A DNA stretch of 64,000 nt from Vulcanimicrobiota bacterium (GTDB taxonomy: Bacteria; Vulcanimicrobiota; Vulcanimicrobiia; Vulcanimicrobiales; Vulcanimicrobiaceae), in contig CAWGBN010000006.1 in the NCBI GenBank assembly GCA_963820825.1, positions 320,001 through 384,000 on the forward strand. Reading direction: 5' to 3'. Shown in pieces: positions 1 through 64,000 of the stretch. Positions within the stretch are counted from its first letter, which is position 1. The number at the start of each line of letters is the position of its first letter. Below the pieces are notes generated by a model. The model was given only the letters and a program-made list of their open reading frames with translations, had not been told where the DNA came from and did no database searches. Made by a program: the position numbers and the translations under genes.

Positions 1-590
1 TGGTCGCGTTGATCGTCGCGACGATCTTGGCCGCGCCGCTGGCGCGCGAGATCGACGGCCACCTCGAAATCGCGCTCACGCGGCCGTGCTCGCGGGTGCG
101 CTTCGCGCTCGGGGTTCTCGTCGCCGACGTCGCCGGCATCGTCGCGGCTTCCGTGCTGACGATCGTCGCGTTCTACGCCTGTCAACTGCTCTTCGAGTCG
201 GCGCGGCTCGATTTTAGCGGAATCAACGCGCGGGCCATCGCTATGGGCGTCGCGATGCCGCTGGCGTGGTACGCCATGCTCTGCGCGGCCACGACCTGGC
301 TCAACCGCTCCTACGGCGCGGTGCTCGGGTTCGCGTGGCCGGTGGCGATTCTCGTCGGCGTCCTCACGCTCGTTCACCCCAGCAACGTGGTGGCGCTCTT
401 CGTGCACGATATTGCCTGGGTGCTCTCGCGGCTCGACCCGCTGTCGTACGTCTCGTTTGCATCGCCGAACGATAACGGCACCTTCGAGTACGCCAGCTCG
501 GACTTCGGGCTGCGGTTCTTGGTAGAGATAATGTTCTTCGTCGTCTATGGTGCGCTCGCCATCATCAAGTGGCAGCGCGTGGAGGCCTGA
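1..590 (+). CDS. ABC-2-type transporter permease-like membrane protein (5' truncated)
   Basis: Several hydrophobic helices; 'AREIDGHLEIALTRPCSR' resembles the ExxxGT-L-xxP-SR loop of ABC-2 permeases; the frame is open from the window edge. Confidence 0.6.
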   Translation, partial: VALIVATILAAPLAREIDGHLEIALTRPCSRVRFALGVLVADVAGIVAASVLTIVAFYACQLLFESARLDFSGINARAIAMGVAMPLAWYAMLCAATTWLNRSYGAVLGFAWPVAILVGVLTLVHPSNVVALFVHDIAWVLSRLDPLSYVSFASPNDNGTFEYASSDFGLRFLVEIMFFVVYGALAIIKWQRVEA

Positions 591-592
591 TC

Positions 593-745
593 GTGGAAAT
601 CATTGGAACGAATTTCTCCCTCACGCTCGGCGCGTGGCGCCTGCGCTTCATGCTGGCGATCGAAGACCAGGACGAACGCCCCAAAGAGAGAGTCCGTCCG
701 CCGCACAAGCTGCGCGTCGTGCCTGAGGACGAGTACGTTCGGTAA
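593..745 (+). CDS. Small hypothetical protein (50 aa)
   Basis: GGAGG at 581-585, GTG at 593, TAA at 743-745; MEIIGTNFSLTLGAWRLRFMLAIEDQDERPKERVRPPHKLRVVPEDEYVR; below the ORF-track cutoff. Confidence 0.55.
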   Translation: MEIIGTNFSLTLGAWRLRFMLAIEDQDERPKERVRPPHKLRVVPEDEYVR

Positions 746-779
746 AAGAGCGGCACGGCGCCCCGCACTTTAACGGGGG

Positions 780-1961
780 TTAGTAAACAAAGCCTGTGCG
801 GACGGCTGGGCGAGCGAACTTGAAGCCGTCGGCGTCGACGGTGTAGAGGTAGATGTTCGGAATCAGCGGATCGCCGCTGATGTTGAAGGCGAACTGACCG
901 ACGAGCGTCGTGAACGTGCCGCCCGTCTGCAGGGTGCGCAGCAGCGCCTGGCGGGAGGTCGCGTTCCCACGCTGCGACGCCGCGATGATTAGCTGCGCGG
1001 CGGCGTAACCGAAGGCGGATTGCGTCGTGATTTGGCTGACCTCGCGCTCGAAATCGGTGACGAGTTGGACGGCGGTCGGGACGCGATCGAGCGGCGGCAT
1101 CGGCGAGGCGACGTACCCCCCTTTGAGCGTCCTGGCGTAGGTCGAAATCGTCTCGGAATTATAGAATCCATCGGCGGCTCCGAACTCGCCGGTGTAGCCG
1201 AGTACGCGCATCGCGTCGGCAATCGGTCCAAGCTCGGCCGACTTTCCGGCAAGAAAAACGTACCCCGGCGAACGGTCGAGCACGGTCCGCGCGGCTTGCG
1301 CGGGATCGGTCTTTTCGAGCGGAAAGAGCAAGACTTGCGCCGGGTGGCGGTCGTTCTGCGCTTGCGTGACGAAGCCGCTCGCGACGTCGTAGCCGTAATC
1401 GCCGTCAAAGGCGACCGCGATCGCGCTCACCCCGCGTTTGCCCTCGAGTGCGACGGTAGCGAAGAGCCGTCCGGCCGCACTGTCGCGTGCGGGGAGGCGA
1501 TAGATATTGTGATAGCCGCGCTTCGTGACCGAGTCGGCGGTGACGGTCGGACAGATCACCGCAAAACCGACGTTCGCGTAGCGCGAAAGCGCGGCGAGCG
1601 TCATCGGCGCAGTGAGATTACCGACGACTCCGATGCAGTTGAAATCCGCGGCCGCGACGCTGGCGTTCGACGAGGCGACGCCGGGATCGTTGCGGTCGTC
1701 GTACGGGCGTATTCCCCAAGCGTTTGAGAGCAACGTGTTAAAGCGATTCTGCTCGTCGACGGCGGCCTGCACGCCTTTGACGACTTCCTGGCCGTACTTC
1801 TGCAGCGGGCCCGAGAGGGTGACGTTGACCGCGATGTTGATCTGCGGCAGATAGCGCTGTGTCTGGACGGGCGGACCCGGAGCGATCTGCGCGCGCGCCG
1901 GAAGCGCCACGCCGCCGGCGGCGGCCGCTGCGGCGGCCGTAATGAACCGGCGCCGTTTCAC
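780..1961 (-). CDS. LivK-like (branched-chain amino acid family) substrate-binding protein with Tat signal
   Basis: MKRRRFI Tat-type leader; LSGP...G, YDD, VVG, AFGYAAAQ and TLVGQFAF motifs of periplasmic binding protein type 1. Confidence 0.8.
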   Translation of the reverse strand: MKRRRFITAAAAAAAGGVALPARAQIAPGPPVQTQRYLPQINIAVNVTLSGPLQKYGQEVVKGVQAAVDEQNRFNTLLSNAWGIRPYDDRNDPGVASSNASVAAADFNCIGVVGNLTAPMTLAALSRYANVGFAVICPTVTADSVTKRGYHNIYRLPARDSAAGRLFATVALEGKRGVSAIAVAFDGDYGYDVASGFVTQAQNDRHPAQVLLFPLEKTDPAQAARTVLDRSPGYVFLAGKSAELGPIADAMRVLGYTGEFGAADGFYNSETISTYARTLKGGYVASPMPPLDRVPTAVQLVTDFEREVSQITTQSAFGYAAAQLIIAASQRGNATSRQALLRTLQTGGTFTTLVGQFAFNISGDPLIPNIYLYTVDADGFKFARPAVRTGFVY

Positions 1962-2806
1962 ACGTATCCGCCGACGGTCGTGATCAGGAAGAAGACCGAA
2001 AACGTCATGTTGGAGATAAAAATGCGCTCGTTGATTACGAAAAGATTGGCCCCGCTTCGGAAGAGATACTCTTCATAGATAATGAGAACCGCGACTGAGA
2101 GCACGCCGAGAAAGTACGGCCGTCCGGCTCCGGCGAGTACCCCCGCGGCTCCCAGGAGCAGGAGCATCGCGCCGTGGAGCACGATCGGTAGAATGCGCCC
2201 GCTCGCTTCGCCGAATCGCACGGGCAAGGAATAGATGCCTTGCGCGCGGTCGACGCCGAGATCCATCAACGCATAGATGATGTCGAATCCCGCGACCCAG
2301 ATCGTTACCGCGGCGAAGAGTAAGATCGCGGGCAGCGTGATCTTGCCCGCAACGCCGATATACGCGCCCAACGGCGCGAGACCGTCGACCGCGCCGAGCA
2401 CGAAGTGGGTCGCCCAAGTGAAGCGCTTGCAGAGCGGATAGATCAACACGAGCAGCGCCGCAATCGGCATGAGCTTCACGCAGAGCGGATTGAGCATCCA
2501 GGCCGAAACGAGCAGCAGCGCGAGGCCCGCAGCGCTCGCCCACAGCATCGTTGCGGGCGAGAGCGCGCCGCTGGCCAAGGCACGGCGAGCGGTTCGCGGA
2601 TTGCGCGCGTCGATCTCGCGGTCGAGAAAACGATTCGCCGCCATTGCCGCGGTCCGCGCGCCGAGAACGGCGAGGGTAATCCAAATCAGCGCGGCGAGCG
2701 AAGGAATGCCGCGGGCCGCCAAGATCGCGCCGACGTAGGCAAAGGGCAATGCGAAGAGCGTGTGCTCGATGCGTATTTCGCGCAGAAAGAGCGCGACGGT
2801 TCTCAC
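1958..2806 (-). CDS. UbiA-family prenyltransferase (MqnP-like)
   Basis: EHTLFALPF, NRFLDREIDARNPRT, YPLCKRFT, GFDIIYALMD; GTGA overlap with the upstream ubiD-family stop. Confidence 0.9.
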   Translation of the reverse strand: MRTVALFLREIRIEHTLFALPFAYVGAILAARGIPSLAALIWITLAVLGARTAAMAANRFLDREIDARNPRTARRALASGALSPATMLWASAAGLALLLVSAWMLNPLCVKLMPIAALLVLIYPLCKRFTWATHFVLGAVDGLAPLGAYIGVAGKITLPAILLFAAVTIWVAGFDIIYALMDLGVDRAQGIYSLPVRFGEASGRILPIVLHGAMLLLLGAAGVLAGAGRPYFLGVLSVAVLIIYEEYLFRSGANLFVINERIFISNMTFSVFFLITTVGGYV

Positions 2807-4335
2807 CGGAGCGACTCGTCGCGGGTGCGCACGAGCCGCTCGTACGATTGCGCGCCCTGACCGGACCAATCGTCGGGCTGTAACGCCTTCGTTATTGCAT
2901 CGAGACCGTAGGCCGTCCAACGTTCGCTTACCAGGCGGCGCGTTGCGTCGTCGGCGACCATCTCCGGCGGCCACCGGCGGGTGTAGCCCTCGGATGCATC
3001 CTTACGGGTCGCGTCGATGCCGATCTTCGTTCCGTATGCGACGCTGTAGGAGCCGTGGTCGAGATCGTCGACCGGTCCCGGCATCGTCACGACGTCGCGC
3101 TCGGGCGCTAAGTTGTTGAGAACGAACCACGCGACCGCACGCGGATCTTGGACGTCCACATCGGCATCGACCACGACCAGGACGCGCGTGAGCATCATCA
3201 TATGGCCGAGCCCCCAGAGGGCGTTCATCACTTTCTTGGCTTGGCCCGGATAGGACTTTCGAATCGAGACGATCGCGAGGTTGTGGAAGCCGCCTTCGAC
3301 GGGAAGATTCATGTCGACGACCTCGGGAAGCATCGCCTGCAGAATCGGAAGAAAGATTCGTTCGGTGGCCTTGCCCAGCCACGCGTCCTCCATCGGCGGT
3401 TTGCCGACGACCGTCGCCGCATACACCGGATTGCGGCGGTGCGTGATGCACGTGACGTGAAAGGTCGGATAGCGATCGGCCGGACTGTAGACGCCGGTAT
3501 GGTCGCCGAACGGACCTTCGACCCGAAGATCTTCGTTGTCGACGTAGCCTTCCAACACGAACTCGGCTTCGGCAGGTACGAGCAGATCGACGCTTTTGGC
3601 GCGCACGAGTTCGACGGGTTTGCCGCGCAGGAGACCGGCGAAGGCAAACTCGTCGAGCATCGGCGGAAGCGGTGCCGTTGCAGCATAGGTGAGCGCGGGT
3701 TCGGTCCCGATCGCGACCGCGACGGGAATCCGTGCGCCCGCGGCCTCGGCGTGCGCCCTGCCCTGTTTGTGACGCTGCCAGTGCATGCCCGTCTCCTGTG
3801 CGTTGAAGACCTGCATCCGGTACATGCCGACGTTGAACCGTCGGCTCTTGGGATCTTTGGTGATGACGAGCGGAAGCGTGATGAATGGACCGGCGTCGAG
3901 CGGCCAGGTCGTCAAGACGGGAAGTTTCGTAAGGTCGGCCGGCGCCATCACGACCTCTTGAACGCTTCCCTCGCGCAGGATCTTCGGAATTGCGTTGGCG
4001 AGCGGCGCGAGCCGCAGCGCACCTCGCAGCTTTCCGACGAACGATCCGCCCGGCGGCGCGATATCGACGAGCTTGCGTACGCGTGCGCCGACTTCGTCGA
4101 GCGTCGTCGCATCGAGGGCCATCGCCATCCGCCGGTGCGTCCCGAACTGATTCGTCAGCACCGGAAAGCTCGAGCCTTTCACGTTGGAGAAGAGCAGGGC
4201 CGGTCCCCCGGCTTTCACGACGCGGTCGGTGATCGCGCCGATCTCCAGCCGCGGATCGACGCTCGCGACGACGACGTGAAGCTCGCCGGCACGCCGCAAA
4301 GCGGCGACGAACTCACCCAAGGACGCAAAAGGCAT
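2803..4335 (-). CDS. UbiD-family decarboxylase (menaquinone biosynthesis type)
   Basis: EGPFGDHTG, NVGMYRMQ, GKPPMED, KIGIDAT motifs. Confidence 0.92.
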   Translation of the reverse strand: MPFASLGEFVAALRRAGELHVVVASVDPRLEIGAITDRVVKAGGPALLFSNVKGSSFPVLTNQFGTHRRMAMALDATTLDEVGARVRKLVDIAPPGGSFVGKLRGALRLAPLANAIPKILREGSVQEVVMAPADLTKLPVLTTWPLDAGPFITLPLVITKDPKSRRFNVGMYRMQVFNAQETGMHWQRHKQGRAHAEAAGARIPVAVAIGTEPALTYAATAPLPPMLDEFAFAGLLRGKPVELVRAKSVDLLVPAEAEFVLEGYVDNEDLRVEGPFGDHTGVYSPADRYPTFHVTCITHRRNPVYAATVVGKPPMEDAWLGKATERIFLPILQAMLPEVVDMNLPVEGGFHNLAIVSIRKSYPGQAKKVMNALWGLGHMMMLTRVLVVVDADVDVQDPRAVAWFVLNNLAPERDVVTMPGPVDDLDHGSYSVAYGTKIGIDATRKDASEGYTRRWPPEMVADDATRRLVSERWTAYGLDAITKALQPDDWSGQGAQSYERLVRTRDESLR

Positions 4336-4364
4336 GGCGTCCTGACTTACGCCCCGGGGAGCGA

Positions 4365-5285
4365 TTACTCTTTGTGAGCGGGAATTGCCGCGACGAAGCG
4401 CGCGCCGCCCGACGGAGCCTCGGCGACCGAGACCGCGCCGTCGTGCGCGCGCGCGATCCAGCTCACGATTGCCAGCCCAAGACCCGTACCGTTGCCGTCG
4501 TCCGAGCGCCGGTAGAAGCGCTCGAAGATCCGCTGGCGCTCTTGCGTGGGAATGCCCTCGCCGTCGTCGTCGACGACGATCTCGCAGAGATCGCCGTTGC
4601 GGCGCGAGGCGATCGCGACGCTCCCGCGCGCGTGACGAATTGCGTTGTCGAGTAAATTCCGCGCGAGTTCGCGCAGGCGACGCTCGTCACCGTCGACGAT
4701 CGCGCTGGCCGGGGAGCTTTCGAGCCGTATGCCGCGCGCGGTCGCAATCGGCTGCGTCTCGCTCGACGAATCGGCGACGACGGCTCCAAGGTCCACCGGC
4801 TCGCACTGCAACGCGCGACGCGCGGGATCGCGCGCGAGCGTCAGCAAGTCGGTGACGACCGCCGATGCTTCGAACGCGCTGCGTGCGATCGCTTCGAAGG
4901 CGGCGCGCGTCTCCTCCGGCGGCCGCATGCGCGCGGCCTGCGCGAGCGCCGCAATCGCGGCCAGCGGGGAACGCAGCTCGTGGGCTGCATCCGCGGCGAA
5001 GATGCGTTCGCGCTCGCGGGCCGCTTCGATCGGTGCGATCGCCGTCCGGGCCAGTACGTACGAAGCGACGGCGACGATCGCGACGATCGGAAGATCGAGC
5101 GCAGCGAGCGTAAGGGCGACGCGTCGCATCGCCGCGCTCAGCGCCTGCGAGCCTTCGGGTGTGCCGAGAGCCGGACCGAGCAGCGAGGTATACTCGCGCG
5201 CCATGAACGCGTAGGCTCCGGCATTGAGCGCCAGGAGCACGCAGACGAAGACGGCGAGATAGAGTAACGCTACCCGAAGAATCAA
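4365..5285 (-). CDS. Sensor histidine kinase (two TM helices, very short extracytoplasmic loop)
   Basis: AAHELRSPL H-box, NLLDNAIRH N-box, DDGEGI, GTGLGL; TTG start overlaps the regulator stop (TTGA). Confidence 0.9.
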   Translation of the reverse strand: MILRVALLYLAVFVCVLLALNAGAYAFMAREYTSLLGPALGTPEGSQALSAAMRRVALTLAALDLPIVAIVAVASYVLARTAIAPIEAARERERIFAADAAHELRSPLAAIAALAQAARMRPPEETRAAFEAIARSAFEASAVVTDLLTLARDPARRALQCEPVDLGAVVADSSSETQPIATARGIRLESSPASAIVDGDERRLRELARNLLDNAIRHARGSVAIASRRNGDLCEIVVDDDGEGIPTQERQRIFERFYRRSDDGNGTGLGLAIVSWIARAHDGAVSVAEAPSGGARFVAAIPAHKE

Positions 5286-5953
5286 CCGGTCTTTAGGCGG
5301 TATCCGATACCCCATACCGTTTCGATGACACCGCTCGCTCCCAGCGCCTTGAGCTTTCGTCGAAGCTGGCTGACGTAGACGTCGACGATATTGCTGGAGC
5401 CCTCGAAATCGTAATCCCAAATGCGCTCGACGATTTGCGTGCGCGAGAGCGCGATTCCGGCGTTACGCGCGAGAAACTCCAAGAGGCGAAACTCGGTCGC
5501 GCCGAGCACGACCGGCCGCCCTTCGTATGCGACGGTGCGCGCGCCGAGATCGACGCGAAGTCCTCCGGCCTCGACCACGCCGAGCATCGGCCGGTCCCCG
5601 CGGCGCAGAATCGCTCCGATACGCGCGACCAGCTCCTCTTCGACGAACGGCTTGACGAGATAATCGTCGGCGCCGCATTCGAGACCCGCGACCCGATCTT
5701 CGACGGCGTCCCGAGCGGTGAGCATAAGGATGGGCGTCTGAACGCCCTCGGCGCGGGCACTGCGCGCCAGCGAGAAGCCGTCCATGCCGGGCAGTCCGAC
5801 GTCGATCACGGCTGCGTCGTAACACCGGCGCAGGAGGTGGTCGAGTCCGGAGGCGCCGTCGGTCACGACGTTCGCCGCATATTTGCGGGCTTCGAGCATC
5901 GTCCGGATCGACTCGGCGACCGGAACGTTATCTTCGACGACCAGAACTCTCAT
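5282..5953 (-). CDS. OmpR/PhoB-family response regulator
   Basis: VLVVED, IDVGLPGMDG, LTARD, GADDYLVKPF, ETVWGIGY. Confidence 0.95.
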   Translation of the reverse strand: MRVLVVEDNVPVAESIRTMLEARKYAANVVTDGASGLDHLLRRCYDAAVIDVGLPGMDGFSLARSARAEGVQTPILMLTARDAVEDRVAGLECGADDYLVKPFVEEELVARIGAILRRGDRPMLGVVEAGGLRVDLGARTVAYEGRPVVLGATEFRLLEFLARNAGIALSRTQIVERIWDYDFEGSSNIVDVYVSQLRRKLKALGASGVIETVWGIGYRLKTG

Positions 5954-5963
5954 ACGAATCGAC

Positions 5964-7094
5964 CTAGTTCTTCAACGGGCCCGGGAAAGCTACTGTCAGC
6001 GCGGCGCTAAAGTACGGGTGCTGGCCGGGCTGCTGCACCTCTTGGGCGAGCACCCGGAACGGCGCGATCTGCACCGCCGCGTAGTAGACGAAGTCGCGGT
6101 TGATGAACGGATTGGCGAAGGCGTCGTAGCGAAGGCCAAAGTATGCGTGCGGGATTGGATAGTACTTCAGCCGCACGTATCCGCCCGACGAGTGCTGATT
6201 GGTCAGGAAGCCGTCCGCGTCGTGATCGTCGCCGTACCATTGTTCGGCTTGGAGATCGAGGTTGCCGTAGCTGGCGTGCCCGAGCAGGCCGTACCGCTCG
6301 TAGAGGTCGGCGAACGGAAGGCGTCCGGTGGGAAGAACGCCGAGCGTTCCTCCGAGCGCGGTCGCGCCGAGATCGACTTCGGCGCTTCTTTTCTGGTAGA
6401 GCGTGTCGCGAAGCCAGATGCTCATCTCGGGACTCTTCATCCAGGTCGACTCACCGGTCGGCACCGGCTTGCCGCCGTAGGCGGAGCCGGCGTAGAAGCC
6501 CATGTCGACGACGCCGTCTACTCGGAAGTTTCCGAAAGTCCGTTCCGCCATCACGCCCCAGCGCGGCGACGAAAGCGGAAGGTTGTTTAGACCGACGTGC
6601 GCGCCGTAGTAGCCGTACTGCTCCAGATCGTCGAGTCGTTGTCCCGGCGACTGCGCGAGCGGAAGCTCGAAGAGCCCACCGCGGAAGAGCGTCTGCGTGT
6701 GCTCGTTGTATCCGGCAGCGAAGATCAGATAGGTCGCAGCCGGTCCTCCGCCCGATCCGAAATTATAGTGCAGGTAAGCGGTGATTGGGCCGATGTTGCC
6801 GCTGCCCAGCAGAATGCCTCCCTGAGAGTACCGCGGACTACCCGGCGCGGGCTGCTTATCGTATTCCAGTTGATACCGGATCGCAAAGATCGTCGTGCCG
6901 TGCTCGGGCAGCGGTAGACGATAACCGTGCGAACGGAAGTAGTTTCCAAACGCGTTGAGCTCCGGCAGCACGCTGTGGCACTGACCGCACTTAAAATGGT
7001 AGCGTTGGGCGAAAATCGGAATTGCCTGCGCCGGCGCGTTCGCCAGCGCGACGAAGAGCAGCGCAAAGCCTGCGGCAGCGAGCTTACTGCGCAA
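5964..7094 (-). CDS. Cyc2-like fused monoheme cytochrome c / outer-membrane beta-barrel protein
   Basis: Signal peptide ending AQA, then IPIFAQRYHFKCGQCHSVLPELNAFGNYFRSHGY (CxxCH at 6975-6989); the remainder is rich in amphipathic aromatic beta-strands; TTG start inferred. Confidence 0.72.
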   Translation of the reverse strand: MRSKLAAAGFALLFVALANAPAQAIPIFAQRYHFKCGQCHSVLPELNAFGNYFRSHGYRLPLPEHGTTIFAIRYQLEYDKQPAPGSPRYSQGGILLGSGNIGPITAYLHYNFGSGGGPAATYLIFAAGYNEHTQTLFRGGLFELPLAQSPGQRLDDLEQYGYYGAHVGLNNLPLSSPRWGVMAERTFGNFRVDGVVDMGFYAGSAYGGKPVPTGESTWMKSPEMSIWLRDTLYQKRSAEVDLGATALGGTLGVLPTGRLPFADLYERYGLLGHASYGNLDLQAEQWYGDDHDADGFLTNQHSSGGYVRLKYYPIPHAYFGLRYDAFANPFINRDFVYYAAVQIAPFRVLAQEVQQPGQHPYFSAALTVAFPGPLKN

Positions 7095-7536
7095 CGATCG
7101 CCGCTCGCATAGGCGCGCCGTAGTGGAAGAAGCAGCCGAAGAGATAGGTGCCCGGCCGATCGGCCGTGATCGTCTGTGAGGATGCGTTCGGCTGGAGCGC
7201 GCCGCTGCTGAACCCGCCGGAAAGGTTGCTGCCGTGCTGCTGCAACGCACCCGAATTAAACGGCGAGCCGCTCGGGAAGGTGCCGGCACCGGGAATCAGC
7301 GTCGCCGTGTGCGCGAACGTGTCGACGTTGACGAAATGAATTTGCGTACCTACCGAGACGGTGGTCACCGGCGGCGAGAAGCCTCCGCTCTGTCCGTACG
7401 GCGTCTGCGATGGCGCGAACTGGGTTAGGCTGACGTCGATGGTGACGCCGCCGCTTCCGCCGGACGACGACGGAATTCCGCCGGCCGTGCATGCCGCGAG
7501 CGCGAGTGCTGCGACCGCGGCAAAACGGCGTATCAT
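7084..7536 (-). CDS. Cupredoxin (type-1 copper) lipoprotein
   Basis: Lipobox LAAC; HT motif and GTYLFGCFFHYGAPM give the His/Cys/His/Met ligands; ATGA overlap. Confidence 0.85.
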   Translation of the reverse strand: MIRRFAAVAALALAACTAGGIPSSSGGSGGVTIDVSLTQFAPSQTPYGQSGGFSPPVTTVSVGTQIHFVNVDTFAHTATLIPGAGTFPSGSPFNSGALQQHGSNLSGGFSSGALQPNASSQTITADRPGTYLFGCFFHYGAPMRAAIVAQ

Positions 7537-8627
7537 TGCGACGCTACCCGATGCTGCTGGCGCACCGCGTCGAGGATCGCGTCGCCGAGTGCGCTCGATG
7601 CCAGCATCGTCTGCGCCAACGTGCCGTCGCCATTCATGACGTAAACGAAGGTCGTGTGCTCGTCGCGGTACCCGCGCTTCCCCTCGATGGAGAGAACGCC
7701 GAACTCGTGCATGACGGCCTCGACGTTGCGAACCGATCCGCCGGCGAGCAGCCAATACCGAGGATTGGCGTCGAAACGCGTTGCGAGCTCGCGCATCGTG
7801 CGCGGCGAGTCGTGCTCGGGATCGAGGGTGATGGTGAGCAATCGTGCGTGGAGATGCGCGTGCGCAATCCTGCGAGCGGCGTCGGCGAACTGGCCGTTGA
7901 TGAGCGGGCAGGCGTCGGTGCAGTGGGCCGATACGAAGGTGATGACGAGCGGCTCGCCGCGTAGTGAGGCGAGCGTAAACTCGCGACCGCGCTGATCGAC
8001 CAGATGCGTCCGCTGCGCCGGCTCCGGTGCTTTCGCTGTGGAACGCCGTTTGGCGTATCCGCCCGGTCCCGGCGACGCCGTCGGTCCGGGTGAAGCGCTC
8101 GCCGAGACCTCGATGATATCGCGCATGGCGTTTGAGACGTAGTGGACCGCACAGCCGATCAAATAAATTCCCGGCTTTGAAAGCGTGACGGTTACCGATG
8201 CGCCGGGATTGAGAAGTCCGCTCGCGTAGCCGCTTCCGAGGATGCCGTTTCCGGTCGGAGAGAATCCGAGACTGGGACTAACCGGCCACTGCGGCGGGGG
8301 TCCGTTCGTCTTCGCAATTACGTTGAGCGTATGAGAGTCGGCTTTTGAAAGATTCACGATCGTGAGCTTAGCGCCGGGGGCGAAGGCGAGAACTTGCGAG
8401 GTCTTCTCTTGCGTGAAGCCGCTCACCGTTCCCCAAACTGGATCGTTCTCGACGCCGATCTTTCCAGTCGGTATCCCCAGACCGATCGCCGACGCCGAGG
8501 GCAGCGGCGAAGGCGAACCGCCGCCTCCGCCGCCACCAATACTGCCCAAACCGCCGCCGTTCGTGCATGCCGTAACGGCCGCGATTGCAAGCGCGCCGAG
8601 CCAAAATGCCGGGCTGCGAAGGTTCAT
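7533..8627 (-). CDS. Cupredoxin-SCO1/SenC fusion lipoprotein
   Basis: Lipobox VTAC; HTLNV and GCAVHYVSNAM; then LVDQRG, CTDAC (CxxxC), ITLDPEHD and EHTTFVY SCO motifs. Confidence 0.82.
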   Translation of the reverse strand: MNLRSPAFWLGALAIAAVTACTNGGGLGSIGGGGGGGSPSPLPSASAIGLGIPTGKIGVENDPVWGTVSGFTQEKTSQVLAFAPGAKLTIVNLSKADSHTLNVIAKTNGPPPQWPVSPSLGFSPTGNGILGSGYASGLLNPGASVTVTLSKPGIYLIGCAVHYVSNAMRDIIEVSASASPGPTASPGPGGYAKRRSTAKAPEPAQRTHLVDQRGREFTLASLRGEPLVITFVSAHCTDACPLINGQFADAARRIAHAHLHARLLTITLDPEHDSPRTMRELATRFDANPRYWLLAGGSVRNVEAVMHEFGVLSIEGKRGYRDEHTTFVYVMNGDGTLAQTMLASSALGDAILDAVRQQHRVASQ

Positions 8628-9214
8628 TGAGGCGGTTTGGTCGCCTGCGGTCCGGGTGTCGCACCCGGCTCGACAACAATGACGTCTTGCATACCTGAGT
8701 GGTAGTGGAAGGCGCAGCCGAAGAGATAGATGCCGGCCTTCTTGGCAACCACGGTGACCGACGATCCCGGATTGATCGAGCCGCTTCTATAGCCGTTCTT
8801 CAGCGGCCCTCCCGATGGTGTCGTCGGGAGCGACGGACTGCTCGGGAAGTTCGCGGGCGGTCCTTTGATCTTCGCGACGACGTTGAACGTGTGGTGAATG
8901 CTCTTCGAAATGTTCTTGATCGTGAGCTTGGTGTTGGGCGGAAAGCCCAGTGCCTGCGAGAATTGTCGTTGCGTGAAACCGCCCAGCGTCGCTTGCCAGG
9001 TCGGATCTTTAATCGTGCCGAGGCCTTCCGCGGGAAGCTCCTCCATTACCGTACCCTTTTTTCTGTCGGGAAGGACGTAGCTGAGTTGCAAGTCGGGCAT
9101 GTTCGGCAGCGCGTACGTGCCGCTATTCGCACCGGTGCTGCCGGAGTTGCCCGCGCATGCTGCAAGTGCCGCGGCCGCAAGCGTCACCGCCATTGCCGCG
9201 AGTTTTTTAGCCAT
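8624..9214 (-). CDS. Cupredoxin (type-1 copper) lipoprotein
   Basis: Lipobox LAAC; HTFNV and GIYLFGCAFHYHSGM; GGAGG upstream; clear paralog of the adjacent cupredoxin domain. Confidence 0.85.
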   Translation of the reverse strand: MAKKLAAMAVTLAAAALAACAGNSGSTGANSGTYALPNMPDLQLSYVLPDRKKGTVMEELPAEGLGTIKDPTWQATLGGFTQRQFSQALGFPPNTKLTIKNISKSIHHTFNVVAKIKGPPANFPSSPSLPTTPSGGPLKNGYRSGSINPGSSVTVVAKKAGIYLFGCAFHYHSGMQDVIVVEPGATPGPQATKPPQ

Positions 9215-9280
9215 ATAACCTCCAGAGAGTGTAGGAATGTGCCTTAGGCTAGCGGTCGAGGATGAAGAAAGTCTAAAGCA

Positions 9281-10117
9281 CTACGGGGGTTTGATCGAGT
9301 CGCGCATCGCTGCCGCGATATTCTGCAGCGCCGGATCGCCCGCCGCATCGATCGTCGCTCGAGCGAACTCATTGCGGGCGGACGCGTGGTCCCCCTCTCG
9401 CAAGAGGACGACGCCCAGGGCAAACCGAGCGCGCGCATACGCGGGCGCGAGCGAGAGCGCGATGCGCAGTTCGCGTTCGGCCGCTTGATAGCGATCCAAG
9501 CGTTCTTCGGCGAGCGCGAGATCGTAATGCGCGACCGCGTACGACGGATTCGCGTGCAGCAGCTTGCCGAAATCCTCACGAGCGGTCGCGGCGTCGCCGC
9601 CTTGGAGCGCGACGATTCCCCGCGAATAGAGCGCTCGTGCCGCGTCCGGTGCGAGCGTGACGTATCGATTGGCCATGCGGCGCGCCTCGGCGAGATCGCC
9701 GCGCGCGAGGTCGATGGAGACGAGATTGGCCATCGCGGCTAGGAAGCCCGGATCGAGCGCGAGCGCGCTGCGCAGCTCGCGCGCCGCATCGTCGTAACGC
9801 TTTAGGTTCGCATACGCGATTGCGAGGTCGTACTGCGCCGTCGAGCCTTGCGGCTCGGCCGGATGGAGCGCGAGGATTCGCTCGAACTCAAGAGCCGCGT
9901 TCGTCCAGTCGCCGCGCGTCTCCGCGTCGATACCGAGCGTGAAGCGCTCTTCGATTTCGCGCCGAATCGCGAGCGCCTGCAACTGCGGTAGCGAAGTCGT
10001 TCTCGGTGCGGGACTCTGCGTTGAGTAGCTCTGCCCTTGGAGCGCCCCCAAGGCGGGCGCCACTCCGAACGTCGCCTCGACTTGGATAAGAAGGGCGGCG
10101 AGCAGCAGAACCCGCAT
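9281..10117 (-). CDS. Exported tetratricopeptide-repeat protein
   Basis: Signal peptide; repeated helical units such as AQYDLAIAY..ALALDP and AHYDLALA..ALSLAP. Confidence 0.85.
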   Translation of the reverse strand: MRVLLLAALLIQVEATFGVAPALGALQGQSYSTQSPAPRTTSLPQLQALAIRREIEERFTLGIDAETRGDWTNAALEFERILALHPAEPQGSTAQYDLAIAYANLKRYDDAARELRSALALDPGFLAAMANLVSIDLARGDLAEARRMANRYVTLAPDAARALYSRGIVALQGGDAATAREDFGKLLHANPSYAVAHYDLALAEERLDRYQAAERELRIALSLAPAYARARFALGVVLLREGDHASARNEFARATIDAAGDPALQNIAAAMRDSIKPP

Positions 10118-10120
10118 CGT

Positions 10121-10375
10121 TCACTGCGTGCCGTCGGAAGGCAGTTCGGCGTCGTGCCAAGAGCCGGCCGCGGCTGCGCGCTCGGGTTTGCACTCCCAAC
10201 CGACCCGCCCCGCGGCGGTAATCGGTCCGAGGAGTCCCGGCGCGGCCGACGGACTGAGCGCCCCGGAGAGCAGGTCTTCCACAGAGGCGGCGCTTGCTAC
10301 GGCAAAATGGCCGCAGAGAAACGCGCCGGCGAGAAGACCGGCTGCAAGCAGGCGCTGGAGATAGGTTCTTGACAC
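10121..10375 (-). CDS. Small exported hypothetical protein
   Basis: Signal-peptide-like N-terminus; 3 bp upstream of the TPR gene; purine-rich RBS. Confidence 0.5.
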   Translation of the reverse strand: MSRTYLQRLLAAGLLAGAFLCGHFAVASAASVEDLLSGALSPSAAPGLLGPITAAGRVGWECKPERAAAAGSWHDAELPSDGTQ

Positions 10376-10409
10376 TTCCTTCCATCATAGCCGAAAGTCT
10401 AAAGAATCC

Positions 10410-12248
10410 GTGAAGCTCGGGCTCGGCGCCGGGATGCTGCTCTCGATTCTGCTCGCGGCAGCGCCGGCGCGCGCCCAAACCCCGCTCGTCGTCGGGTCGG
10501 TGCGGGACCAGCACGGGGCGGCGGTCGATGGGGCCACCGTCGTGGCCCAGACGGCGGCGGGTGTCGGCCCGGCCGCGACGACCGATGCCGCCGGTACCTT
10601 CGCGCTCCATGGCTCGGGGATCGTCTCGGTCCGGATCGGTTGCCGCTACTGCCTCGGATCGGAGGTGGCGGTCAAGCCGGGCGAGCCGGTCGTCGCGATC
10701 GTCCGCCGCTACGACGCGCTGCTGAGCGAAGCACCCTCGCCGGCCGACCTGGCGAGCCTCCCCTACGCCCACGTAGAGTCCTCGGTCGCCCTCCATCCCT
10801 TCACGCTCCTCTCTCAAACGAGCACGCCCTATCCCGGCTCGCTGTTGAGCGATCGCGGTCTCTCGTCGAGCGGCGCGCTGCTCATCGACAACGGCGCCCC
10901 GAACTACGACATCGTCGCCGGCGAATCGCCGTACGCGCTCATCCCCGCGTATTACGAACAGGGCGCGGCGCTGCACGACGCGACGCTCGCGTACGCATAC
11001 GGCGATCAAGCGGCCGGCGGCGTCGTGATGCTCGATCCGTTCGTCGCCGGGTCGAGCGCGGAGGTCGCGACGATCGGCAGCGAGGCGATCGCTCGCGCGC
11101 AAGTCGGATCGGACGCATCGTCGATATCGGTCGGTACGTTCAGCAACGACGAGGAGTCGCGTCAGCGAGGCGACCTTACCGCGAGCTGGCCGTTGGGAGC
11201 GGACCAGTCGTTCACCGTCTCCGGAGGCAGCGAGCAAGGCCGCAACTACGAATCGCCGGCGTCCTCGTTTGCCGGCAGCTTCTCATTTGCCGATGCCGGC
11301 TTCAGCGATCCGCGCGCGCTCAACCTCTCGCTCTCCGCCGTGATGGATCGTGGCAGTTACGTCGCGAGCAGCTACCAATGGCCGACATCGACCGGCTGGT
11401 CCGATTCCGGTTTCGATGCGAGCATCCATACCAACGGACCCGTCGTCGCATTTGCCGACGCCGCGACTCGTTCGTCGAGCGGTTTCTACGACGCGCAATC
11501 GTTTGGGCTCGAGCGAGTCGGCGCGACGCTCGATCAGACGCGCATCGATGCGGGCCTCGTCGCGAGCGGAAGTGCGTACGCGGTGACGGCGGGAGTCGGC
11601 GCCTTCTGGTTCGACTATGCGGGTGGTACCTACGGCATATCGCAGCCGGCACGTGCGGCGCTCGCGGTACCGTCGCTCGATGCGAAGCTCTTTCCAAACG
11701 GCAAGTGGAGCTTGGACCTTCAAGGCAGCGGGTCGTTCACGCTGCCGACCTTCATCGAGCAGTATCTCTATGCCGAGGCCCGGCCGACGCCGGTGCAGCT
11801 CTCGCGCAACGCACTCCAAGCGGCAATTCTCAGCTATACCGACGGCGCGCGCGTGCGTTTCGAATTCGAAGCGGCCACCGAAAACGTGAGCGGCAGCGCG
11901 AGCGGAAGAATTTCGTCGGCCGGTCTTTCGGCGATATGGCAGATCGCGCCGGCGATTTCGCTGCGGACGTGGACGATGCACGTCACCGACTCCGCGCCGC
12001 TCTACGGCGCGGTTCTTCCCTACGGACCCGCGCCGACGGTGAACGCGATTTGGTTGACCTACGACACGGGGAGCGCGATTCGCGCCGACGTGCTATACCG
12101 CCGCGATCTGCTCGATGCGCTTCCGTTCTATCACTTCGACGGTGCGATCTCCGGTCCGATCGGCGATCGCTTGCGATGGTACGCCGGCGCCGAGGACCGG
12201 ATGCGCCGCACGTTCCTCGACGCCGGCCTTCGTTTCTCCGCGCGCTAG
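10410..12248 (+). CDS. Outer-membrane protein with carboxypeptidase-regulatory-like N-domain (TonB-dependent receptor-like)
   Basis: Signal peptide; GSVRDQHGAAVDGATV and TTDAAGTF; plug-like RGLSS, LLIDNG and YGDQAAGGV; beta-rich C-terminus ending GLRFSAR. Confidence 0.65.
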   Translation: MKLGLGAGMLLSILLAAAPARAQTPLVVGSVRDQHGAAVDGATVVAQTAAGVGPAATTDAAGTFALHGSGIVSVRIGCRYCLGSEVAVKPGEPVVAIVRRYDALLSEAPSPADLASLPYAHVESSVALHPFTLLSQTSTPYPGSLLSDRGLSSSGALLIDNGAPNYDIVAGESPYALIPAYYEQGAALHDATLAYAYGDQAAGGVVMLDPFVAGSSAEVATIGSEAIARAQVGSDASSISVGTFSNDEESRQRGDLTASWPLGADQSFTVSGGSEQGRNYESPASSFAGSFSFADAGFSDPRALNLSLSAVMDRGSYVASSYQWPTSTGWSDSGFDASIHTNGPVVAFADAATRSSSGFYDAQSFGLERVGATLDQTRIDAGLVASGSAYAVTAGVGAFWFDYAGGTYGISQPARAALAVPSLDAKLFPNGKWSLDLQGSGSFTLPTFIEQYLYAEARPTPVQLSRNALQAAILSYTDGARVRFEFEAATENVSGSASGRISSAGLSAIWQIAPAISLRTWTMHVTDSAPLYGAVLPYGPAPTVNAIWLTYDTGSAIRADVLYRRDLLDALPFYHFDGAISGPIGDRLRWYAGAEDRMRRTFLDAGLRFSAR

Positions 12249-12258
12249 ACCGGCAAGG

Positions 12259-12675
12259 CTACGAAGCTTTCGGCTTCCAGGCTCCCAAGATTACACCCAT
12301 GACCGCCATCCCGACGACGACGTAACCTACGTTGATGATCGCGAGCGTCGAGCCGCGCATCTCGTAGGTGTAATCCATCGCGGTCATCGTGCCGAAGATC
12401 AGGAGCCCCATCGAGAGCCCGATCAACGCGCCTCGCCCGGGATTCAGATCGCCGCGCCAACTCAAGATGCGTGCGAGACCGTATGCGAGCAAGAACGCCA
12501 TGACGAACGTGAGCCCGTACTCATAGCCTGCGGCGCCCCCTTGCGTCATGTCTCCCGTCGCCTTGCCCATCGCCGTCATCCACGCCGATGTGAACAGCAT
12601 GCCATACCACAACCAGCCGATTAAAAAGAAGACGATCGCCGAAACGACGATCGCCCACCAGTTTACGCGATGCAT
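12259..12675 (-). CDS. DUF1761-like membrane protein
   Basis: NWWAIVVSA..GWLWYG.LF...W pattern; four TM helices. Confidence 0.75.
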   Translation of the reverse strand: MHRVNWWAIVVSAIVFFLIGWLWYGMLFTSAWMTAMGKATGDMTQGGAAGYEYGLTFVMAFLLAYGLARILSWRGDLNPGRGALIGLSMGLLIFGTMTAMDYTYEMRGSTLAIINVGYVVVGMAVMGVILGAWKPKAS

Positions 12676-12702
12676 GCGGGCGCCTTACTGCCCGCGACCC
12701 GG

Positions 12703-14973
12703 CTACTCCTCGTCGCGACGAGCGTGCGGGCGTCGCCGCCGCCGCATCGGCGGCGCGCCGGGCGCTCCCGCCGGTGGAGCCGACGAAGCCGACGGAGCAG
12801 AGTCGCGCGTCTCGCGCGGAGCGCGCGGACCTCGGCTGTAATCGCCGTTGCCCGAAACGCCTCCCAAGAGCGCTTTGCGCGAGAGATTGATCCGGCCCTG
12901 GCCGTCGATCTCCATCACCTTGACCATGACCTCGTCGCCGAGTTGCACGACGTCTTCGACTCGTTCAACCCGCGTCGGTGCGAGCTGGCTGATGTGCACC
13001 AGCCCTTCCTTGCCGGGGAGAATCTGCACGAATGCGCCGATGGTAATGATGCGGGTGACTTTACCGCGATAGGTCTCGCCGACGAGAACCTCCTTGGTGA
13101 GGTTCTCGACAATCTCTTTGGCCTTGTCGCCGGAAGCGCCGTCGAGCGAGGTGATAAAGACGCTGCCGTCGTCCTCGATGTCGATCTTCTCGACGCCGGT
13201 GTCGGCGATGATCTTGTTGATGACCTTTCCGCCGGGTCCGATGACGTCTTTGATCTTCGCGGGGTCGATCTTGACGATGATCATCCGCGGCGCGAATTCG
13301 GAGAGCTGCTCGCGCGGTGCCGCGATCGTCTCGACCAGCTTGTCGATGATCGCGTGGCGCGACTTACGCGCTTGCTCCATCGCTTCGCGCATGATCGCGA
13401 TCGTGACGCCTTGCACCTTGATGTCCATTTGGATTGCGGTGATGCCTTTTTTTGTTCCCGCGACTTTAAAGTCCATCTCGCCCAACGCGTCTTCGAGTCC
13501 CTGGATGTCGGTGAGAATCGCGTACTTGCTGCCTTTGAGGATCAATCCCATCGCAACGCCGGCGACGTGTTCGCGAATCGGAACGCCGGCGTCCATCAGC
13601 GCGAGCGTCGAACCGCAGACGGAGGCCATCGAGGACGATCCGTTCGATTCGAGCACTTCGCTGATCAGCCGCAGCGTATATGGAAACTCGTCCTTGGGTG
13701 GAAGAACGGGCGTGAGCGCCCGCTCGGCGAGGTGGCCGTGGCCGATCTCGCGCCGTCCCGGACCGCGCATCGGGCGCGTCTCGCCGACCGAGTACGGCGG
13801 GAAGTTGTAGAAGTGCATGTAGCGCTTGTCTTCGAGCTCCATGATGCCGTCGAGCCGTTGCGCGTCGCTCGTCGAGCCGAGGGTGGCCGCGGTGAAGACC
13901 TGCGTCTGGCCGCGGGTAAAGACTCCCGAGCCGTGAACGCGCGGAACGTAATGCACTTTGCACCAGATCGGGCGGACTTCATCGGGCTTGCGGCCGTCGG
14001 GCCGAACTTTCTCATCGACGACCATGGTGCGCAGCTCGTCCTCTTCCATGGCCTTGACGATTTTGTTGAACGCTTTGGCGGAAGCCGGTTCCTCGAGCAG
14101 CGCCTTGACGTTCTCGTCCTTCTTGCCGCATCGCGCGAGCGCTTCGTCGACGTTGATTTCGCCGAATGCTAGTTCGCGCTTCTGCTTATCGACGGTTCGC
14201 ATCGCCTTTGCGACGTCTTTGGCGAACGACTTGCGCACCCAGCGCTCCAGGCTCTCGTCGACGTGCGAGACGGGATATTCGCGCTTTGCCTTTCCGGCTT
14301 TTTTCGCGAGCTGCTCGATCGCTTTGACGATCTTGCGAATCTCGGCGTGTGCGAACTCGACCGCGCCGAGGAATTCCTCCTCGGCAATCTCGTCGCCGCC
14401 GCCCTCGACCATCATGACCGCATCGGCCGTTCCGGCGATCACGATGTCCATACCGCCGGTTGCGTACTGCGGCAGCGTCGGGTTGCAGACGTACTTGCCG
14501 TTTTCGTCGCGACCGACGCGAACCGCGGCGACCGTCTTGTCGAACGGAATGTCGCTCAGTGCGAGCGCGGCGCCGGCGGCGCAGACGCCGAGGACGTCGG
14601 CATCGAGCTGCGGATCGATCGAGAGCACGGTGGCGACGATCTGAACGTCGTTGCGAAATCCATCGGGAAAGAGCGGGCGAATCGGACGATCGATTTGGCG
14701 CGAGCTGAGAATTCCGTGCTCGGGCGGACGTCCTTCGCGTTTGATGTAGCCTCCGGGAATTTTTCCGGCGGCGTACATCTTCTCTTCGAAGTCACAGGTG
14801 AGGGGAAAGAAGTCGATGCCTTCGCGAGGTTTCTCGGAGGCAGTGACGGCGCAGAGCACGACGTTTTGATCGCCATAACGAACCAACGCGGAGCCGTTTG
14901 CTTGCTTCGCCAGTTCGCCGGTTTCGATGGTCATCGTGCGCCCGCCGACCGTTAAGCTTACGGATTCGGGCAC
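12703..14973 (-). CDS. pnp: Polyribonucleotide nucleotidyltransferase (PNPase)
   Basis: ETGELAKQANG, DFFPL, RREIGHG, ESNGSSSMAS, GEMDFKVAG, KH and S1 domains. Confidence 0.98.
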   Translation of the reverse strand: MPESVSLTVGGRTMTIETGELAKQANGSALVRYGDQNVVLCAVTASEKPREGIDFFPLTCDFEEKMYAAGKIPGGYIKREGRPPEHGILSSRQIDRPIRPLFPDGFRNDVQIVATVLSIDPQLDADVLGVCAAGAALALSDIPFDKTVAAVRVGRDENGKYVCNPTLPQYATGGMDIVIAGTADAVMMVEGGGDEIAEEEFLGAVEFAHAEIRKIVKAIEQLAKKAGKAKREYPVSHVDESLERWVRKSFAKDVAKAMRTVDKQKRELAFGEINVDEALARCGKKDENVKALLEEPASAKAFNKIVKAMEEDELRTMVVDEKVRPDGRKPDEVRPIWCKVHYVPRVHGSGVFTRGQTQVFTAATLGSTSDAQRLDGIMELEDKRYMHFYNFPPYSVGETRPMRGPGRREIGHGHLAERALTPVLPPKDEFPYTLRLISEVLESNGSSSMASVCGSTLALMDAGVPIREHVAGVAMGLILKGSKYAILTDIQGLEDALGEMDFKVAGTKKGITAIQMDIKVQGVTIAIMREAMEQARKSRHAIIDKLVETIAAPREQLSEFAPRMIIVKIDPAKIKDVIGPGGKVINKIIADTGVEKIDIEDDGSVFITSLDGASGDKAKEIVENLTKEVLVGETYRGKVTRIITIGAFVQILPGKEGLVHISQLAPTRVERVEDVVQLGDEVMVKVMEIDGQGRINLSRKALLGGVSGNGDYSRGPRAPRETRDSAPSASSAPPAGAPGAPPMRRRRRPHARRDEE

Positions 14974-15064
14974 AATTTCTCCTAAATTCGAAATATTCTA
15001 TTCTTTTTTTGCCTCGTCAGCATTCGGCAGGGCCGAGCCGCGACCTGCCCTAAACGGCCCATCC

Positions 15065-15919
15065 ATGCCAGTTACCCCTGCAGGCTTGACCGAGCTCAAG
15101 CTCAAGGCCAATGACGTGCGTCAAGGCATTATTCGCTCGTTGCTCGCCGCCGGTTCCGGACACTCTGCCGGTCCGCTCGACATGTCCGACATCTTTGCGG
15201 CGCTCTACGGCCACTTGATGCGCCACGATCCCGGCAATCCCGAGTGGCCCGATCGCGACCGGCTGCTGCTCTCCTGCGGGCACATCGCGCCGGTTCGATA
15301 CTCGGCGATGGCGAACTTCGGATACTTTCCGCTCGAAGAGTTGCTGACGTTGCGCAAGTTCGGAACGCGGCTCCAAGGCCACCCCGAGCGCGTGCGTCTG
15401 CCGGGAACCGAGACGACGTCGGGTCCGCTCGGCGAGGGACTCGCGCAGGGCGTCGGCATGGCCTTCGGTGCGAAGATGGACGGCAAGGCGTTTCGCGTTT
15501 GGGTCGTCACCTCCGACGCCGAGCATCAGTGCGGGTTGCATTGGGAGGCGGTGCTGACCGGCGCGAAGTTCGCGCTCGACAATCTCACCGCGATCGTCGA
15601 TCGCAACTTCATTCAGATCGACGGCAGCACCGAAGACGTGATGCCGCTCGAGCCGCTCGCCGATAAGTACCGCGCCTTCAATTGGGAGGTGCTCGAGTGC
15701 GACGGTAACGATCTCGCGGCGTTCATCGAGACCGCAGAGCGCGCGGTGCACTGCACCGGCAAGCCGCAGGTAATCATCGCCAACACCGTGCCCGGCAAGG
15801 GCGTATCGTTCATGGAAGGCGATTATACGTGGCACGGCAAGCCGCCCAACGCGCAACAAGCGGAGCAGGCGTTGCGCGAGCTGGCGGCGCAGCGCGAAGG
15901 AATCGCTGCCGATGCATAG
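15065..15919 (+). CDS. Transketolase, N-terminal (TPP-binding) subunit
   Basis: GSGH, DRLLLSCGH, LQGHP, SGPLGEG, TVPGKG, WHG. Confidence 0.92.
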   Translation: MPVTPAGLTELKLKANDVRQGIIRSLLAAGSGHSAGPLDMSDIFAALYGHLMRHDPGNPEWPDRDRLLLSCGHIAPVRYSAMANFGYFPLEELLTLRKFGTRLQGHPERVRLPGTETTSGPLGEGLAQGVGMAFGAKMDGKAFRVWVVTSDAEHQCGLHWEAVLTGAKFALDNLTAIVDRNFIQIDGSTEDVMPLEPLADKYRAFNWEVLECDGNDLAAFIETAERAVHCTGKPQVIIANTVPGKGVSFMEGDYTWHGKPPNAQQAEQALRELAAQREGIAADA

Positions 15920-16922
15920 CGGTACGAACGTTGCCGACGGCGCGGCCGGCGCGATGCATCTGGTCGATTATCGCAGCGGCGAGCTCAAACAGGTTCCGAC
16001 GCGCAACGGCTTCGGCGAAGGACTGATCGAGGCGGGCACGCGCGACCGCAACGTCTTGGGGATTTGTGCGGATCTATCGGAATCGACGCGCTTCGAGGGC
16101 TTCAAGAAGGCGCATCCCGAGCAGTACATCGAGATCGGCGTCTCCGAGCAGATGCTCGTCGCGATGGCCGGCGGCCTCGCCGCCGTCGGAAAGATTCCCT
16201 GGATCGCCAGCTACGCGATGTTCAATCCGGGACGTTCCTGGGAGCAAGTGCGCACGATCATGGCGCTCAACGAGACGAACGTGAAGATCGCGGGCGCGCA
16301 CGCCGGCGTCTCGGTCGGTCCCGACGGCGCGACGCACCAGGCAATCGAGGATATCGCGATCATGCGCGTCATTCCGCACATGATGGTCGTGGTACCGTGC
16401 GACTCGGTGCAGACGAAGAAGGCGACGCTTGCGCTTTCGGCGACTTGGGGCCCGGCCTACCTGCGCTTCGGACGGGAGAAGTCGGCGGTGATCACCACCG
16501 ACGAGACGCCCTTCGAGATCGGCAAGGCGCAGACGTTCCGCGAGGGCGGCGACGTTGCCATCATTGCCTGCGGCATCTTGGTCTATAATGCGCTGCTCGC
16601 GGCCGATCGTCTCGCCCGCGACGGCATCGAGTGCCGCGTCGTGAACAATCATACCGTCAAGCCGATGGACGAAGCGGCGATCGTCGACGCTGCGCGGAGC
16701 TGCGGCACGATCGTGACCGTCGAAGAACATCAAAAACATGCCGGCATGGGTTCGCGCGTTGCCGAGATCCTCGCGCAACGGCGACCGGTCCCGATCGAGT
16801 TCGTCGGCGTCGAGGATAGGTTTGGACAATCGGGCGACCCCGTCGAACTGATCGAGTACTACGGCATGGGCGTTGACGCGATCGTCGCCGCCGCCCGTCG
16901 CGCCTACGAACGCAAGGGTTAG
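15912..16922 (+). CDS. Transketolase, C-terminal subunit
   Basis: [27 protein letters not shown]. Confidence 0.92.
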
Positions 16923-17188
16923 CGGCGTAATCCGAGCGAGGAGATGAGCGAGCGGTAACGCTCGAGGTCGTTCGCGTGCAGATAGTTCAACAAACGGCGC
17001 CGTTGGCCGACCTGCAGTAGAAGTCCGCGGCGGCTGTGATGGTCCTTCTTGTGGGTCTTCAGGTGCTCGGTGAGCTGATTGATCGATGCGGTGAGCATCG
17101 CGATCTGCACTTCGGCCGATCCGGTATCGGTCGATCCACGGCCGTACTTGCCGGCGATCTCGGCCTTTTGGTCTTTGGTGAGCGGCAC
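16919..17188 (-). CDS. rpsO: 30S ribosomal protein S15
   Basis: [30 protein letters not shown] start after AAGGAG; 89 aa. Confidence 0.97.
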
Positions 17189-17263
17189 GGTTGAAACTCC
17201 TTGGGCAGGATGGTCTCGCTCGGGTACAGAGTGCTCCACCGTCCCGGCGACCGGCATAGGATA
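17189..17263 (-). promoter_or_regulatory. rpsO -10 box and structured 5' leader (candidate S15 autoregulatory RNA)
   Basis: TATCCT at 17263-17258, followed by an interrupted hairpin GGTC-GC-CGGG-AC...GT-ACCCG-AGC-GA-GACC (17252-17212). Confidence 0.5.
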
Positions 17264-17322
17264 GCAAAGGCGCCGCGCCCGCGCAAGGGCTGCGCCTACA
17301 AGTGCAAAATCGGGCGTTTGCA

Positions 17323-18093
17323 ATGGATTTCGGAATACGCGGGCGGGTTGCGCTCATCACCGGAGGCAGCGCCGGTATCGGCGAGGCCGTTGCGCTGGCG
17401 CTGGCCGCCGAAGGCGTCAAGCTGGCGGTCGCCGCTCGTAATCTCGAGCGGTGCGAGGCGGTTGCCGATGAGGCGAAGCGCCGTTGCGCCGTCGAGGCCC
17501 GCGCCTTTGCCGTCGATTTGAGCGACCAGGAATCGATCGCCGCGATGCTCGAGCGGGTGCGCGAAGCCTTCGGCGAGGTCGAGATCGCGGTGCTCAACGG
17601 AGGCGGTCCCAAGGCCGGCCGGTTCACCGAAATGCCGGCCGCGGACTGGGACGCCGCCTATCGTCTCGTCTTGCGCAGCATGCTCGTCTTGACCGAAGCG
17701 CTCGTGCCCGCGATGCGCGCGCGGCGATGGGGGCGCATCGTCGCCTTGACCTCGACCTCGGTGAAACAGCCGATCGATAATCTCGTGCTCTCCAACGCAT
17801 TTCGAACGGGACTCGTCGCGGCGTTGCGCACGCTTTCGGTCGAAGTGGCCCGCGACGGCGTAACCGTCAACTCTATCGCAACCGGTCGCATCGAGACCGA
17901 TCGCTTGCGCAGCCTCTACGCCAACGATGAGAACCGGCTTCGCGATGCGGCGCGTGAAGTACCGATCGGGCGCATCGCGACGCCCGACGAATATGCGCCG
18001 ATGGTGGCGTTTCTTTGCAGCGAGCCGGCGCGTTACGTCACCGGGCAAACGATCTCCGTCGACGGCGGACTCGTTCGCGGTCTGTTCGGTTAA
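17323..18093 (+). CDS. SDR-family oxidoreductase
   Basis: [13 protein letters not shown], atypical SNAFR active site, VDGG. Confidence 0.92.
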
Positions 18094-18099
18094 GCGCGG

Positions 18100-18753
18100 A
18101 TGGGTAGCGTTCGTGTTGCGAATTTCGGCGTCTCGATCGATGGATGTGGTGCGGGCTCGGGACAGGATCTCGAGCATCCGCTCGGCGCCGGCGGCGAAGC
18201 GCTCTTCGATTGGTTCTCTGCGACGCGCACGTGGTGCGCGATGCTCGGTCGCGACGGCGGCGAAATGGGGGTCGACGATACGTTCGCGCGACGTGGGTTC
18301 GAGAACGTCGGCGCGTGGATCCTCGGACGAAATATGTTTGGACCGGTGCGCGGGCCGTGGCTCGACGACGCGTGGCAGGGTTGGTGGGGTGACGAGCCGC
18401 CGTACCACACGCCCGTATTCGTGCTGACGCATCATCCGCGCGCGGAGATCGTCATGCGCGGCGGCACGACGTTTCACTTCGTCACGGAGGGCATCGAAGC
18501 GGCTCTTGCATTGGCAAGTAAAGCAGCAGGCCCGCAGGACGTGCGCGTCGGCGGCGGCGTCGCAACGATTCGTGCCTACTTGCAAGCCGGCTTGATCGAC
18601 GAGATGCACCTGGCACTCGCGCCGGCGCTCCTCGGGCGGGGCGAACGCCTCTTCGCCGATCTCGACCTGCCGGCGCTCGGCTACGCCGTCACGCAGACGG
18701 TGACCGGCGAGCGCGCGACGCACGTGATCGTCGCGCCGGGCAAGGTGCGCTAG
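18100..18753 (+). CDS. RibD C-terminal / dihydrofolate reductase-family protein
   Basis: SIDG, GRNMFGP, PPYHTPVFVLTH, GGGVAT, LIDEMHL. Confidence 0.9.
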   Translation: MGSVRVANFGVSIDGCGAGSGQDLEHPLGAGGEALFDWFSATRTWCAMLGRDGGEMGVDDTFARRGFENVGAWILGRNMFGPVRGPWLDDAWQGWWGDEPPYHTPVFVLTHHPRAEIVMRGGTTFHFVTEGIEAALALASKAAGPQDVRVGGGVATIRAYLQAGLIDEMHLALAPALLGRGERLFADLDLPALGYAVTQTVTGERATHVIVAPGKVR

Positions 18754-18779
18754 GGGACGGCGCGAATGACCGGGCCGAT

Positions 18780-19346
18780 ATGCAGGGAGTAGAAGGAAAG
18801 CGCGTCGCCGCTCTTATCGGCGACGGATTTGAGGAAATCGAGCTGGTGGAACCCCGGCGGGCCCTCGAAGAGGCCGGCGCGATCGTCACGATCGTCGGCA
18901 TCGACGAACGCTCGCGTCAGCGCATCCGCGGGAAGCGCGGCCTCGACGACGGTCAGAGCCTCCGAGCCGAAGAGCTCGTTGCAGATTGTACGGCCGAAGA
19001 TTTCGACGCGCTTCTGATTCCCGGCGGATCTTCCCCGGACCGGATTCGGACCGATCGGGAAGTGCATCGCTTCGTGCGCGAGTTCGATGCCGTCAAGAAG
19101 CCGATGTTCGCGATGGGACACGGCGCGCAAGTATTGATCTCCTCGCAGATCGTGCGCGGCCGTCAGGTGACCGGCGTACATTCGATTGCCGACGACATTC
19201 GAAATGCCGGCGGCCTCTATCGCGATCAGCCGACGGTAACCGACTCCAACTGGGTCTCTTCGCGCGGCAGCGACGATCTGCTCCAGTTCAACCGTGCGAT
19301 GCTCGAGAAGCTCGCGACGGCGACGCCCGCTCAAATCGGATCGTAG
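18780..19346 (+). CDS. PfpI/DJ-1-family protein lacking the nucleophilic Cys
   Basis: GFEEIEL, DALLIPGG, PDRIR; AMGHG in place of AICHG. Confidence 0.88.
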   Translation: MQGVEGKRVAALIGDGFEEIELVEPRRALEEAGAIVTIVGIDERSRQRIRGKRGLDDGQSLRAEELVADCTAEDFDALLIPGGSSPDRIRTDREVHRFVREFDAVKKPMFAMGHGAQVLISSQIVRGRQVTGVHSIADDIRNAGGLYRDQPTVTDSNWVSSRGSDDLLQFNRAMLEKLATATPAQIGS

Positions 19347-19906
19347 CGCGCCAGCGCCTCGCCGTATTGACGCAGGGCGAGAAACGCGATCACCGCGCAG
19401 AAGAGCAGCTCTCCCGGAACCGAGCGCGCCGCGGCGACGAGCGCGTAGGCGGCGCCGCTCGTTCCGGCTGCAAGCGCCACGTAGAGCGCGCGCGCGCCGC
19501 CGCGCCGAATCGTCGCCGAGAGTGCGGTCAACGTTACCGCGGCGACGGCCGCGATTGCAATCAATAGCGTGAGGGGAACCGCGGGTGCGTCGCGCAGCGC
19601 TTGCGCTGCGGCGTACGCAAGCGCCGCGAGCGCCGCAGCGGCGCACGGCACCAGCGCCTTCGCGCGCGCCAGCTCGCGTCCGAAGAGCGGCGCGCTCTGC
19701 TCGCAACGGTCGAGATGCGGATAGCGCCCCGGGCTCTGCGCGAGCGCCATTGCGATGCCGAGCAGCGAGAGCAGAAAGAGCGGAGCGGCGATTCCCGCCG
19801 GCTGAAAGAGTCCGGCGATAAAGGCCGCCGCGCACGAATAGAAGACGATGCGCCGCTGCGCGTAGAGGCGGGCGCGAAGAACGCCCAGCAGCGTGCGCAT
19901 CCTCAT
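19331..19906 (-). CDS. Hypothetical membrane protein (ABC permease-like)
   Basis: Multiple TM helices; APLFGRELARAKAL loop; ATGA overlap with the upstream ATPase-like gene. Confidence 0.6.
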   Translation of the reverse strand: MRMRTLLGVLRARLYAQRRIVFYSCAAAFIAGLFQPAGIAAPLFLLSLLGIAMALAQSPGRYPHLDRCEQSAPLFGRELARAKALVPCAAAALAALAYAAAQALRDAPAVPLTLLIAIAAVAAVTLTALSATIRRGGARALYVALAAGTSGAAYALVAAARSVPGELLFCAVIAFLALRQYGEALARYDPI

Positions 19907-20475
19907 GCTTGCTGGATTCCGAGCCCCAGCGTGGCCGGTGTAAAGACCCGGGCAGCGCTCGCGTCGGAATGAACGGTGAGCAACGCTCGGCGGCCGATCG
20001 CCGCGAAAATTTGCGGCGCGTAGGCTGGTTCGGGGCGATCGAGCACGACGAGCTGCGGCATGCCGACGAGCGCACCGATCAGCGGGTAGGCGAGGGCTTC
20101 GTGCATGCCCGCGAGCCGCTTGCGCAAGAGGGCGGCGTGTACGTGCGCCCGCTGCGTTTCCAGGTTCCAAAGGGCGGCGCGATAGGCGATATACCGGTCG
20201 AACTCATCTTCGTCGAGCGCGAACGGCTCGTGCGGAACGAGCGCGGCGATTCGCTTGCACGCGACCGATTGAACGTGCGGGTCGTAGTCGCCGATGAGGA
20301 CGCACCCGCTCGAAGCCTTGACGATGCCCGTTGCGAGCAGCGCGACGATGGCAGCCTCCTGCGGCGAGGCGACGTTGAGAGCGGCGCGCTCCCCCCGCGC
20401 GAGATCGAGCGTCACCGGTCCGGCGCAGAGGTCGCCGCGCGAAAACGTGGCGTCTCTCATGCGAAGCAAGGGCAT
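19903..20475 (-). CDS. Degenerate ABC ATP-binding-like protein
   Basis: ABC scaffold (LDLARGE, GIVKASSG.VLIG, LVP, PQLVVLDRP, TVHS) without Walker A or LSGGQ. Confidence 0.6.
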   Translation of the reverse strand: MPLLRMRDATFSRGDLCAGPVTLDLARGERAALNVASPQEAAIVALLATGIVKASSGCVLIGDYDPHVQSVACKRIAALVPHEPFALDEDEFDRYIAYRAALWNLETQRAHVHAALLRKRLAGMHEALAYPLIGALVGMPQLVVLDRPEPAYAPQIFAAIGRRALLTVHSDASAARVFTPATLGLGIQQA

Positions 20476-20525
20476 TGCAGGAGGTACATTCGGCGGTCCA
20501 GAGCCAACTCCACCATTCGCGCCTC

Positions 20526-22247
20526 ATGTTGAGCAATAGCGAAGTCGCGCAGAAGCTGCTGGAAATCCGCACGCTCATGGAGATGGCGGGCGACTCCTTC
20601 TATAAATACATGGCCTTCGAAAAGGCCGCCGCCTCGGTCGAAAACGCACCGCCGCTCGGCGACTTGGTCGCGGCCGGCGAGCATCTCCAACTTCCGGGCA
20701 TCGGAAAGTCGATCGGCGCGGTCGTCGAGCAACTGGTGCGCACCGGTCGCGCCGACCAGCTCGATCAACTCCACGAACGCTTTCCGCCCTCGCTGCTCGA
20801 GGTATTGGGCGTCAGCGGCATCGGCACCAAGACCGCGGCGATGCTCTTCATCGATTACGGAATCGCGTCGCTGGCCGACCTCGAGGCTGCGATCGCGGCC
20901 GGCAGGCTCGCCGGCGTGCCTCGTCTCGGAAATAAGACGATCGAAAACTGGCGCCGCGGAATCCTCGCCTATCGCGGCCGACAGCGCCGCACGCCGCTCC
21001 CGCAGGCGCTCGTCATCGCCCGCGAGGCGATGGATTACGTGCGCGAAGGACCGCCGCTCGACCGCCTCTGCTACGCCGGAAGCTTGCGCCGGGCCGAAGT
21101 CACCGTCGGCGACATAGACCTAGTCTGTACCTCGCCCAACGCCGCCGGCGTCATCGCCCACTTCACCGCTTGGAAGCGTGCGCAGGCCGTGCTCGCGGAG
21201 GGTCCGACGAAGGCGAGCATCTGGCTTCCCGGCGGCCTGCAGATCGACTTGCGGGTGCTTCCCGATCATCTCTACGGAAATCTACTGCAGCACTTCACCG
21301 GATCGCGCGAGCACAACATCAAGCTCCGCGAGCAGGCCGTGCGCGCGAGCCTGCGCGTCAGCGAGAACGGAATCCTCAACCTCGAAAACGGCGAGGTCAT
21401 CACCTGCTCCGACGAAGCCGGCGTCTACGAAGCGCTCGGGATGCAGTACATTCCTCCCGAACTGCGCAGCGGACTCGACGAAATCGATCTCGCCCGCGCC
21501 CGCGCGATTCCGGATCTCGTGAAGTTGACCGACCTCTGCGGCGATTTCCACATGCACACGACCTGGAGCGACGGCGACGACTCGCTCGAGGAGATGATCG
21601 CGGCGGCGGCCGCGCGCGGCTATGCGTACCACGCGATCAGCGACCATTCGCAGGGACGCGGCTTCGGCCTCGCGCCGGAACGGCTGCTCGAACAGCGTGC
21701 GGCGATCGAGAAGCTGAGCGCACGCTACGGAATCGGCACCCTCTGTGCCAGCGAGGTCGACATTCTCCCCGACGGATCGATGGACTACGACGACGCAGTG
21801 CTCGCACGGCTCGACGTCGTGATCGGGTCGGTTCATTCGGCGGTGAGGCAATCGCGCGAGGAGATGACCGCGCGATTGATTCGCGCCTGCGAGAATCCCT
21901 ACGTCACGGTCATCGGCCATCCGACCGGACGCCGCTTCGATGGTTTTGCCGGCTACGAATTCGATTACGACGCAGTCTTCGCCGCCGCGGCGCGAACCGG
22001 TACGGCGCTCGAAATCGACGGACAAGCGGCGCGGCTCGATCTGCCCGCACCGCTCGCTCGCAAGGCCAAGAGCTTCGGGGTCACCTTTACGCTCGACAGC
22101 GATGCGCATCGAACGGGCGATTTGGCGGCGATCGAGTTTGCCGTCGGACAAGCGCGGCGCGCCGGGTTGACGAAGGCCGACGTGCTCAACGCGCAGCCGC
22201 TCGAGGCGGTGCGCGCTTTCGTCGCGCGCAAACGAGAAGCGGCGTGA
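20526..22247 (+). CDS. polX: DNA polymerase X / PHP exonuclease
   Basis: HhH LPGIG, AGSLRR, GDIDL, QIDLRV, FTGS, DFHMHTTWSDG, DSDAH. Confidence 0.95.
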   Translation: MLSNSEVAQKLLEIRTLMEMAGDSFYKYMAFEKAAASVENAPPLGDLVAAGEHLQLPGIGKSIGAVVEQLVRTGRADQLDQLHERFPPSLLEVLGVSGIGTKTAAMLFIDYGIASLADLEAAIAAGRLAGVPRLGNKTIENWRRGILAYRGRQRRTPLPQALVIAREAMDYVREGPPLDRLCYAGSLRRAEVTVGDIDLVCTSPNAAGVIAHFTAWKRAQAVLAEGPTKASIWLPGGLQIDLRVLPDHLYGNLLQHFTGSREHNIKLREQAVRASLRVSENGILNLENGEVITCSDEAGVYEALGMQYIPPELRSGLDEIDLARARAIPDLVKLTDLCGDFHMHTTWSDGDDSLEEMIAAAAARGYAYHAISDHSQGRGFGLAPERLLEQRAAIEKLSARYGIGTLCASEVDILPDGSMDYDDAVLARLDVVIGSVHSAVRQSREEMTARLIRACENPYVTVIGHPTGRRFDGFAGYEFDYDAVFAAAARTGTALEIDGQAARLDLPAPLARKAKSFGVTFTLDSDAHRTGDLAAIEFAVGQARRAGLTKADVLNAQPLEAVRAFVARKREAA

Positions 22248-23014
22248 TTGCCGGAGGGAGGCTCGCCGGCCCGCAATCGTCGGCTTTGCGCAACGAGAAG
22301 CCGCCGTTGATCTTCGTGCACGGCGTCGGCTCGACGGCCGCGATTTGGGATTATCAGCTGCGCGAATTCGGCGGCGAGCGGATCTGCGCGGCGATCGAGT
22401 TGCGCGGCAACGGCGCGAGCAAACCCGATCCGGACCCGGCGACGATCACGCGCGCTGGTTTTGCAGAAGACGTGCTGGCGGTCGCCGATGCGCTCGGGGC
22501 CGAACGCTTTACGATCGTGGGCTGCAGTCTCGGAGGCGTGGTCGCGTTCGAGCTTTGGCAGCGAGCCTCGCACCGCATTGAAGCGATGGCGATCCTCGGA
22601 AGTTTTGTGCGCTACCCTGATGGCGCGCAGGTCGCGGAGCGCATCTCCGGTGAAGCGCGCGCCGCCGGATCGATGCGAACCTACGGCGAGCAGCGCGCGA
22701 CGAAGCTGGGTTTGCCGCCGGGCCGGTTCTCCGAAACGGTCGAGCAGTTCGCGTGTAAGTCGGTCGATTGTTTCGTGGCTTCGACGCAAGCGACGTGGAC
22801 CGGCGACTACCGCGACGTTCTGCCGAGCATAAACGTACCCACACTCGTCGCATACGGCGAGCACGACGTAGTTGCGCCACGTCCTCTGGCGGAGGAGATT
22901 GCAGCCGGAATCTCCAGCGCGGCGCTTGCGACGATTCCCGCCGCCGGCCACGTCGCAAATGCCGACAATCCGATGGCATTTAACGCGCTCTTGCGAACGT
23001 TTGTCGAAAGGTGA
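22244..23014 (+). CDS. Alpha/beta hydrolase
   Basis: FVHG, GCSLGG, GEHD, AGH; GTGA overlap with polX. Confidence 0.88.
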   Translation: MIAGGRLAGPQSSALRNEKPPLIFVHGVGSTAAIWDYQLREFGGERICAAIELRGNGASKPDPDPATITRAGFAEDVLAVADALGAERFTIVGCSLGGVVAFELWQRASHRIEAMAILGSFVRYPDGAQVAERISGEARAAGSMRTYGEQRATKLGLPPGRFSETVEQFACKSVDCFVASTQATWTGDYRDVLPSINVPTLVAYGEHDVVAPRPLAEEIAAGISSAALATIPAAGHVANADNPMAFNALLRTFVER

Positions 23015-23973
23015 GACGCGCCTCGTTTGTCGCAGCCGCCGCCGGCGCCGCTGCGGTCGCAGCGCTTCCGAAGATCGCAATCGGTATGGAATCCGAGTAT
23101 CGGCTTGAGACGACGACCGGAACGATCGATGGATCGCTGGAGAGCGTCGCCGCGTCGCCCGCACCCGTCGTCCTGATCGTTGCCGGTTCGGGCCCGACCG
23201 ATCGGAACGGTAACTCACCGCGTTACGGACTCATGACCGACGCATACAAACTACTCGCGGCGGACCTTGCACGCGAGAACGTCGCTTCGCTGCGATACGA
23301 TAAGCGCGGAATCGGTGCGAGTTCCGCCGCGATGGCGTCGGAGGAGAGCCTAACGTTCGATACGTACGTGAACGACGCGGCCGATTGGCTGCGCCGGCTT
23401 CGCGCCGACGGCCGATTCTCGAAGATCGTCATCGCGGGCCATAGCGAAGGCTCGCTCGTCGCGATGATTGCCGCGCAGCGGGCGCCGGCCGATGCCTTCG
23501 TGAGTCTGGAAGGCGCGGGACGTCCGATTCCGGTGGTGTTGCGCGAGCAGCTCAAGCCAAAGCTCTCCGCCGAACTCTACGCCCAGGCCGACGCCATCAT
23601 CTCATCGCTGCAGAAGGGAAAGCGCGTCGCCGACATTCCATCGGATCTCATGGTGCTCTTTCGTCCGTCCGTGCAGCCGTATCTCATATCGTGGTTCAAG
23701 TACGATCCGGCGGTGGAGATCGCGAAGCTTCGCATACCGCTCACGATCGTGCAAGGCACTGCCGACGTGCAGGTGACGATGAACGACGCGCAGGCATTGC
23801 ATGCGGCGGCCCCGTCGTCGCGGCTTCTCGTTGTGGAGGGGATGAACCACGTGCTCAAATACTCGCCCGACGTTTCGTCGCCGGCTGCGATTGCCAAAGC
23901 GTACGCAGACCCTTCGCTTCCGATCGATCCGCAAGTAACGGATACGATCGTAGCTGCGGCAGGACATGCGTAA
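23011..23973 (+). CDS. Exported alpha/beta hydrolase
   Basis: MRRASF Tat-like leader; AGSGPTDRNGN, YDKRG, GHSEG, QGTAD, MNHVLK. Confidence 0.9.
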   Translation: MRRASFVAAAAGAAAVAALPKIAIGMESEYRLETTTGTIDGSLESVAASPAPVVLIVAGSGPTDRNGNSPRYGLMTDAYKLLAADLARENVASLRYDKRGIGASSAAMASEESLTFDTYVNDAADWLRRLRADGRFSKIVIAGHSEGSLVAMIAAQRAPADAFVSLEGAGRPIPVVLREQLKPKLSAELYAQADAIISSLQKGKRVADIPSDLMVLFRPSVQPYLISWFKYDPAVEIAKLRIPLTIVQGTADVQVTMNDAQALHAAAPSSRLLVVEGMNHVLKYSPDVSSPAAIAKAYADPSLPIDPQVTDTIVAAAGHA

Positions 23974-24171
23974 GCGAGTTGCATCCCTGTTGGAGATTTT
24001 ACTCTCGAGGTAATGCGTCATCCGCTTTTAAGCGGGGTAAAGGTCCGTTACCGCACCTACAGATGCATTACCGCGCCCCGGTTCGCGTCGCTGGTCCGAG
24101 ATGGCGCTTTGCGGCCCCGGATCGCTTTGCACGAGGCGGCTTGAGCTCGCGCGTCGCGAGAATTCGGTGGT

Positions 24172-24693
24172 TCAAAGTTCTGCTGCCAGTAGGTTTCGCC
24201 ATGCAGCATATGCGTCGGCGTTTTGCGATGTGGCCTTGGTCTGAGCCAGCATCGCACTACCGAATGAGCGAAAGTCGCTGCCAAATTGACTCTCCAAAAG
24301 CTTCCATGCGGCGCGCATTCCGGGCGTCGAGAAATAGAATTTGACACCCGCAACATAGCTATCGAACGCCGCGTCCGAAAGCATCCCAGCCTCGTGCTGA
24401 AGAAATGAGTCCTCGCCACTGAGAAACAGCGCGCGACAGAGCCACATCCATTGAGTGAATTCCTCTCGCGTTAGCTCCGTGTCTCCCGCCATACCTTTTT
24501 GGAGAACGCGCACGAGCTCAGAGCTCGCAACTGCCAAAGCGGCTTGGGAGGTCCGATCTGCTCGTCCCTGCTGCATCGTCGCGCGCTGAACACGCTCGGC
24601 TTGACGCACCTGCTGCGCCAGATACAGGAGAGAAGCGATCACCGCCACCGCGGCGATCGACTGGCTGACATAAAAGATGTGCTCAAGGGACAT
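24172..24693 (-). CDS. Hypothetical protein with N-terminal TM anchor
   Basis: MSLEHIFYVSQSIAAVAVIASLLYLAQQVRQ, then a helical domain; GGAGG upstream. Confidence 0.7.
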   Translation of the reverse strand: MSLEHIFYVSQSIAAVAVIASLLYLAQQVRQAERVQRATMQQGRADRTSQAALAVASSELVRVLQKGMAGDTELTREEFTQWMWLCRALFLSGEDSFLQHEAGMLSDAAFDSYVAGVKFYFSTPGMRAAWKLLESQFGSDFRSFGSAMLAQTKATSQNADAYAAWRNLLAAEL

Positions 24694-24800
24694 GATTGCG
24701 CCCAGGCATGCTGTGGGCGATATCTCGCCTCCTCCCAAGCTTGAAGATGGCCGCCGCCGCTCCCGGGCGGCGAGGCCGCGAGGCGCAGGAACCCTTTAGG

Positions 24801-25100
24801 TCAGTCTTTCAGCTCAACGAAGACGACGTGTGTATCGGTGGTCCCTATGTTCTCGCCCGTATGGATTTCAGCAGGCCGCCAGAGTGCCCGTCCTGTTTCC
24901 AGAGCGACTTCCTTAACGTCATCGCCAACAGTCAGCCGGCGCCGGAAGTCAGACAGAGTTAACAGCACACTGTTAGGGTGCCGATGTGGTTTCGTCTTCG
25001 CTCCGGGGGTGTCTCGGTAGTCCAGAACTCGGACCCGGCCGTTCTCGAAAATCGTCTTGTACTTGTCCGGATCGGTGTACGTCGGATCTAGATCGTCCAT
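24801..25100 (-). CDS. Small cupin-domain protein
   Basis: FENGRVRVL, PGAKTKPHRHP, HTGENIG, VELK. Confidence 0.85.
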   Translation of the reverse strand: MDDLDPTYTDPDKYKTIFENGRVRVLDYRDTPGAKTKPHRHPNSVLLTLSDFRRRLTVGDDVKEVALETGRALWRPAEIHTGENIGTTDTHVVFVELKD

Positions 25101-25294
25101 GTGGCAGCCCCCTTTCTCTCAACGGCGCTACGCTCGAAAGGGGACGTTCCTCTTCCCCGGCGAGTGACATTACCGAAGCCTCAGGCTGGGCTCTAGGGGT
25201 TCGCGCAGGCACTCCAAAACCACCCTATCTTGCCTCGAAAAGTGGCATAACTTTGGGATACCCGCCATCTCCCCACGCTGCGCTGACGCAGCGG

Positions 25295-26140
25295 TCATAC
25301 GATCCGGGCTGGTACGGTATAGACGTTCGCGCGGTCGCCGCGCACGAAACCCGCGAGCGTCACGTTAAACTCGCGGGCTACGTCGACGGCGAGACTGCTC
25401 GGCGCGGAAACCGATGCAACGATCGGAACGCCGGCCATGACGGCTTTCTGGAGTATCTCGTAGCTCGCTCGGCCGCTGACCATCAACACGCACCCGCGCA
25501 GCGGTAAGCGCGCATCGAGCAGCGCCCAGCCGACGAGTTTGTCGACCGCGTTATGGCGTCCGACGTCTTCGCGAACGATCACGGCCTCGCCATTCGCAGT
25601 GAAAAGCGCGGCCGCGTGTAGGCCGCCGGTCGTCGAAAAGACGCGCTGGGCCGCGCGCATGCGCTCGGGCAAAGAGTAGAGCACGCCATGCGCTAGTCGC
25701 AGGTCGTCGTCGATCGGCGCGGCACCGAGCTCGCGCAGCGATTCGAGCTGCGCGCGTCCGCAGACGCCGCACGCGCTGCTCATCGCGAAGTGTCGTTCGA
25801 AGCGCTGCAGGTCGCGCACTCGCACAGACGAGCGAAGTTCGATGCTGACGACGTTGTAGCGCTGATCGGGGTCGAGCGCGGGGTCGAGGCAATAGGTAAC
25901 TTCGGCGATCTCGTTGCGGTCGCGCACGATGCCTTCGTTGTGGACGAAGCCCGCGGCGAGCTCGAAATCGTTACCGGGGGTGCGCATCGTCACGGCGAGA
26001 GTTTGCGATCGGCCATTCGTCGAGAGGCGAAGCTCGAGCGGCTCTTCGCCGACGATTTGGTCGTAGCGGCGAGCGCGGTGCTCGCCGTCGAGTGCGACGA
26101 CCTCGGTTTCGACCGTGCGGCCGGCTCTAGTCGTTTCCAT
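25295..26140 (-). CDS. fdhD: Formate dehydrogenase accessory sulfurtransferase
   Basis: EEPLE, MRTPG, SACGVCG, TGGLHAA, EDVGRHNAVDK, SGRAS. Confidence 0.95.
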   Translation of the reverse strand: METTRAGRTVETEVVALDGEHRARRYDQIVGEEPLELRLSTNGRSQTLAVTMRTPGNDFELAAGFVHNEGIVRDRNEIAEVTYCLDPALDPDQRYNVVSIELRSSVRVRDLQRFERHFAMSSACGVCGRAQLESLRELGAAPIDDDLRLAHGVLYSLPERMRAAQRVFSTTGGLHAAALFTANGEAVIVREDVGRHNAVDKLVGWALLDARLPLRGCVLMVSGRASYEILQKAVMAGVPIVASVSAPSSLAVDVAREFNVTLAGFVRGDRANVYTVPARIV

Positions 26141-26975
26141 CGTGCTCCAACGGGCGGTTCTGCACGTATTGATAGCCGAACCGGCCCTTGACGCATAAGT
26201 GCCCGCTCGTCGTGCCGTTCTCGATCGGCGAGCTGACCTTCACGATCTCGTTATCCTGCACGTGCAGCGTGAGCGTACAGCCGACGCCGCAGTACGAACA
26301 GATCGTATCGGTGACGGTCTGCTCCGCTTCCTTCCATTCTCCGCGCTCGCGCAGCTCGTATTCGGAGGAGAACATGAGCGCACCGGTCGGGCAGACCCCG
26401 ATGCAGTTTCCGCAATAGACGCAGGCCGAGTCGGGCAGCGGAACGTCGAATTCGGTCGAGATGTGCGCCTCGAAGCCGCGTCCTGCGGCGGCGATAGCAA
26501 AGGTATTCTGCGCGTCGGTTCCGCAGGCTTCGACACACTTATAACAGAGAATGCATTTTCCGTAATCGCGTACGTAGAGCGTGTTGTCAATCTTCACCGG
26601 CTGCGCGACGTGCTCCGCACTCGCGCCGTACCGAGCGGGATCGGCGCCGTATTGCTCGCAGAATCGCAGGGCATCCGGCGCGGTCGAGAGGTCGACCGAC
26701 GAGGCGAGAAACTCGAGGACCATCTTGCGGCTGTGGCGCACGCGTTCCGTATCGGTTCGCACGGCCATGCCGGACTCGGCGCGGCGGGCGCACGCGGGCA
26801 CCAGTACGCGTGCACCTTCGAGCTCGACGACGCAGACTCGACACGCATTGACCGGGGTTAGCGATTCGAGAAAACAGAGCGTCGGCGTCTCGACACCCGC
26901 GCTCGTGCAGGCATCGAGAATCGTTGAACCTTCCGCCACGCGCACGGCGATGCCGTCGATTGTCAGATCTACCAT
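26127..26975 (-). CDS. FDH iron-sulfur subunit (NuoG/FdsA N-terminal-like: 2Fe-2S, 2x4Fe-4S and the Mo-enzyme 4Fe-4S domain)
   Basis: PTLC..ACRVC..PAC; CILCYKCVEAC; CVYCGNCIGVCP; CSYCGVGC...LCVKGRFG. Confidence 0.9.
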   Translation of the reverse strand: MVDLTIDGIAVRVAEGSTILDACTSAGVETPTLCFLESLTPVNACRVCVVELEGARVLVPACARRAESGMAVRTDTERVRHSRKMVLEFLASSVDLSTAPDALRFCEQYGADPARYGASAEHVAQPVKIDNTLYVRDYGKCILCYKCVEACGTDAQNTFAIAAAGRGFEAHISTEFDVPLPDSACVYCGNCIGVCPTGALMFSSEYELRERGEWKEAEQTVTDTICSYCGVGCTLTLHVQDNEIVKVSSPIENGTTSGHLCVKGRFGYQYVQNRPLEHDGND

Positions 26976-28726
26976 AGCTGCAGCTTTCGCGCCGATTCAA
27001 CCGCGTTCGCGGCGGTCTGGCCGAGGCCGCAGATCGACGCGTCGCGCATTACTTGGCCGATCTCGCCGAGCAACGCGAAGTCGCGACGTTCCAAGGCTTC
27101 GACTTGCCGCACCGTTCCGACGCGGCAGGGCACGCACTGCCCGCACGACTCGTCGCGGAAGAACTGCGCGATGCGGCGCACGATTTCGACCATATCGACG
27201 CCCTCGGCAAAGACCATCACGACGCCGGAGCCGAGCGTTGCATTGGCGGCGCGCGCATCCTCGAACGTTAACGGCATTGCGAGCGCCTCGGGTCCGACGA
27301 ACGTCCCCGCCGCGCCCCCGAGCAGAATCGCACGCAAGTGCCGCTCCTCGGCAACGCCGCCGGCTAACTCGATGAGCTCGCCGAGCGTCGTTCCGTGCGG
27401 CACTTCGTAGAGGCCCGGGTGCTCGATTGCACCCGAGAGGCAGAAAAGCCGCGTGCCGGTCGATTGCGGCGTTCCGATGCGCGCGTACGCGGCGCCCCCT
27501 TCGAGCACGATCCAGGGCAGATTCGCGAGCGTTTCGACGTTGTTGACGAGTGTCGGCTTGCCGAAAAGGCCCGCTTCGACCGGAAACGGCGGCTTGGCGC
27601 GGGGTTCACCGCGCTTTCCTTCGATCGAGTTGAAGAGCGCCGTCTCTTCACCGCAAATATACGCGCCGGCGCCACGTCGAATCTCGACGTCGAAGTGCAC
27701 GCCGCGCCCCATCACGTCGCCGCCGAGCAATCCATGCTTGCGTGCCTGCGCGATCGCGTTGGCGAAGCGTTGCGCGGCAAGTGGATACTCGCCGCGAATA
27801 TAAATGTGCCCGTACTCGCAGCCGGCGGCATACGCTGCGATCGTCATCCCCTCGAGGATCGCAAAGGGGTCGTGTTCCATCAAAATGCGATCTTTGAACG
27901 TGCCCGGTTCGGATTCGTCGGCGTTGCAAATGAGATAGTGCGGCCGCACCGGCGCCTGCGCGACGGCCTGCATTTTGCGGCCGGTCGGAAAGGCCGCGCC
28001 GCCACGCCCCAGCAGATTCGATGCCTGCACCTCGGCAATGACGCGTTCGGGTCCCAGCTCGAGTGCTTTGCGCAGTGCGTGGTAGCCATCGTGTGCGCGA
28101 TACTCGTCGAGGCTTTCGGGATCGATCTTGTCGATTCGGCGAAGGAGCCGAAGCTCGGTGCCGTCGATGTGCGGTGTGGGCGGATCGCCCGCGTGCGCCT
28201 CGCTCGTCATCAGATTCGTCAAGCGATGCGCGTTGACGGGTGCGAGCGCGCGGGCCGACGGAGCTTCACCGGCTTCAGTAATAAACGCAGCCGGTGCGCG
28301 ATCGCAGAGACCGAGGCACGGCGAACGCAGCCACGTCGTCTGCGTATCCGCGTTGCTCGTCCCCGCCGCACCGAACGCCGACTCCAGCGTCGCGCAGAGC
28401 GACTCGGCGCCGGCGCACCGGCACGCAATGTCGTCGCAGACGTGGACGACGCGCGGCGCTCTCGGAGTTGTCGACAAGAGCGCGTAGAACGACCCGACGC
28501 CGTATGCCTCCGCCGGCGCGACCTCGAGTCGCCGGCCGGCATAGTTGAGCGCTCCCGGACTGATCCAGCCGATGCGGTCTTGCAGCGCGTGCAATACCGG
28601 CAGTAAGAGATGACGGCGCGAGCGCGCCGCCGCACCCGTCTCGCCGCCGGCAGCGCCTCCGATGGCGGCGTCAACGGCCGCCCGCTCGGCGTCCGTCGGC
28701 GCATCGGTTGTAAAATGTAAGTCCAT
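26969..28726 (-). CDS. Fused NuoE/NuoF-like diaphorase subunit of NAD-dependent FDH
   Basis: VCDDIAC and CLGLC (NuoE-like); GRGGAAFP, NADESEPGTFKDR, GAGAYICGEET and ESCGQCVPCRVG (NuoF-like). Confidence 0.92.
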   Translation of the reverse strand: MDLHFTTDAPTDAERAAVDAAIGGAAGGETGAAARSRRHLLLPVLHALQDRIGWISPGALNYAGRRLEVAPAEAYGVGSFYALLSTTPRAPRVVHVCDDIACRCAGAESLCATLESAFGAAGTSNADTQTTWLRSPCLGLCDRAPAAFITEAGEAPSARALAPVNAHRLTNLMTSEAHAGDPPTPHIDGTELRLLRRIDKIDPESLDEYRAHDGYHALRKALELGPERVIAEVQASNLLGRGGAAFPTGRKMQAVAQAPVRPHYLICNADESEPGTFKDRILMEHDPFAILEGMTIAAYAAGCEYGHIYIRGEYPLAAQRFANAIAQARKHGLLGGDVMGRGVHFDVEIRRGAGAYICGEETALFNSIEGKRGEPRAKPPFPVEAGLFGKPTLVNNVETLANLPWIVLEGGAAYARIGTPQSTGTRLFCLSGAIEHPGLYEVPHGTTLGELIELAGGVAEERHLRAILLGGAAGTFVGPEALAMPLTFEDARAANATLGSGVVMVFAEGVDMVEIVRRIAQFFRDESCGQCVPCRVGTVRQVEALERRDFALLGEIGQVMRDASICGLGQTAANAVESARKLQLW

Positions 28727-28736
28727 CGTTACTACG

Positions 28737-28778
28737 GTGTCATCCTGAGCGCAGGCGCGCAGCGCCGGAGTCGAAGGG
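28737..28778 (+). repeat. REP-like palindromic element GTCATCCTGAGC...GAGTCGAAGGG, copy 1
   Basis: Near-identical ends to the inverted copy at 52401-52438. Confidence 0.75.
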
Positions 28779-30665
28779 CAAGGGGTCGATGCGTACGGCG
28801 CAGGCCTTGAACTCCGCGGTACCGGACTTTGGATCGGTTGCATCGATCGTCAGCAGATTCGTCGCGACGATGTCGTTGAAGTGAAACGTAGTGAAGACCA
28901 AACCTTGACGCAATCCCGGGTCGATGCGGACGGGAACGACGATCGAGCCGCGACGTGAGGTGACGCGCACGCTATCGCCATCCGCAACGCCGTAACGACC
29001 GGCATCCTCAGGCGAGATGTCGAGCGTTTCGCCGCGTCGCATTGGCGACGTGTACCCGCCGCTTTGCACGCCGGTATTGAACGAGTCCAAACGGCGGCCC
29101 GTCGTCAAGCGAACCGGATACTCACTATCGAGCGCTTCCACCGGCGGGTCGTGTTCTACCGCCGCGAATGGTGCGCGGGGGCCTTCGACGGGATCCTGCC
29201 AGAGACGTGCGTGGAGGAAGGGCTCACCCGGATGATTCTCGTCGTAGCACGGCCACGGAATTCCGGCATTTTCCTCGAGCCGGCGATAGCTCATGCCGGC
29301 ATGCCACGGCGAGAGCACGCGGCACTCGTCCCAAGCTTGCTCGGGCGTATAGTCGGGCCAGTCGCGACCGAGGCGCCGCGCGAGCTCGCAAATGATCGCG
29401 ATGTCGTCGCGCGCCTCGCCCGGCGGATCGAGTGCCTTGCGGCAGCGCTGCACCCGGCGTTCGCTGCTCGTCACGGTCCCTTCCGATTCGCACCAGCTTG
29501 CGGTCGCGGGGAAAACGACCTCGGCGAGCTCGCCTGTTTTGGTGAGGAAAATATCTTGCACGATCAGGTGTTTGAGCGAACGAAGGAGCTCGATCGCGTG
29601 CTCCTGGTCGGCTTCGGATTGCGCCGGGTTCTCGCCGACGACGTAGAGCGTGTCGAGCTCCTTGCGTTCGATAGCGTGAAACATATCGGTGAGATTCCAG
29701 CCGCGCCCGCGCGGCAGCGTCGCATTCCAAGCCTGCTCGAACTTGGCGGCGCTCGCCGGATCTTCGACGTCTTGGCCGCCGGGAAACTTGTTGGGGATGG
29801 CGCCCATGTCGCCGCCGCCCTGCACGTTATTCTGCCCGCGCAACGGATTGAGGCCGGAACCGTACCGTCCCACGTGCCCGCAAAGCAGCGCGAGATTGAT
29901 GAGCGCGCGCACGTTGTCGACGGCGTTATGATGCTCGGTGATGCCCAGCGTCCAGCAGAGCTCGGCGCGCTCGGCGAGCGCGTAGCCATGCGCGAACTCG
30001 CGGATCAGTGCCGCCGGCACGCCGGTCGTTTTTTCCGCATACTCGAGCGTGTACTCTTCGACCGTCTCTTGGTACTCCTGGAAGCCGCTCGTCGCACGCG
30101 CGATGAACTCCCGATTCTCCAAACCCGACGCCAGGATTTCGCGCCCGACCGCGTTTGCCAGCGCGATATCCGATCCGACGTCGAGGCCAAGCCAACCGTC
30201 GGCCCACTGCGCGCTCGACGTGCGCCGCGGATCGACGACGTACAGCTTGGCACCGCGCCGAAGTCCGCGCAGCACATGGTGAAAGAAGATCGGATGCGTC
30301 TCGCGCGCATTCGACCCCCAGAGCACGATCAGGTCGGTATGCTCGATCTCCTCGTAAGAGCTCGTGCCGCCGCCTGCCCCGAAGACCGCCGTCAGACCGA
30401 CGACGCTCGGGGCGTGTCAAGTACGGTTGCAGCTATCGATGTTGTTGCTCTGCAGCACCGATCGAGCGAACTTTTGCGCGACGTAGTTCATCTCGTTGGT
30501 TGCCTTCGAGCAGCTGAACATCCCAAACGTCCGCGTGCCGTCGCGCTCGCGCGCGTCGCGCAAGCCCGAGGCGGCACGTTCGAGTGCTTCGTCCCAGGAT
30601 GCGCGTCGCAGGCCTTCGCCGTCGCGTACGAGTGGATGCGTCAACCGAAGATAGGGTTTGCTCAC
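28740..30665 (-). CDS. Selenocysteine-containing formate dehydrogenase catalytic (Mo/W-bisPGD) subunit
   Basis: ORFs 30417-30665 and 28740-30326 share one frame, joined through the TGA in NNIDSCNRT-U-HAPSV; PLRGQNNVQG and LTTGR are present; 641 aa. Confidence 0.93.
30376..30413 (-). promoter_or_regulatory. Bacterial SECIS hairpin (FDH)
   Basis: GCCCCGAG-CGTCGTC-GGTCT-GACGGCG-GTCTTCGGGGC directly 3' of the UGA; loop GGTC begins after 18 nt. Confidence 0.85.
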
Positions 30666-30824
30666 GGTTGGCTAATTCGAGCGCTTCCCGGAGCCTCCCC
30701 ACCCGTCCGGGGTAAATGGACGTATCGGATGGCCCGCGGGCGCTCGACGGGTGGCCAAAGGAGCTTTTCGGCGGTGAAGGCAAGACCCGGGGCCTAACGA
30801 TTCCGGCCCGATAAGGAGAGAAGC

Positions 30825-31770
30825 GTGGATCTTTCGTCGATCACGGTCTATACCGGGAATGGCTTCCAGCGCTACGACGATACCAAGGTGGGTCTCCTCA
30901 CGCACGGGCTTCAATACGGGACCGGCTGTTTTGAAGGAATTCGCGGTTACTGGGTGCCGGAAGAGCGCGAGCTCTTTCTAGTGCTGGTGCGCGACCATTA
31001 CGAACGGCTGACCACGTCGGCGAAGATCCTCACGATGAAGCTTCCCAAGACTCCCGACGAGCTGGTCGAGATCACGATCGAGCTTTGTTTGCGCAATCGG
31101 TTCGAGGGTGACGTCTATATCAGGCCTTTCGCATACAAGGCCGCCGAAGACGTCGGCGTGCGGCTGCATAACGTCCCCGATGCTTTCGCAATCGTTCCGA
31201 TCCCCTTCGTTTCGTATATCGATGGGGATCGTCCGCTCGATGTCTGCGTCAGCTCGTGGCGTCGCGCCGACGACACGATGGCGCCGCCGCGCGCAAAGAT
31301 CACCGGGCTCTACGTCAATTTCGGCGCTGGCCAAGAGCGAAGCGATTCAGAACGGTTACGACGAGGCGGTTTTGCTATCGCACGACGGACACGTCGCCGA
31401 AGGCTCGGCCGAAAACATCTTTCTGGTCCGCCGCGGCGTGCTCTACACGCCCGATCCGTCGCAGAACGTGCTCGAGGGCGTTACGCGCCGGGCGATCATG
31501 GAGATCGCTCGCGACGACCTCGGCTTAACGACGGTCGAACGCTCGATCGATCGCGGCGAGCTCTACTGCGCCGACGAAATCTTCTTTACGGGAACCGCCG
31601 TCGGCATCTGTCCGGTCGCGTCGGTCGATCGCCGGCAAGTCGGTGACGGCGGGATCGGGCCGATCACGCGTCGGCTTCGCGCGCTCTACGAACGGATCGT
31701 CACCGGGCGCGAGAGCCGTTACGAAAGCTGGCTGACGCGGGCCTACGCGTCGGCGAAGATCAACGCGTAG
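30825..31770 (+). CDS. ilvE: Branched-chain amino acid aminotransferase (frameshift at about 31320, probable sequencing error)
   Basis: HGLQYGTGCFEG, YIRP and AKITGLYVN, then SALAKSEA, EGSAENIF and LEGVTR in the +1 frame. Confidence 0.9.
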
Positions 31771-31776
31771 GGGCTA

Positions 31777-32751
31777 TTAGGGCGGCGGCGCCGGGGCGGC
31801 GTCGGTAGCGCCGCTCTCCCAGTAACTGGCATCGGGCGAGAGACCGCTGCTCGGCGTTTCGCCGGAGGCTTGCCGCCAGCGGGCGAGGCGTAGCTCCTGC
31901 GCATAAGCAATGCGCGAAACGGAGTGAATGAAGGAGCGCCCGAGCTCCTTGGAATGCAGGCCGGTCGTCATGACGGCAATCGCATACGGCGCGTCGCTGG
32001 CAAAGACGATGCCGGCGTCGTTGAGCGTATCGTTGAGCGAACCGGTCTTGTGCGCGATTTCGACGTCGGGAGGGAGCGGCTCGGGGAGAAGCGTGTTGAA
32101 CTCGTCGGCCTTGAGAATCCCGATCATCTCGTTGGACGACCATTGATCGATCAGCTCGCCGCGCGCCATCAGCGCGAGCAGGTGCACGAGATCGGCGGGC
32201 GAGGTGCGTAGCGTCTGACGGATCGCCCAGCCGTCGGTTCGAACGTCCGCGGCGAGGTGCGTGCGGTCGAGGCCGAGGTCGCGCATCTGCCGGTTGATGT
32301 TGCGGCGGCCGACGAGGCGGATCAGCATATTCGTCGCGGTGTTGTCGCTGATGTCGATCATCTTGGCGAGCAGTTCCGAGACGGGATAGGTCATGCCGAC
32401 CGGTGCGTCGCAGAGCTCGCCCGATCCGTAATCTTTATCGGAGGCTTCGAGCATAACGCGTCGCTGCAAGTCGAAACGGCCCGCTTCGAGTTGCGCAAAG
32501 ACTTCGACCATGACGGGGAGCTTGATGGTCGAGGCCGCCGGCATGCTCGCCGCGGCGTTGAAGCCGGCGTTATATCCGGTGCTGATGTCGAAGACGTCGA
32601 GGGCACTGGCCGCCGGCAGGTGGCGCGCGAGGCTACGCACTTCGCGATTGAGCCCCGCGAGCGGCGGGGGAAGATACGCCAGTACCGGTGCCGGCGAAAT
32701 GATGCCAATCCAGAGAGCGAGCGCCGCGAGTGCCGCTGCAGGTCGCATCAT
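31777..32751 (-). CDS. Class A beta-lactamase-related serine hydrolase
   Basis: Signal peptide; STIK, SDN and HKTG motifs. Confidence 0.88.
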   Translation of the reverse strand: MMRPAAALAALALWIGIISPAPVLAYLPPPLAGLNREVRSLARHLPAASALDVFDISTGYNAGFNAAASMPAASTIKLPVMVEVFAQLEAGRFDLQRRVMLEASDKDYGSGELCDAPVGMTYPVSELLAKMIDISDNTATNMLIRLVGRRNINRQMRDLGLDRTHLAADVRTDGWAIRQTLRTSPADLVHLLALMARGELIDQWSSNEMIGILKADEFNTLLPEPLPPDVEIAHKTGSLNDTLNDAGIVFASDAPYAIAVMTTGLHSKELGRSFIHSVSRIAYAQELRLARWRQASGETPSSGLSPDASYWESGATDAAPAPPP

Positions 32752-32836
32752 GGCCCGCCGATTTGATTGTCAAGCTCGACGCCTCCTGCCGAGAGCTCGC
32801 ACGAGGCATGCCCGCCTGCACGGTGAAGGGCGAGGC

Positions 32837-33940
32837 ATGAGAGGCACTCGGCGCAATCCGTGGCGATGGCTGACCGAGGCGCGCGTCACGTACGCGCTGA
32901 AGATCCTCATGCTCCTCGTCCTGACCTTCTATGCGGGCCAATTCATCGTCGAGATACTCGCGCGGCTTCATGCCGTCGTCTACATCCTGATCGCATCGGT
33001 CTTTCTCGCCTACCTCATCTATCCGGCCGTCGTCCGCCTGCGCCGGCGCATGCCGCTGGTGCTTGCGATCGTCTTGGTCTACGCCGGCATCGTCCTGGGC
33101 CTCGTCGTCGTCGCGCTCTTTGTCGTTCCGCACATCATGGACGACGTGCAGATGCTCGTTGCGCGCTACCCCGATCTCGTCGCGCGGTTCAACTCGCTCC
33201 TCTACAATCCCAATGACCGGTTCGTCGCGAGCCTTCCGCCGTGGCTACGCGCCGAGATCGCCCGCGTGCCGGCACAGATCGGGCAGTGGATTCAGCTTCG
33301 CGGATTGCAGACCGTCGGTCATCTCGTCGTCGTCCTGGCCGGGACCGTCGCGATCGTCGCCGTCTTCATCGTCGTGCCGGTCGTCACGGCCTATCTCTTG
33401 CTCGACTTGGAGAACCTCAAAGCGGCGCTCGCCGCCATCGTCCCCGCGGACCGCTGGCGCGCTACGATGAGCCTGCTCTCGGAGATCGACGGTGTGATCG
33501 GCGGCTTCATTCGCGGTCAACTGCTCGTGGCGCTCTTCGTCGGCATCGCGATCACGATCGCGTTGATGTTGTTGCGCGTGCCCTATCCCTATCTCTTCGG
33601 ATTGCTCGCCTTTTTCGGCGACCTGATTCCGTACGTCGGCGCGGTGCTCGCGTTCTTGCCCGCCTTCTCCTCGGCGCTCTTGACGAACGGCTGGGTCAAC
33701 GCACTGCTCGTTACCGTCGCCTTCGTCGCGATATTCGAAGCGGAGGGCCATCTCATCGCGCCGACGGTCGTCGGGCGTCAAGTGAAGCTGAGCGCATTCG
33801 TCGTCATCATCGCGCTGCTGATCGGGGGTGAGGTCGCCGGACTCTTCGGCTTGTTGATCGCCGTGCCGGTCGCCGGGGTCGTGCGCGTTCTGGCAACGCG
33901 GGTGGTCGAGGCGGCAAAATCGAAGTCCCCGCCGCTGTGA
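32837..33940 (+). CDS. AI-2E (PerM) family transporter
   Basis: AYLIYP, GFIRGQL, IPYVG, EGHLIAP, GLLIAVP. Confidence 0.9.
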   Translation: MRGTRRNPWRWLTEARVTYALKILMLLVLTFYAGQFIVEILARLHAVVYILIASVFLAYLIYPAVVRLRRRMPLVLAIVLVYAGIVLGLVVVALFVVPHIMDDVQMLVARYPDLVARFNSLLYNPNDRFVASLPPWLRAEIARVPAQIGQWIQLRGLQTVGHLVVVLAGTVAIVAVFIVVPVVTAYLLLDLENLKAALAAIVPADRWRATMSLLSEIDGVIGGFIRGQLLVALFVGIAITIALMLLRVPYPYLFGLLAFFGDLIPYVGAVLAFLPAFSSALLTNGWVNALLVTVAFVAIFEAEGHLIAPTVVGRQVKLSAFVVIIALLIGGEVAGLFGLLIAVPVAGVVRVLATRVVEAAKSKSPPL

Positions 33941-34824
33941 GCACCACCATTTCACCGCCGCGGCGCGTCGATATCGTCGGCGTACCGATGGACCTGGGCG
34001 CGAGCCGCCGGGGAGTCGACATGGGCCCCTCGGCGGTGCGATACGCGAAGCTGCACGACGCGCTCGGAAGGCTCGGGATTGCGACGATCGTCGATCGCGG
34101 CAATTTGCAGGTGCCGATTCGAGAATCGGCCGACGCACAGGATGCCTCGGCAAAGTACCTCGACGTGATCAGCGAGGTCTGCGGCGAGCTCGCCGGAGTC
34201 GTCGAAGAAGCGGTACGCGCCGGCGGTCTGCCGATCGTGCTCGGCGGCGATCATTCGATCGCCGTCGGAACGCTCGATGGTTTGACCCGAGCGCGCGGCG
34301 CGGCGCCGGGACTCGTGTGGATCGACGCGCACGCCGACATCAATAGCCCGGGGAGCTCGCGAACGGGAAACGTCCACGGCATGCCGCTCTACTTCGCATT
34401 GAAGAAGGGCTTTGCAATGGCCGAACATACGGTGCAGATCGGCCTGCGCGACGTCGACCCGGTCGAGAAGCAGCTGCTGCGCGAGTTCGGCGTGAAGACC
34501 TTTACCATGAGCGACGTCGACAAGCTGGGAATGGTTCACGTGCTGGAGCAGGCGCGCGCGATCGCCGGTGCGGACGGGCGGCCGATGCACGTTTCCTTCG
34601 ACATGGACGCGATCGATCCGAGCGAGGCGCCCGGAACGGGAACGCCGGTAAAGGGGGGCTTGAGTTATCGCGAAGCGCACCTCGTGATGGAGATGCTCTA
34701 CGACAGCGGCCAGCTCGGCTCGATCGAGATGGTCGAGATCAATCCGATCCTCGACCACCGCAATCAAACCGCGGCGCTCGCCGTCGGGTTGATCTGCTCG
34801 GCGTTAGGAAAATCTATTCTGTAG
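33937..34824 (+). CDS. rocF: Arginase
   Basis: GVDMGP, GGDHS, DAHADIN, GNVHGMP, SFDMDAIDP, EINP. Confidence 0.93.
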   Translation: MSTTISPPRRVDIVGVPMDLGASRRGVDMGPSAVRYAKLHDALGRLGIATIVDRGNLQVPIRESADAQDASAKYLDVISEVCGELAGVVEEAVRAGGLPIVLGGDHSIAVGTLDGLTRARGAAPGLVWIDAHADINSPGSSRTGNVHGMPLYFALKKGFAMAEHTVQIGLRDVDPVEKQLLREFGVKTFTMSDVDKLGMVHVLEQARAIAGADGRPMHVSFDMDAIDPSEAPGTGTPVKGGLSYREAHLVMEMLYDSGQLGSIEMVEINPILDHRNQTAALAVGLICSALGKSIL

Positions 34825-35212
34825 CTTCGGGACGGAAACCGGCGTAGATCAAGTATCCGCCGAGCACGAGCCCGAAGACGAAATAGGCGTAGAAGAAGCG
34901 CGGAAATTGCAGCGCTTGGTAGAAGTCGAGCTGCGTTTGCGCCGGCAGCCAGACGAACGTTAGACCCTTGACGGTGGCGATCCATCCGTAGAGCGTGACG
35001 ATAACCGCGGCCGGACTTCCCGACCAGCGGTTGTGCGCGACGACGATCGCGAGTCCGACGAGCATCGTGAAGACGCCGGTGATCCACATGAGCGCCGGAT
35101 CGGCAAAGAACGCGTTCAACATGTCGATGGTCGGCTGCCGGTTGAAAACCATCCCGAGCTCCGCCAGAACGATCCAGAGTCCGAGGACCCTGGAAAAGTA
35201 TCGCGTCAGCAT
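34814..35212 (-). CDS. Hypothetical four-TM membrane protein
   Basis: Hydrophobic helices with HNRW and GWIATVKG. Confidence 0.7.
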   Translation of the reverse strand: MLTRYFSRVLGLWIVLAELGMVFNRQPTIDMLNAFFADPALMWITGVFTMLVGLAIVVAHNRWSGSPAAVIVTLYGWIATVKGLTFVWLPAQTQLDFYQALQFPRFFYAYFVFGLVLGGYLIYAGFRPEATE

Positions 35213-35231
35213 CGGGACGGTTTTAGCGATC

Positions 35232-35936
35232 TTATAACTTGATCGTCGCGCGCGCTTCGCACGAAACGCCGCCGCCGCAGACCGCCGGATCCCAGCTCGC
35301 ATCGGCGAGCAGAGAACGTATCCGGCTTTCGAGTTGCGGATCGAGCGGCGGCTGGAAGAGAATGCTCTCGGTGCGCCCGTCCTCACCGACGGTGACGACG
35401 AGCGTGACGTGCGTGCCGAGTGCGTCGAGCTGTTTGCGCACGTCCGGATCGAGCACGGGGTCCGGCTGCTGGGCGCCAAAGGGCAGATAACCACCGGTCT
35501 GCCGGGTTCCCACACTCGTAACGGCGCGAACCGCCGGTGAGGGCGTCACAACAGGGGACGGATCGTCGGAGGTTCCGGTTCCATCGCGCGGAGCCGCGCC
35601 GACGGCGGGGGCGGCCGGCGCATTCGTCGCGACGCGCGGCGCCGGCGACGCGTCGCGGTGCGCGACTTCGGGGACGAGGCGAAGGTGATCGGTAAAGCTC
35701 ACCGCCGTTCTGCGATTCTGGTGTGGCGCGACCGCGCGCGGCGGCGCATGCGGCGCGTGCGGCGGCGGGACGACCTCGACGTGCAGGATATGCGAAAAGC
35801 TCACCGTTTCAACCGGCGTTCCGGTAGAGGCAGTCCAAGCGAGCGCTGGGATCGCGATTGCGACCAGGAGGTGCAGCGAAACCGAGGCGAGGGATGCTCG
35901 CCCCATTCGTGTCCGTGCGTTCGCCATTGCACCCAT
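35232..35936 (-). CDS. TonB-like energy transducer
   Basis: TM helix with SxxxH (SVSLH), Pro/Ala-rich linker, C-domain VTLVVTVGEDG...WDPA. Confidence 0.6.
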   Translation of the reverse strand: MGAMANARTRMGRASLASVSLHLLVAIAIPALAWTASTGTPVETVSFSHILHVEVVPPPHAPHAPPRAVAPHQNRRTAVSFTDHLRLVPEVAHRDASPAPRVATNAPAAPAVGAAPRDGTGTSDDPSPVVTPSPAVRAVTSVGTRQTGGYLPFGAQQPDPVLDPDVRKQLDALGTHVTLVVTVGEDGRTESILFQPPLDPQLESRIRSLLADASWDPAVCGGGVSCEARATIKL

Positions 35937-35956
35937 CGTCCTGCCCCTCTTCGATT

Positions 35957-36631
35957 TCAGCGCGCGGCCGACCCCGCCCGTGACGCTTCCGCGCCCCATG
36001 CGTCCCATCCGCGGGCGGCCTCGCGCGCGAAGAGTTCGATCCGCGGGCGGCGCCCGCAGAGCTCCTCGATGCACTGCCGGACGATCGGCGGCTTTCGGCT
36101 ATGCGCTGCGCGCGGCGCGAAGAGCACCTGCGCTTGGCGCAAATCGCGAATCGGGAAGGGCCGCCCGGTCGGCATCGTCGTGGCCGCGAGCACGAACTCC
36201 GTCGTCGGCTTGGTGAACGTCGGCGGGACGCCCTGCCCGCGAATCGGCTCGCCCTTGCTGTTGATCTTGACCCAAACGTAGGCGACGCCACGATAGTGGA
36301 GACCCCAGCTCTCGATCAGTTCGATCGCAAAGTTGAGGCGCGGACCGGTGCACCACAAGAAGAGTGCGGCGCGTTTGTTCATGATCGCTCGAACCGGAAG
36401 TTGCGCGAGCTCGCTCTGGCTCATCAAGGGATAATGCTTCGCGGCGGCCGCGTCCTTGATTTGGCTTCCGTAATAGAACCAGGGCGGATCGGCGTAGACG
36501 ATGTCGTACGTTTTGGTGGGAAACGGCGGAAGATGCTCGTGATGGCCGGCGGCGCTGCGGCGGGCCAACCGTGCGAGATGCTCGCGATTCTTCGGCGAGT
36601 ATCCCTCTAGACGAGTGCGTTTTGCGGCCAT
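35957..36631 (-). CDS. MT-A70-family N6-adenine methyltransferase
   Basis: YDIVYADPPW, HYPLM, LFLW, WVK, HSRKP, RIELFAR, GWDAWG. Confidence 0.92.
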   Translation of the reverse strand: MAAKRTRLEGYSPKNREHLARLARRSAAGHHEHLPPFPTKTYDIVYADPPWFYYGSQIKDAAAAKHYPLMSQSELAQLPVRAIMNKRAALFLWCTGPRLNFAIELIESWGLHYRGVAYVWVKINSKGEPIRGQGVPPTFTKPTTEFVLAATTMPTGRPFPIRDLRQAQVLFAPRAAHSRKPPIVRQCIEELCGRRPRIELFAREAARGWDAWGAEASRAGSAAR

Positions 36632-36659
36632 GCTGCGATGAGCATATGGGACGCGGCGA

Positions 36660-37427
36660 CTACAGCCCTGCGGCGAACGATGACACGACCGCGCCGCAGA
36701 GCGTCGCCGCAAAGTTGACGCCGTCGTTCTCCAGCCAGCCCGCGCCGCGCCGCAGCGTCGTCTTCGCGCCGCAATCGTGGGCGAGCGTCTCGCACTCGCA
36801 CGCGCAGACCGGACACCACCGCACCGCCTGAAGGCTCGCGCCGAGGATCGAGTCGGCGATCGCTCCCGCGAAGCCGCCCAAGGCGACGCTCCAAAACGGC
36901 GCGATGCCGATGCCTGCGGCCACCGCCGCGACGCAGAGCGATCCCGCTGCGGTCGCCGCGATTCCGAGGAGCGTCACGCCGCCCGAGCGTCCGGGTGCGA
37001 GCGGACGCAGCGTGAGGATCGAGACCGGCGACGTGTGCGAGAGCATGCCGAGCTCGGTGCCCCACGTATCGGCCGATGCGGCGGCAAAGGCTCCGGCGAA
37101 TGCTGCGGCGAGCGGCGCACCGGAATAGACGCCGCCGAGCGCGCAGATCGCCGCGACGCCGCCGTTGGCGAGCACCTGCCAGGCGCTGCGCGCACCGGCG
37201 CGTTCGCGGGAGATCGCGCGTTTGCGCGCCGCGCCGACTCGCGAGAGCAGCGTCGAGGGCAGAAAGAAGGCAAAGAGTACGGCGGCGGCAGGCCATCCAC
37301 CGCGGCCGAAGACGACGGCGCCGACGGCGAACGCGGCAAGCGCGCCGCCGAACGAGAGCGCGCGCGTGCGATACGCGAGCACGGCGACGATCGCCGCGAA
37401 TGCGACGGCGATCGCTGCTTGGATCAT
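36660..37427 (-). CDS. DUF92 (TMEM19/VTE6-like) membrane protein
   Basis: RSAWQVLANGG, ADTWGTELG, SGGVT.LG, DSILGA, NDGVN. Confidence 0.9.
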   Translation of the reverse strand: MIQAAIAVAFAAIVAVLAYRTRALSFGGALAAFAVGAVVFGRGGWPAAAVLFAFFLPSTLLSRVGAARKRAISRERAGARSAWQVLANGGVAAICALGGVYSGAPLAAAFAGAFAAASADTWGTELGMLSHTSPVSILTLRPLAPGRSGGVTLLGIAATAAGSLCVAAVAAGIGIAPFWSVALGGFAGAIADSILGASLQAVRWCPVCACECETLAHDCGAKTTLRRGAGWLENDGVNFAATLCGAVVSSFAAGL

Positions 37428-38953
37428 CGCCGTCCAGCGAAGTAACGGTCGAGCGCGTCGAGAAGGCCGCCGGTGGTAAAGCGCTGCGCGACGACGTCGA
37501 CGCTCAACCCCGCATCGGCCGCCGCGCGCGCCGTGATCGGTCCGATGCAGGCGACGCATTTCCCGCACGCGAGCTCGGCCGCGGCCGTCTCGCCGCCGAG
37601 CAGCTCGCAGAAGCCACGCACCGTGCTTGCGCTGGTAAAGGTGAGCACGTCGGCAGAAGCGATCTTTCGCGCGAAATCGGGATCGCTCGGAACGACCGTC
37701 TTGTACGCCGGTGCGATCGTGACGCTCAAGCCCGCCTCTTCGAGCGTGCGCGGCAAGACGTCGCGCGCTTCTTGCGCGCGATAGATGAGGACGCGTGCTC
37801 CGGGACGCGAGCCGTCGATCACCGCGCGCGCAACCGCTTCGGCAACGAAGGTTTCGGGAACGGCGTCGGCTACGATTCCGTGCGCGCGCAACCGCTCCGC
37901 GGTGCGCTCGCCGATCGCCGCAACTTTGGCATCGCGCAGCGCGCGTGCGTCGGCGCTGCGTGCGGCAAGCCGGCCGAAGAAGGCGTCGACGCCGTTCTGC
38001 GAGGTAAAGACGACCCAATCGAACGAGCCCAAGGCGTCGATTGCATCCTCGCCCGGCTTCGAGTCGTCGGGGCGCGCGATGGCGATTGCCGGCGCGCGCA
38101 CCGGTTCGGCACCGCGCTCGAGGAGGGCGCGGGCAAAGCTCTCGGATTGTTCGCCGGCGCGCGTGATCGCGACGTGCTTGCCGAAGAGCGGCCGTGCGTC
38201 GAACCAGCGGAGCCGTTCGCGCAGGCGCGCGACCTCGCCGACGACGATGACTGCCGGCGCCCCGACGTTCGCGTGCTTGACGTCTTGCGCGATCGAAGCG
38301 AGCGTTCCGACCACGGTGCGCTGCGTCGGACGCGTGCCGTCGGAGACGACGGCGACGGGCGTCGTCCCGGCGAGTCCGTTGGCGACGAGCTGCTCGGCAA
38401 TCTCGCAGAGGTTTGCGGTTCCCATCAAGATCAGCAGCGTGCGCTTCGGATCGGCGAGCTTTGCCCAGTCGAGCGTCGAGGCGGCCTTGCTTGGATCTTC
38501 GTGACCGGTGAGCACCGTGAACGATGCAGCGTGCTCGCGGTGCGTCACCGGGATCCCGGCGTACGCGGGCGCTGCCAGCGCCGAGCTGATCCCGGGCACG
38601 ATCTCGAACGCGACTCCCGCGGCCTGCAGCGCTTCGGCCTCTTCGCCGCCGCGTCCGAAGACGAACGGGTCGCCACCTTTGAGGCGCACGACGAAGCGTC
38701 CCGCGCGCGCCTTCGCAATCGCCAGCGCTTCGATATCCGCTTGCGGCATCGCATGCTCGCCGGCGCGTTTGCCGACGTAGATGCGCTCGCATTGCGGCGG
38801 CGCGAGCGCAACGATCGCGTCGCTTGCCAGCGCGTCGTAGAGCAATACCTCGGCCTCGCGCAGTGTTTGTGCGGCCCGTAACGTCAGCAGGCCCGGATCG
38901 CCCGGGCCTGCACCGACGAGAGCGACTCGGCCTAGGCGGTTATTTTCCGGCAT
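37424..38953 (-). CDS. cobA-hemD: Uroporphyrinogen-III C-methyltransferase / uroporphyrinogen-III synthase fusion
   Basis: VGAGPGDPGLLT, RLKGGDPFVFGRGGEE; FTSQNGV, FTSASTV, IGPIT. Confidence 0.93.
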   Translation of the reverse strand: MPENNRLGRVALVGAGPGDPGLLTLRAAQTLREAEVLLYDALASDAIVALAPPQCERIYVGKRAGEHAMPQADIEALAIAKARAGRFVVRLKGGDPFVFGRGGEEAEALQAAGVAFEIVPGISSALAAPAYAGIPVTHREHAASFTVLTGHEDPSKAASTLDWAKLADPKRTLLILMGTANLCEIAEQLVANGLAGTTPVAVVSDGTRPTQRTVVGTLASIAQDVKHANVGAPAVIVVGEVARLRERLRWFDARPLFGKHVAITRAGEQSESFARALLERGAEPVRAPAIAIARPDDSKPGEDAIDALGSFDWVVFTSQNGVDAFFGRLAARSADARALRDAKVAAIGERTAERLRAHGIVADAVPETFVAEAVARAVIDGSRPGARVLIYRAQEARDVLPRTLEEAGLSVTIAPAYKTVVPSDPDFARKIASADVLTFTSASTVRGFCELLGGETAAAELACGKCVACIGPITARAAADAGLSVDVVAQRFTTGGLLDALDRYFAGRR

Positions 38954-40232
38954 CCGAGAGATTGAGCTCGAAGAGATCGTCGAGCACGCGCGCGCTCGAG
39001 AGCGCCTCGGCGTGATCGAGCGTCGCCTTCTCGCGAATCCGCAGGATCGCCGAGTGCAGCAGCTTGGAGACGATCGTCATCGTCATGCCGGTCACGAGCA
39101 TGCGCTCGCGTTCGTCGAGATCGGCGCAGCGCGCGAAGAGGCGCTCGAGCTCGGCAACGCGGATCGCCTCGGCCTTTTGCGTCAATCGCGCGATGACCGG
39201 AACCGCGACGCGCGCACGATACCAGTTCTCGAAGCGCTCGACGTATTCGGCGATGATCTCTTCGGCCGCAGGAATCGCTTCGCGCCGGAGATCGAGGCGC
39301 TCGTCGACGACCGATTTGAGCCCATCGATGTCGACCAGCGAGACGTTCGGAACCTCCGCGACCGTCGGATCGACGTCGCGCGGCACCGCAATGTCGACGA
39401 TGAAGAGCGCACGCTCCGGGCGTTGCGCCATCGCACGCCGTACCGTTGCTTCATCGAGCACGAAATCGGAGGAACCGGTCGATGCAACCACGACGTCGGC
39501 CTCGGCTATTGCGCTGGTAAGCTCCGGCAGCTCGACGGCCTCGCCGAAGCCGGCTTCGCTCACGAGGTCGCGCGAACGCGAGAGCGTGCGGTTGACGACG
39601 ATGACGCGCTGCGCGCCTTCCTGCCGCAGCCGCTTTACCGCGGCACGTCCCATCTTTCCGGCGCCGACGACGAGAATCGAGGTGCCTTCGAGCGTCGTGA
39701 GCCGGGCGCGCGCCGCCTCGACCGCAGCGGTCGCAAATGAGACCGACTCGCCGCCGATGCGCGTCTGCGCGCGCGCCGTCTTGCCGGCCGCGATCGCCTC
39801 GCGGAAGAGCCGGTGAAGCGTGCGCCCCAGCGACTTGGCGCGCGTCGCCGCGACGTAGGCATCCTTGACCTGTCCGAGGATCTCGGCTTCGCCGATCAGC
39901 ATCGAATCGAGGCCGGTGCAGACGCGGAAGAGATGCTCTACCGCCTGGCGCCCGAGCAGCGTGTAGAGATACGACTCGATGTCGTAGCCGGTCGTTCCGT
40001 GGCGGAAGTTTGAAAGAAACGATTTGATCTGGACGACGCCGTCCTCGTAATCGTCGAGCGCGGCGTAAATCTCCAAACGTCCGCAGGTCTGCAGCATGAC
40101 CGCTTCGCGCACCGCCTCGTAGTCGCGCAGGGCCACGAGCGCCTCGGCCATGCGCGAGGGCGGGAACGCGTGGCGTTCGCGCACTTCGACCGGCGCGGTA
40201 CGGTGCGAGAGCCCGATGCAGACGAGCGGCAT
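38940..40232 (-). CDS. hemA: Glutamyl-tRNA reductase
   Basis: GLSHRTAP, TCGRLEIY, GLDSMLIGEAEILGQ, GAGKMG, DIAVPRD. Confidence 0.95.
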   Translation of the reverse strand: MPLVCIGLSHRTAPVEVRERHAFPPSRMAEALVALRDYEAVREAVMLQTCGRLEIYAALDDYEDGVVQIKSFLSNFRHGTTGYDIESYLYTLLGRQAVEHLFRVCTGLDSMLIGEAEILGQVKDAYVAATRAKSLGRTLHRLFREAIAAGKTARAQTRIGGESVSFATAAVEAARARLTTLEGTSILVVGAGKMGRAAVKRLRQEGAQRVIVVNRTLSRSRDLVSEAGFGEAVELPELTSAIAEADVVVASTGSSDFVLDEATVRRAMAQRPERALFIVDIAVPRDVDPTVAEVPNVSLVDIDGLKSVVDERLDLRREAIPAAEEIIAEYVERFENWYRARVAVPVIARLTQKAEAIRVAELERLFARCADLDERERMLVTGMTMTIVSKLLHSAILRIREKATLDHAEALSSARVLDDLFELNLSDAGK

Positions 40233-40237
40233 CGGCG

Positions 40238-40903
40238 TTACTCTAAACTCAGCCGGTGGGTGAGAATCGCCATCTCACCGGCGAGGTCGATGTTTCGCAC
40301 GATGACCGGTCCGCGTAAGTGGAGCGGCATCGGCGCGAAGTTGAGAATCGCGCGAATGCCGAGATCGGCGACGCGCTGCGCGCTCTGTTGAGCGGCTTCG
40401 GCGGGAACGGAGATCACGGCGATGTTGCAGCCCGTCTCGGGAAGTGTCTGCTCCATTTCGTCGGCGCTGCGGACGACGATGCCGTTCCAACGCTGACCGA
40501 TGACGTCGGGGGCGCGGTCGTAGATCGCGGCGACGTTGAAGCGCCGTTCGCGCGCGCTGATGAACGAGGCGAACGCACGCCCGAGATACCCAAAACCAAC
40601 GATCGCGATCCGCCAGTCATGCTCCAATCCTAAGACCCAGGCGAGCTGTTCGACAAGCGGATCGATCGCATAGCCCTGGCCGCGGCGGCCGAAGGGACCC
40701 AGCGCCGAGAGATCCTTGCGTATCTGCGTGCTGGCGATCGTATGCCCGAGCAGCGCGGCGAGTCCGTGCGAGGTGATCGTCCGCTTCCCGCTCGCGTGCG
40801 CCTGTCGAAGCGCCCGATGATACGCGTAGAGCCGGGGGATCGAGACCTCGACCAGGGGCTCGGCCGACTCCAGGCGGCTCGCTTGGAGCTTGGGATCGAT
40901 CAT
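40238..40903 (-). CDS. rex: Redox-sensing transcriptional repressor Rex
   Basis: RL..Y, IRKDLS..G.FGRRGQGY, VGFGYLG, ILNFAP. Confidence 0.92.
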   Translation of the reverse strand: MIDPKLQASRLESAEPLVEVSIPRLYAYHRALRQAHASGKRTITSHGLAALLGHTIASTQIRKDLSALGPFGRRGQGYAIDPLVEQLAWVLGLEHDWRIAIVGFGYLGRAFASFISARERRFNVAAIYDRAPDVIGQRWNGIVVRSADEMEQTLPETGCNIAVISVPAEAAQQSAQRVADLGIRAILNFAPMPLHLRGPVIVRNIDLAGEMAILTHRLSLE

Positions 40904-42198
40904 GCGGTCGCCACGAGGGCGCCGAGCGAGGCGTCGGCGGCCGCAACCGTCCACTCGACGTCGCGCGGCGTATGGGCAGCCGAAAGAAAGTTCGCTTCGA
41001 AGGGCGAGGGAGCGAGGTAGACACCGCGATCGAGCATGGCGCCAAAGTACTTCGCGAAGAGTGCCCGATCGGACTTTTGGGCGCTCTCTAGATCGCGTAC
41101 CGGCTCGGGAACGAAGAAGAGCGAGAACATCGCCCCGGCGCGAGCGACCTGATGCGAGATGCCGTGACGCTGCATCACGGCTGAGAGCCCGTCGCAGAGC
41201 GCGGCGGCCGTCGCGTCGAGACGCTCGTAGAGGGTCGCGTCGCCCGCGACGGCGGTCAGCACGGCGAGCCCGGCCGCCATTGCGATCGGGTTGCCCGAGA
41301 GCGTTCCGGCCTGGTAGACGGGTCCATCGGGAGAGAGGTAGGCCATGATGTCGGCGCGGCCGCCGAATGCGGCAACCGGCAAGCCGCCGCCGATGATCTT
41401 CCCCAGCGTCGTCAAGTCGGGAACGATGCCTTCGAGTGCCTGCGCGCCGCCGCGCGCGACGCGAAAACCGCTCATCACCTCGTCGAAGATCAGCAGCGCA
41501 CCCGATGCCGTGCAGAGCTCGCGCAGCTTCTGCAGATATCCGGGTTCCGGCAGCACGAGCCCCATGTTGCCGGGATACGGCTCGACTATCACCGCGGCGA
41601 TCGAGTCGCCGGCGGCGGCGAAGGTCTTCTGGGCGGCCTCGGTGTCGTTGAATGCTAGAAGGATCGTGTCGCGCGCGACGCCCTCGGTGACGCCGGGCGA
41701 GTTCGGCACTCCGTGCGTCAACGCGCCGGAACCGGCGGCGATCAAGAACGAATCGCCGTGACCGTGGTAACAGCCGGCGAACTTGACGATCTTGTCGCGG
41801 CGCGTGAAACCGCGAGCGAGACGAATCGCCGAAATCGTCGCTTCGGTGCCGCTCGAGACGAAGCGCAGCCGTTCGATCGAAGGCATCATCGAAACGATCG
41901 TCTCCGCAAGCTCGCTCTCGAGCTCGGTCGGCGTTCCGAATGAGGTTCCGCGCGCCGCGGCGTTGGTAATCGCGCGCGTTACCGCGGGATGCGCGTGACC
42001 GAGCAGCACGGCTCCCCACGACATCACGTAGTCGATGTACTCGTGACCGTCGAGATCGTAGAGCATCGCGCCCGAACCGCTCTTCATGAAGACCGGCGAG
42101 AGTCCGACCGCGCCGAGCGCGCGGACGGGCGAGTTGACGCCGCCGGCGATGACGCGCCGGGCCCGCGCAAAGGCGGTGATCGAGCGTTCCAGCTTCAC
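40900..42198 (-). CDS. hemL: Glutamate-1-semialdehyde 2,1-aminomutase
   Basis: GGVNSPVRA, SGTEAT, GCYHGH, FDEVMSGFR, GKIIGGGLP, QAGTLSGNP. Confidence 0.95.
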   Translation of the reverse strand: MKLERSITAFARARRVIAGGVNSPVRALGAVGLSPVFMKSGSGAMLYDLDGHEYIDYVMSWGAVLLGHAHPAVTRAITNAAARGTSFGTPTELESELAETIVSMMPSIERLRFVSSGTEATISAIRLARGFTRRDKIVKFAGCYHGHGDSFLIAAGSGALTHGVPNSPGVTEGVARDTILLAFNDTEAAQKTFAAAGDSIAAVIVEPYPGNMGLVLPEPGYLQKLRELCTASGALLIFDEVMSGFRVARGGAQALEGIVPDLTTLGKIIGGGLPVAAFGGRADIMAYLSPDGPVYQAGTLSGNPIAMAAGLAVLTAVAGDATLYERLDATAAALCDGLSAVMQRHGISHQVARAGAMFSLFFVPEPVRDLESAQKSDRALFAKYFGAMLDRGVYLAPSPFEANFLSAAHTPRDVEWTVAAADASLGALVATA

Positions 42199-42211
42199 GA
42201 TGAACCGGCTT

Positions 42212-42760
42212 TCATGGCAGATCCCCGATTTCGTTGACGTTGTGAAAACTCTGGGCGTCGCACGAAACGAAGCGCGCGGCCAGACGTTCGATGAGGTCTC
42301 GCATGGCGCCCTTGCCCCGCAACTCGAATCCCTCGCGCAGCGCCGCGGTGCGATCGTAGAGCGCCGCGAGCGGTTCGATCCCTCCGGCGTGCTCCGGCAC
42401 GACCGCTTCGTCGCCGGGCTGCCACGCAGCCGCGATGCGATCGAGCACGGCGGCCTCGAGATTCGGCTGATCGGCCGCGACGGCGAAGACACGCTCGGCC
42501 TCGATCGTGCAGCAGGCATCGAGAAATGCGGCGAGCGGGCCGCACCCGGGCCGCCGATCGACGATCATCGGCCCCTCGATCGCGGCATCGATGTCGCGCG
42601 GAAAGGAGCCCTTCGCCGCGACGTAGACCGGCCGCCCCGTTTCGCGAAGGCGGCGGAAGCAGCGCACGAGCATCGGCTCGCCGTCGATCGCGTGGGCGAG
42701 CTTGCCGGGGAAGCGCCGCGCTTCGCCGCCGGCGAGCAGGAGGATCGCGACGCTATCCAT
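42212..42760 (-). CDS. mobA: Molybdenum cofactor guanylyltransferase
   Basis: LLAGGEARRFPGK, GPLAA, DQP, EPLAALY, FHNVN. Confidence 0.88.
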   Translation of the reverse strand: MDSVAILLLAGGEARRFPGKLAHAIDGEPMLVRCFRRLRETGRPVYVAAKGSFPRDIDAAIEGPMIVDRRPGCGPLAAFLDACCTIEAERVFAVAADQPNLEAAVLDRIAAAWQPGDEAVVPEHAGGIEPLAALYDRTAALREGFELRGKGAMRDLIERLAARFVSCDAQSFHNVNEIGDLP

Positions 42761-43722
42761 GGCGCCGCGCGTACTCGCGCGCAAAGTAGGTGATGACGAT
42801 ATCGGCGCCGGCCCGCACGAACGACGTCAAGAGCTCGTCGACGGCCCGCGCTTCGTCGAGCCACCCGTGTCGCCGCCGCTGCTTTGAGCATCGCATATTC
42901 ACCGCTTACGTTGAAGACCGCGAGCGGAACGTCGAATCGCTCGCGCGCGGCGCGCAACACGTCGAGGTATGGAAGCCCAGGCTTGACCATGACGATATCG
43001 GCGCCTTCGGCAATGTCGAGCGCGATCTCGCGCAGCGCCTCGCGCGCGTTGGGCGGATCCATCTGATAGCTGTGCCGGTCGCCGAATTGCGGCGTCGATC
43101 CCGCCGCTTCGCGGAACGGGCCGTAGAATGCCGAGGCGTACTTTGCGCTGTACGCCATGATCGCGACGTCCTTCGCGCCGTCGCGGTCCAGTGCGCCGCG
43201 AATCGCCGCGACGCGTCCGTCCATCATATCGGAGGGCGCGATGACGTCGGCCCCTGCCGCCGCGTAGGTGCGGGCGATCCGGCAGAGGAGCTCGACGGTC
43301 GCATCGTTTTCGACCGCGCCGTCTCCGTTCAGGATGCCGCAGTGACCGTGATCGGTGTACTCGCAGCAGCAGAGATCGGCGATGACGACCATCTCCGGCA
43401 CCGCCTCCTTGATCGCGCGAATCGTGCGTTGAACGATTCCTTCGGGATCGTAGCTGCTCGATGCCGCAGCGTCCTTGGCGGAGGGAATGCCGAAGAGCAG
43501 CACGCTCTTGATGCCGAGCGAAAAGAGCTCGCGTGCCGCGGCGACGGCGCCGTCGAGCTCGAGGCGTGCGATGCCGGGCATCGACTCGATCGGTCCCGCA
43601 TCCGCGGCGCGTTCGGCGACGAAGAGCGGCTGGACGAGCTGCTCGACGTGGATGCGGTGCTCGCGAACGAGCGCGCGCACGACCTCGGTGCGGCGCAGAC
43701 GCCGCGGACGTATTACGATCAG
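42753..43722 (-). CDS. hemB: Porphobilinogen synthase, Zn-type (frameshift at about 42870, probable sequencing error)
   Basis: RPRRLR, DLCCCEYTDHGHCG, PSDMMDGR, FYGPFR, MVKPG, VSGEY; the tail GWLD..RAGADIVITY lies in the +1 frame; start codon uncertain. Confidence 0.9.
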
Positions 43723-45203
43723 TTTCCCACCCCCGAACTTACGGTAGCGGACTGCAAGCGCTCCGCGATTTCGGCGCCGAGCTCGCGTGCTTGCGCAAGC
43801 GTTGCGATCGCGCGTTCGAGCTTCGTGCGAACGAGCGCGCCGCGCTCCGGCGCGTAGGCCCCGTGCACGACCATCGTTTCGGTCTGGAACGACGCGTGGA
43901 TGCCGAGCGGCGCGCTGCACCCGGCGCGCATCGCAGCGAGCGCCGCGCGCTCGCAGGTGACGCAGAGCTCGCTCACCGGATCGCCGGCCGCATCGCGAAG
44001 CAGCGTCGCAAGGTGCTCGTCGTCGGCGCGCGTCTCTATCGCGAGCGCGCCTTGCCCGACGGCCGGAACCATGACTTCGATCGGGAACGGAACGACGTGC
44101 GTCGCGGTTGCGCCGAGGCGCTCAAGCCCGGCCATCGCCAGAACGATCGCGTCGTACTCGCCTGCGGCGAGCTTACGTAGACGCGTATCGACGTTGCCGC
44201 GCAGCGATTCGTAACGCAAGTCGGGACGCAGCGCTTCGAGCTGAACGCGGCGGCGAGGGCTCGACGTGCCGACGACCGCGCCGGCCGGAAGCGCCGCCAA
44301 GTCGGGATAGCGTTCGCTGCAGTAGACGTCACGCGGGTCGGCTCGCTGCGAAATCGCGGCAAGATGCATATCGGCGGGTAACGAGCCCGGAAGGTCCTTG
44401 CACGAGTGAACCGCATAATCGGCGCGCCGGTCGCGCAGTGCACTCTCGAGCTCTTTGACGAAGACGTTGACGGCTCCGATCTGCTCGATCGGAGTCACCC
44501 GGTCGCGATCGCCCGTCGTCGTTACGCCGAGCAGCCGCGTCGCGATGCAGCGTTCGGCCAGACGTGCGGCAATGCTGCGGCTCTGCGTCAGCGCCAGCGC
44601 GCTCTCGCGCGTCGCACAGATCAGCGTTGCCGGCGCTCGCGCGAGTTCCTCGATCGGGCGTTCGGCTAGCGCGCGCAGAATCGTCGCGCGCTCCGCCGGC
44701 GCAAAGGTCTCCAGGACGTACGTTCGCATGCGCGCGAGCGTTTCGAGCGCCTCGCCGTAGCGCTTACCGAGCGCATCGGCGAGGTCGCGCGCGACGCGTC
44801 GCGAAAAGGCCGGCGCATTCCCGCCGGACTCGACGCCGATGGTCAGCGCTCCGACGCGTTGCGTCGCGGGCATCGTAAAATCGCCGCGAGCGGGATTTCC
44901 GGCGTCGCAGACGAGCGCTTGCGCGGTGCGGGCGTCGGCGACGATGCGTGCATTGAGTTCGGAATCGTCGGTGGCTGCGACGACTAGCGTCGCGCCGGCC
45001 ACGTCGCTCGATTCGTACGCGCGCTGCGCGTACGAGCTGCCGTTCGTGCTTAAGAATGCGCGAAGCCGGTCGCCGATTCGTTCGGCAACGACGAAGATTG
45101 GGAATCCGGCGTCCGCGATCGATTCGGCTTTACGTGCCGCGACGTCGCCTCCGCCGACGATAACGGCTCGACGACCGTTCGGCCGGAGTGATATGGGGAG
45201 CAT
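43719..45203 (-). CDS. hemC: Precorrin-2 dehydrogenase (SirC/CysG-N-like) fused to hydroxymethylbilane synthase
   Basis: VGGGDVAARK, AATDD, DFTMPA; then ATRESALALTQ, TTGD, VHSCKD, GTSSPRR, RGNVDTRL, PAVGQG, GCSAP. Confidence 0.9.
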   Translation of the reverse strand: MLPISLRPNGRRAVIVGGGDVAARKAESIADAGFPIFVVAERIGDRLRAFLSTNGSSYAQRAYESSDVAGATLVVAATDDSELNARIVADARTAQALVCDAGNPARGDFTMPATQRVGALTIGVESGGNAPAFSRRVARDLADALGKRYGEALETLARMRTYVLETFAPAERATILRALAERPIEELARAPATLICATRESALALTQSRSIAARLAERCIATRLLGVTTTGDRDRVTPIEQIGAVNVFVKELESALRDRRADYAVHSCKDLPGSLPADMHLAAISQRADPRDVYCSERYPDLAALPAGAVVGTSSPRRRVQLEALRPDLRYESLRGNVDTRLRKLAAGEYDAIVLAMAGLERLGATATHVVPFPIEVMVPAVGQGALAIETRADDEHLATLLRDAAGDPVSELCVTCERAALAAMRAGCSAPLGIHASFQTETMVVHGAYAPERGALVRTKLERAIATLAQARELGAEIAERLQSATVSSGVGN

Positions 45204-45266
45204 ACGAACGCACAAAGAGTTCCGCGGCCGGCAGCTAAAAACCGCCTAGGTGACGGGCCGCGATTG

Positions 45267-46928
45267 ATGACGAGCACCGGGAGAGGAGCAGCCCGAGCGG
45301 CCTGGATTGGTGCATTCGTCGCGGCGCTCATTACGGTGCCCGGCCTCTGGGTCGGCACGCTCTGGGATAATAGCGAAACGGCGTATGGTGAGGTCGCGCG
45401 CGAGATACTGCTGACGCACGACTGGGTGGTCATGCATCTCAACGGCGTACCGTACTTCGTTCAGCCTCCGCTCTATTTCTGGCTCGCCGCGGCCTTTGCA
45501 TCGCTCTTTGGACCGAGTGCGTTCGCCTTACGCCTGCCCTCGGCGCTGGCGACGATCGCTCTGGGAGCCTTCACCGGCTACACGGTGGCGCGGCGCGCGG
45601 GAGTGCGCGCGGGCATCTACGCGGCGGTCGTACTCTCCACGTCGTTGATGCAGGCGGTGATCGGGCGCCTGGCAATCATGGATCCCTTGCTCGACCTGGC
45701 CGTTGCGATGACGATTCTCTGGTGGTTCGAGTCGCTCGAGACCGGCCGCTCCCGCTATGCGATCTACGGCTGGATCGCCGCCGCAGCCGGCTTCTTAGCC
45801 AAGGGCTTCGTCGCGCCCGTGATCGCGCTCTTAACCATCGTGCCGTTCTATCTCTGGAACTGCCGCTGCGAGCAGATGGCCAAACTGCCGGCGCGCGGAT
45901 GGATCGGCGGAGCGGCGATCTTCATTGCATTGATCGTTCCGTGGCCGCTCGCGCTCGTTCTGCATTTTCATCTCTTTCCGCTCGAGAAACTGATCGGCGA
46001 GTACACCATCGGCCGCTACACCGGCGTCATCGAGAATCAGGCGGGTCCGCTCTGGTATTACTTGCCCGTCATCATTTTGGGATTCTTTCCCTGGATCGCG
46101 TTTCTGCCGATGGCGATCGTCTACGCCGTTCGCCAACTGCGCGGCGACTCGCCGATGCCCGAGCCGGCGCCGCTCGTCCGCCTCGCCATCGTTTGGATCG
46201 TGATGCCGTTGCTCTTTTTCAGCTTCGCGCGGACGAAACTGCCGAACTACGTCGCGCTCGAGTTTCCGGCGCTCGCGGTGATCACCGCGCTCTACTTCGA
46301 CGCGGTCGCTCGCAAGGGCGGAACGCGCTCGGCGATCATCTCGGCGGCGACCGTTCCGTTCACCATCGGCGCGCTCGCACTGGCGATCGCGCTCTTCACC
46401 CGCAATAACCGGCTAACGGCCGAAGTCGCCGGGGCCGTGCCGCCGCTGCTCGCGATGGCTGCAGCGATCTTTGCCGGTTCGCTCTTGACCGCGCTGCTCG
46501 TCGCGCGGAAGCAGACGGCGCGCCTCGCGCCCTACGCGCTCGCGCTCGCGGCGATCGTTGCCACCGACGTGTTGGCGGTCGGCGTTCTTCCGCGCACCGA
46601 GGTCTTCAAGCCCATTCCGCGATTGGCCGCGCGCATCGAGCGCGGGCGCAAGAGCGGCGACGTGGTCGGAATACAAAACGTCTCGGGTGCAAACGCGCTG
46701 CTCTTCTACACGCGGCCAGTCGTTCGCGTTCTGGCATCCGCCGGCAATGGCGATCCGCAGAGTGACGGCGTCGATCCGCGTTCGTTCATATGCGACGCGC
46801 CGCGTGCGTGGGTGATCGTTCCGGCCGAGCGATCCGCGTTCGGCGAATCGTTCGGGCGCCGGCGGCGCGTCGTCGCGATCGACAAAAAGGCGGCCCTCGT
46901 CTTATACGACGGACCGCCCTGTCGCTGA
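45267..46928 (+). CDS. ArnT/GT83 (PMT-like) membrane glycosyltransferase
   Basis: ETAYGEVAREI, PPLYFW, RLPSA, LAKG, P.WYYLP, TKLPNY. Confidence 0.88.
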   Translation: MTSTGRGAARAAWIGAFVAALITVPGLWVGTLWDNSETAYGEVAREILLTHDWVVMHLNGVPYFVQPPLYFWLAAAFASLFGPSAFALRLPSALATIALGAFTGYTVARRAGVRAGIYAAVVLSTSLMQAVIGRLAIMDPLLDLAVAMTILWWFESLETGRSRYAIYGWIAAAAGFLAKGFVAPVIALLTIVPFYLWNCRCEQMAKLPARGWIGGAAIFIALIVPWPLALVLHFHLFPLEKLIGEYTIGRYTGVIENQAGPLWYYLPVIILGFFPWIAFLPMAIVYAVRQLRGDSPMPEPAPLVRLAIVWIVMPLLFFSFARTKLPNYVALEFPALAVITALYFDAVARKGGTRSAIISAATVPFTIGALALAIALFTRNNRLTAEVAGAVPPLLAMAAAIFAGSLLTALLVARKQTARLAPYALALAAIVATDVLAVGVLPRTEVFKPIPRLAARIERGRKSGDVVGIQNVSGANALLFYTRPVVRVLASAGNGDPQSDGVDPRSFICDAPRAWVIVPAERSAFGESFGRRRRVVAIDKKAALVLYDGPPCR

Positions 46929-46951
46929 GCTAAATCAGCGCTTCCTGCAGA

Positions 46952-48436
46952 TCACGGTTTGTAGCCGGCGACTTGCGCTTCGGTAACGGCCGGGGCTTTG
47001 TTATTGCCCAGCGATCCGCGAATGTACGTGATGACGTCGGCGATCTGCTTGTTGGTCAGCGTGCCCTTCCAGGCCGGCATCTGACCGTTATACGTCGAGC
47101 CGCCGACCGAGATCGAGCCGTGCAAGCCGCTGAGCAGGATGCCGATGACCTTGTTCGGATCGCCCGTTACGACCGGATTGTTCGCAAGCGGCGGGAACGT
47201 GCCGGGAACGCCCTGTCCCTGCGCGCCGTGACAGCTCGAACAGTTCTGCGAAAAGACGGGTGCACCCGGACTGCTCGCTGCGGAAGTAGTAGTGCTCGAG
47301 ACGGTCGCCGCCTCGGCCGGCGCGGCGGCGAGCACGACCGACTCCGGCGGCGAGGCGGGTGCGGCGGCTTGTTTGGCCATCGTCGTGAGCTGTCCGAACG
47401 TTGTCAGCGCCACGATGCCGGCGATGACCAACGCCGCGATCCACAGGAGCCCGGCGCGGCCGGAGAAGCTACGGCTCTTGCTGCGATCGAGCCACGGCAG
47501 CAAGAGAATCACCACCAAGAAGACCGTCGGCCCGATGATCGTCGCGATCAACTCCGTTCCGATCACCAACGGCCCGAGATGGATCTCCGGCGGCACCAGC
47601 GCGAGCAGACCGAAGAGCGATAAGAAATACCAGGCCGGATACGGCACGAAAAACTTCGTCGGATTGGCCTTCTCGTCGAGATACGGCGGCGCGACGAACG
47701 AGAGGAAGCAGATGATGATGAAGACGATGAGCGAGAACGCACCGTCCATGAAGAACTGATCCGGCCAAAAGCGTCCGGGTTTGAGCGTGCGCGGATCTTC
47801 CACGACCGGACCGGCCGAGCCGTTGTGGCGGAAGATCGCCAAATGCGCGCCGACGAGTGCGACCAGGACCGCGGGCATCAACCAGACGTGCAGGCCGAAG
47901 AAGCGGTTGATCGTAGCCGTGCCCATGCTGCCGCCGCCCTGGGCGATGTGCTGCATCACCGGTCCGGCGATCGGCGCCAAACCGACGATGTTCAGCGAGA
48001 CTTGGGATGCAAAGTACGCATCCATATCCCACGGCAAGAGATACCCGGTGAGTCCGAGGACGAGCGTGACGAGCAGCAAGAGCACGCCGACGACCCACTG
48101 CAGCTCGCGCGGCGCCTTATACGCGCCGAAGATCAGCACTTGCAACAGATGCAGGAAGACGAGGGCGATCATCGCCGAGGAGCCCCAGTAATGCACCGAG
48201 ATGAGGAAGTGCGTGTAGGGGTTGAGATAGATCGCGCGGGTCGATTCCCACGCCGTCGCTGCCGAGGGCGCGTAGAAGAACGTCAGGAAGATGCCGGTGA
48301 CGATCTGCACGATCATCGCGAAGAGGGTCGCGCTGCCGAAGACGTACCAGTAGCTCGCTCCCCCCGGCACGTCTTCCGTGAGGAACTCCTGCGTCATCGA
48401 GATGAAGCCGGTTCGTTTTTCGATCCAATTCAACAT
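46952..48436 (-). CDS. Cytochrome b fused to subunit IV-like region and C-terminal cytochrome c
   Basis: Four heme-b His residues, TGYLLPWD, RFFGLH, PAWY, CSSCH and MPAW. Confidence 0.92.
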   Translation of the reverse strand: MLNWIEKRTGFISMTQEFLTEDVPGGASYWYVFGSATLFAMIVQIVTGIFLTFFYAPSAATAWESTRAIYLNPYTHFLISVHYWGSSAMIALVFLHLLQVLIFGAYKAPRELQWVVGVLLLLVTLVLGLTGYLLPWDMDAYFASQVSLNIVGLAPIAGPVMQHIAQGGGSMGTATINRFFGLHVWLMPAVLVALVGAHLAIFRHNGSAGPVVEDPRTLKPGRFWPDQFFMDGAFSLIVFIIICFLSFVAPPYLDEKANPTKFFVPYPAWYFLSLFGLLALVPPEIHLGPLVIGTELIATIIGPTVFLVVILLLPWLDRSKSRSFSGRAGLLWIAALVIAGIVALTTFGQLTTMAKQAAAPASPPESVVLAAAPAEAATVSSTTTSAASSPGAPVFSQNCSSCHGAQGQGVPGTFPPLANNPVVTGDPNKVIGILLSGLHGSISVGGSTYNGQMPAWKGTLTNKQIADVITYIRGSLGNNKAPAVTEAQVAGYKP

Positions 48437-48446
48437 CAGCTCTTAC

Positions 48447-49130
48447 CTATGCCTGATACGAGACGACGATGCGCGAGGGCGTGTTCGATTGGTAGACGAT
48501 CCACATAACGTCCGCTTTGCCGCTCTGTCCGCGCAGCGGCAGCGGATCGAGTCCGCGTGGAGCCGGCCCCGCGACGTGCGTTCCGTCGAAGGTATACTGC
48601 GAGCCGTGACAGGGGCACATGAATCGGTTCTGCGCATCGCTCCAGCTGTAGTAGCAGCCTAGATGCGGGCAGATCGGGCTAAAGATGACGAAGTTCATGT
48701 TCACGACGTCGTATGGAACGTCGGGCTTGCCGCCCGGCAGCGTGAAGAGGTCGGGTCGCGCGGCTACGAACTTCGCATTGTTGTCGACGCGAATGCCCCA
48801 GCAGTACTCCTCCGCCGATTGCTCGGGGAGGTATCCGTCGACGAACTTGAGGGTGAACGTCATCTTGACCGGCTTCGCGGTCGCCTTCTGCAGCGCGTCG
48901 AGTTCTTGCGCGTCGAGCGGCGACCAGCTTCCCGTCGAGGAGCTCTTGGGCGGGAGGAGTGAGCCGACGATCGGGATGGCAAGGCTGAGGCCGACGATGC
49001 CGCCGATTGCCAGCGTGGCATTCGCCATGAAGGTGCGGCGCGTGATTTCGTCCTCGGTCTGCGGAAGGTCGTGCGCGCTCACTATTTTACGAGCGGCGCC
49101 TTGCGAAGCGTCGCCATGCGATTCGGACAA
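48447..49130 (-). CDS. Rieske iron-sulfur subunit of the Rieske/cytochrome b complex
   Basis: TRRTF Tat motif and TM helix; CPHLGC and CPCHGSQY; GPAPRGL. Confidence 0.93.
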   Translation of the reverse strand: MSESHGDASQGAARKIVSAHDLPQTEDEITRRTFMANATLAIGGIVGLSLAIPIVGSLLPPKSSSTGSWSPLDAQELDALQKATAKPVKMTFTLKFVDGYLPEQSAEEYCWGIRVDNNAKFVAARPDLFTLPGGKPDVPYDVVNMNFVIFSPICPHLGCYYSWSDAQNRFMCPCHGSQYTFDGTHVAGPAPRGLDPLPLRGQSGKADVMWIVYQSNTPSRIVVSYQA

Positions 49131-49287
49131 GATCGTTCTCCCAGGAAGCGTAGGCTACGGGTCGCAGCCTCATTTGCGGTTATTGTAAGCCCGCCCCTTC
49201 CCGTCGGCCAGGACGAAACTCGGATGCGACCCCGCCGGCGCGGCCCGGCTTCGCAGGCCGTCGGGCGAGCGGCGGCGCGCACCGGTA

Positions 49288-50283
49288 TCACATCTTGTAG
49301 CTGTGCAGGCCCGAGATCCAGATATTGACGCCCAAGTAGCAGAAGATAATCGAGAGAAAGCCGATCACGCTTACCCAACTCGTGCGCAGCCCGCGCCACG
49401 AATGACGCGTGTGCAGGTGCATGTAGGCAAGGTAGATGATCCACGAAAAGAGCGCCGCCGTCTCCTTTGGATCCCACTGCCAGTAGGCGCCCCAGGCCTC
49501 TTTCGCCCACATCGCGCCGGTAATGATGCCCACCGAGATCAGCGGGAGCCCAATCGCCACGGCCCGGTAGGTGATGACGTCGAGCTGTGCGAGGGTGGGC
49601 AGTGAGAGGAGCCAGCGAGCGACGGGATTCCCCGTCGCGGCGGCTGCAGCCATTGCGGGCGTATCGCGTGCGATGCCTCGTCCAAAATCGATGCCGGCGG
49701 CATCGGCGGCCGCGCTCATCGCGTCGAAGATGCGCTCTCCGGCCAGAATCGTCGAGCCGGCCTCAGCCGAGGCCGCTGCCAGCACGCGCTTTCCGCTAAA
49801 GCTCTGCTCCGCGTAGTACTTCAGCAAATAGAGGCACGAAAAGACGAACGAGACGAGAAAAGCCGCGTACGAAGAGACGACGATCGGCACGTGGATCTTC
49901 GCCCAATAGGATTGCAGCGAGGGTACCGGCGGCATCGTTCCTTCGTACCAAGTGACGCCGTATGCCAAGAATATCGCGGCGAGCGCGAGCACGAATCCGC
50001 CGGCAAACCAGATGCGGTAGCGGAAGGCGAAGCCGACATAGATCGCAACCGACATCGCGGCAAAGAGCGAGAGCGAGCCGTAGAGGTTGAGCAGCGGCCA
50101 AACGTGCGTGATCTCCCACCGCGCGATGAGTTGTGCGAACTGCGCGGCACATCCGAGGATGGCTAGCGCCGCGCCGAGATTACGCGCCCAGACATCGCGC
50201 GAGAAAAAGTAGAGCAAGAGCGCCAGGGCACCCACGACATAGGCTCCCAGAGCTACGGCAATCAGCAGTTCGTCGAGCGGCAT
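49288..50283 (-). CDS. ccsA: System II cytochrome c biogenesis protein CcsA/ResC
   Basis: LQSYWAKIHV, GAMWAKEAWGAYWQWDPKET (WWD domain), GLHSY. Confidence 0.93.
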   Translation of the reverse strand: MPLDELLIAVALGAYVVGALALLLYFFSRDVWARNLGAALAILGCAAQFAQLIARWEITHVWPLLNLYGSLSLFAAMSVAIYVGFAFRYRIWFAGGFVLALAAIFLAYGVTWYEGTMPPVPSLQSYWAKIHVPIVVSSYAAFLVSFVFSCLYLLKYYAEQSFSGKRVLAAASAEAGSTILAGERIFDAMSAAADAAGIDFGRGIARDTPAMAAAAATGNPVARWLLSLPTLAQLDVITYRAVAIGLPLISVGIITGAMWAKEAWGAYWQWDPKETAALFSWIIYLAYMHLHTRHSWRGLRTSWVSVIGFLSIIFCYLGVNIWISGLHSYKM

Positions 50284-50298
50284 TTCTTCGCTACCTCG

Positions 50299-51663
50299 TT
50301 AGGCCAGGCTTGGGCCGGGCTCGGTCCTTCGGCCTAACGCTAGCACAAGCCGCTCGAACTCGTTGGCGAAAACGTCATATCCCTTTACCGTCGTTGCCGC
50401 CGCACCGACCCGCGAGCGGCCGGGCGCGACCTCGTCTACCCGCACGTACAGACGAGCCGGCAGAAAGTAAAACGAGATCATCAGTCCCGCCAGCAGAACG
50501 AAGGCGCCGATTCCCACCAGCGGAACGCCGGGATCGTAGCGGTATTGGAAGCCGCTGTAGAGCACGTACCGCTTCGGAGTGACCCGCCAGCCGCCGCCCG
50601 GATCGATCGACGAGCCGAGCGGAACGAGCGCCTCGCCGAGTGAGTTCCCGCTATCCGACGCGCCGAGCAAGACGGCGGGATCGTTAACGCGCGGATCGGC
50701 CGTCGGCATTCCGCTTTGCTTATCGACGGTGGGAGCGAATCGTTCGTAAACGAGGGTACGCTGCGTTCCCGGAAGATCGAACGATTCGCCTTCGAGCAGG
50801 GTGCGGCTCGAAAGCTCGGCGTTGCGCTCGCCCTGCCGCGTGACGAGGAACTGCATTCCGAATCCGTAGCTGGCTTGGTAGTAGAGCGTGCCGTCGATGT
50901 CGATCGGGTGATTCACGCGAACGGTCAAATGCTTGGGAATGCCGTCTCTTCCGATCACCGTGACGTGCGAGACGTAATCGACGGGTTGATAGACCATCCC
51001 GCTCTTGGTCATGATCGGCGCGATCGTATAGGCGAAATCGTCGAGGTGAATCAACGCGTGGGTCTGCGGAATCTGCGCCGTGTGTCCGGTCAACAGCGCG
51101 GTCCCACCCGAGAAGCCACGCGCCCAGTACAGCGTCGTGCCGGCGGCGATGATGACGAAACCGGCGTGCGCGACGAGAACGCCGCGCCGCGCCCAGTTGT
51201 GTTTGTCGGCGAAGCTCCACTCCACGCCGCCGAAGATGCGCTCGCGCATCTGCCAGCCGCGCGCCGCAAGCGACTCCGATAAGCGCCGCCGCACGTCGGC
51301 GGCGTCGCCGTCGGTTTCGAAGACCGCGTGCAGCGGGATCTTCTCGACGCTGACCGGGCGCAACGGCGGTAGTCGGGCGGGAATGACGCGCTTGAACGTG
51401 CAGACCGCAAGCGATAGTAAGATCAACCCGACGATCCCAACGTACCACGGCGAGTGATAGATGTTATCGAAGTTGAGCCGAAGGATCGCTCGGGCGATCG
51501 GTGCCGCGTAGCTCTGGAAGTAAAGACTCGGATCCGCCCCCTGTTCGACGACGACGCCGACGAGCGTCAGCAGGCCCCAAACGACGAAGAGCGAGACGGC
51601 AAAGAGCACGTTACCGAACGTGCGCACGAACTCTGCGTATAGCGCGCGAACGGCGAGCGTCAC
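50299..51663 (-). CDS. resB: System II cytochrome c biogenesis protein ResB/CcsB
   Basis: IYHSPWY, LAVCT, AHAG, VNHP, YQAS, DPG; GTGA overlap with tatC. Confidence 0.9.
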   Translation of the reverse strand: MTLAVRALYAEFVRTFGNVLFAVSLFVVWGLLTLVGVVVEQGADPSLYFQSYAAPIARAILRLNFDNIYHSPWYVGIVGLILLSLAVCTFKRVIPARLPPLRPVSVEKIPLHAVFETDGDAADVRRRLSESLAARGWQMRERIFGGVEWSFADKHNWARRGVLVAHAGFVIIAAGTTLYWARGFSGGTALLTGHTAQIPQTHALIHLDDFAYTIAPIMTKSGMVYQPVDYVSHVTVIGRDGIPKHLTVRVNHPIDIDGTLYYQASYGFGMQFLVTRQGERNAELSSRTLLEGESFDLPGTQRTLVYERFAPTVDKQSGMPTADPRVNDPAVLLGASDSGNSLGEALVPLGSSIDPGGGWRVTPKRYVLYSGFQYRYDPGVPLVGIGAFVLLAGLMISFYFLPARLYVRVDEVAPGRSRVGAAATTVKGYDVFANEFERLVLALGRRTEPGPSLA

Positions 51664-52376
51664 GCGGTCGTCCGAGCCAAGGACCAGCGGCGCTCCAGCG
51701 GCGCAATGATCCAGATCGAGATCTCGTAAAGCGCGTACATCGGCAGCGCGAGCAGCGCCATCGTCAGCGGATTGCCGTCGGGCGCGGCTAGGCCGCCCGC
51801 GATGAAGAAGCCGAAGAGCGCGTGGCGGCGGTAGCGCTTCAAGGAGCTCGCGTTGACGATTCCGAGCCGGGCCAAACCGATCAGCACGATCGGCGTTTGG
51901 AAGATGATCGCGAAGAGCGCGAGCAGAATCATCACGAAGTTGAGCGTCGACGCGACCCCGAAGGTTGGGGTGGCAACCGCATCGGTGATGTGCAGCAGGG
52001 CGGTGACGACGCGCGGGATCACGACGAAGTGCGCGAAGGCCAGTCCAACCGCAGCGAGCAGCAGCGACGGAACGATAAACGAGTAGACCATTCTTCGCGT
52101 GCGCGGGTGAATCGCAGGCACGACGAAGAGCCAGAGCTGCTGCATGAGCACCGGCAATCCGATGACAATTCCGCCGATGACCGAGAACTTGAACTCGGTG
52201 AAGATGACGTCGGCGGGACCGAACGCGTGCAGCTCGATGCCGTGGAAGTACTCGTTCATCATCCAGCGGATGACGAACTGCGACGGCCAGAAGAGAACGA
52301 CGGCGATAACCCCGACGGTCGCCATCGAGATCAGGAGACGGTTGCGGAGCTCCCGCAGGTGCTCCGTAAAGGGCAT
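51660..52376 (-). CDS. tatC: Twin-arginine translocase TatC
   Basis: MPFTEHLRELRNRL, QLWLFVVPA, FQTP, LYEISI; the frame stays open further upstream. Confidence 0.93.
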   Translation of the reverse strand: MPFTEHLRELRNRLLISMATVGVIAVVLFWPSQFVIRWMMNEYFHGIELHAFGPADVIFTEFKFSVIGGIVIGLPVLMQQLWLFVVPAIHPRTRRMVYSFIVPSLLLAAVGLAFAHFVVIPRVVTALLHITDAVATPTFGVASTLNFVMILLALFAIIFQTPIVLIGLARLGIVNASSLKRYRRHALFGFFIAGGLAAPDGNPLTMALLALPMYALYEISIWIIAPLERRWSLARTTA

Positions 52377-52400
52377 CTCCTTTTGATCCCATTGCGCGTC

Positions 52401-52438
52401 CCCTTCGACTCGCGCTGCGCGCTCGCTCAGGATGACAC
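52401..52438 (-). repeat. REP-like palindromic element, copy 2
   Basis: GTGTCATCCTGAGCGAGCGCGCAGCGCGAGTCGAAGGG on the minus strand. Confidence 0.75.
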
Positions 52439-52449
52439 GACTCCTAGTG

Positions 52450-52752
52450 CTACGAGCTTTGGGTTCCGTGGCCGGGCGTCGGCGGCGGGACGGATTCGCC
52501 CGAGATCGATCCGGCCTCTACGTTATTCATGATGTCGGCGCGCTGCGAGGCGGCGCGTTGACGCGCTTCCTCGCGCGCTCTCTCGGCCGCTTCGTCCGCC
52601 TCGGCTTGCCCGACGAGGAACTCTTTTTTTGCCTGCCCGGCGCTGCGCGCCAGTTTGGGCAGTTTGTCCGCTCCGAAGAGCAGCGCGCCGACGACGAGGA
52701 TTCCGATGATGATCGGGGCGTCGATGAGTGCGAGAAGCGGATGAATGTTCAT
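52450..52752 (-). CDS. tatA: Twin-arginine translocase TatA/E
   Basis: LLFGADKLPKLARSAGQAKKEF. Confidence 0.92.
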   Translation of the reverse strand: MNIHPLLALIDAPIIIGILVVGALLFGADKLPKLARSAGQAKKEFLVGQAEADEAAERAREEARQRAASQRADIMNNVEAGSISGESVPPPTPGHGTQSS

Positions 52753-53711
52753 GATTCGAGGGCCTCCGTGAGTTTCAGTAGTGCGCTCTTCGCCGTGCCC
52801 GGCGCAATCGGCTTCAAAGCGCTCTTGGCCCGCTCGACGAAACGGGCGATCTGCTCGCGCGTCGCGGCCAAGCCGCCCGCGCGCTCGATCCCGTCGACGA
52901 TGGCGGGGATCGCCTCGTTCGATCCGCCGTCGTAGAAGCGGCGAACCTCCGCGCGAAAGGTGCCGTTGCCCGAGGCGAGCGCCGCGATCAATGGAATCGT
53001 AATCTTGCGCTCGGTGAGATCGTTACCGGCCGGTTTGCCGAGCGAGCGTTCGTCGGCGGTCATGTCGAGCAGATCGTCCTTCATTTGAAACGCGATCCCG
53101 AACGATTCGCCGAACTCGTGCAAGGCCGCGACTTCCTCCGGCGAGCCCCCGCCCATGATCGCGCCGCATTGCGCCGAGGCCGCAAAGAGCGAGGCCGTCT
53201 TCTTCCGCGCGATCTCGACGTAGGCTTCGAACGGCAGGTCGAGGTTGCCGAGCGCTTGGAGCTGGAGCACTTCGCCGTCGCAGATATCGGCGAGCGTTGC
53301 CGAGAGCACGTTCGGAATGGGGTGCGGATAGTTCGACGTGACGTTCTTGAAGATCCACGCGAAGAGGTAGTCGCCGGCGAGGACGCTGACCCGATTGCCG
53401 TAATCGACCGCGGTCGCGTTCACGCCGCGCCGCGTGCTCGCGTTGTCGACGACGTCGTCGTGAACGAGCGTCGCCACGTGAATGAGCTCCATGTACGCGG
53501 CGAGATGGAGATGCTCGACCGCATTCCCGCCGCAGGATTCGGCGGCGAGCAGCGTGATGCGCGGGCGCAGCCGTTTTCCGCCGGCGGCCAGCATCCGTTT
53601 GATAGCCTCGGTGATGATCGGATTATCGGTCGAGAAAGTGGCCCGGAAGAACTCCTCGACGAGCGCGTGGAGATCGGTGCCCGTCGCGCGCGGAGAATCG
53701 GTGGTGCTCAC
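52749..53711 (-). CDS. Polyprenyl diphosphate synthase (HepT/IspB-like)
   Basis: GGKRLRP, HDDVVD..RRG, KTA, FQMKDDLLD. Confidence 0.93.
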   Translation of the reverse strand: MSTTDSPRATGTDLHALVEEFFRATFSTDNPIITEAIKRMLAAGGKRLRPRITLLAAESCGGNAVEHLHLAAYMELIHVATLVHDDVVDNASTRRGVNATAVDYGNRVSVLAGDYLFAWIFKNVTSNYPHPIPNVLSATLADICDGEVLQLQALGNLDLPFEAYVEIARKKTASLFAASAQCGAIMGGGSPEEVAALHEFGESFGIAFQMKDDLLDMTADERSLGKPAGNDLTERKITIPLIAALASGNGTFRAEVRRFYDGGSNEAIPAIVDGIERAGGLAATREQIARFVERAKSALKPIAPGTAKSALLKLTEALES

Positions 53712-54436
53712 GCCTTCGTTCCGAAGTGAATGGCGATCGCTCCGCCCATCAGCGGCACGTAACCGGCGCGCTCGAAGCCGGCTCGCGTGAAGGCGTCGCG
53801 CAGCTCGGGTGCCTTCGGATGGTGCGTCAGCGAGTTTGGCAAGTAACTATACGCGCTGCGCGATCCGCCGACGATTCCACCGACGAACGGAACGATGCCA
53901 TAGAAGTAGAGATCGAAGAGGCGTTTGAAGGTGCGATTCGGCGCCTTCGTTACGTCGAGGCTTACGAATCGAGCGCCCGGCTCGAGCACGCGCAGAATCT
54001 CACGCAGCGTCGCATCGATGTCGACGACGTTGCGCAATGAGAAGCCCATCGTCGCTCCGTCGAAGCTATTATCTTCGAACGGCATCGCCATGACGTCGCC
54101 CTCGACGAAACGAGCGCCGTGCCGGCCGGCGCGCTCGGAGCGCTCGCGGGCGCGCTCGAGCATCGGACGGCAAAAGTCGATGCCGGTCACCTCGAGCTTC
54201 GAGTCGCTGCGAAGCAGGCCGAAGACGAGGTCGCCCGTCCCGCAGCAGCAGTCGAGTACTCGGCCTCCGCGCGGCGGAGCGAGCAGACGGATCGCTCGCC
54301 GCCGCCAGCGCTCGTCGAGCCCCATCGTCAGCAGGCGATTGGCCAGATCGTAGCGCGGAGCGATGCGCGCGAACATCTCGCGCACGAAGGCGCCTTTCTC
54401 GCCGCCGGCGCGGCTGGGCATGGGAGCCGAAGTCAT
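53708..54436 (-). CDS. menG: Demethylmenaquinone methyltransferase
   Basis: MFARIAPRYDLANR, LDCCCGTGD, FSLRNV, AYSYLPNS. Confidence 0.9.
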   Translation of the reverse strand: MTSAPMPSRAGGEKGAFVREMFARIAPRYDLANRLLTMGLDERWRRRAIRLLAPPRGGRVLDCCCGTGDLVFGLLRSDSKLEVTGIDFCRPMLERARERSERAGRHGARFVEGDVMAMPFEDNSFDGATMGFSLRNVVDIDATLREILRVLEPGARFVSLDVTKAPNRTFKRLFDLYFYGIVPFVGGIVGGSRSAYSYLPNSLTHHPKAPELRDAFTRAGFERAGYVPLMGGAIAIHFGTKA

Positions 54437-54516
54437 GGTGCTCGCCTGGCTTCCAAATCGCCCGCCGCATTCCCCTGGGAAACGCTCGCGCTCTAGTCGT
54501 CGCCTGCCTCGTCGTG

Positions 54517-55335
54517 ATGGCAAGCGCGATGCTCGCGCTTACCACGACCGATGCGATGATCGCTCGGCTAACCGGCGCCGAAAACGTTGCGGTCGAGGCG
54601 TACACGCTTCGCGGCTCGATCGTGCGAGCGCTCGAGGATGCCGCACGTCAAGGGACGCATGTTGCGGTCGAGCTCGAAGGATGCCCCTACCACGACCGCA
54701 GCGGCGCGCTGCGCGACCACAACGCGAAGGTCGTTGCCGAACTGCGCGAAGCGGGTGCCGTCGCGTCGCTTCACAACGGGCTTCACGCCAAAGCGATCGC
54801 CGTCGACGGTGCCCTCTACTTAGACGAAAGGAACTGGAATCGCGACGACGTCGTCCTGCGCGACGACGAGCGCGCCGAATGGGCGTCGATACCCTCGACC
54901 AAGGCGACGGCGCTCGCACAGGAAGCGCGCCTTCTCGCCCACGCCCGCGCAGACGACGGCGTCATCGTGGAGAGCGAGTCGTTCGGAACCGGTAATGCGG
55001 TCTATGCCGCGTTGAAGTCGCTCGGCTGTGCCGGGGCGGCTCCGCGGCTGCTCGTCGCCGAGCGCGACTTGCGCGGCGCACCGCGCGAGCGCGCAGCGCT
55101 CGAAACGCTCGCTCGCAGCGGCGTTCAAGTTCGCCTCTGTGCCGATTCGACGAAGGCCGCGGTTTCCGGCGGCAACGTCTGGCTCGGATCGGCGAACGCC
55201 ACCTACTGCGAGGGGCGCTGGAACATGACCGATTGGGGCGTTTGCACCGGCGATCGTGCGATCGCGGGCGCGGTCCGCGCGCGGATCGAAGCGCAGTGGC
55301 TCGGCGCGAAAGCGTTCAGATGCGCAAAAGCGTAG
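54517..55335 (+). CDS. Phospholipase D-superfamily-like protein with one intact and one degenerate HKD motif
   Basis: LHAKAIAVD; second repeat DSTKAAVSG..WLGSAN. Confidence 0.65.
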   Translation: MASAMLALTTTDAMIARLTGAENVAVEAYTLRGSIVRALEDAARQGTHVAVELEGCPYHDRSGALRDHNAKVVAELREAGAVASLHNGLHAKAIAVDGALYLDERNWNRDDVVLRDDERAEWASIPSTKATALAQEARLLAHARADDGVIVESESFGTGNAVYAALKSLGCAGAAPRLLVAERDLRGAPRERAALETLARSGVQVRLCADSTKAAVSGGNVWLGSANATYCEGRWNMTDWGVCTGDRAIAGAVRARIEAQWLGAKAFRCAKA

Positions 55336-56077
55336 CCGCGTTCGCATCGGTCGTTGCGACCAGCTCGTCGAGCGGCATCCCCAGCACCTCACTCAGTCTT
55401 GCAGCCGTATGCGTGACGAATGCCGGCTCGTTGCGTTTACCGCGCATCGGTACCGGCGCGAGATAGGGGCAGTCGGTCTCGAGCACGAGATGCTCTGCGC
55501 CCACCGCGGCGACCGCTTCGCGGAGCGCGTGCGCGTTGGGAAAGGTGAGTACGCCGCCGATTCCGAGAACGAGGCCGAACTCGTCGACGAAGGCGCGCGC
55601 CTCCTTTGACGTTCCGGTAAAGCAATGCACGACGCCGCGCATCCCCGCCGCCCATTCGTCGCGTAGGATTGCGCAGAAGTCGTCGACCGCGTCGCGCTGG
55701 TGGAAGACGACCGGCAAGCCGGTCTCGCGCGCCAGGCGAATCTGCGCGCGCAACACCTCGGCCTGGCGGTCGCGCGGGCTATGGTCGTAGTAGTAGTCGA
55801 GCCCGGTCTCGCCGATCGCGACGACGCCCGGAAGCTCGAGCAATTCGCGTAGGCCGCCGGCGATGTCGAGTGGCGCGTTCTTCGCTTCGTGCGGGTGGAT
55901 GCCGACCGCGGCGGCGAGTCCGTAGCGTTGGGCAACCGCGATCGCCTCGCGGCTATCTTCGATATTTTCGCCGATCGTGACCATCGCCGAAATGCCGGCC
56001 TCGCGCGCGCGGGCGATCACCTCGTCGCGATCGGCGTCGAACTTTCGATCGTGAACGTGAGAGTGCGTGTCGATCAC
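55316..56077 (-). CDS. tatD: TatD-family hydrolase
   Basis: IDTHSH, GIHPH, IGETGLDY, HCF, ETDCPYLAP, NEP. Confidence 0.93.
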   Translation of the reverse strand: MIDTHSHVHDRKFDADRDEVIARAREAGISAMVTIGENIEDSREAIAVAQRYGLAAAVGIHPHEAKNAPLDIAGGLRELLELPGVVAIGETGLDYYYDHSPRDRQAEVLRAQIRLARETGLPVVFHQRDAVDDFCAILRDEWAAGMRGVVHCFTGTSKEARAFVDEFGLVLGIGGVLTFPNAHALREAVAAVGAEHLVLETDCPYLAPVPMRGKRNEPAFVTHTAARLSEVLGMPLDELVATTDANAATLLRI

Positions 56078-57600
56078 GGCGCGGAGAGGTCGAGTTCGAT
56101 CTTGGGAAAGAGTGGCGCGGCGAGTTCCGTTTGGGTGATCGGCGGAAGTCCTCCCCAGACGCGCAGCGACGACGACCAATCCTCATCGATGCGGCCTGGC
56201 GCGCCGAGCTGCTGCCACATCTCGCTCATCCGTTCCGGCATCACCGGATGGAGCAGAATCGCCAGCCAGCGCAGACCCTCGCAGAGATCGTAGAGCACCG
56301 CGTCGAGTTCGTCGCTCCGCCCGGCTTTGTGGAGTTCCCACGGCCTGCGTTCGTCGATCGTCTGATTGAGCGCGGTGACGAGTTCCCAAATTGCTTCGAG
56401 CGCATCGCGAAAGCGCAGATCGAGGATGCGCTCGCGCGCGACGACGGGAAGGGGCGCGAAGCGGCGCGCAAGCTCGCTTTCGGCGTTGCGTCCGTCGGGG
56501 ACGATGCCGTCGCGGTACCGCTTGAGCATCGAAAGGGTGCGCTGCAAGAGATTGCCGAGATCGTTGGCGAGATCGCTGTTGCGGCGCTGCGCGATCTTCT
56601 CTTCCGAGTACGAGAAGTCGCTCCCGAACGGCGCCTCACGCAAGAGGAAGTAGCGAACGGCGTCGGGGCCGTAGCTCTGCGCGAGTGCGAATGCGTCGGT
56701 CGCGTTGCCGAGGCTCTTGCCCATCTTCTGCCCATCGACCGTGATCCAGCCGTGTGCGAAGACCAGCTCCGGCGGTTCCTCGCCGAGTGCCCAGAGAATT
56801 GCAGGCCAGATGATCGTGTGAAAGCGCGCGATCTCCTTGCCGACGAGCTGCGTCTGCGCCGGCCAGTACTTGCGGAATCGCGCTTCGTCCTCGCTCCACC
56901 CGATCGCGGTGATGTAGTTGAGCAGGGCGTCGAGCCAAACGTAGATGACGCCGCCGCCCGGAATCGGTATACCCCAATCGAAGCTCGTGCGCGAGACGGA
57001 GAGATCCTCGAGGCCCTCGCGCAGGATCGACATCATCTCATTGTAGACGCTCCGCGGCTGCACCCATTGCGGCCGGCGTTCGAAGTGTTCGATCAGCCGG
57101 TCGCGGTAGGCCGAGAGGCGGAAGAACCAATCCTCTTCGGATATCCATTGCACTTCGCGCCCGCAGGTGGGGCAGCGGCCGTCGACAAGCTTCGATTCGA
57201 GCCAAAACGTCTCGTCGCTGACGCAGTACCAGCCTTCGTACTTGCCGAGATAGACGTCGCCGCGCTCGCGCAGCCGCTCGAAGACCCGCTGCACCTTCTC
57301 CACGTGGCGCGGTTCCGTCGTACGAATGAAATCGTCGTACGCCACGTGATACGCGGCAAAGAGCGACTTCCAGCGGGGGACCAGCTCGTCGCACCACTCT
57401 TGCGGCGTCTTGCCGGCAGCGGCGGCGGCGTTGGCGACTTTTTGACCGTGCTCGTCGGTTCCGGTTAGAAAGAAGGTTGGACGAAACGTGCGCGCGGTGC
57501 GCGCGAGCACGTCGGCGACGATCGTCGTATAGGCGTGGCCGATATGCGGATTGCCGCTAATATAGTAGATCGGCGTCGTGACGTAATAGGCGCGCTCCAT
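56074..57600 (-). CDS. metG: Methionyl-tRNA synthetase
   Basis: TTPIYY, HIGH, GTDEHG, YVWLDAL, KMGKS. Confidence 0.96.
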   Translation of the reverse strand: MERAYYVTTPIYYISGNPHIGHAYTTIVADVLARTARTFRPTFFLTGTDEHGQKVANAAAAAGKTPQEWCDELVPRWKSLFAAYHVAYDDFIRTTEPRHVEKVQRVFERLRERGDVYLGKYEGWYCVSDETFWLESKLVDGRCPTCGREVQWISEEDWFFRLSAYRDRLIEHFERRPQWVQPRSVYNEMMSILREGLEDLSVSRTSFDWGIPIPGGGVIYVWLDALLNYITAIGWSEDEARFRKYWPAQTQLVGKEIARFHTIIWPAILWALGEEPPELVFAHGWITVDGQKMGKSLGNATDAFALAQSYGPDAVRYFLLREAPFGSDFSYSEEKIAQRRNSDLANDLGNLLQRTLSMLKRYRDGIVPDGRNAESELARRFAPLPVVARERILDLRFRDALEAIWELVTALNQTIDERRPWELHKAGRSDELDAVLYDLCEGLRWLAILLHPVMPERMSEMWQQLGAPGRIDEDWSSSLRVWGGLPPITQTELAAPLFPKIELDLSAP

Positions 57601-57605
57601 TTGAT

Positions 57606-58457
57606 CTACCGTTCTTTAATCGAGGTTTTCCGGCGCGCCTTCCGTGCCGTCGCGCGGGCGTAGAGCTCGTTGCGTTCGCCCAGCCCACGCGCGGCGAGCA
57701 GTTTTGCAATCTCACCGACCCGGCGCCCCTCCTCCAGCATCGTATCGATCGCATCGGTCGTCGCCGCGGCCGGGGTCGCCGGCTCGGCTACGACCGCATA
57801 GGGTGCGACCGCAAATGAGACCTCGCCGCGCACGGGCTCGGCGAGCCGGTCGATCACCTGCTGCGGCGTTCCCGACAACTGCTGCTCGTGGCGCTTCGTG
57901 TACTCGCGGACGAGGAAGAGCTGCGAATCGGGCGCGACGGCGGCGAGATCGGCGAGCGTCGCGCGGATGCGCTGCGGCGATTCGTACCAGATCGTGGTCG
58001 TCTCGGCGCGCAGCGCGCGAGCGAAGCATTCGCGCCGCGCCGGCCGCGTTCGCGGTGGAAAGCCTTCGAACGTAAATCGCCGCAGCGGAAACCCGGAAAG
58101 CAGCGCGACCCCAGTTGCCGCGCTCGGTCCGGGGAGAACCTCGACGGCGACGCCCTCGGCGCGGGCGGCGGCGATCAGCTCGCTTCCGGGATCGGAGATG
58201 CCGGGCATGCCGGCATCGCACGTTACCGCCACCAGCCCATCGCGGGCTCGCGCCAGGATCGCCGGCGTCGCCCGGCGGGCGTTCGATTCGCGATAGCTCC
58301 AGATCTCGCGCCCGGCGATGCCGAGCCCGCCGAGCAACTTTCGCGCGACCCGCGTATCTTCGGCGACGATCAGCTCGGCGTCGCGAAGCGCATCCAAGGC
58401 GCGCAGCGTTACGTCGCGCAGGTTGCCCAGCGGCGTCGCTACGAAGACCAGCGGCAT
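57606..58457 (-). CDS. rsmI: 16S rRNA C1402 2'-O-methyltransferase
   Basis: VATPLGNL.D, EDTR, DAGMPGISDPG, FEGF, YESP.R, RE.TK.HE. Confidence 0.94.
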   Translation of the reverse strand: MPLVFVATPLGNLRDVTLRALDALRDAELIVAEDTRVARKLLGGLGIAGREIWSYRESNARRATPAILARARDGLVAVTCDAGMPGISDPGSELIAAARAEGVAVEVLPGPSAATGVALLSGFPLRRFTFEGFPPRTRPARRECFARALRAETTTIWYESPQRIRATLADLAAVAPDSQLFLVREYTKRHEQQLSGTPQQVIDRLAEPVRGEVSFAVAPYAVVAEPATPAAATTDAIDTMLEEGRRVGEIAKLLAARGLGERNELYARATARKARRKTSIKER

Positions 58458-58728
58458 GGCACGCAGCTTCGACGTCGAGCACATACCTCCGGGGGCAAAG
58501 CTCGAGCTTTTCATCTCACCGAGCTGTCCGTACTGCCGGCGCGCGATGGCGTACTACGACGCCAAAGGCACCGCATATACGCAATACGACGCGCAGAACG
58601 ATCGCGGCGCGCGCGAGCGAATGTTCGCCTTTAGCGGCGGCGACCCGACGGTCCCGGCAATAATCGTCGACGGCGTCTACGTTCAATCGGGATGGGGTTC
58701 GCCGCCGCAGGGTTGAACGGTTCACTAA
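58456..58728 (+). CDS. Glutaredoxin-like protein with probable C-terminal selenocysteine (ends at 58716 if UGA is a stop)
   Basis: CPYC, TVP, DG; GWGSPPQG-TGA-T-V-H-TAA followed by a SECIS-like hairpin. Confidence 0.8.
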
Positions 58729-58754
58729 CGTGCCGGTCGGCGCGACGGAGTGAA
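58721..58754 (+). promoter_or_regulatory. Candidate SECIS hairpin (glutaredoxin)
   Basis: TTCACT/AGTGAA lower stem, CGTGCC/GGCGCG upper stem, GGTC loop beginning 18 nt after the UGA. Confidence 0.7.
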
Positions 58755-58763
58755 TACCACCGC

Positions 58764-58792
58764 AAGCAGCGAAGAGGCTCCTCGTTGCTTTT
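58764..58792 (+). terminator. Possible weak intrinsic terminator
   Basis: AAGCAGCGA/TCGTTGCTT stem with a short T run. Confidence 0.3.
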
Positions 58793-58809
58793 CAAGCGGA
58801 GGTTCGAGA

Positions 58810-59115
58810 ATGGATCGTAGTTCGGCTGCCGCGGCGAGCGCTATCGCCGCGTTCGCCTTCGTTTACATCATCGTGATTTGCGCGCTCGTTGCGTTCACGA
58901 TTTGGGTCTATTGGCGAATCTTCGCCAAAGCGGGTTACAACGGTGCGCTCTCGCTGCTCAACTTCATACCGGGAGTCGGTCCGCTGATCTGCGTGATCAT
59001 CTTGGCGTTCGGGCGCTGGCCGATCGAAGACCAGCTCGCCGCGCTGCAAGGCGGGGCGGTGCCGCCGCCCGCGCCGCCGGCGGCTCCCCCGGGCACCTCC
59101 GTTATGACCACGTAG
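58810..59115 (+). CDS. Small membrane protein
   Basis: WRIFAKAG, IPGVG, AFGRWP; Pro-rich tail. Confidence 0.75.
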   Translation: MDRSSAAAASAIAAFAFVYIIVICALVAFTIWVYWRIFAKAGYNGALSLLNFIPGVGPLICVIILAFGRWPIEDQLAALQGGAVPPPAPPAAPPGTSVMTT

Positions 59116-59118
59116 GAG

Positions 59119-60562
59119 TCAGCGCTTCCAGACTTCGGCGATCCACGCTTCGACGTCGCCGGTCTGCGACGGCAGGCTCGCGGAGAGATTCTCCGGGCCC
59201 GCTTTCGTAACGGCGATGTCGTCTTCGATGCGCACGCCGATGCCGCGGAATGCCTCGGGTACGGTCCCGTCGTCGGGCTGGAAGTAGCAACCCGGCTCGA
59301 CGGTTAGCACCATCCCTTCGCGCAGCTTTGCCGTAACGGTACTCTTGCGTGCGCGCCCGCGCGCAATCGTGCACGTCGAGCCCGAGCATGTGGCTGACGC
59401 CGTGAAGCGTGTAGCGGCGATGGAGCAGCCGGTCCGGGTCGATCGCTTCCTCGAGCGACGTCTTGAGAATACCCAACCCGATCAGCCCTTCGGCGAGCAC
59501 GCGCGTCGCGCGCCGGTGCGGTTCGAGGAAGTCGTTGCCGACGACGGCCGCTTCGATCCCGGCCTGCTGCGCCTCCCAGACCAGCTCGTAGATCGTGCGC
59601 TGTTCGGGAGAGAAGCGACCCGAGACCGGCAGTGTTCGCGTGATGTCCGCGGTGTAGAGCGAGTCGCACTCGACGCCTGCATCGAGCAGCAGGAGCTCGC
59701 CTTGGCGTAACGCGCCGTCGTTATGCGTCCAGTGCAGCGTGCAGGCGTGTTCGCCCGCGGCCGCGATGGTGAGATAGCCGACGTCGTTGGCTTCGATGCG
59801 AGCGCGTCCCCAGAAGGCCGCCTCGATTTCGCGTTCGCTCTTGCCGGTGCGCATCGCGCGGATCGCGTCTTCGAAGGCGCGCTTCGAGATCGCGCACGCT
59901 TTGCGAAGCTCGTCGAGCTCGTAGTCGTCTTTGATCAGCCGCATCTCCGAGAGATGCTCGGCGAGCTCGGCGTCGCCGTCGCCCTCCTCAAAACGGCGAT
60001 CGACGTCGTCGTCGTGACTGCGCAACACGCGGACCGGATACTTCGCGTCGCGCAGCTCCTGCAGATACTCCGGAATCGCTTGGATTGCGCGGCAATCGTC
60101 GATACCGTAATAATCGCGGCTCTCCTCGACGCCGCGGTGCCGGCCAACCCATAACTCGCCGTAGACGCGGTCGGTAAAGAACTCGGACGTTCCGCGATTA
60201 TGCGCCGCAACGAAGAGCACGGGGCGATGACCCGCACCCTGCGGCTCGAGCACCAGCACCGAGGCCGGCTCGCCGTTGCCGGCGAGATACGCAAAATCGC
60301 TCGACGCACGAAAACGGAAGGACGTGTCGTTGGCGCGCACCCGCTCGCGGCCGGCCGGGATGACCAGATACGTTCCGGGATAGGCCCTGCTCAGCGCATC
60401 TCGCCGCTGCGCGAACCGCTCGGCTTCCGGATGCGCCCTTCGGGCAGCGGGGCGATCGATCCAGTCGCGCGCCATGAACTCGACGAGCGGCCGCGGCGGC
60501 ACGAAGTCGTAGCTGGTCCTCGACGGGTCCTGCGGTATGGGGGCGTTTCGTTCGGCAGACAT
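59119..60562 (-). CDS. pepP: Xaa-Pro aminopeptidase (frameshift at about 59328, probable sequencing error)
   Basis: TLHW, LDAG, ADITRT, HMLGLDVHD; then TVEPG and GVRIEDD in the +1 frame. Confidence 0.9.
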
Positions 60563-60597
60563 GGTTTGCGCAAGATTCGCTGAAGCGACGACGGGTC

Positions 60598-60969
60598 ATG
60601 CCGGAGAACCCGCTTCGCGCCACCGACACGCTTGCCAACGAACGCACCTACCTGGCGTATATCCGGACGGCCCTTGCTTTTATCGCCTTCGGTTTCGTCA
60701 TCGCGCGTTTCTCGCTCTTTGCCCGCGAGTTTTCGATTTTGATCCACAGCGCCAATCCCGAGCCGGGGCTTTCGGTGACGTTCGGAACGGCGATGGCCCT
60801 ATTCGGCATCATCGTGGCGCTGCTCGGGGCATGGCGCTACGCGCGCACCGACCGCGGACTGCGCGAAGGTCGAATCGTGACGCTGCCGGGGCTAACCGGC
60901 TACATCATCTCGCTCTTCGTCGTTGCGATCGGCGCCGTCGTCGCATTCGCACTCATCTCGTATCGCTGA
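60598..60969 (+). CDS. DUF202 (YidH-like) membrane protein
   Basis: LANERTYLAYIRTAL. Confidence 0.9.
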   Translation: MPENPLRATDTLANERTYLAYIRTALAFIAFGFVIARFSLFAREFSILIHSANPEPGLSVTFGTAMALFGIIVALLGAWRYARTDRGLREGRIVTLPGLTGYIISLFVVAIGAVVAFALISYR

Positions 60970-60974
60970 CGCCG

Positions 60975-61116
60975 TGACGCCCGCGTGACCTAAAGCCTCA
61001 GAGACGCTCGTCGCTCCGCCTCCGGCTCCGCTCCTGCTGCACTGCCTCCTCGCTTCGCCCTCCATGGCTTCGCTCGTCGGTCAGAGCCTCTTCGTCGTTA
61101 GGTCATGCGGCCGTCA
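60975..61116. repeat. 142-bp element bounded by 19-bp imperfect inverted repeats (MITE- or REP-like)
   Basis: TGACGCCCGCGTGACCTAA (60975-60993) vs TTAGGTCATGCGGCCGTCA (61098-61116), 17/19 complementary. Confidence 0.6.
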
Positions 61117-61995
61117 GTCTGCAAGCATCTCTAGACTGAAATCGAGCGCCGGAGCGCTGTGCGTGAGCCAGCCGACGCTGATGACGTCGACGCCGGTGCG
61201 CGCGATCTCCACGACGTTGGCTTGCGTCACGCCGCCGCTCGCTTCGATGACCACGCGTTTGTCGACGATACGGACCGCTTCGGCGAGTTGTGCCGGCGTC
61301 ATGTTGTCGAGCAGGACGGCGTCGATCGGCGCGGCGAGCGCTTCGCGCAGCTGATCGAGGTTATCGACTTCGATTTCGATCTTGATCGTGTGGCCGACTC
61401 GCGCTCGCGTGCCGTCGATCGCGGCGCGGGCGGAGCCCGCGATGACGAGGTGGTTGTCTTTGATGAGCACCGCATCGTCGAGGCCGAAGCGGTGATTGCT
61501 TCCGCCGCCGCAGGCGACCGCATAGCGCTCGAGCGCGCGCAACCCGGGCGTCGTCTTGCGTGTGTCGGCGATCTTGGCGTGCGTTCCGGCGACGAGGTCG
61601 ACCAGCGTGCGCGTTGCCGTTGCGATGCCCGAGAGACGGCAGAGCAGATTGAGCGCGGTCCGTTCGCCGGTGAGAATCGCGCGAGCGCGCGCTTCGATTT
61701 CGGCGACCACGCTGCCGGGCTCGACACGTTCGCCTTCGCCGACGCGCGTTTCGACCGATGTTTCGGGGTCGAGCATTCGAAAGGCGATCAGCGCGAATGG
61801 TAATCCCGCGACGATTCCGCTTTGGCGTGCGACGATGCGGGCCGTCGCTTGTCGTTGCGGGTCGACGATCGCGTCGGTCGTGAGATCGCCGCCGTGGCCG
61901 ATGTCTTCGAGCAGTGCCGCTCGAACGACCGACTCGGCGACGAGCTCAGGCGACGCTGCGTAACCGCGTGAAGGAACGCTTCGCGAAGGCTTCAT
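61114..61995 (-). CDS. nadC: Nicotinate-nucleotide diphosphorylase
   Basis: EDIG.GDLT, ERTALN, DTRKTTPG, NHRFGL, KDNH, LLDN, EASGG, LTHS. Confidence 0.95.
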   Translation of the reverse strand: MKPSRSVPSRGYAASPELVAESVVRAALLEDIGHGGDLTTDAIVDPQRQATARIVARQSGIVAGLPFALIAFRMLDPETSVETRVGEGERVEPGSVVAEIEARARAILTGERTALNLLCRLSGIATATRTLVDLVAGTHAKIADTRKTTPGLRALERYAVACGGGSNHRFGLDDAVLIKDNHLVIAGSARAAIDGTRARVGHTIKIEIEVDNLDQLREALAAPIDAVLLDNMTPAQLAEAVRIVDKRVVIEASGGVTQANVVEIARTGVDVISVGWLTHSAPALDFSLEMLAD

Positions 61996-63483
61996 CGCTC
62001 TGCGGATAATCGGTACGGAAGTGGCTGCCGCGGCTCTCGCGGCGCGCGAGCGCGGCGTCGGTAATCAAGCGGCCGACGACGAGCAGGTTGCGCAGGCCGG
62101 GATGCTCGCCGAACTCGGCGATGAGGCCTTCGATTCGCGCAAGCGCTTCGAGCAACGACGCTTCGTTGCGAACCAGACCGACGTTGGAGTACATGACATT
62201 GCGCACGTCGCTGAGCGCTTGGGCCGCGGTGGTGCTTGTGCGGTGCGCGCGGGGAAGCGCCGGCACGTTCATCGAGCCCTCGACGTCGCTCACGGGCGGC
62301 GCGTTGGCAATGTCGCTGGCGACGCGCGAACCGTAGACGAGCGCTTCGAGTAGGGAGTTGCTGGCGAGCCGGTTCGCACCGTGTACGCCGGTTGCGCTCG
62401 TCTCGCCGCAGGCCCAGAGCCGTTCGAGCGTCGTCCGTCCCCACTCGTCGACGGCGATTCCGCCCATGAGGTAATGCGCGGCGGGAGCGACGGGAATGTT
62501 CTGCACGCGCGGATCGATGCCGGCCGCCATGCAGAATCCAAAGACGGTCGGAAAGGCTGCGGGAAACGTCGCGCCGATCGCCGTTCGCGCATCGAGGCCG
62601 ACGCTGCGGCCGCGCTGGAGTTGCTCGAAGATCGCGCGCGCGACGACGTCGCGCGGCGCAAGCTCGGCGTCGGGATGAAGCGCGAGCATGAAGCGCTCGC
62701 CGAGATCGTTGACCAGCGTCGCGCCCTCACCGCGCACGGCCTCGGTGACCAACGGCATCGGGTCGCGTCCGATCGCCAGCGCCGTCGGATGAAACTGCAC
62801 GAACTCCATGTCGGCGAGCAGCGCGCCGGCGCGCGCGGCCATCGCGATGCCGTCGCCGGTCGCCTCCATCGGATTGGTCGTGTAACGGTAGAGCCGCCCG
62901 ATGCCGCCGGTCGCGAGCACGACGGCGCCGGCGCGGAATGCGACGATCGCATTGCTCGCGTTGCCGCGAGCGTAGACGCCGCCGACGCGCTCGCCGTCGA
63001 CGATCAGATCGGTCGCGGTCACCTCTTCGACGATCTCGATCGACGGGTGCACGCGCACCGCTTCGATCAGCGTTTTGAGAATTTCGTGCCCGGTCGCGTC
63101 GCCGCCGGCTTTGACGATGCGGCGGCGCTGGTGCGCCGCCTCGCGTCCCAGCGCGAGTTCGCCGGCCTCGGTGCGGTCGAACGCGCGCACCGAGCTCGAG
63201 CAGCTCTTCGACGCGCGCCGGAGCGTCGCGGGTGAGAATTTCGCACGATCTTGCGATCGCTGATGCCCGCGCCCGCGCGCTGGGTATCGATTGCGTGCAA
63301 TCGCGGCGAATCGTCCTTGCCGATTGCCGCGGCGATGCCGCCCTGGGCCCAATCGGTTGCCGCGCCCTTGCCCAGCCGCGTCTTGCAGAGCACCGTCACC
63401 TTCGCGGGTGCGAGTTTGAGCGCCGCGATCAATCCGGCGATGCCGGCGCCGACGACGATCGCGTCGCTGCGGTGGGTCTCCAT
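61946..63483 (-). CDS. nadB: L-aspartate oxidase (two +1 frameshifts at about 63243 and 63183, probable sequencing errors)
   Basis: VGAGIAG and WAQGGIAA in one frame; EAAH, LATGG, QFHPT, EAVRGEG and HGANRLASNSLLE in another. Confidence 0.9.
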
Positions 63484-63491
63484 CGATTGCG

Positions 63492-64000
63492 TCAGTCTCG
63501 TGCCGAGCGGCTGTATTCGAGCATGCGATCGACGGCGCGACGCGCGCGAGCGGCAATCTCCGGCGCGACGGTTACCTCGTACTCCATCGCTTCGAGGCAG
63601 TGGAGCACCTTGGGCAGCGTGTTGCGCTTCATGTGCGGACAGAGATTGCAGGGCCGGACGAACTCGACGTTCGGATATCGCCCCGAGACGTTGTCGGCCA
63701 TCGAACATTCGGTCATCAGCAGAACGCGCGCCCGCGGCTTTCCGGAGACGGTACCGACGTACTCGGTCATGCCTTGCGTCGAGCCGACGTAATCGGCTTC
63801 GGCAAGCACGTCGGGCGGACACTCCGGATGCGCGAGCACCACCAGCGACGGATCGCCTTCGCGGAAGCGGCGCACGTCGTTGCCGGTAAAGCGCTCGTGC
63901 ACTTCGCAGTGACCCTTCCAGGCGATGATCTCGACGTTCGTCTTCGAGGCGACGTATTTCGCCAGGTATTCGTCGGGCAAGAAGATGACCCGCGGCGCGC
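63492..64000 (-). CDS. nadA: Quinolinate synthase (5' truncated)
   Basis: FLPDEYL, GHCEVH, AHPEC, GST, TECSM, CPHMK. Confidence 0.93.
   Translation of the reverse strand, partial: APRVIFLPDEYLAKYVASKTNVEIIAWKGHCEVHERFTGNDVRRFREGDPSLVVLAHPECPPDVLAEADYVGSTQGMTEYVGTVSGKPRARVLLMTECSMADNVSGRYPNVEFVRPCNLCPHMKRNTLPKVLHCLEAMEYEVTVAPEIAARARRAVDRMLEYSRSARD

Follow-up and report, generated by a model that had tools for sequence, protein, structure and literature searches.

Does a compact operon of cupredoxin lipoproteins, a cytochrome-porin and a two-component system carry electrons across the outer membrane, or does it handle copper? The operon lies in the window (the whole 64,000-nucleotide stretch of DNA that was analysed) from a Ca. 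Cybelea-like soil bacterium of the phylum Eremiobacterota. The original prediction was an electron-uptake conduit analogous to the Cyc2-rusticyanin chain, built from membrane-anchored cupredoxins with their own copper loader and regulator, and a copper uptake or resistance locus was named as the alternative.

Gene content and limits of the module

The six co-directional genes first described are all present on the minus strand, with the expected overlapping or near-touching ends (overlaps of 4, 4, 11, and 4 bp and one 10-bp gap; Table 1). The limits initially given to the module, 4365..9214, proved too narrow, since the module also takes in two promoter boxes upstream, the TPR gene, an ORF for a small secreted protein, and the divergent TonB-receptor-like gene. 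The operon has no terminal oxidase, as had been noted: coxBACD is absent from the operon in the window, and the module's recurring neighbours include no oxidase or cytochrome c. The genes for haem synthesis, System II maturation, and the Rieske/cytochrome b complex do occur in the window; at 28-41 kb from the module they are distant housekeeping genes that provide no evidence on it, and they were ruled out as module parts. UbiD/UbiA were ruled out likewise, as they recur in some genera only. An Rfam scan of window positions 1-16000 gave no match.

Table 1. Features of the module, numbered from the first nucleotide of the window
Feature	Position	Strand	Description or basis
TonB-dependent-receptor-like outer-membrane protein	10410..12248	+	612 aa, divergent; Pfam CarboxypepD_reg
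Promoter box 1	10384..10414	-	before small ORF; ortholog comparison
Small secreted protein	10121..10375	-	84 aa, one conserved Cys, without Pfam family
Exported TPR protein	9281..10117	-	278 aa, class-wide companion of kinase pair
Promoter box 2	9246..9277	-	before cupA
cupA	8624..9214	-	196 aa, lipoprotein type-1 cupredoxin, accessory
cupB-SCO fusion	7533..8627	-	364 aa, lipoprotein cupredoxin + SCO/SenC domain
cupC	7084..7536	-	150 aa, lipoprotein plastocyanin-like cupredoxin, conserved porin partner
Monohaem cytochrome c-porin fusion, Cyc2-like	5964..7094	-	376 aa, TTG start at 7094
OmpR-family response regulator	5282..5953	-	
Histidine kinase	4365..5285	-	start probably TTG at 5285

The cytochrome-porin and its cupredoxin partner

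The prediction of a monohaem cytochrome-porin with a barrel fold held up. The protein has a signal peptide (judged by eye) and a single N-terminal CxxCH, whose residues C36, C39, and H40 are invariant in 72 of 72 aligned rows, as are P44 and L46 of a PxL four residues past it. The AlphaFold2 model is a 16-strand barrel (pLDDT 82.8) for which the Foldseek matches were general porins; the polar faces of its lumen carry seven basic and seven acidic conserved residues, with no charge bias that would hint at a substrate. The barrel, the CxxCH, the PxL, and the length (376 aa against a Cyc2 minimum of 365 aa) agree with the Cyc2-like label first given to the porin, whereas the strict upstream motif of Cyc2, AxPxFAR[Q/K][T/Y] (PMC8406198), is broken at its end, which reads AQRY in 61 of the 72 rows and AERY in the other 11. 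Haem-domain residues are nevertheless common to the porin and to homologs with the canonical motif. In a tree of 122 rows, which holds no characterised Cyc2 reference, the porins formed clade A (100) on a long branch, apart from the canonical-motif rows (83), and this clade is restricted to three families of one class. Searches with the porin found no NCBIfam match, nothing meaningful among PDB sequences (with the profile), and one weak match from Ralstonia among plasmids, which sits on a long branch in the tree. On sequence grounds the porin is Cyc2-like and forms its own clade, and we did not file it as Cyc2; Keffer et al. regard the divergent portion of the Cyc2 tree as the one whose function is most uncertain (PMC8406198).

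All three predicted type-1 copper lipoproteins retain a lipobox Cys and the His...Cys-x2-His-x4/5-Met ligands (H108/C167/H170/M175 in cupA, H99/C159/H162/M168 in cupB, and H76/C135/H138/M143 in cupC), those of cupC being the same in all 27 aligned orthologs. The predicted fold of cupC (pLDDT 88.5; the model covers cupC, not cupA or cupB) is a cupredoxin that aligns with plastocyanin at Z 10.9 (rmsd 2.3, 92 aligned residues), whereas rusticyanin ranked 25th (Z 7.6, rmsd 3.0, 103 aligned) and a search of the cupredoxins with the rusticyanin model TIGR03095 gave no match at E 0.1. The cupredoxins are accordingly of the plastocyanin-like type and not of the rusticyanin-like one. Iron uptake of the FtrABCD/EfeUOB type was ruled out, as cupC matches FtrB at only Z 9.5 and no permease recurrently adjoins. 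For cupA, two further paralogs were found on another contig.

The SCO copper-chaperone domain was recovered as Pfam SCO1-SenC (PF02630, E 9.9e-20) with an intact CxxxC and distal His, both Cys and the His being invariant in 28 rows, and it proved to be fused to the second cupredoxin, cupB. This fusion is in frame at 21 of 23 loci of the genus (the remaining two resemble frameshifts), which rules out an assembly error; most other genera have cupB and SCO as separate genes. The companions of SCO are cupA/B or a Lipoprotein_15 gene, not cupC and the porin. Tyr/Cys tails, considered as a docking signal for SCO, are common to cupA/B and Lipoprotein_15 and are present both near SCO and far from it.

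The cupC gene lies directly upstream of the porin at all 77 scorable loci, in three families. Among 151 genomes, both genes were found in 76, neither in 69, and a discordant pattern in 6; an inversion separates the two genes in one genome, and in another the porin is present and cupC was not found. The class-wide conserved core consists of cupC and the porin only, and the idea of one fixed unit that unites all three cupredoxins with SCO and the kinase pair did not survive the comparison: SCO and the regulator-kinase-TPR cassette move separately. This cassette lies in places about 20-25 kb from the porin or occurs without it, and three genomes (G071, G042, and G049) keep it without cupC and the porin. 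In its minimal form, seen in family f3, the module lacks an adjoining receptor, SCO, or kinase. The TonB-receptor-like gene accompanies 52 of 55 full loci in family 1 (20/20 in the genus and 32/35 in other genera). Its orthologs show weak Plug and TonB barrel matches, and C78 and C81 (CxxC) of its N-terminal domain are invariant in 26 rows. In the Atlas its neighbours are proteins with a Plug domain (0.93), a lead only.

Sister porins occur in other settings. At 8 of 24 loci clade B follows a coxII-coxI-CuA cupredoxin, and at 12 of 24 it adjoins a trihaem cytochrome; a further clade precedes a multicopper oxidase at 3 of 3 loci, and one pairs with YceI, which is not a redox carrier. Three porin clades adjoin copper proteins. 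Gene trees did not place the oxidase-linked clade as sister of the module's porin clade.

A shared promoter box, the two-component system and a HiPIP

Ortholog comparison revealed a TTYA-N7-TTYA direct repeat with an 11-bp period and, after it, a -10-like hexamer, which in box 1 lies 8 bp before the small ORF; a generic sigma-70 scan found no promoter. Box 1 is present at 23 of 23 genus loci and 23 of 33 loci of other genera, against a background of 0.75% per 170 bp. Family 1 and a distant family both have the box ahead of the operon; in f2 and f3 the strict pattern recovered only its own source sites and is circular there. None of 39 sister-porin upstream regions carries it.

A search trained on the module promoters yielded nine high-scoring sites in the host genome, including those of the unlinked cupA paralogs and of a HiPIP gene. 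A weak site that scores 10.8 lies in front of a NirK-like gene. The box precedes the HiPIP gene at 26 of 30 genus loci (background, 1.2%), and in two genomes box, HiPIP, cupC, and porin form one run. Module and HiPIP are thus apparently co-regulated via the shared box. The host HiPIP passes Pfam HIPIP; in one ortholog the best NCBIfam model is Iro (NF041615) at 58.3 bits, below the cut-off of 100, and by these matches the HiPIP is Iro-like. Of 70 genomes that lack the module, 31 have a HiPIP, and in 23 of the 81 genomes that carry the module no HiPIP was found. Many non-redox exported proteins also follow the box, among them propeller lipoproteins (no family or PDB match), Lipoprotein_15, and a phosphoesterase. 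The OmpR/kinase pair is present as predicted, and its regulator is a candidate binder of the box. The kinase has two N-terminal hydrophobic segments and a loop of ~28 aa.

Candidate functions of the module

The reading that we prefer, with a probability of roughly 0.6, is a conduit that brings electrons inward across the outer membrane, to high-potential carriers and O2, in hosts that mostly lack RuBisCO. An outside reductant, either Fe(II), probably in organic complexes, or humic or phenolic matter in reduced form, would deliver electrons to the single haem c in the 16-strand barrel, from which they would pass to the lipid-anchored, plastocyanin-like cupC, then to accessory cupredoxins and/or the soluble HiPIP encoded elsewhere with the same box, and finally through a haem-copper oxidase to O2. 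SCO would service cupA/B, and the OmpR pair would switch on the set via the TTYA-N7-TTYA box. The genes, their ligands, the predicted folds, the linkage, and the spread of the box are observed, whereas we infer the bound cofactors, the partner contacts, the direction of electrons, the donor, and the binding of the regulator to the box. Prediction of a complex of porin, cupC, and haem gave 0.51, 0.01, and 0.17 in separate runs, against a mark of 0.32, and weighs neither way. Two haem-copper oxidase loci are present in the host genome. RuBisCO turned up in 4 of 61 genomes, and among the 54 with a porin ortholog in only 3; because most hosts lack it, the conduit would give heterotrophs an additional source of energy. 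Precedents exist in Cyc2-rusticyanin (PMC13741234) and in HiPIP-41 of Ferrovum (PMC10879576).

Electron transfer is favoured over copper resistance by the barrel fold, the porin-cupredoxin linkage, the apparent HiPIP co-regulation, and the oxidase-linked sister porins; this part of the proposed conduit is supported, whereas the fixed all-in-one unit with its own copper loader and regulator does not. In a copper acquisition or buffering system, receptor and haem porin would import or reduce Cu complexes, the cupredoxins would hold Cu as CopI does, SCO would pass it on, and the kinase would sense it. We consider this unlikely, although three type-1 copper proteins with SCO, the receptor-like gene with its invariant CxxC in family 1, and the copper proteins beside three porin clades all speak for it. 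The CopR box of C. glutamicum, on the other strand, has TCTTCA at the same 11-bp period, and the CopS loop is likewise short (PMC3140484); no CopA-type ATPase scored above the cut-off in the host genome, which is 85% complete and frameshift-rich. The CopS loop, however, holds three His and two Met, whereas that of the module's kinase has no conserved His or Cys, and regulator and kinase fall below the heavy-metal cut-offs of TIGR01387 and TIGR01386. Furthermore, the HiPIP, no copper binder, carries the box and can sit in the operon. No copper exporter or multicopper oxidase was found behind strict boxes in nine genomes, bar the weak NirK-like site, or among recurring neighbours (single-locus neighbours being annotated in part), and the f3 form does without adjoining receptor, SCO, and kinase.

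Somewhat less probable still is an envelope or redox-stress programme, in which haem porin and carriers would sense or quench redox stress outside the cell, or control the passage of a solute, and signal this to the kinase with no energy conserved. The kinase, with its short loop only, may need a sensing partner, most box genes encode exported lipoproteins without assigned function, and the regulator-kinase-TPR cassette persists without cupC and the porin; several high-potential carriers in one regulon nevertheless suggest flux over signalling, and sister porins stand in oxidase operons. We regard an outward conduit reducing Fe(III) or humics at low oxygen as improbable. The high potentials of type-1 copper sites and HiPIPs fit carriers on the acceptor side, and none of the proteins called in the host genome has more than two CxxCH in a single frame, although a trihaem gene there carries a frameshift. 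HiPIP potentials are listed as 50-500 mV in PMC7462912. On the other hand, both Fe(III)-reducing taxa and humic bogs have Cyc2 homologs (PMC6344600), and one Cyc2 titrates at -130 mV (PMC13692758).

Cyc2-like genes in Eremiobacterota are already in print, and genome surveys call the phylum iron oxidisers from Cyc2-like matches alone. The module gives the divergent Cyc2-like porin likely partners (cupC and HiPIP), a candidate regulator, and a candidate box, and it bears on the role of divergent Cyc2-like proteins in heterotrophs. The porin clade may be under-counted, because the motif screen behind the Cyc2 tree misses it. A broader and more tentative proposal, which we hold possible yet doubtful, is that Eremiobacterota heterotrophs have a dedicated surface electron-harvesting regulon (the Cyc2-like porin clade, lipid-anchored plastocyanins, the Iro-like HiPIP, and one OmpR-type box) that draws on Fe(II)-organic complexes or reduced humics and passes their electrons to O2 as maintenance energy. 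If true, the oxidation of soil iron and humics by an abundant and almost uncultured soil lineage would have been overlooked, and Cyc2-type proteins would reach beyond iron lithotrophy. Four small proteins and one promoter would allow direct tests of donor, direction, and inducing signal.

Compared with Cyc2 of A. ferrooxidans, Cyc2PV-1 of Mariprofundus, Cyc2TAG1 of Ghiorsea, and Cyt572 of Leptospirillum, the porin has in common a signal peptide, one N-terminal CxxCH with AxPxFA upstream and PxL downstream, a length of >365 aa, and a predicted 16-strand barrel; it differs by FAQRY or FAERY in place of FAR[QK][TY] and by a lipoprotein cupredoxin, not cytochrome c4, as partner. HiPIP-based iron oxidation (Ferrovum HiPIP-41, Acidithiobacillus Iro, R. 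palustris PioC) likewise sets a soluble high-potential HiPIP beside an outer-membrane conduit, whereas the module's HiPIP is tied to it by the shared box and, in two genomes, by an operon with the cupredoxin between. Sideroxydans Slit_1812-1818, Geobacter ompB, and Leptothrix mofA also combine cupredoxin-domain proteins, SCO1/SenC, and a cytochrome in metal redox (PMC11429942, PMC5566968), but with multicopper oxidases or large extracellular proteins and without a cytochrome-porin. Copper-response loci (CopRS of C. glutamicum, CusRS, CopI, OprC/NosA) share the OmpR pair, a direct-repeat box of like period, cupredoxins, and a TonB receptor; the module lacks an exporter or oxidase among its recurring neighbours and a His/Met sensor loop, and its haem porin and HiPIP have no counterpart there. 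Like the Acidithiobacillus rus operon (cyc2-cyc1-cup-coxBACD-rus), the module joins a cytochrome-porin to blue-copper proteins and copper-assembly genes, yet it has no Cyc1 or oxidase in the operon, has plastocyanin-type lipoproteins in place of soluble rusticyanin and AcoP, adds the OmpR pair, the TPR gene, and the TonB-receptor-like gene, and occurs in hosts mostly without RuBisCO. In layout, sister clade B (coxII-coxI-CuA-porin) is closer to the rus operon than the module is.

Operon organization and conservation

All six operon genes were confirmed on the minus strand of the window. Four of their junctions overlap (by 4, 4, 11 and 4 bp) and the fifth is a 10-bp gap, in agreement with the original prediction of co-directional genes with overlapping or near-touching ends. 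Its three lipoprotein cupredoxins likewise keep the type-1 copper ligands, since cupA, cupB and cupC each encode a lipobox Cys and a His...Cys-x2-His-x4/5-Met motif, and the SCO domain was recovered (Pfam E 9.9e-20), fused to cupB. This fusion occurs in 21 of the 23 genus loci, the remaining two having apparent frameshifts. The best protein matches, where organism-named, were mostly from Ca. Cybelea or Eremiobacteraeota. The haem synthesis, System II and Rieske/cytochrome b genes cited as context do lie in the window, but at 28-41 kb from the operon they were left out of the evidence. Downstream of the kinase gene, the genus carries UbiD and UbiA homologs, an arrangement not shared by many other genera.

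Coordinates of operon genes and of other features in the window and in contigs C2, C7 and C8 of the same assembly
Feature	Sequence	Position	Strand
cupA	window	9214-8624	minus
cupB-SCO	window	8627-7533	minus
cupC	window	7536-7084	minus
Cytochrome-porin	window	7094-5964	minus
Response regulator	window	5953-5282	minus
Kinase	window	5285-4365 (probably)	minus
UbiD, UbiA homologs	window	1958-4335	minus
Molybdopterin oxidoreductase, NuoE/F-like and FdhD-like genes (probable NAD-linked formate dehydrogenase)	window	25295-30665	minus
Rieske protein and cytochrome b fused to C-terminal cytochrome c, adjoining System II and haem genes	window	46952-49082	minus
Clade B copy of the host genome, beside a trihaem cytochrome; frameshifted	C2	246703-248995	
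Third-clade cytochrome-porin, YceI-family gene next	C2	283425-285085	
TAT-exported HiPIP with the module's box (L252)	C8	2308-2589	
HiPIP, second copy	C7	96186-96443	
Propeller-like lipoprotein	C7	113277-114398	
Propeller-like lipoprotein	C8	3974-5113	
NirK-like copper protein (L257)	C8	630936-631934	

Counting strong matches, 54 of the 61 relatives have a full-length porin ortholog (34/36 in the genus, 4/5 in family f2, 15/19 in family f3, and the host itself), as do 81 of 151 family genomes, one of these (G169) with a paralog; at E 1e-60, none was found in 57 genomes from 16 other families of the phylum. We fetched 80 loci (23 genus, 4 f2, 13 f3 and 40 hand-picked across other genera). One paralog was set aside, as were two loci truncated at contig ends, and in all of the remaining 77 the porin was directly preceded by cupC. 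The 151-genome draw gave 76 genomes with both genes, 69 with neither, five with the porin only and one with cupC only, all these counts being taken over kin genomes that are not independent. The discordant genomes include two with a frameshifted cupC in place (G065, G127), the paralog G169, a broken porin (G122), a locus cut by a contig end (G155) and G152, with no cupC within 1.5 kb upstream of the porin; in G089, both genes are present, separated by an inversion. Without the unpublished-marked G078, G084, G146 and G140, both genes occur in 73 genomes and the claims are unaffected; the likewise marked G048 and G059 are within the 61-relative and other-family tallies.

In full-length loci of the host's family, the TPR, small secreted ORF, TonB-receptor-like, response regulator and kinase genes were each present in 20/20 genus and 32/35 other loci, SCO in 20/20 and 31/35, and cupA/B in 20/20 and 19/35. 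Lipoprotein_15 (PF03640) occurs in 11 of these 35 and was never scored alongside cupA/B (L191 is borderline). At L172, L176, L179 and L182-L185, it sits beside SCO in place of cupA/B, and, like the cupA/B homologs, it has Pro/Gly-rich tails that terminate in Tyr or Cys-x-Tyr-Cys. SCO relocates and inverts together with cupA/B or Lipoprotein_15, not with cupC. The SCO-cupA pair of f2 lies at a separate locus, where by eye it adjoins an apparent ECF sigma factor and anti-sigma gene (L247, L248). In seven genomes, ~20-25 kb separate the kinase from the porin; the RR-HK-TPR cassette is found in 11/13 f3 kinase loci and also in three genomes without a porin ortholog (G042, G049, G071), and of five near-complete genomes without cupC-porin, four also lack a receptor or kinase match. 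The expected neighborhood conservation thus held for the cupC-porin adjacency and not for the whole set as a fixed unit, as f3 keeps cupC-porin alone (10/10 full loci). The module is real and class-wide.

The cytochrome-porin and its cupredoxin partner

The porin model (AlphaFold2, 72-row alignment; mean pLDDT 82.8) consists of a small helical haem domain followed by 16 strands and matches general porins in Foldseek, bearing out the anticipated barrel fold. Keffer et al. (PMC8406198) define Cyc2 by AxPxFAR[Q/K][T/Y], CxxCH, PxL and a length of at least 365 aa. The Cyc2-like label is upheld by the CxxCH, PxL, length and predicted barrel, but not by the upstream motif, which reads AQRY in 61/72 and AERY in 11/72 rows, so that the screen of Keffer et al. 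would miss this porin. A profile search returned 3203 representatives at E 0.001; among the best 150, the canonical motif was present in 33 of the 115 rows with a pattern-detected haem motif. A quick tree built from 122 rows, without a characterised Cyc2 as reference, places the operon porins in one clade (A; support 100), separate from the rows with the canonical motif (support 83). The porin thus appears Cyc2-like in predicted anatomy, and membership in Cyc2 is not assigned. Two ~1040-aa proteins (P0193, P0204), whose C-terminal part matches the porin profile, may be fusions.

The confident cupC model (pLDDT 88.5), the one among the three cupredoxins covered by fold comparison, most resembles solved structures of small cupredoxins such as purple cupredoxin (Z 12.1) and plastocyanin (Z 10.9), rusticyanin scoring lower (Z 7.6); by sequence, plastocyanins rank first. 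As for novelty, Cyc2-like genes in Eremiobacterota are already in print (PMC8357290 and PMC13594681, in the parts available, the term 'cupredoxin' being absent from that of the latter), and the accessible parts of other papers hold precedents for the rus operon (PMC13741234, PMC10654088), cupredoxin/SCO clusters (PMC11429942, PMC5566968), humic bogs (PMC6344600) and further cases (PMC13692758, PMC7558416, PMC10879576). In the mostly open literature, whose supplements may list these proteins, we found no paper on the cupC-porin pairing, the box or the HiPIP link. The module would be a distinct variant of the Cyc2-type conduit, with plastocyanin-like lipoprotein partners and a candidate regulon that can be tested.

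Promoter box and candidate regulon

Alignment of upstream regions revealed a TTYA-N7-TTYA box followed by a -10-like hexamer. Against a background of 0.75% per 170 bp, it precedes the small ORF in 23/23 genus and 23/33 other loci, cupA/B matches in 19/43 genus (internal cupB included) and 19/26 other, and cupC in 11/13 f3 loci; it was found in none of three f2 loci and, in the upstream regions scanned, never before the response regulator, TPR, receptor or porin genes. Direct repeats with an 11-bp period are an OmpR-family pattern, which makes the operon's response regulator a candidate binder of the box. In the host genome, a weight matrix built from module sites scored nine sites above 22 (the next, 15.2): two in the module, one at unlinked cupA paralogs, one at HiPIP, two at propeller lipoproteins and three without a same-strand gene. 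The strict pattern gave 43 sites in nine other genomes versus none in reversed controls. Genes behind the 41 sites fetched, where recognisable, encode exported proteins (module proteins, CupA paralogs, a soluble plastocyanin-like protein, HiPIP, Lipoprotein_15, propeller and other lipoproteins), and a few sites have no convincing downstream gene.

Among HiPIP loci (best match per genome, top 30 of 41, host included), which were absent from matrix training, the box was upstream in 26/30 genus loci, or 20/30 by a stricter pattern, compared with a 1.2% background and 0/39 sister-porin upstream regions. HiPIP matches occur in 41/41 genus genomes, mostly in two copies, and G199 (L347) and G087 (L348) show a compact box-HiPIP-cupC-porin order with none of the remaining module genes in the fetched stretch. 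The presence of HiPIP in 58/81 module genomes and 31/70 others counts against an obligatory link.

The ~370-aa propeller-like lipoproteins form a conserved family without a family name, with the box repeatedly upstream (also L259, L260, L263, L274, L277, L292). The NirK-like gene, whose protein match is below the cut-off, has a weak box upstream.

Probable electron transfer and alternative roles

We infer that the module most likely (probability about 0.6) forms an inward electron-transfer chain. An external reductant would reduce the haem in the barrel, which would pass electrons to cupC, then to cupA/B or HiPIP and through an oxidase to O2, giving a heterotroph extra energy. As donor, Fe(II) species take about half of the weight of this reading; most of what is left falls to reduced organic matter. 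RuBisCO matches were found in 4/61 genomes, one of the four without a porin ortholog (3/59 without G048 and G059). In the host genome, which is 85% complete and carries many frameshifts, we found two loci for haem-copper oxidases along with several genes for proteins with multicopper-oxidase domains; NiFe hydrogenase gave no match, and CopA none above the cut-off. A cultured relative is an aerobe with a Gram-negative envelope (PMC9758169, in the part available, where 'Cyc2' does not occur).

Copper acquisition or buffering is improbable, with no copper exporter or multicopper oxidase behind the 41 strict-box sites from nine genomes, yet it retains some weight because, in the accessible part of PMC3140484, the C. 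glutamicum CopR box resembles the module box on the opposite strand and CopS also has a short loop. That loop contains 3 His and 2 Met, whereas the module kinase has no conserved His. A stress or sensing programme seems somewhat less probable still, and transfer in the outward direction is very unlikely.

The inward electron-transfer reading can be compared with the contexts of weaker porin matches, whose 40 loci formed four further clades. In clade B, the gene immediately upstream encodes a small CuA-type cupredoxin in 15/24 loci, a trihaem cytochrome lies nearby in 12/24 and a co-directional coxII-coxI-cupredoxin-porin run occurs in 8/24 (L210, L216, L217, L219, L220, L227, L230, L239); the oxidase of this clade, COX1 by Pfam, we take to be ba3-type. 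With its soluble CuA cupredoxin, this operon is nearer to the rus layout than the module is. In clade D, porins of ~600 aa are followed by a multicopper oxidase in 3/3 loci (L228, L231, L234), and in clade C a YceI-family gene follows in 7/8. These contexts favour electron transfer by analogy only, because clade B is not the sister of clade A. Within the genus, clade B adjoins the trihaem cytochrome. The third cytochrome-porin clade, followed by a YceI-family gene, has a copy in the host genome and is also represented by L203-L206, L211, L212 and L218.

Follow-up and report, generated by a model that had tools for sequence, protein, structure and literature searches.

A divergent Cyc2-like cytochrome-porin, its blue-copper partner and their predicted regulon in a class of soil bacteria

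The open reading frame discussed here encodes a real, divergent Cyc2-like cytochrome-porin. Taken alone such a homolog is ordinary, and it is less surprising because Cyc2-like genes have already been published in Eremiobacterota, for MAG 15 (PMC8357290) and for Baltobacteraceae (PMC13594681), with the same tentative reading as Fe(II) oxidation. In our opinion it is the company of the gene that deserves attention. In most sampled genomes of one soil class it occurs together with a gene for a predicted blue-copper lipoprotein, and in the window (the whole stretch of 64,000 nucleotides that was analysed) the pair lies in an operon which the adjacent response regulator, judging from sequence, likely switches on through a conserved direct-repeat box. 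The preliminary description had noted neither this partner nor SCO, the two-component pair or the box.

The two papers just cited, in their accessible text, leave the paralog clades unseparated and mention neither the cupredoxin partner nor the operon nor the box; the two Cyc2-like sequences of MAG 15 sit on a long branch in the tree of PMC8357290, and no cluster labels were found in the supplement of PMC13594681. A literature search on Cyc2, FeGenie or cupredoxins in Eremiobacterota/WPS-2, with subscription papers mostly outside its scope, returned no title or abstract start describing a cupredoxin partner or a box.

The heme motif and the predicted barrel

The frame runs from 7094 to 5964 on the minus strand and starts with TTG (Table 1). 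All peptides quoted in the preliminary description are present in its 376-aa translation. By inspection, the leader is hydrophobic, 24 residues long and ends in A-Q-A; it is followed by IPIFAQRY, then CxxCH, then PxL. The preliminary description had counted the Ala of AIPIF to the mature N-terminus, whereas this Ala is most likely the -1 residue of the A-Q-A signal-peptidase site; because the AxA rule places it there, the mature chain would begin at Ile25 and have 352 residues. The Cyc2 signature that had been claimed around the heme site stands as far as CxxCH and PxL are concerned, but the upstream element agrees in part: five of the seven defined positions of AXPXFAR[Q/K][T/Y] match, with FAQRY in place of FAR[QK][TY], Q and R being swapped. 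That motif is a consensus and not a strict rule (Keffer et al., 10.1101/228056). Within the clade P, F, A, R and Y of the upstream motif are invariant in 55 of 55 orthologs, and CxxCH is invariant in all 128 aligned homologs, of which the distant rows had been chosen for having it.

Table 1. Features on the analysed stretch (positions within the window)
Feature	Position	Strand	Basis and remarks
Cyc2-like monoheme cytochrome-porin gene	5964..7094	-	ORF, homologs, predicted fold; 376 aa
Predicted Sec signal peptide	7023..7094	-	sequence; residues 1-24, ends A-Q-A; cleavage site inferred
Single CxxCH heme c motif	6975..6989	-	residues 36-40; invariant in aligned homologs
PxL after CxxCH	6957-6965	-	residues 44-46, four residues on from CxxCH
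Predicted 16-strand OprP-like beta-barrel	5982..6887	-	AlphaFold2 and fold search
CupA, predicted blue-copper (type 1) lipoprotein	7084..7536	-	Pfam Copper-bind, AF2, fold match; ligands H76, C135, H138, M143
CupB, type 1 cupredoxin lipoprotein fused to SCO1/SenC copper chaperone (CxxxC + His)	7533..8627	-	domain matches, motifs
CupC, third type 1 cupredoxin lipoprotein	8624..9214	-	His + C-x2-H-x4-M motifs; weak Pfam Copper-bind
OmpR-family response regulator	5282..5953	-	domain match; 10 nt past cyc2-like stop
Histidine kinase, two predicted membrane helices, ~25-aa loop	4365..5285	-	domain matches
Secreted TPR protein	9281..10117	-	domain match; stays with regulator-kinase pair where copper/heme block is missing
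Conserved direct-repeat box, 11-bp period, predicted response-regulator site, upstream of cupC	9261..9278	-	conservation, weight matrix
-10-like hexamer TAnnnT, 9 nt downstream of box	9246..9251	-	sequence, fixed spacing
Second, weaker box (8.7 bits), TATGAT-type -10, upstream of possible secreted 84-aa ORF and TPR gene	10398..10415	-	kept in most related loci

The protein has 630 homologs. The 120 best are 61-92% identical to it, and those named among them are Ca. Cybelea and other Eremiobacterota (the host itself belongs to Eremiobacterota and is Ca. Cybelea-like); one CxxCH is present in 114 of these 120, the remaining six start downstream of the motif, and none has two. In the genome the heme motif occurs three times in 4.17 million six-frame residues, and since it is absent from 10 shuffles and backed by the 630 homologs, it is not a product of chance. 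With 376 residues the protein is above the 365-aa minimum of Keffer et al. (10.1101/228056). The sole match in Pfam/NCBIfam is Porin_O_P (E 0.093); a PDB sequence search gave no significant match, and a plasmid collection yielded two weak N-terminal matches and nothing else.

Structure prediction, which had been proposed as a check, returns a barrel and not a non-barrel. The AlphaFold2 model, built on the 128-row alignment, has a pLDDT of 91.9, three short N-terminal helices and 16 strands, which fall between mature residues 46 and 347, so that the porin part, earlier described as alternating strands, is supported by the model. With the predicted barrel as query Foldseek returned porins only, and the top match in VIA-align was OprP (Z 23.2, rmsd 3.3, 286 aligned). 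Heme motif, PxL, length and a predicted barrel with OprP as top fold match agree with the initial reading as a divergent, short Cyc2 homolog.

By strand alternation, the residues conserved at the level of at least 90% that would line the predicted lumen are seven Arg and one Lys, against six acidic residues. The idea of an OprP-type arginine ladder as a special feature of this protein is weakened, as R243 and R298 are common to 31 and 33 of 34 distant Cyc2-like proteins; compared with the same 34, R129, R284 and H292 look clade-specific. As to the second axial heme ligand, there is no conserved Met among the 27 sequences compared, and the candidates are His41, His85 and His292 (mature numbering), kept in 26, 23 and 26 of the 27.

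The operon, its distribution and its box

On one strand, with overlaps or short gaps, follow the genes for TPR, cupC, cupB-SCO, cupA, cyc2-like, response regulator and kinase, and then ubiD- and ubiA-family genes (CupA, CupB and CupC are labels coined in this analysis). The cupA gene overlaps the start of the cyc2-like gene by 11 nt. CupA scores 24.2 bits against Pfam Copper-bind (cut-off 21.2), and its AF2 model (pLDDT 97.9) has a cupredoxin fold with Z 10-12, the matches to plastocyanin, pseudoazurin and amicyanin lying at Z 10-11 and that to rusticyanin at Z 7.5. The His, Cys, His, Met ligand set is present together with this fold, although its conservation is partly circular, since the rows were picked by that motif; the sequence has no His/Met-rich extension. 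CupC remains below the Copper-bind cut-off (E 0.1). All three Cup proteins have a lipoprotein-like Cys leader and a His and C-x2-H-x4/5-M set. CupB and SCO form one open frame in 64 of 102 loci and are separate in 26, and in 12 the SCO motif was not found. For the two-component pair, the best NCBIfam models are RppA and heavy-metal response regulators on one side and RppB/heavy-metal kinases on the other, both below cut-off (185.5 vs 279.2 and 134.3 vs 292.55). The outside loop of the kinase in the window has no His, Met or Cys, and the loops of its homologs have at most scattered His/Met. Neither cyc1 nor coxBACD is in the operon.

Several neighbours of the operon can be noted. A possible secreted ORF of 84 aa (10121-10375) lies between the second box and the TPR gene. 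The ubiD-/ubiA-family genes (1958-4335) abut the kinase and may be co-transcribed, a link kept in most close loci and lost in many distant ones. Divergent from the operon, at 10410-12248, stands a gene for a 612-aa secreted protein with an N-terminal carboxypeptidase-regulatory-like domain and no family match in the rest; it is conserved with TPR, regulator and kinase, and looks like an outer-membrane receptor.

The cupA gene adjoins the cyc2-like gene in 75 of 75 close loci, nearly all of them from Eremiobacterota/Vulcanimicrobiota, and likewise in all 27 of the distant ortholog loci examined, whose identity goes as low as 35%, but in none of 11 paralog loci. The 27 were chosen from 227 strong matches to span genera, families and orders, and the frameshifted cupA of locus L123 was counted as adjacent. 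The regulator is present in 73 and the kinase in 71 of the 75 close loci, several of which stop at contig ends. In six ortholog loci (L075, L139, L140, L142-L144) the porin-CupA pair has no adjacent regulator or kinase.

Some match to the Cyc2-like protein was found in 305 of 401 phylum genomes, all in three families of one class. At ortholog level (E below 1e-40; own genome left out of the 331 class genomes) the gene is in 227 of the 331, and CupA profile matches are in 230. Both are found in 222 genomes, the porin only in 5, CupA only in 8 and neither in 96; outside the own genus (252 genomes) the corresponding numbers are 144, 5, 8 and 95. In these counts kin genomes are not independent. 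The tallies, including those of RuBisCO, HiPIP genes and P1B ATPases given below, cover genomes marked unpublished (G128, G233, G238, G246, G248, G263, G328, G344, G359), without which both genes are in 215 of 322. In a quick-method tree of 83 rows, midpoint-rooted and holding no characterised Cyc2 members, the orthologs form one clade (SH-aLRT 98), with two other Eremiobacterota paralog groups apart. Within the clade family f3 branches off, then f2, then f1, an order consistent with vertical descent.

The own genome has two more Cyc2-like paralogs, one frameshifted and the other beside a YceI-like gene. The second (L076, G000:C2:246700-249000) is followed by a multi-domain cytochrome c, and the several frameshifts in these two genes may reflect either assembly error or decay. 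In other genomes the second paralog clade adjoins a COX2/cupredoxin-type gene, accompanied either by oxidase subunits or by a triheme cytochrome; at L148, L150 and L151 that gene is joined by genes for both subunits I and II of an oxidase, for a triheme cytochrome and for a further regulator-kinase pair, which is, as gene order suggests, a more direct Cyc2-to-oxidase arrangement than that of the window. The third clade (L077, L147) is followed by a YceI-like gene, a family assigned by scanning a relative. As for respiration of the host, Rieske and cytochrome b-c fusion genes stand at 46952-52392 in the window beside a pair for cytochrome c maturation of the CcsA/ResB type, with heme biosynthesis-like genes just upstream. 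One member of the pair is an assembly gene for cytochrome c (PF01578), and its neighbour is ResB-like by inspection. The genome has two COX1-family heme-copper oxidases, one with a cytochrome-c-fused subunit II and one ba3-like by inspection.

One 12-mer stands, letter for letter, at two places in the window, ahead of cupC and ahead of the TPR gene, and at no other place in the genome. After the TPR gene the box is present in 83 of 90 loci (42 distinct sites), with the consensus TTYAVACTTTYTTCAT and half-sites 11 bp apart; at L130, where gene order is rearranged, it stands directly before cupA. A weight matrix gives 14 genome matches of at least 16 bits, against 3, 1 and 3 in shuffles. The TAnnnT hexamer lies outside the matrix and has a background of 0.36% per position, but it occurs exactly 9 nt downstream in 9 of the 14 matches (one being the training site itself), against 0 of 33 weaker matches. 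We take this geometry of box and -10 to fit an activator of the OmpR/PhoB type. Among the distant loci, a box of at least 11 bits accompanies an adjacent regulator-kinase pair in 21 of 22 cases (18 partly in the training set) and is found in none of the six loci without the pair. As a control, five genomes with the module have 13 box sites, while five without it have three, all in the two that keep a full-length kinase ortholog, the three without kinase having none. In these two genomes (genus g27) the copper/heme block is missing between TPR and regulator and the TPR-regulator-kinase unit persists; of the three sites, two lead into a gene that is not among the usual targets. Box presence thus tracks the kinase and regulator pair, and therefore the porin-CupA pair appears to be regulated cargo.

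Besides the cupC operon, the box matches in the genome precede two further cupC paralogs and the genes for a Tat-exported HiPIP, three NHL/propeller-like lipoproteins of about 375 aa, a Lipoprotein_15 protein and a 140-aa secreted protein; in total, five type 1 copper lipoproteins and SCO are behind the box. Several other matches have no clear target gene. In other genera the box precedes the same gene families. The three lipoproteins (L156, L157, L159) are paralogous, belong to no named family, and each has its own box. One site, at G000:C7:14338, combines a strong box (29.7 bits) and a good -10 with no clear ORF, and may serve a small RNA or peptide. The literature search on COG4315 gave no relevant result. 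The HiPIP paralog has the box in the own genome and in 12 of 19 scorable, likely second-copy loci (20 were hand-picked) from three genera; each of these 12 also shows the -10, at an unchanged distance. That HiPIPs as a whole belong to the regulon was rejected: none of the 30 best-scoring HiPIP loci is boxed, and the box is limited to one paralog group. HiPIP genes occur in 124 of 151 genomes of family f1, often as two paralog groups, one of them boxed.

Direction of electron flow and the likely donor

Our tentative preference, to which we would give slightly less than an even chance, is an inward conduit that would lead from the heme via blue copper to an oxidase. The heme porin in the outer membrane would accept electrons outside the cell from a small donor in reduced form, for which Fe(II) is the most likely candidate, and would pass them to CupA, the blue-copper lipoprotein of the overlapping upstream gene. 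From CupA they would reach a heme-copper oxidase, possibly via other cupredoxins or the co-regulated HiPIP, with SCO loading copper into the partner proteins and the adjacent regulator turning the gene set on via its box. A mostly heterotrophic soil bacterium would thereby gain extra respiratory energy. The gene, its motifs, synteny, co-occurrence and the conservation of the box are observed, and the folds of porin and CupA are predicted; we infer that the two bind heme and copper and touch each other, that electrons flow inward from such a donor, and that the regulator binds the box.

The inward conduit is favoured because its components (a heme in the outer membrane, a tethered blue-copper protein, a HiPIP, and terminal oxidases encoded elsewhere) mirror the classes of carriers in iron oxidation by A. 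ferrooxidans, where Cyc2 delivers to the blue-copper protein rusticyanin, then Cyc1 and the aa3 oxidase, with the HiPIP Iro as an alternative carrier (PMC13741234). Cyc2 architecture, the OprP fold match, synteny and co-occurrence with cupA, the boxed HiPIP, cytochrome c maturation and the two oxidases speak for it, as does the second paralog clade with its neighbouring COX2/cupredoxin-type gene and oxidase subunits or triheme cytochrome. Oxidation of Fe(II) is established for characterised Cyc2 proteins from each of the three clusters (10.1101/228056, PMC13741234, PMC13692758), OprP is the template reported for Cyc2PV-1 (10.1101/228056), and Baltobacteraceae, predicted iron oxidisers, make up to 89% of some mine-tailings samples (PMC13594681).

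Several observations, however, count against the inward conduit. There is no tie to autotrophy: RuBisCO is in 45 of 401 phylum genomes; within the genus 3 of 79 genomes have it and 78 have the Cyc2-like gene, it was not found in the own genome (85% complete), and the ortholog is in 21 of 45 RuBisCO-positive against 206 of 286 RuBisCO-negative genomes (kin, again, not being independent). The operon is without cyc1 or oxidase genes, and a near-core, vertically inherited presence would be unexpected for a niche iron trait. With eight conserved basic residues (two of the Arg being general to Cyc2-like proteins) against six acidic ones, the predicted lumen is unlike the acidic cavity described for Cyc2TAG1 (PMC13692758). 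The box resembles CopR sites, and the best-scoring HiPIP loci lack it. The isolate paper, in its accessible text, names iron in a reference only (PMC9758169). Indeed, the early caution that distant Cyc2 homologs are unproven Fe oxidases was right, and Keffer et al. (10.1101/228056) describe the function of such divergent homologs as uncertain and as an open question.

The resemblance to CopR sites leads to a copper-response system of the envelope, in which a CopRS-like pair would turn on cupredoxins and SCO as copper binders. Toxic Cu(I) would be oxidised to Cu(II) by the heme porin together with CupA, its electrons ending up in respiration; the Cyc2 fold would then act as cuprous oxidase or copper buffer and not for energy. 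We consider this, the main rival, possible but rather unlikely. Read on the other strand the box is TGAAGA-n5-TRAAG, with core and 11-bp period as in the C. glutamicum CopR site TGAAGATTTnnTGAAGATTT (PMC3140484), and the half-site TTCAT is common to the box and the Synechocystis CopR site; in the latter, however, the spacing is N4-5 (PMC4182526). The copper lipoproteins and SCO behind the box are suggestive, and CopI offers a precedent of a copper-induced plastocyanin-like protein (PMC7558416). In another genus a CHRD/Cu-Zn-SOD-like secreted protein (weak matches) stands behind a site with one mismatch, and a heavy-metal P1B ATPase was found in none of the 19 genus genomes searched, compared with 70 of 150 genomes of the family sample. 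The best NCBIfam models of the pair also point to heavy metals, but all scores are below cut-off. Boxes of OmpR-family regulators frequently resemble one another, an efflux gene was seen behind none of the boxes, the genome's multicopper oxidase is unboxed, and CupA is without a His/Met-rich extension. Further, the kinase loop lacks His, Met and Cys, whereas C. glutamicum CopS has three His and two Met (PMC3140484).

Electrons could also flow outward, leaving the periplasm for Fe(III) or Cu(II) chelates on the cell surface and freeing the metal for uptake under limitation; in our opinion this is improbable. It would agree with the near-core distribution in heterotrophs, with a large gene for a predicted outer-membrane protein that diverges from the operon in 67 of the 75 loci, and with an Arg-lined OprP-like predicted lumen, which would suit anionic chelates. 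But type 1 copper and HiPIP centres, usually high-potential acceptors, are poor donors to Fe(III), and neither the operon nor the genes behind the box showed a quinol-linked reductase or a metal permease. HiPIP potentials range from +0.05 to +0.5 V (PMC10654088). The potential of one Cyc2 is as low as -130 mV (PMC13692758), which would favour outward flow, and SCO proteins, described as mattering most at low copper, would suit it too. Least of all do we believe in a redox sensor, in which heme porin and CupA report the outside redox state to a kinase itself almost without sensor domain. The short loop of about 25 aa and the position of regulator and kinase after the Cyc2-like gene in nearly all close loci would suit it; however, the two g27 genomes lack the entire copper/heme block and retain box sites and the TPR-regulator-kinase unit, which weakens the porin as obligate sensor of the kinase, and the six loci cited above have the porin-CupA pair without an adjacent regulator or kinase.

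Irrespective of these mechanisms, one may ask whether Cu(I) or another reductant, and not Fe(II) for lithotrophy, is the substrate of a Cyc2 lineage that is passed on vertically throughout the class and works with its own blue-copper lipoprotein, inside a two-component regulon of cupredoxins, SCO and HiPIP in soil heterotrophs. We think this somewhat unlikely, but if true it would be the first non-iron function for the Cyc2 family, and cyc2 could no longer be trusted to indicate iron oxidation in soils. The matter is of general interest: among the genomic markers of microbial Fe(II) oxidation Cyc2 is the principal one, and here a clade occurs in 227 of 331 sampled genomes of one soil class, mostly without RuBisCO. 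Either iron oxidation for side energy is far commoner in soil heterotrophs than assumed, or Cyc2 homologs differ in role, and surveys based on the marker count too many iron oxidisers. With the class-wide blue-copper partner and the predicted regulon the role of distant Cyc2 homologs becomes directly testable; the fixed partner protein and the promoter box are two direct handles, on electron transfer between two proteins and on the inducing signal.

Relation to known systems

With CopRS of C. glutamicum and Synechocystis and with CopI-type cupredoxins the system shares an OmpR-family pair in the regulated operon, a similar direct-repeat core and copper-protein targets. It differs in a kinase loop without metal ligands, in the absence of an ATPase, RND pump or multicopper oxidase behind the box, and in the inclusion of a heme porin and HiPIP. 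Like the Acidithiobacillus rus operon (cyc2-cyc1-cup-coxBACD-rus) together with Iro, it combines an outer-membrane heme porin, blue-copper carriers and a copper-oxidase assembly factor, here with HiPIP under shared control; unlike the rus operon it has no cyc1/cox genes and has its own two-component pair. CupA is a plastocyanin/pseudoazurin-like lipoprotein by its fold scores (rusticyanin scoring lower), and the HiPIP scores 44.9 against an Iro cut-off of 100.

The closest relatives are the Cyc2 proteins themselves, namely A. ferrooxidans Cyc2, Mariprofundus Cyc2PV-1, Ghiorsea Cyc2TAG1_1 and Leptospirillum Cyt572, with which the protein shares a signal peptide, a single N-terminal CxxCH, upstream AxPxFA, PxL and a predicted 16-strand OprP/OprO-like barrel; these motifs, 16 strands and likeness to OprO/OprP are what Keffer et al. 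(10.1101/228056) define as Cyc2. It departs from them in length (376 aa against 485 aa in A. ferrooxidans Cyc2), in FAQRY for FAR[QK][TY], in the many conserved Arg of the predicted lumen, and in a host mostly without RuBisCO, in which iron oxidation is putative.
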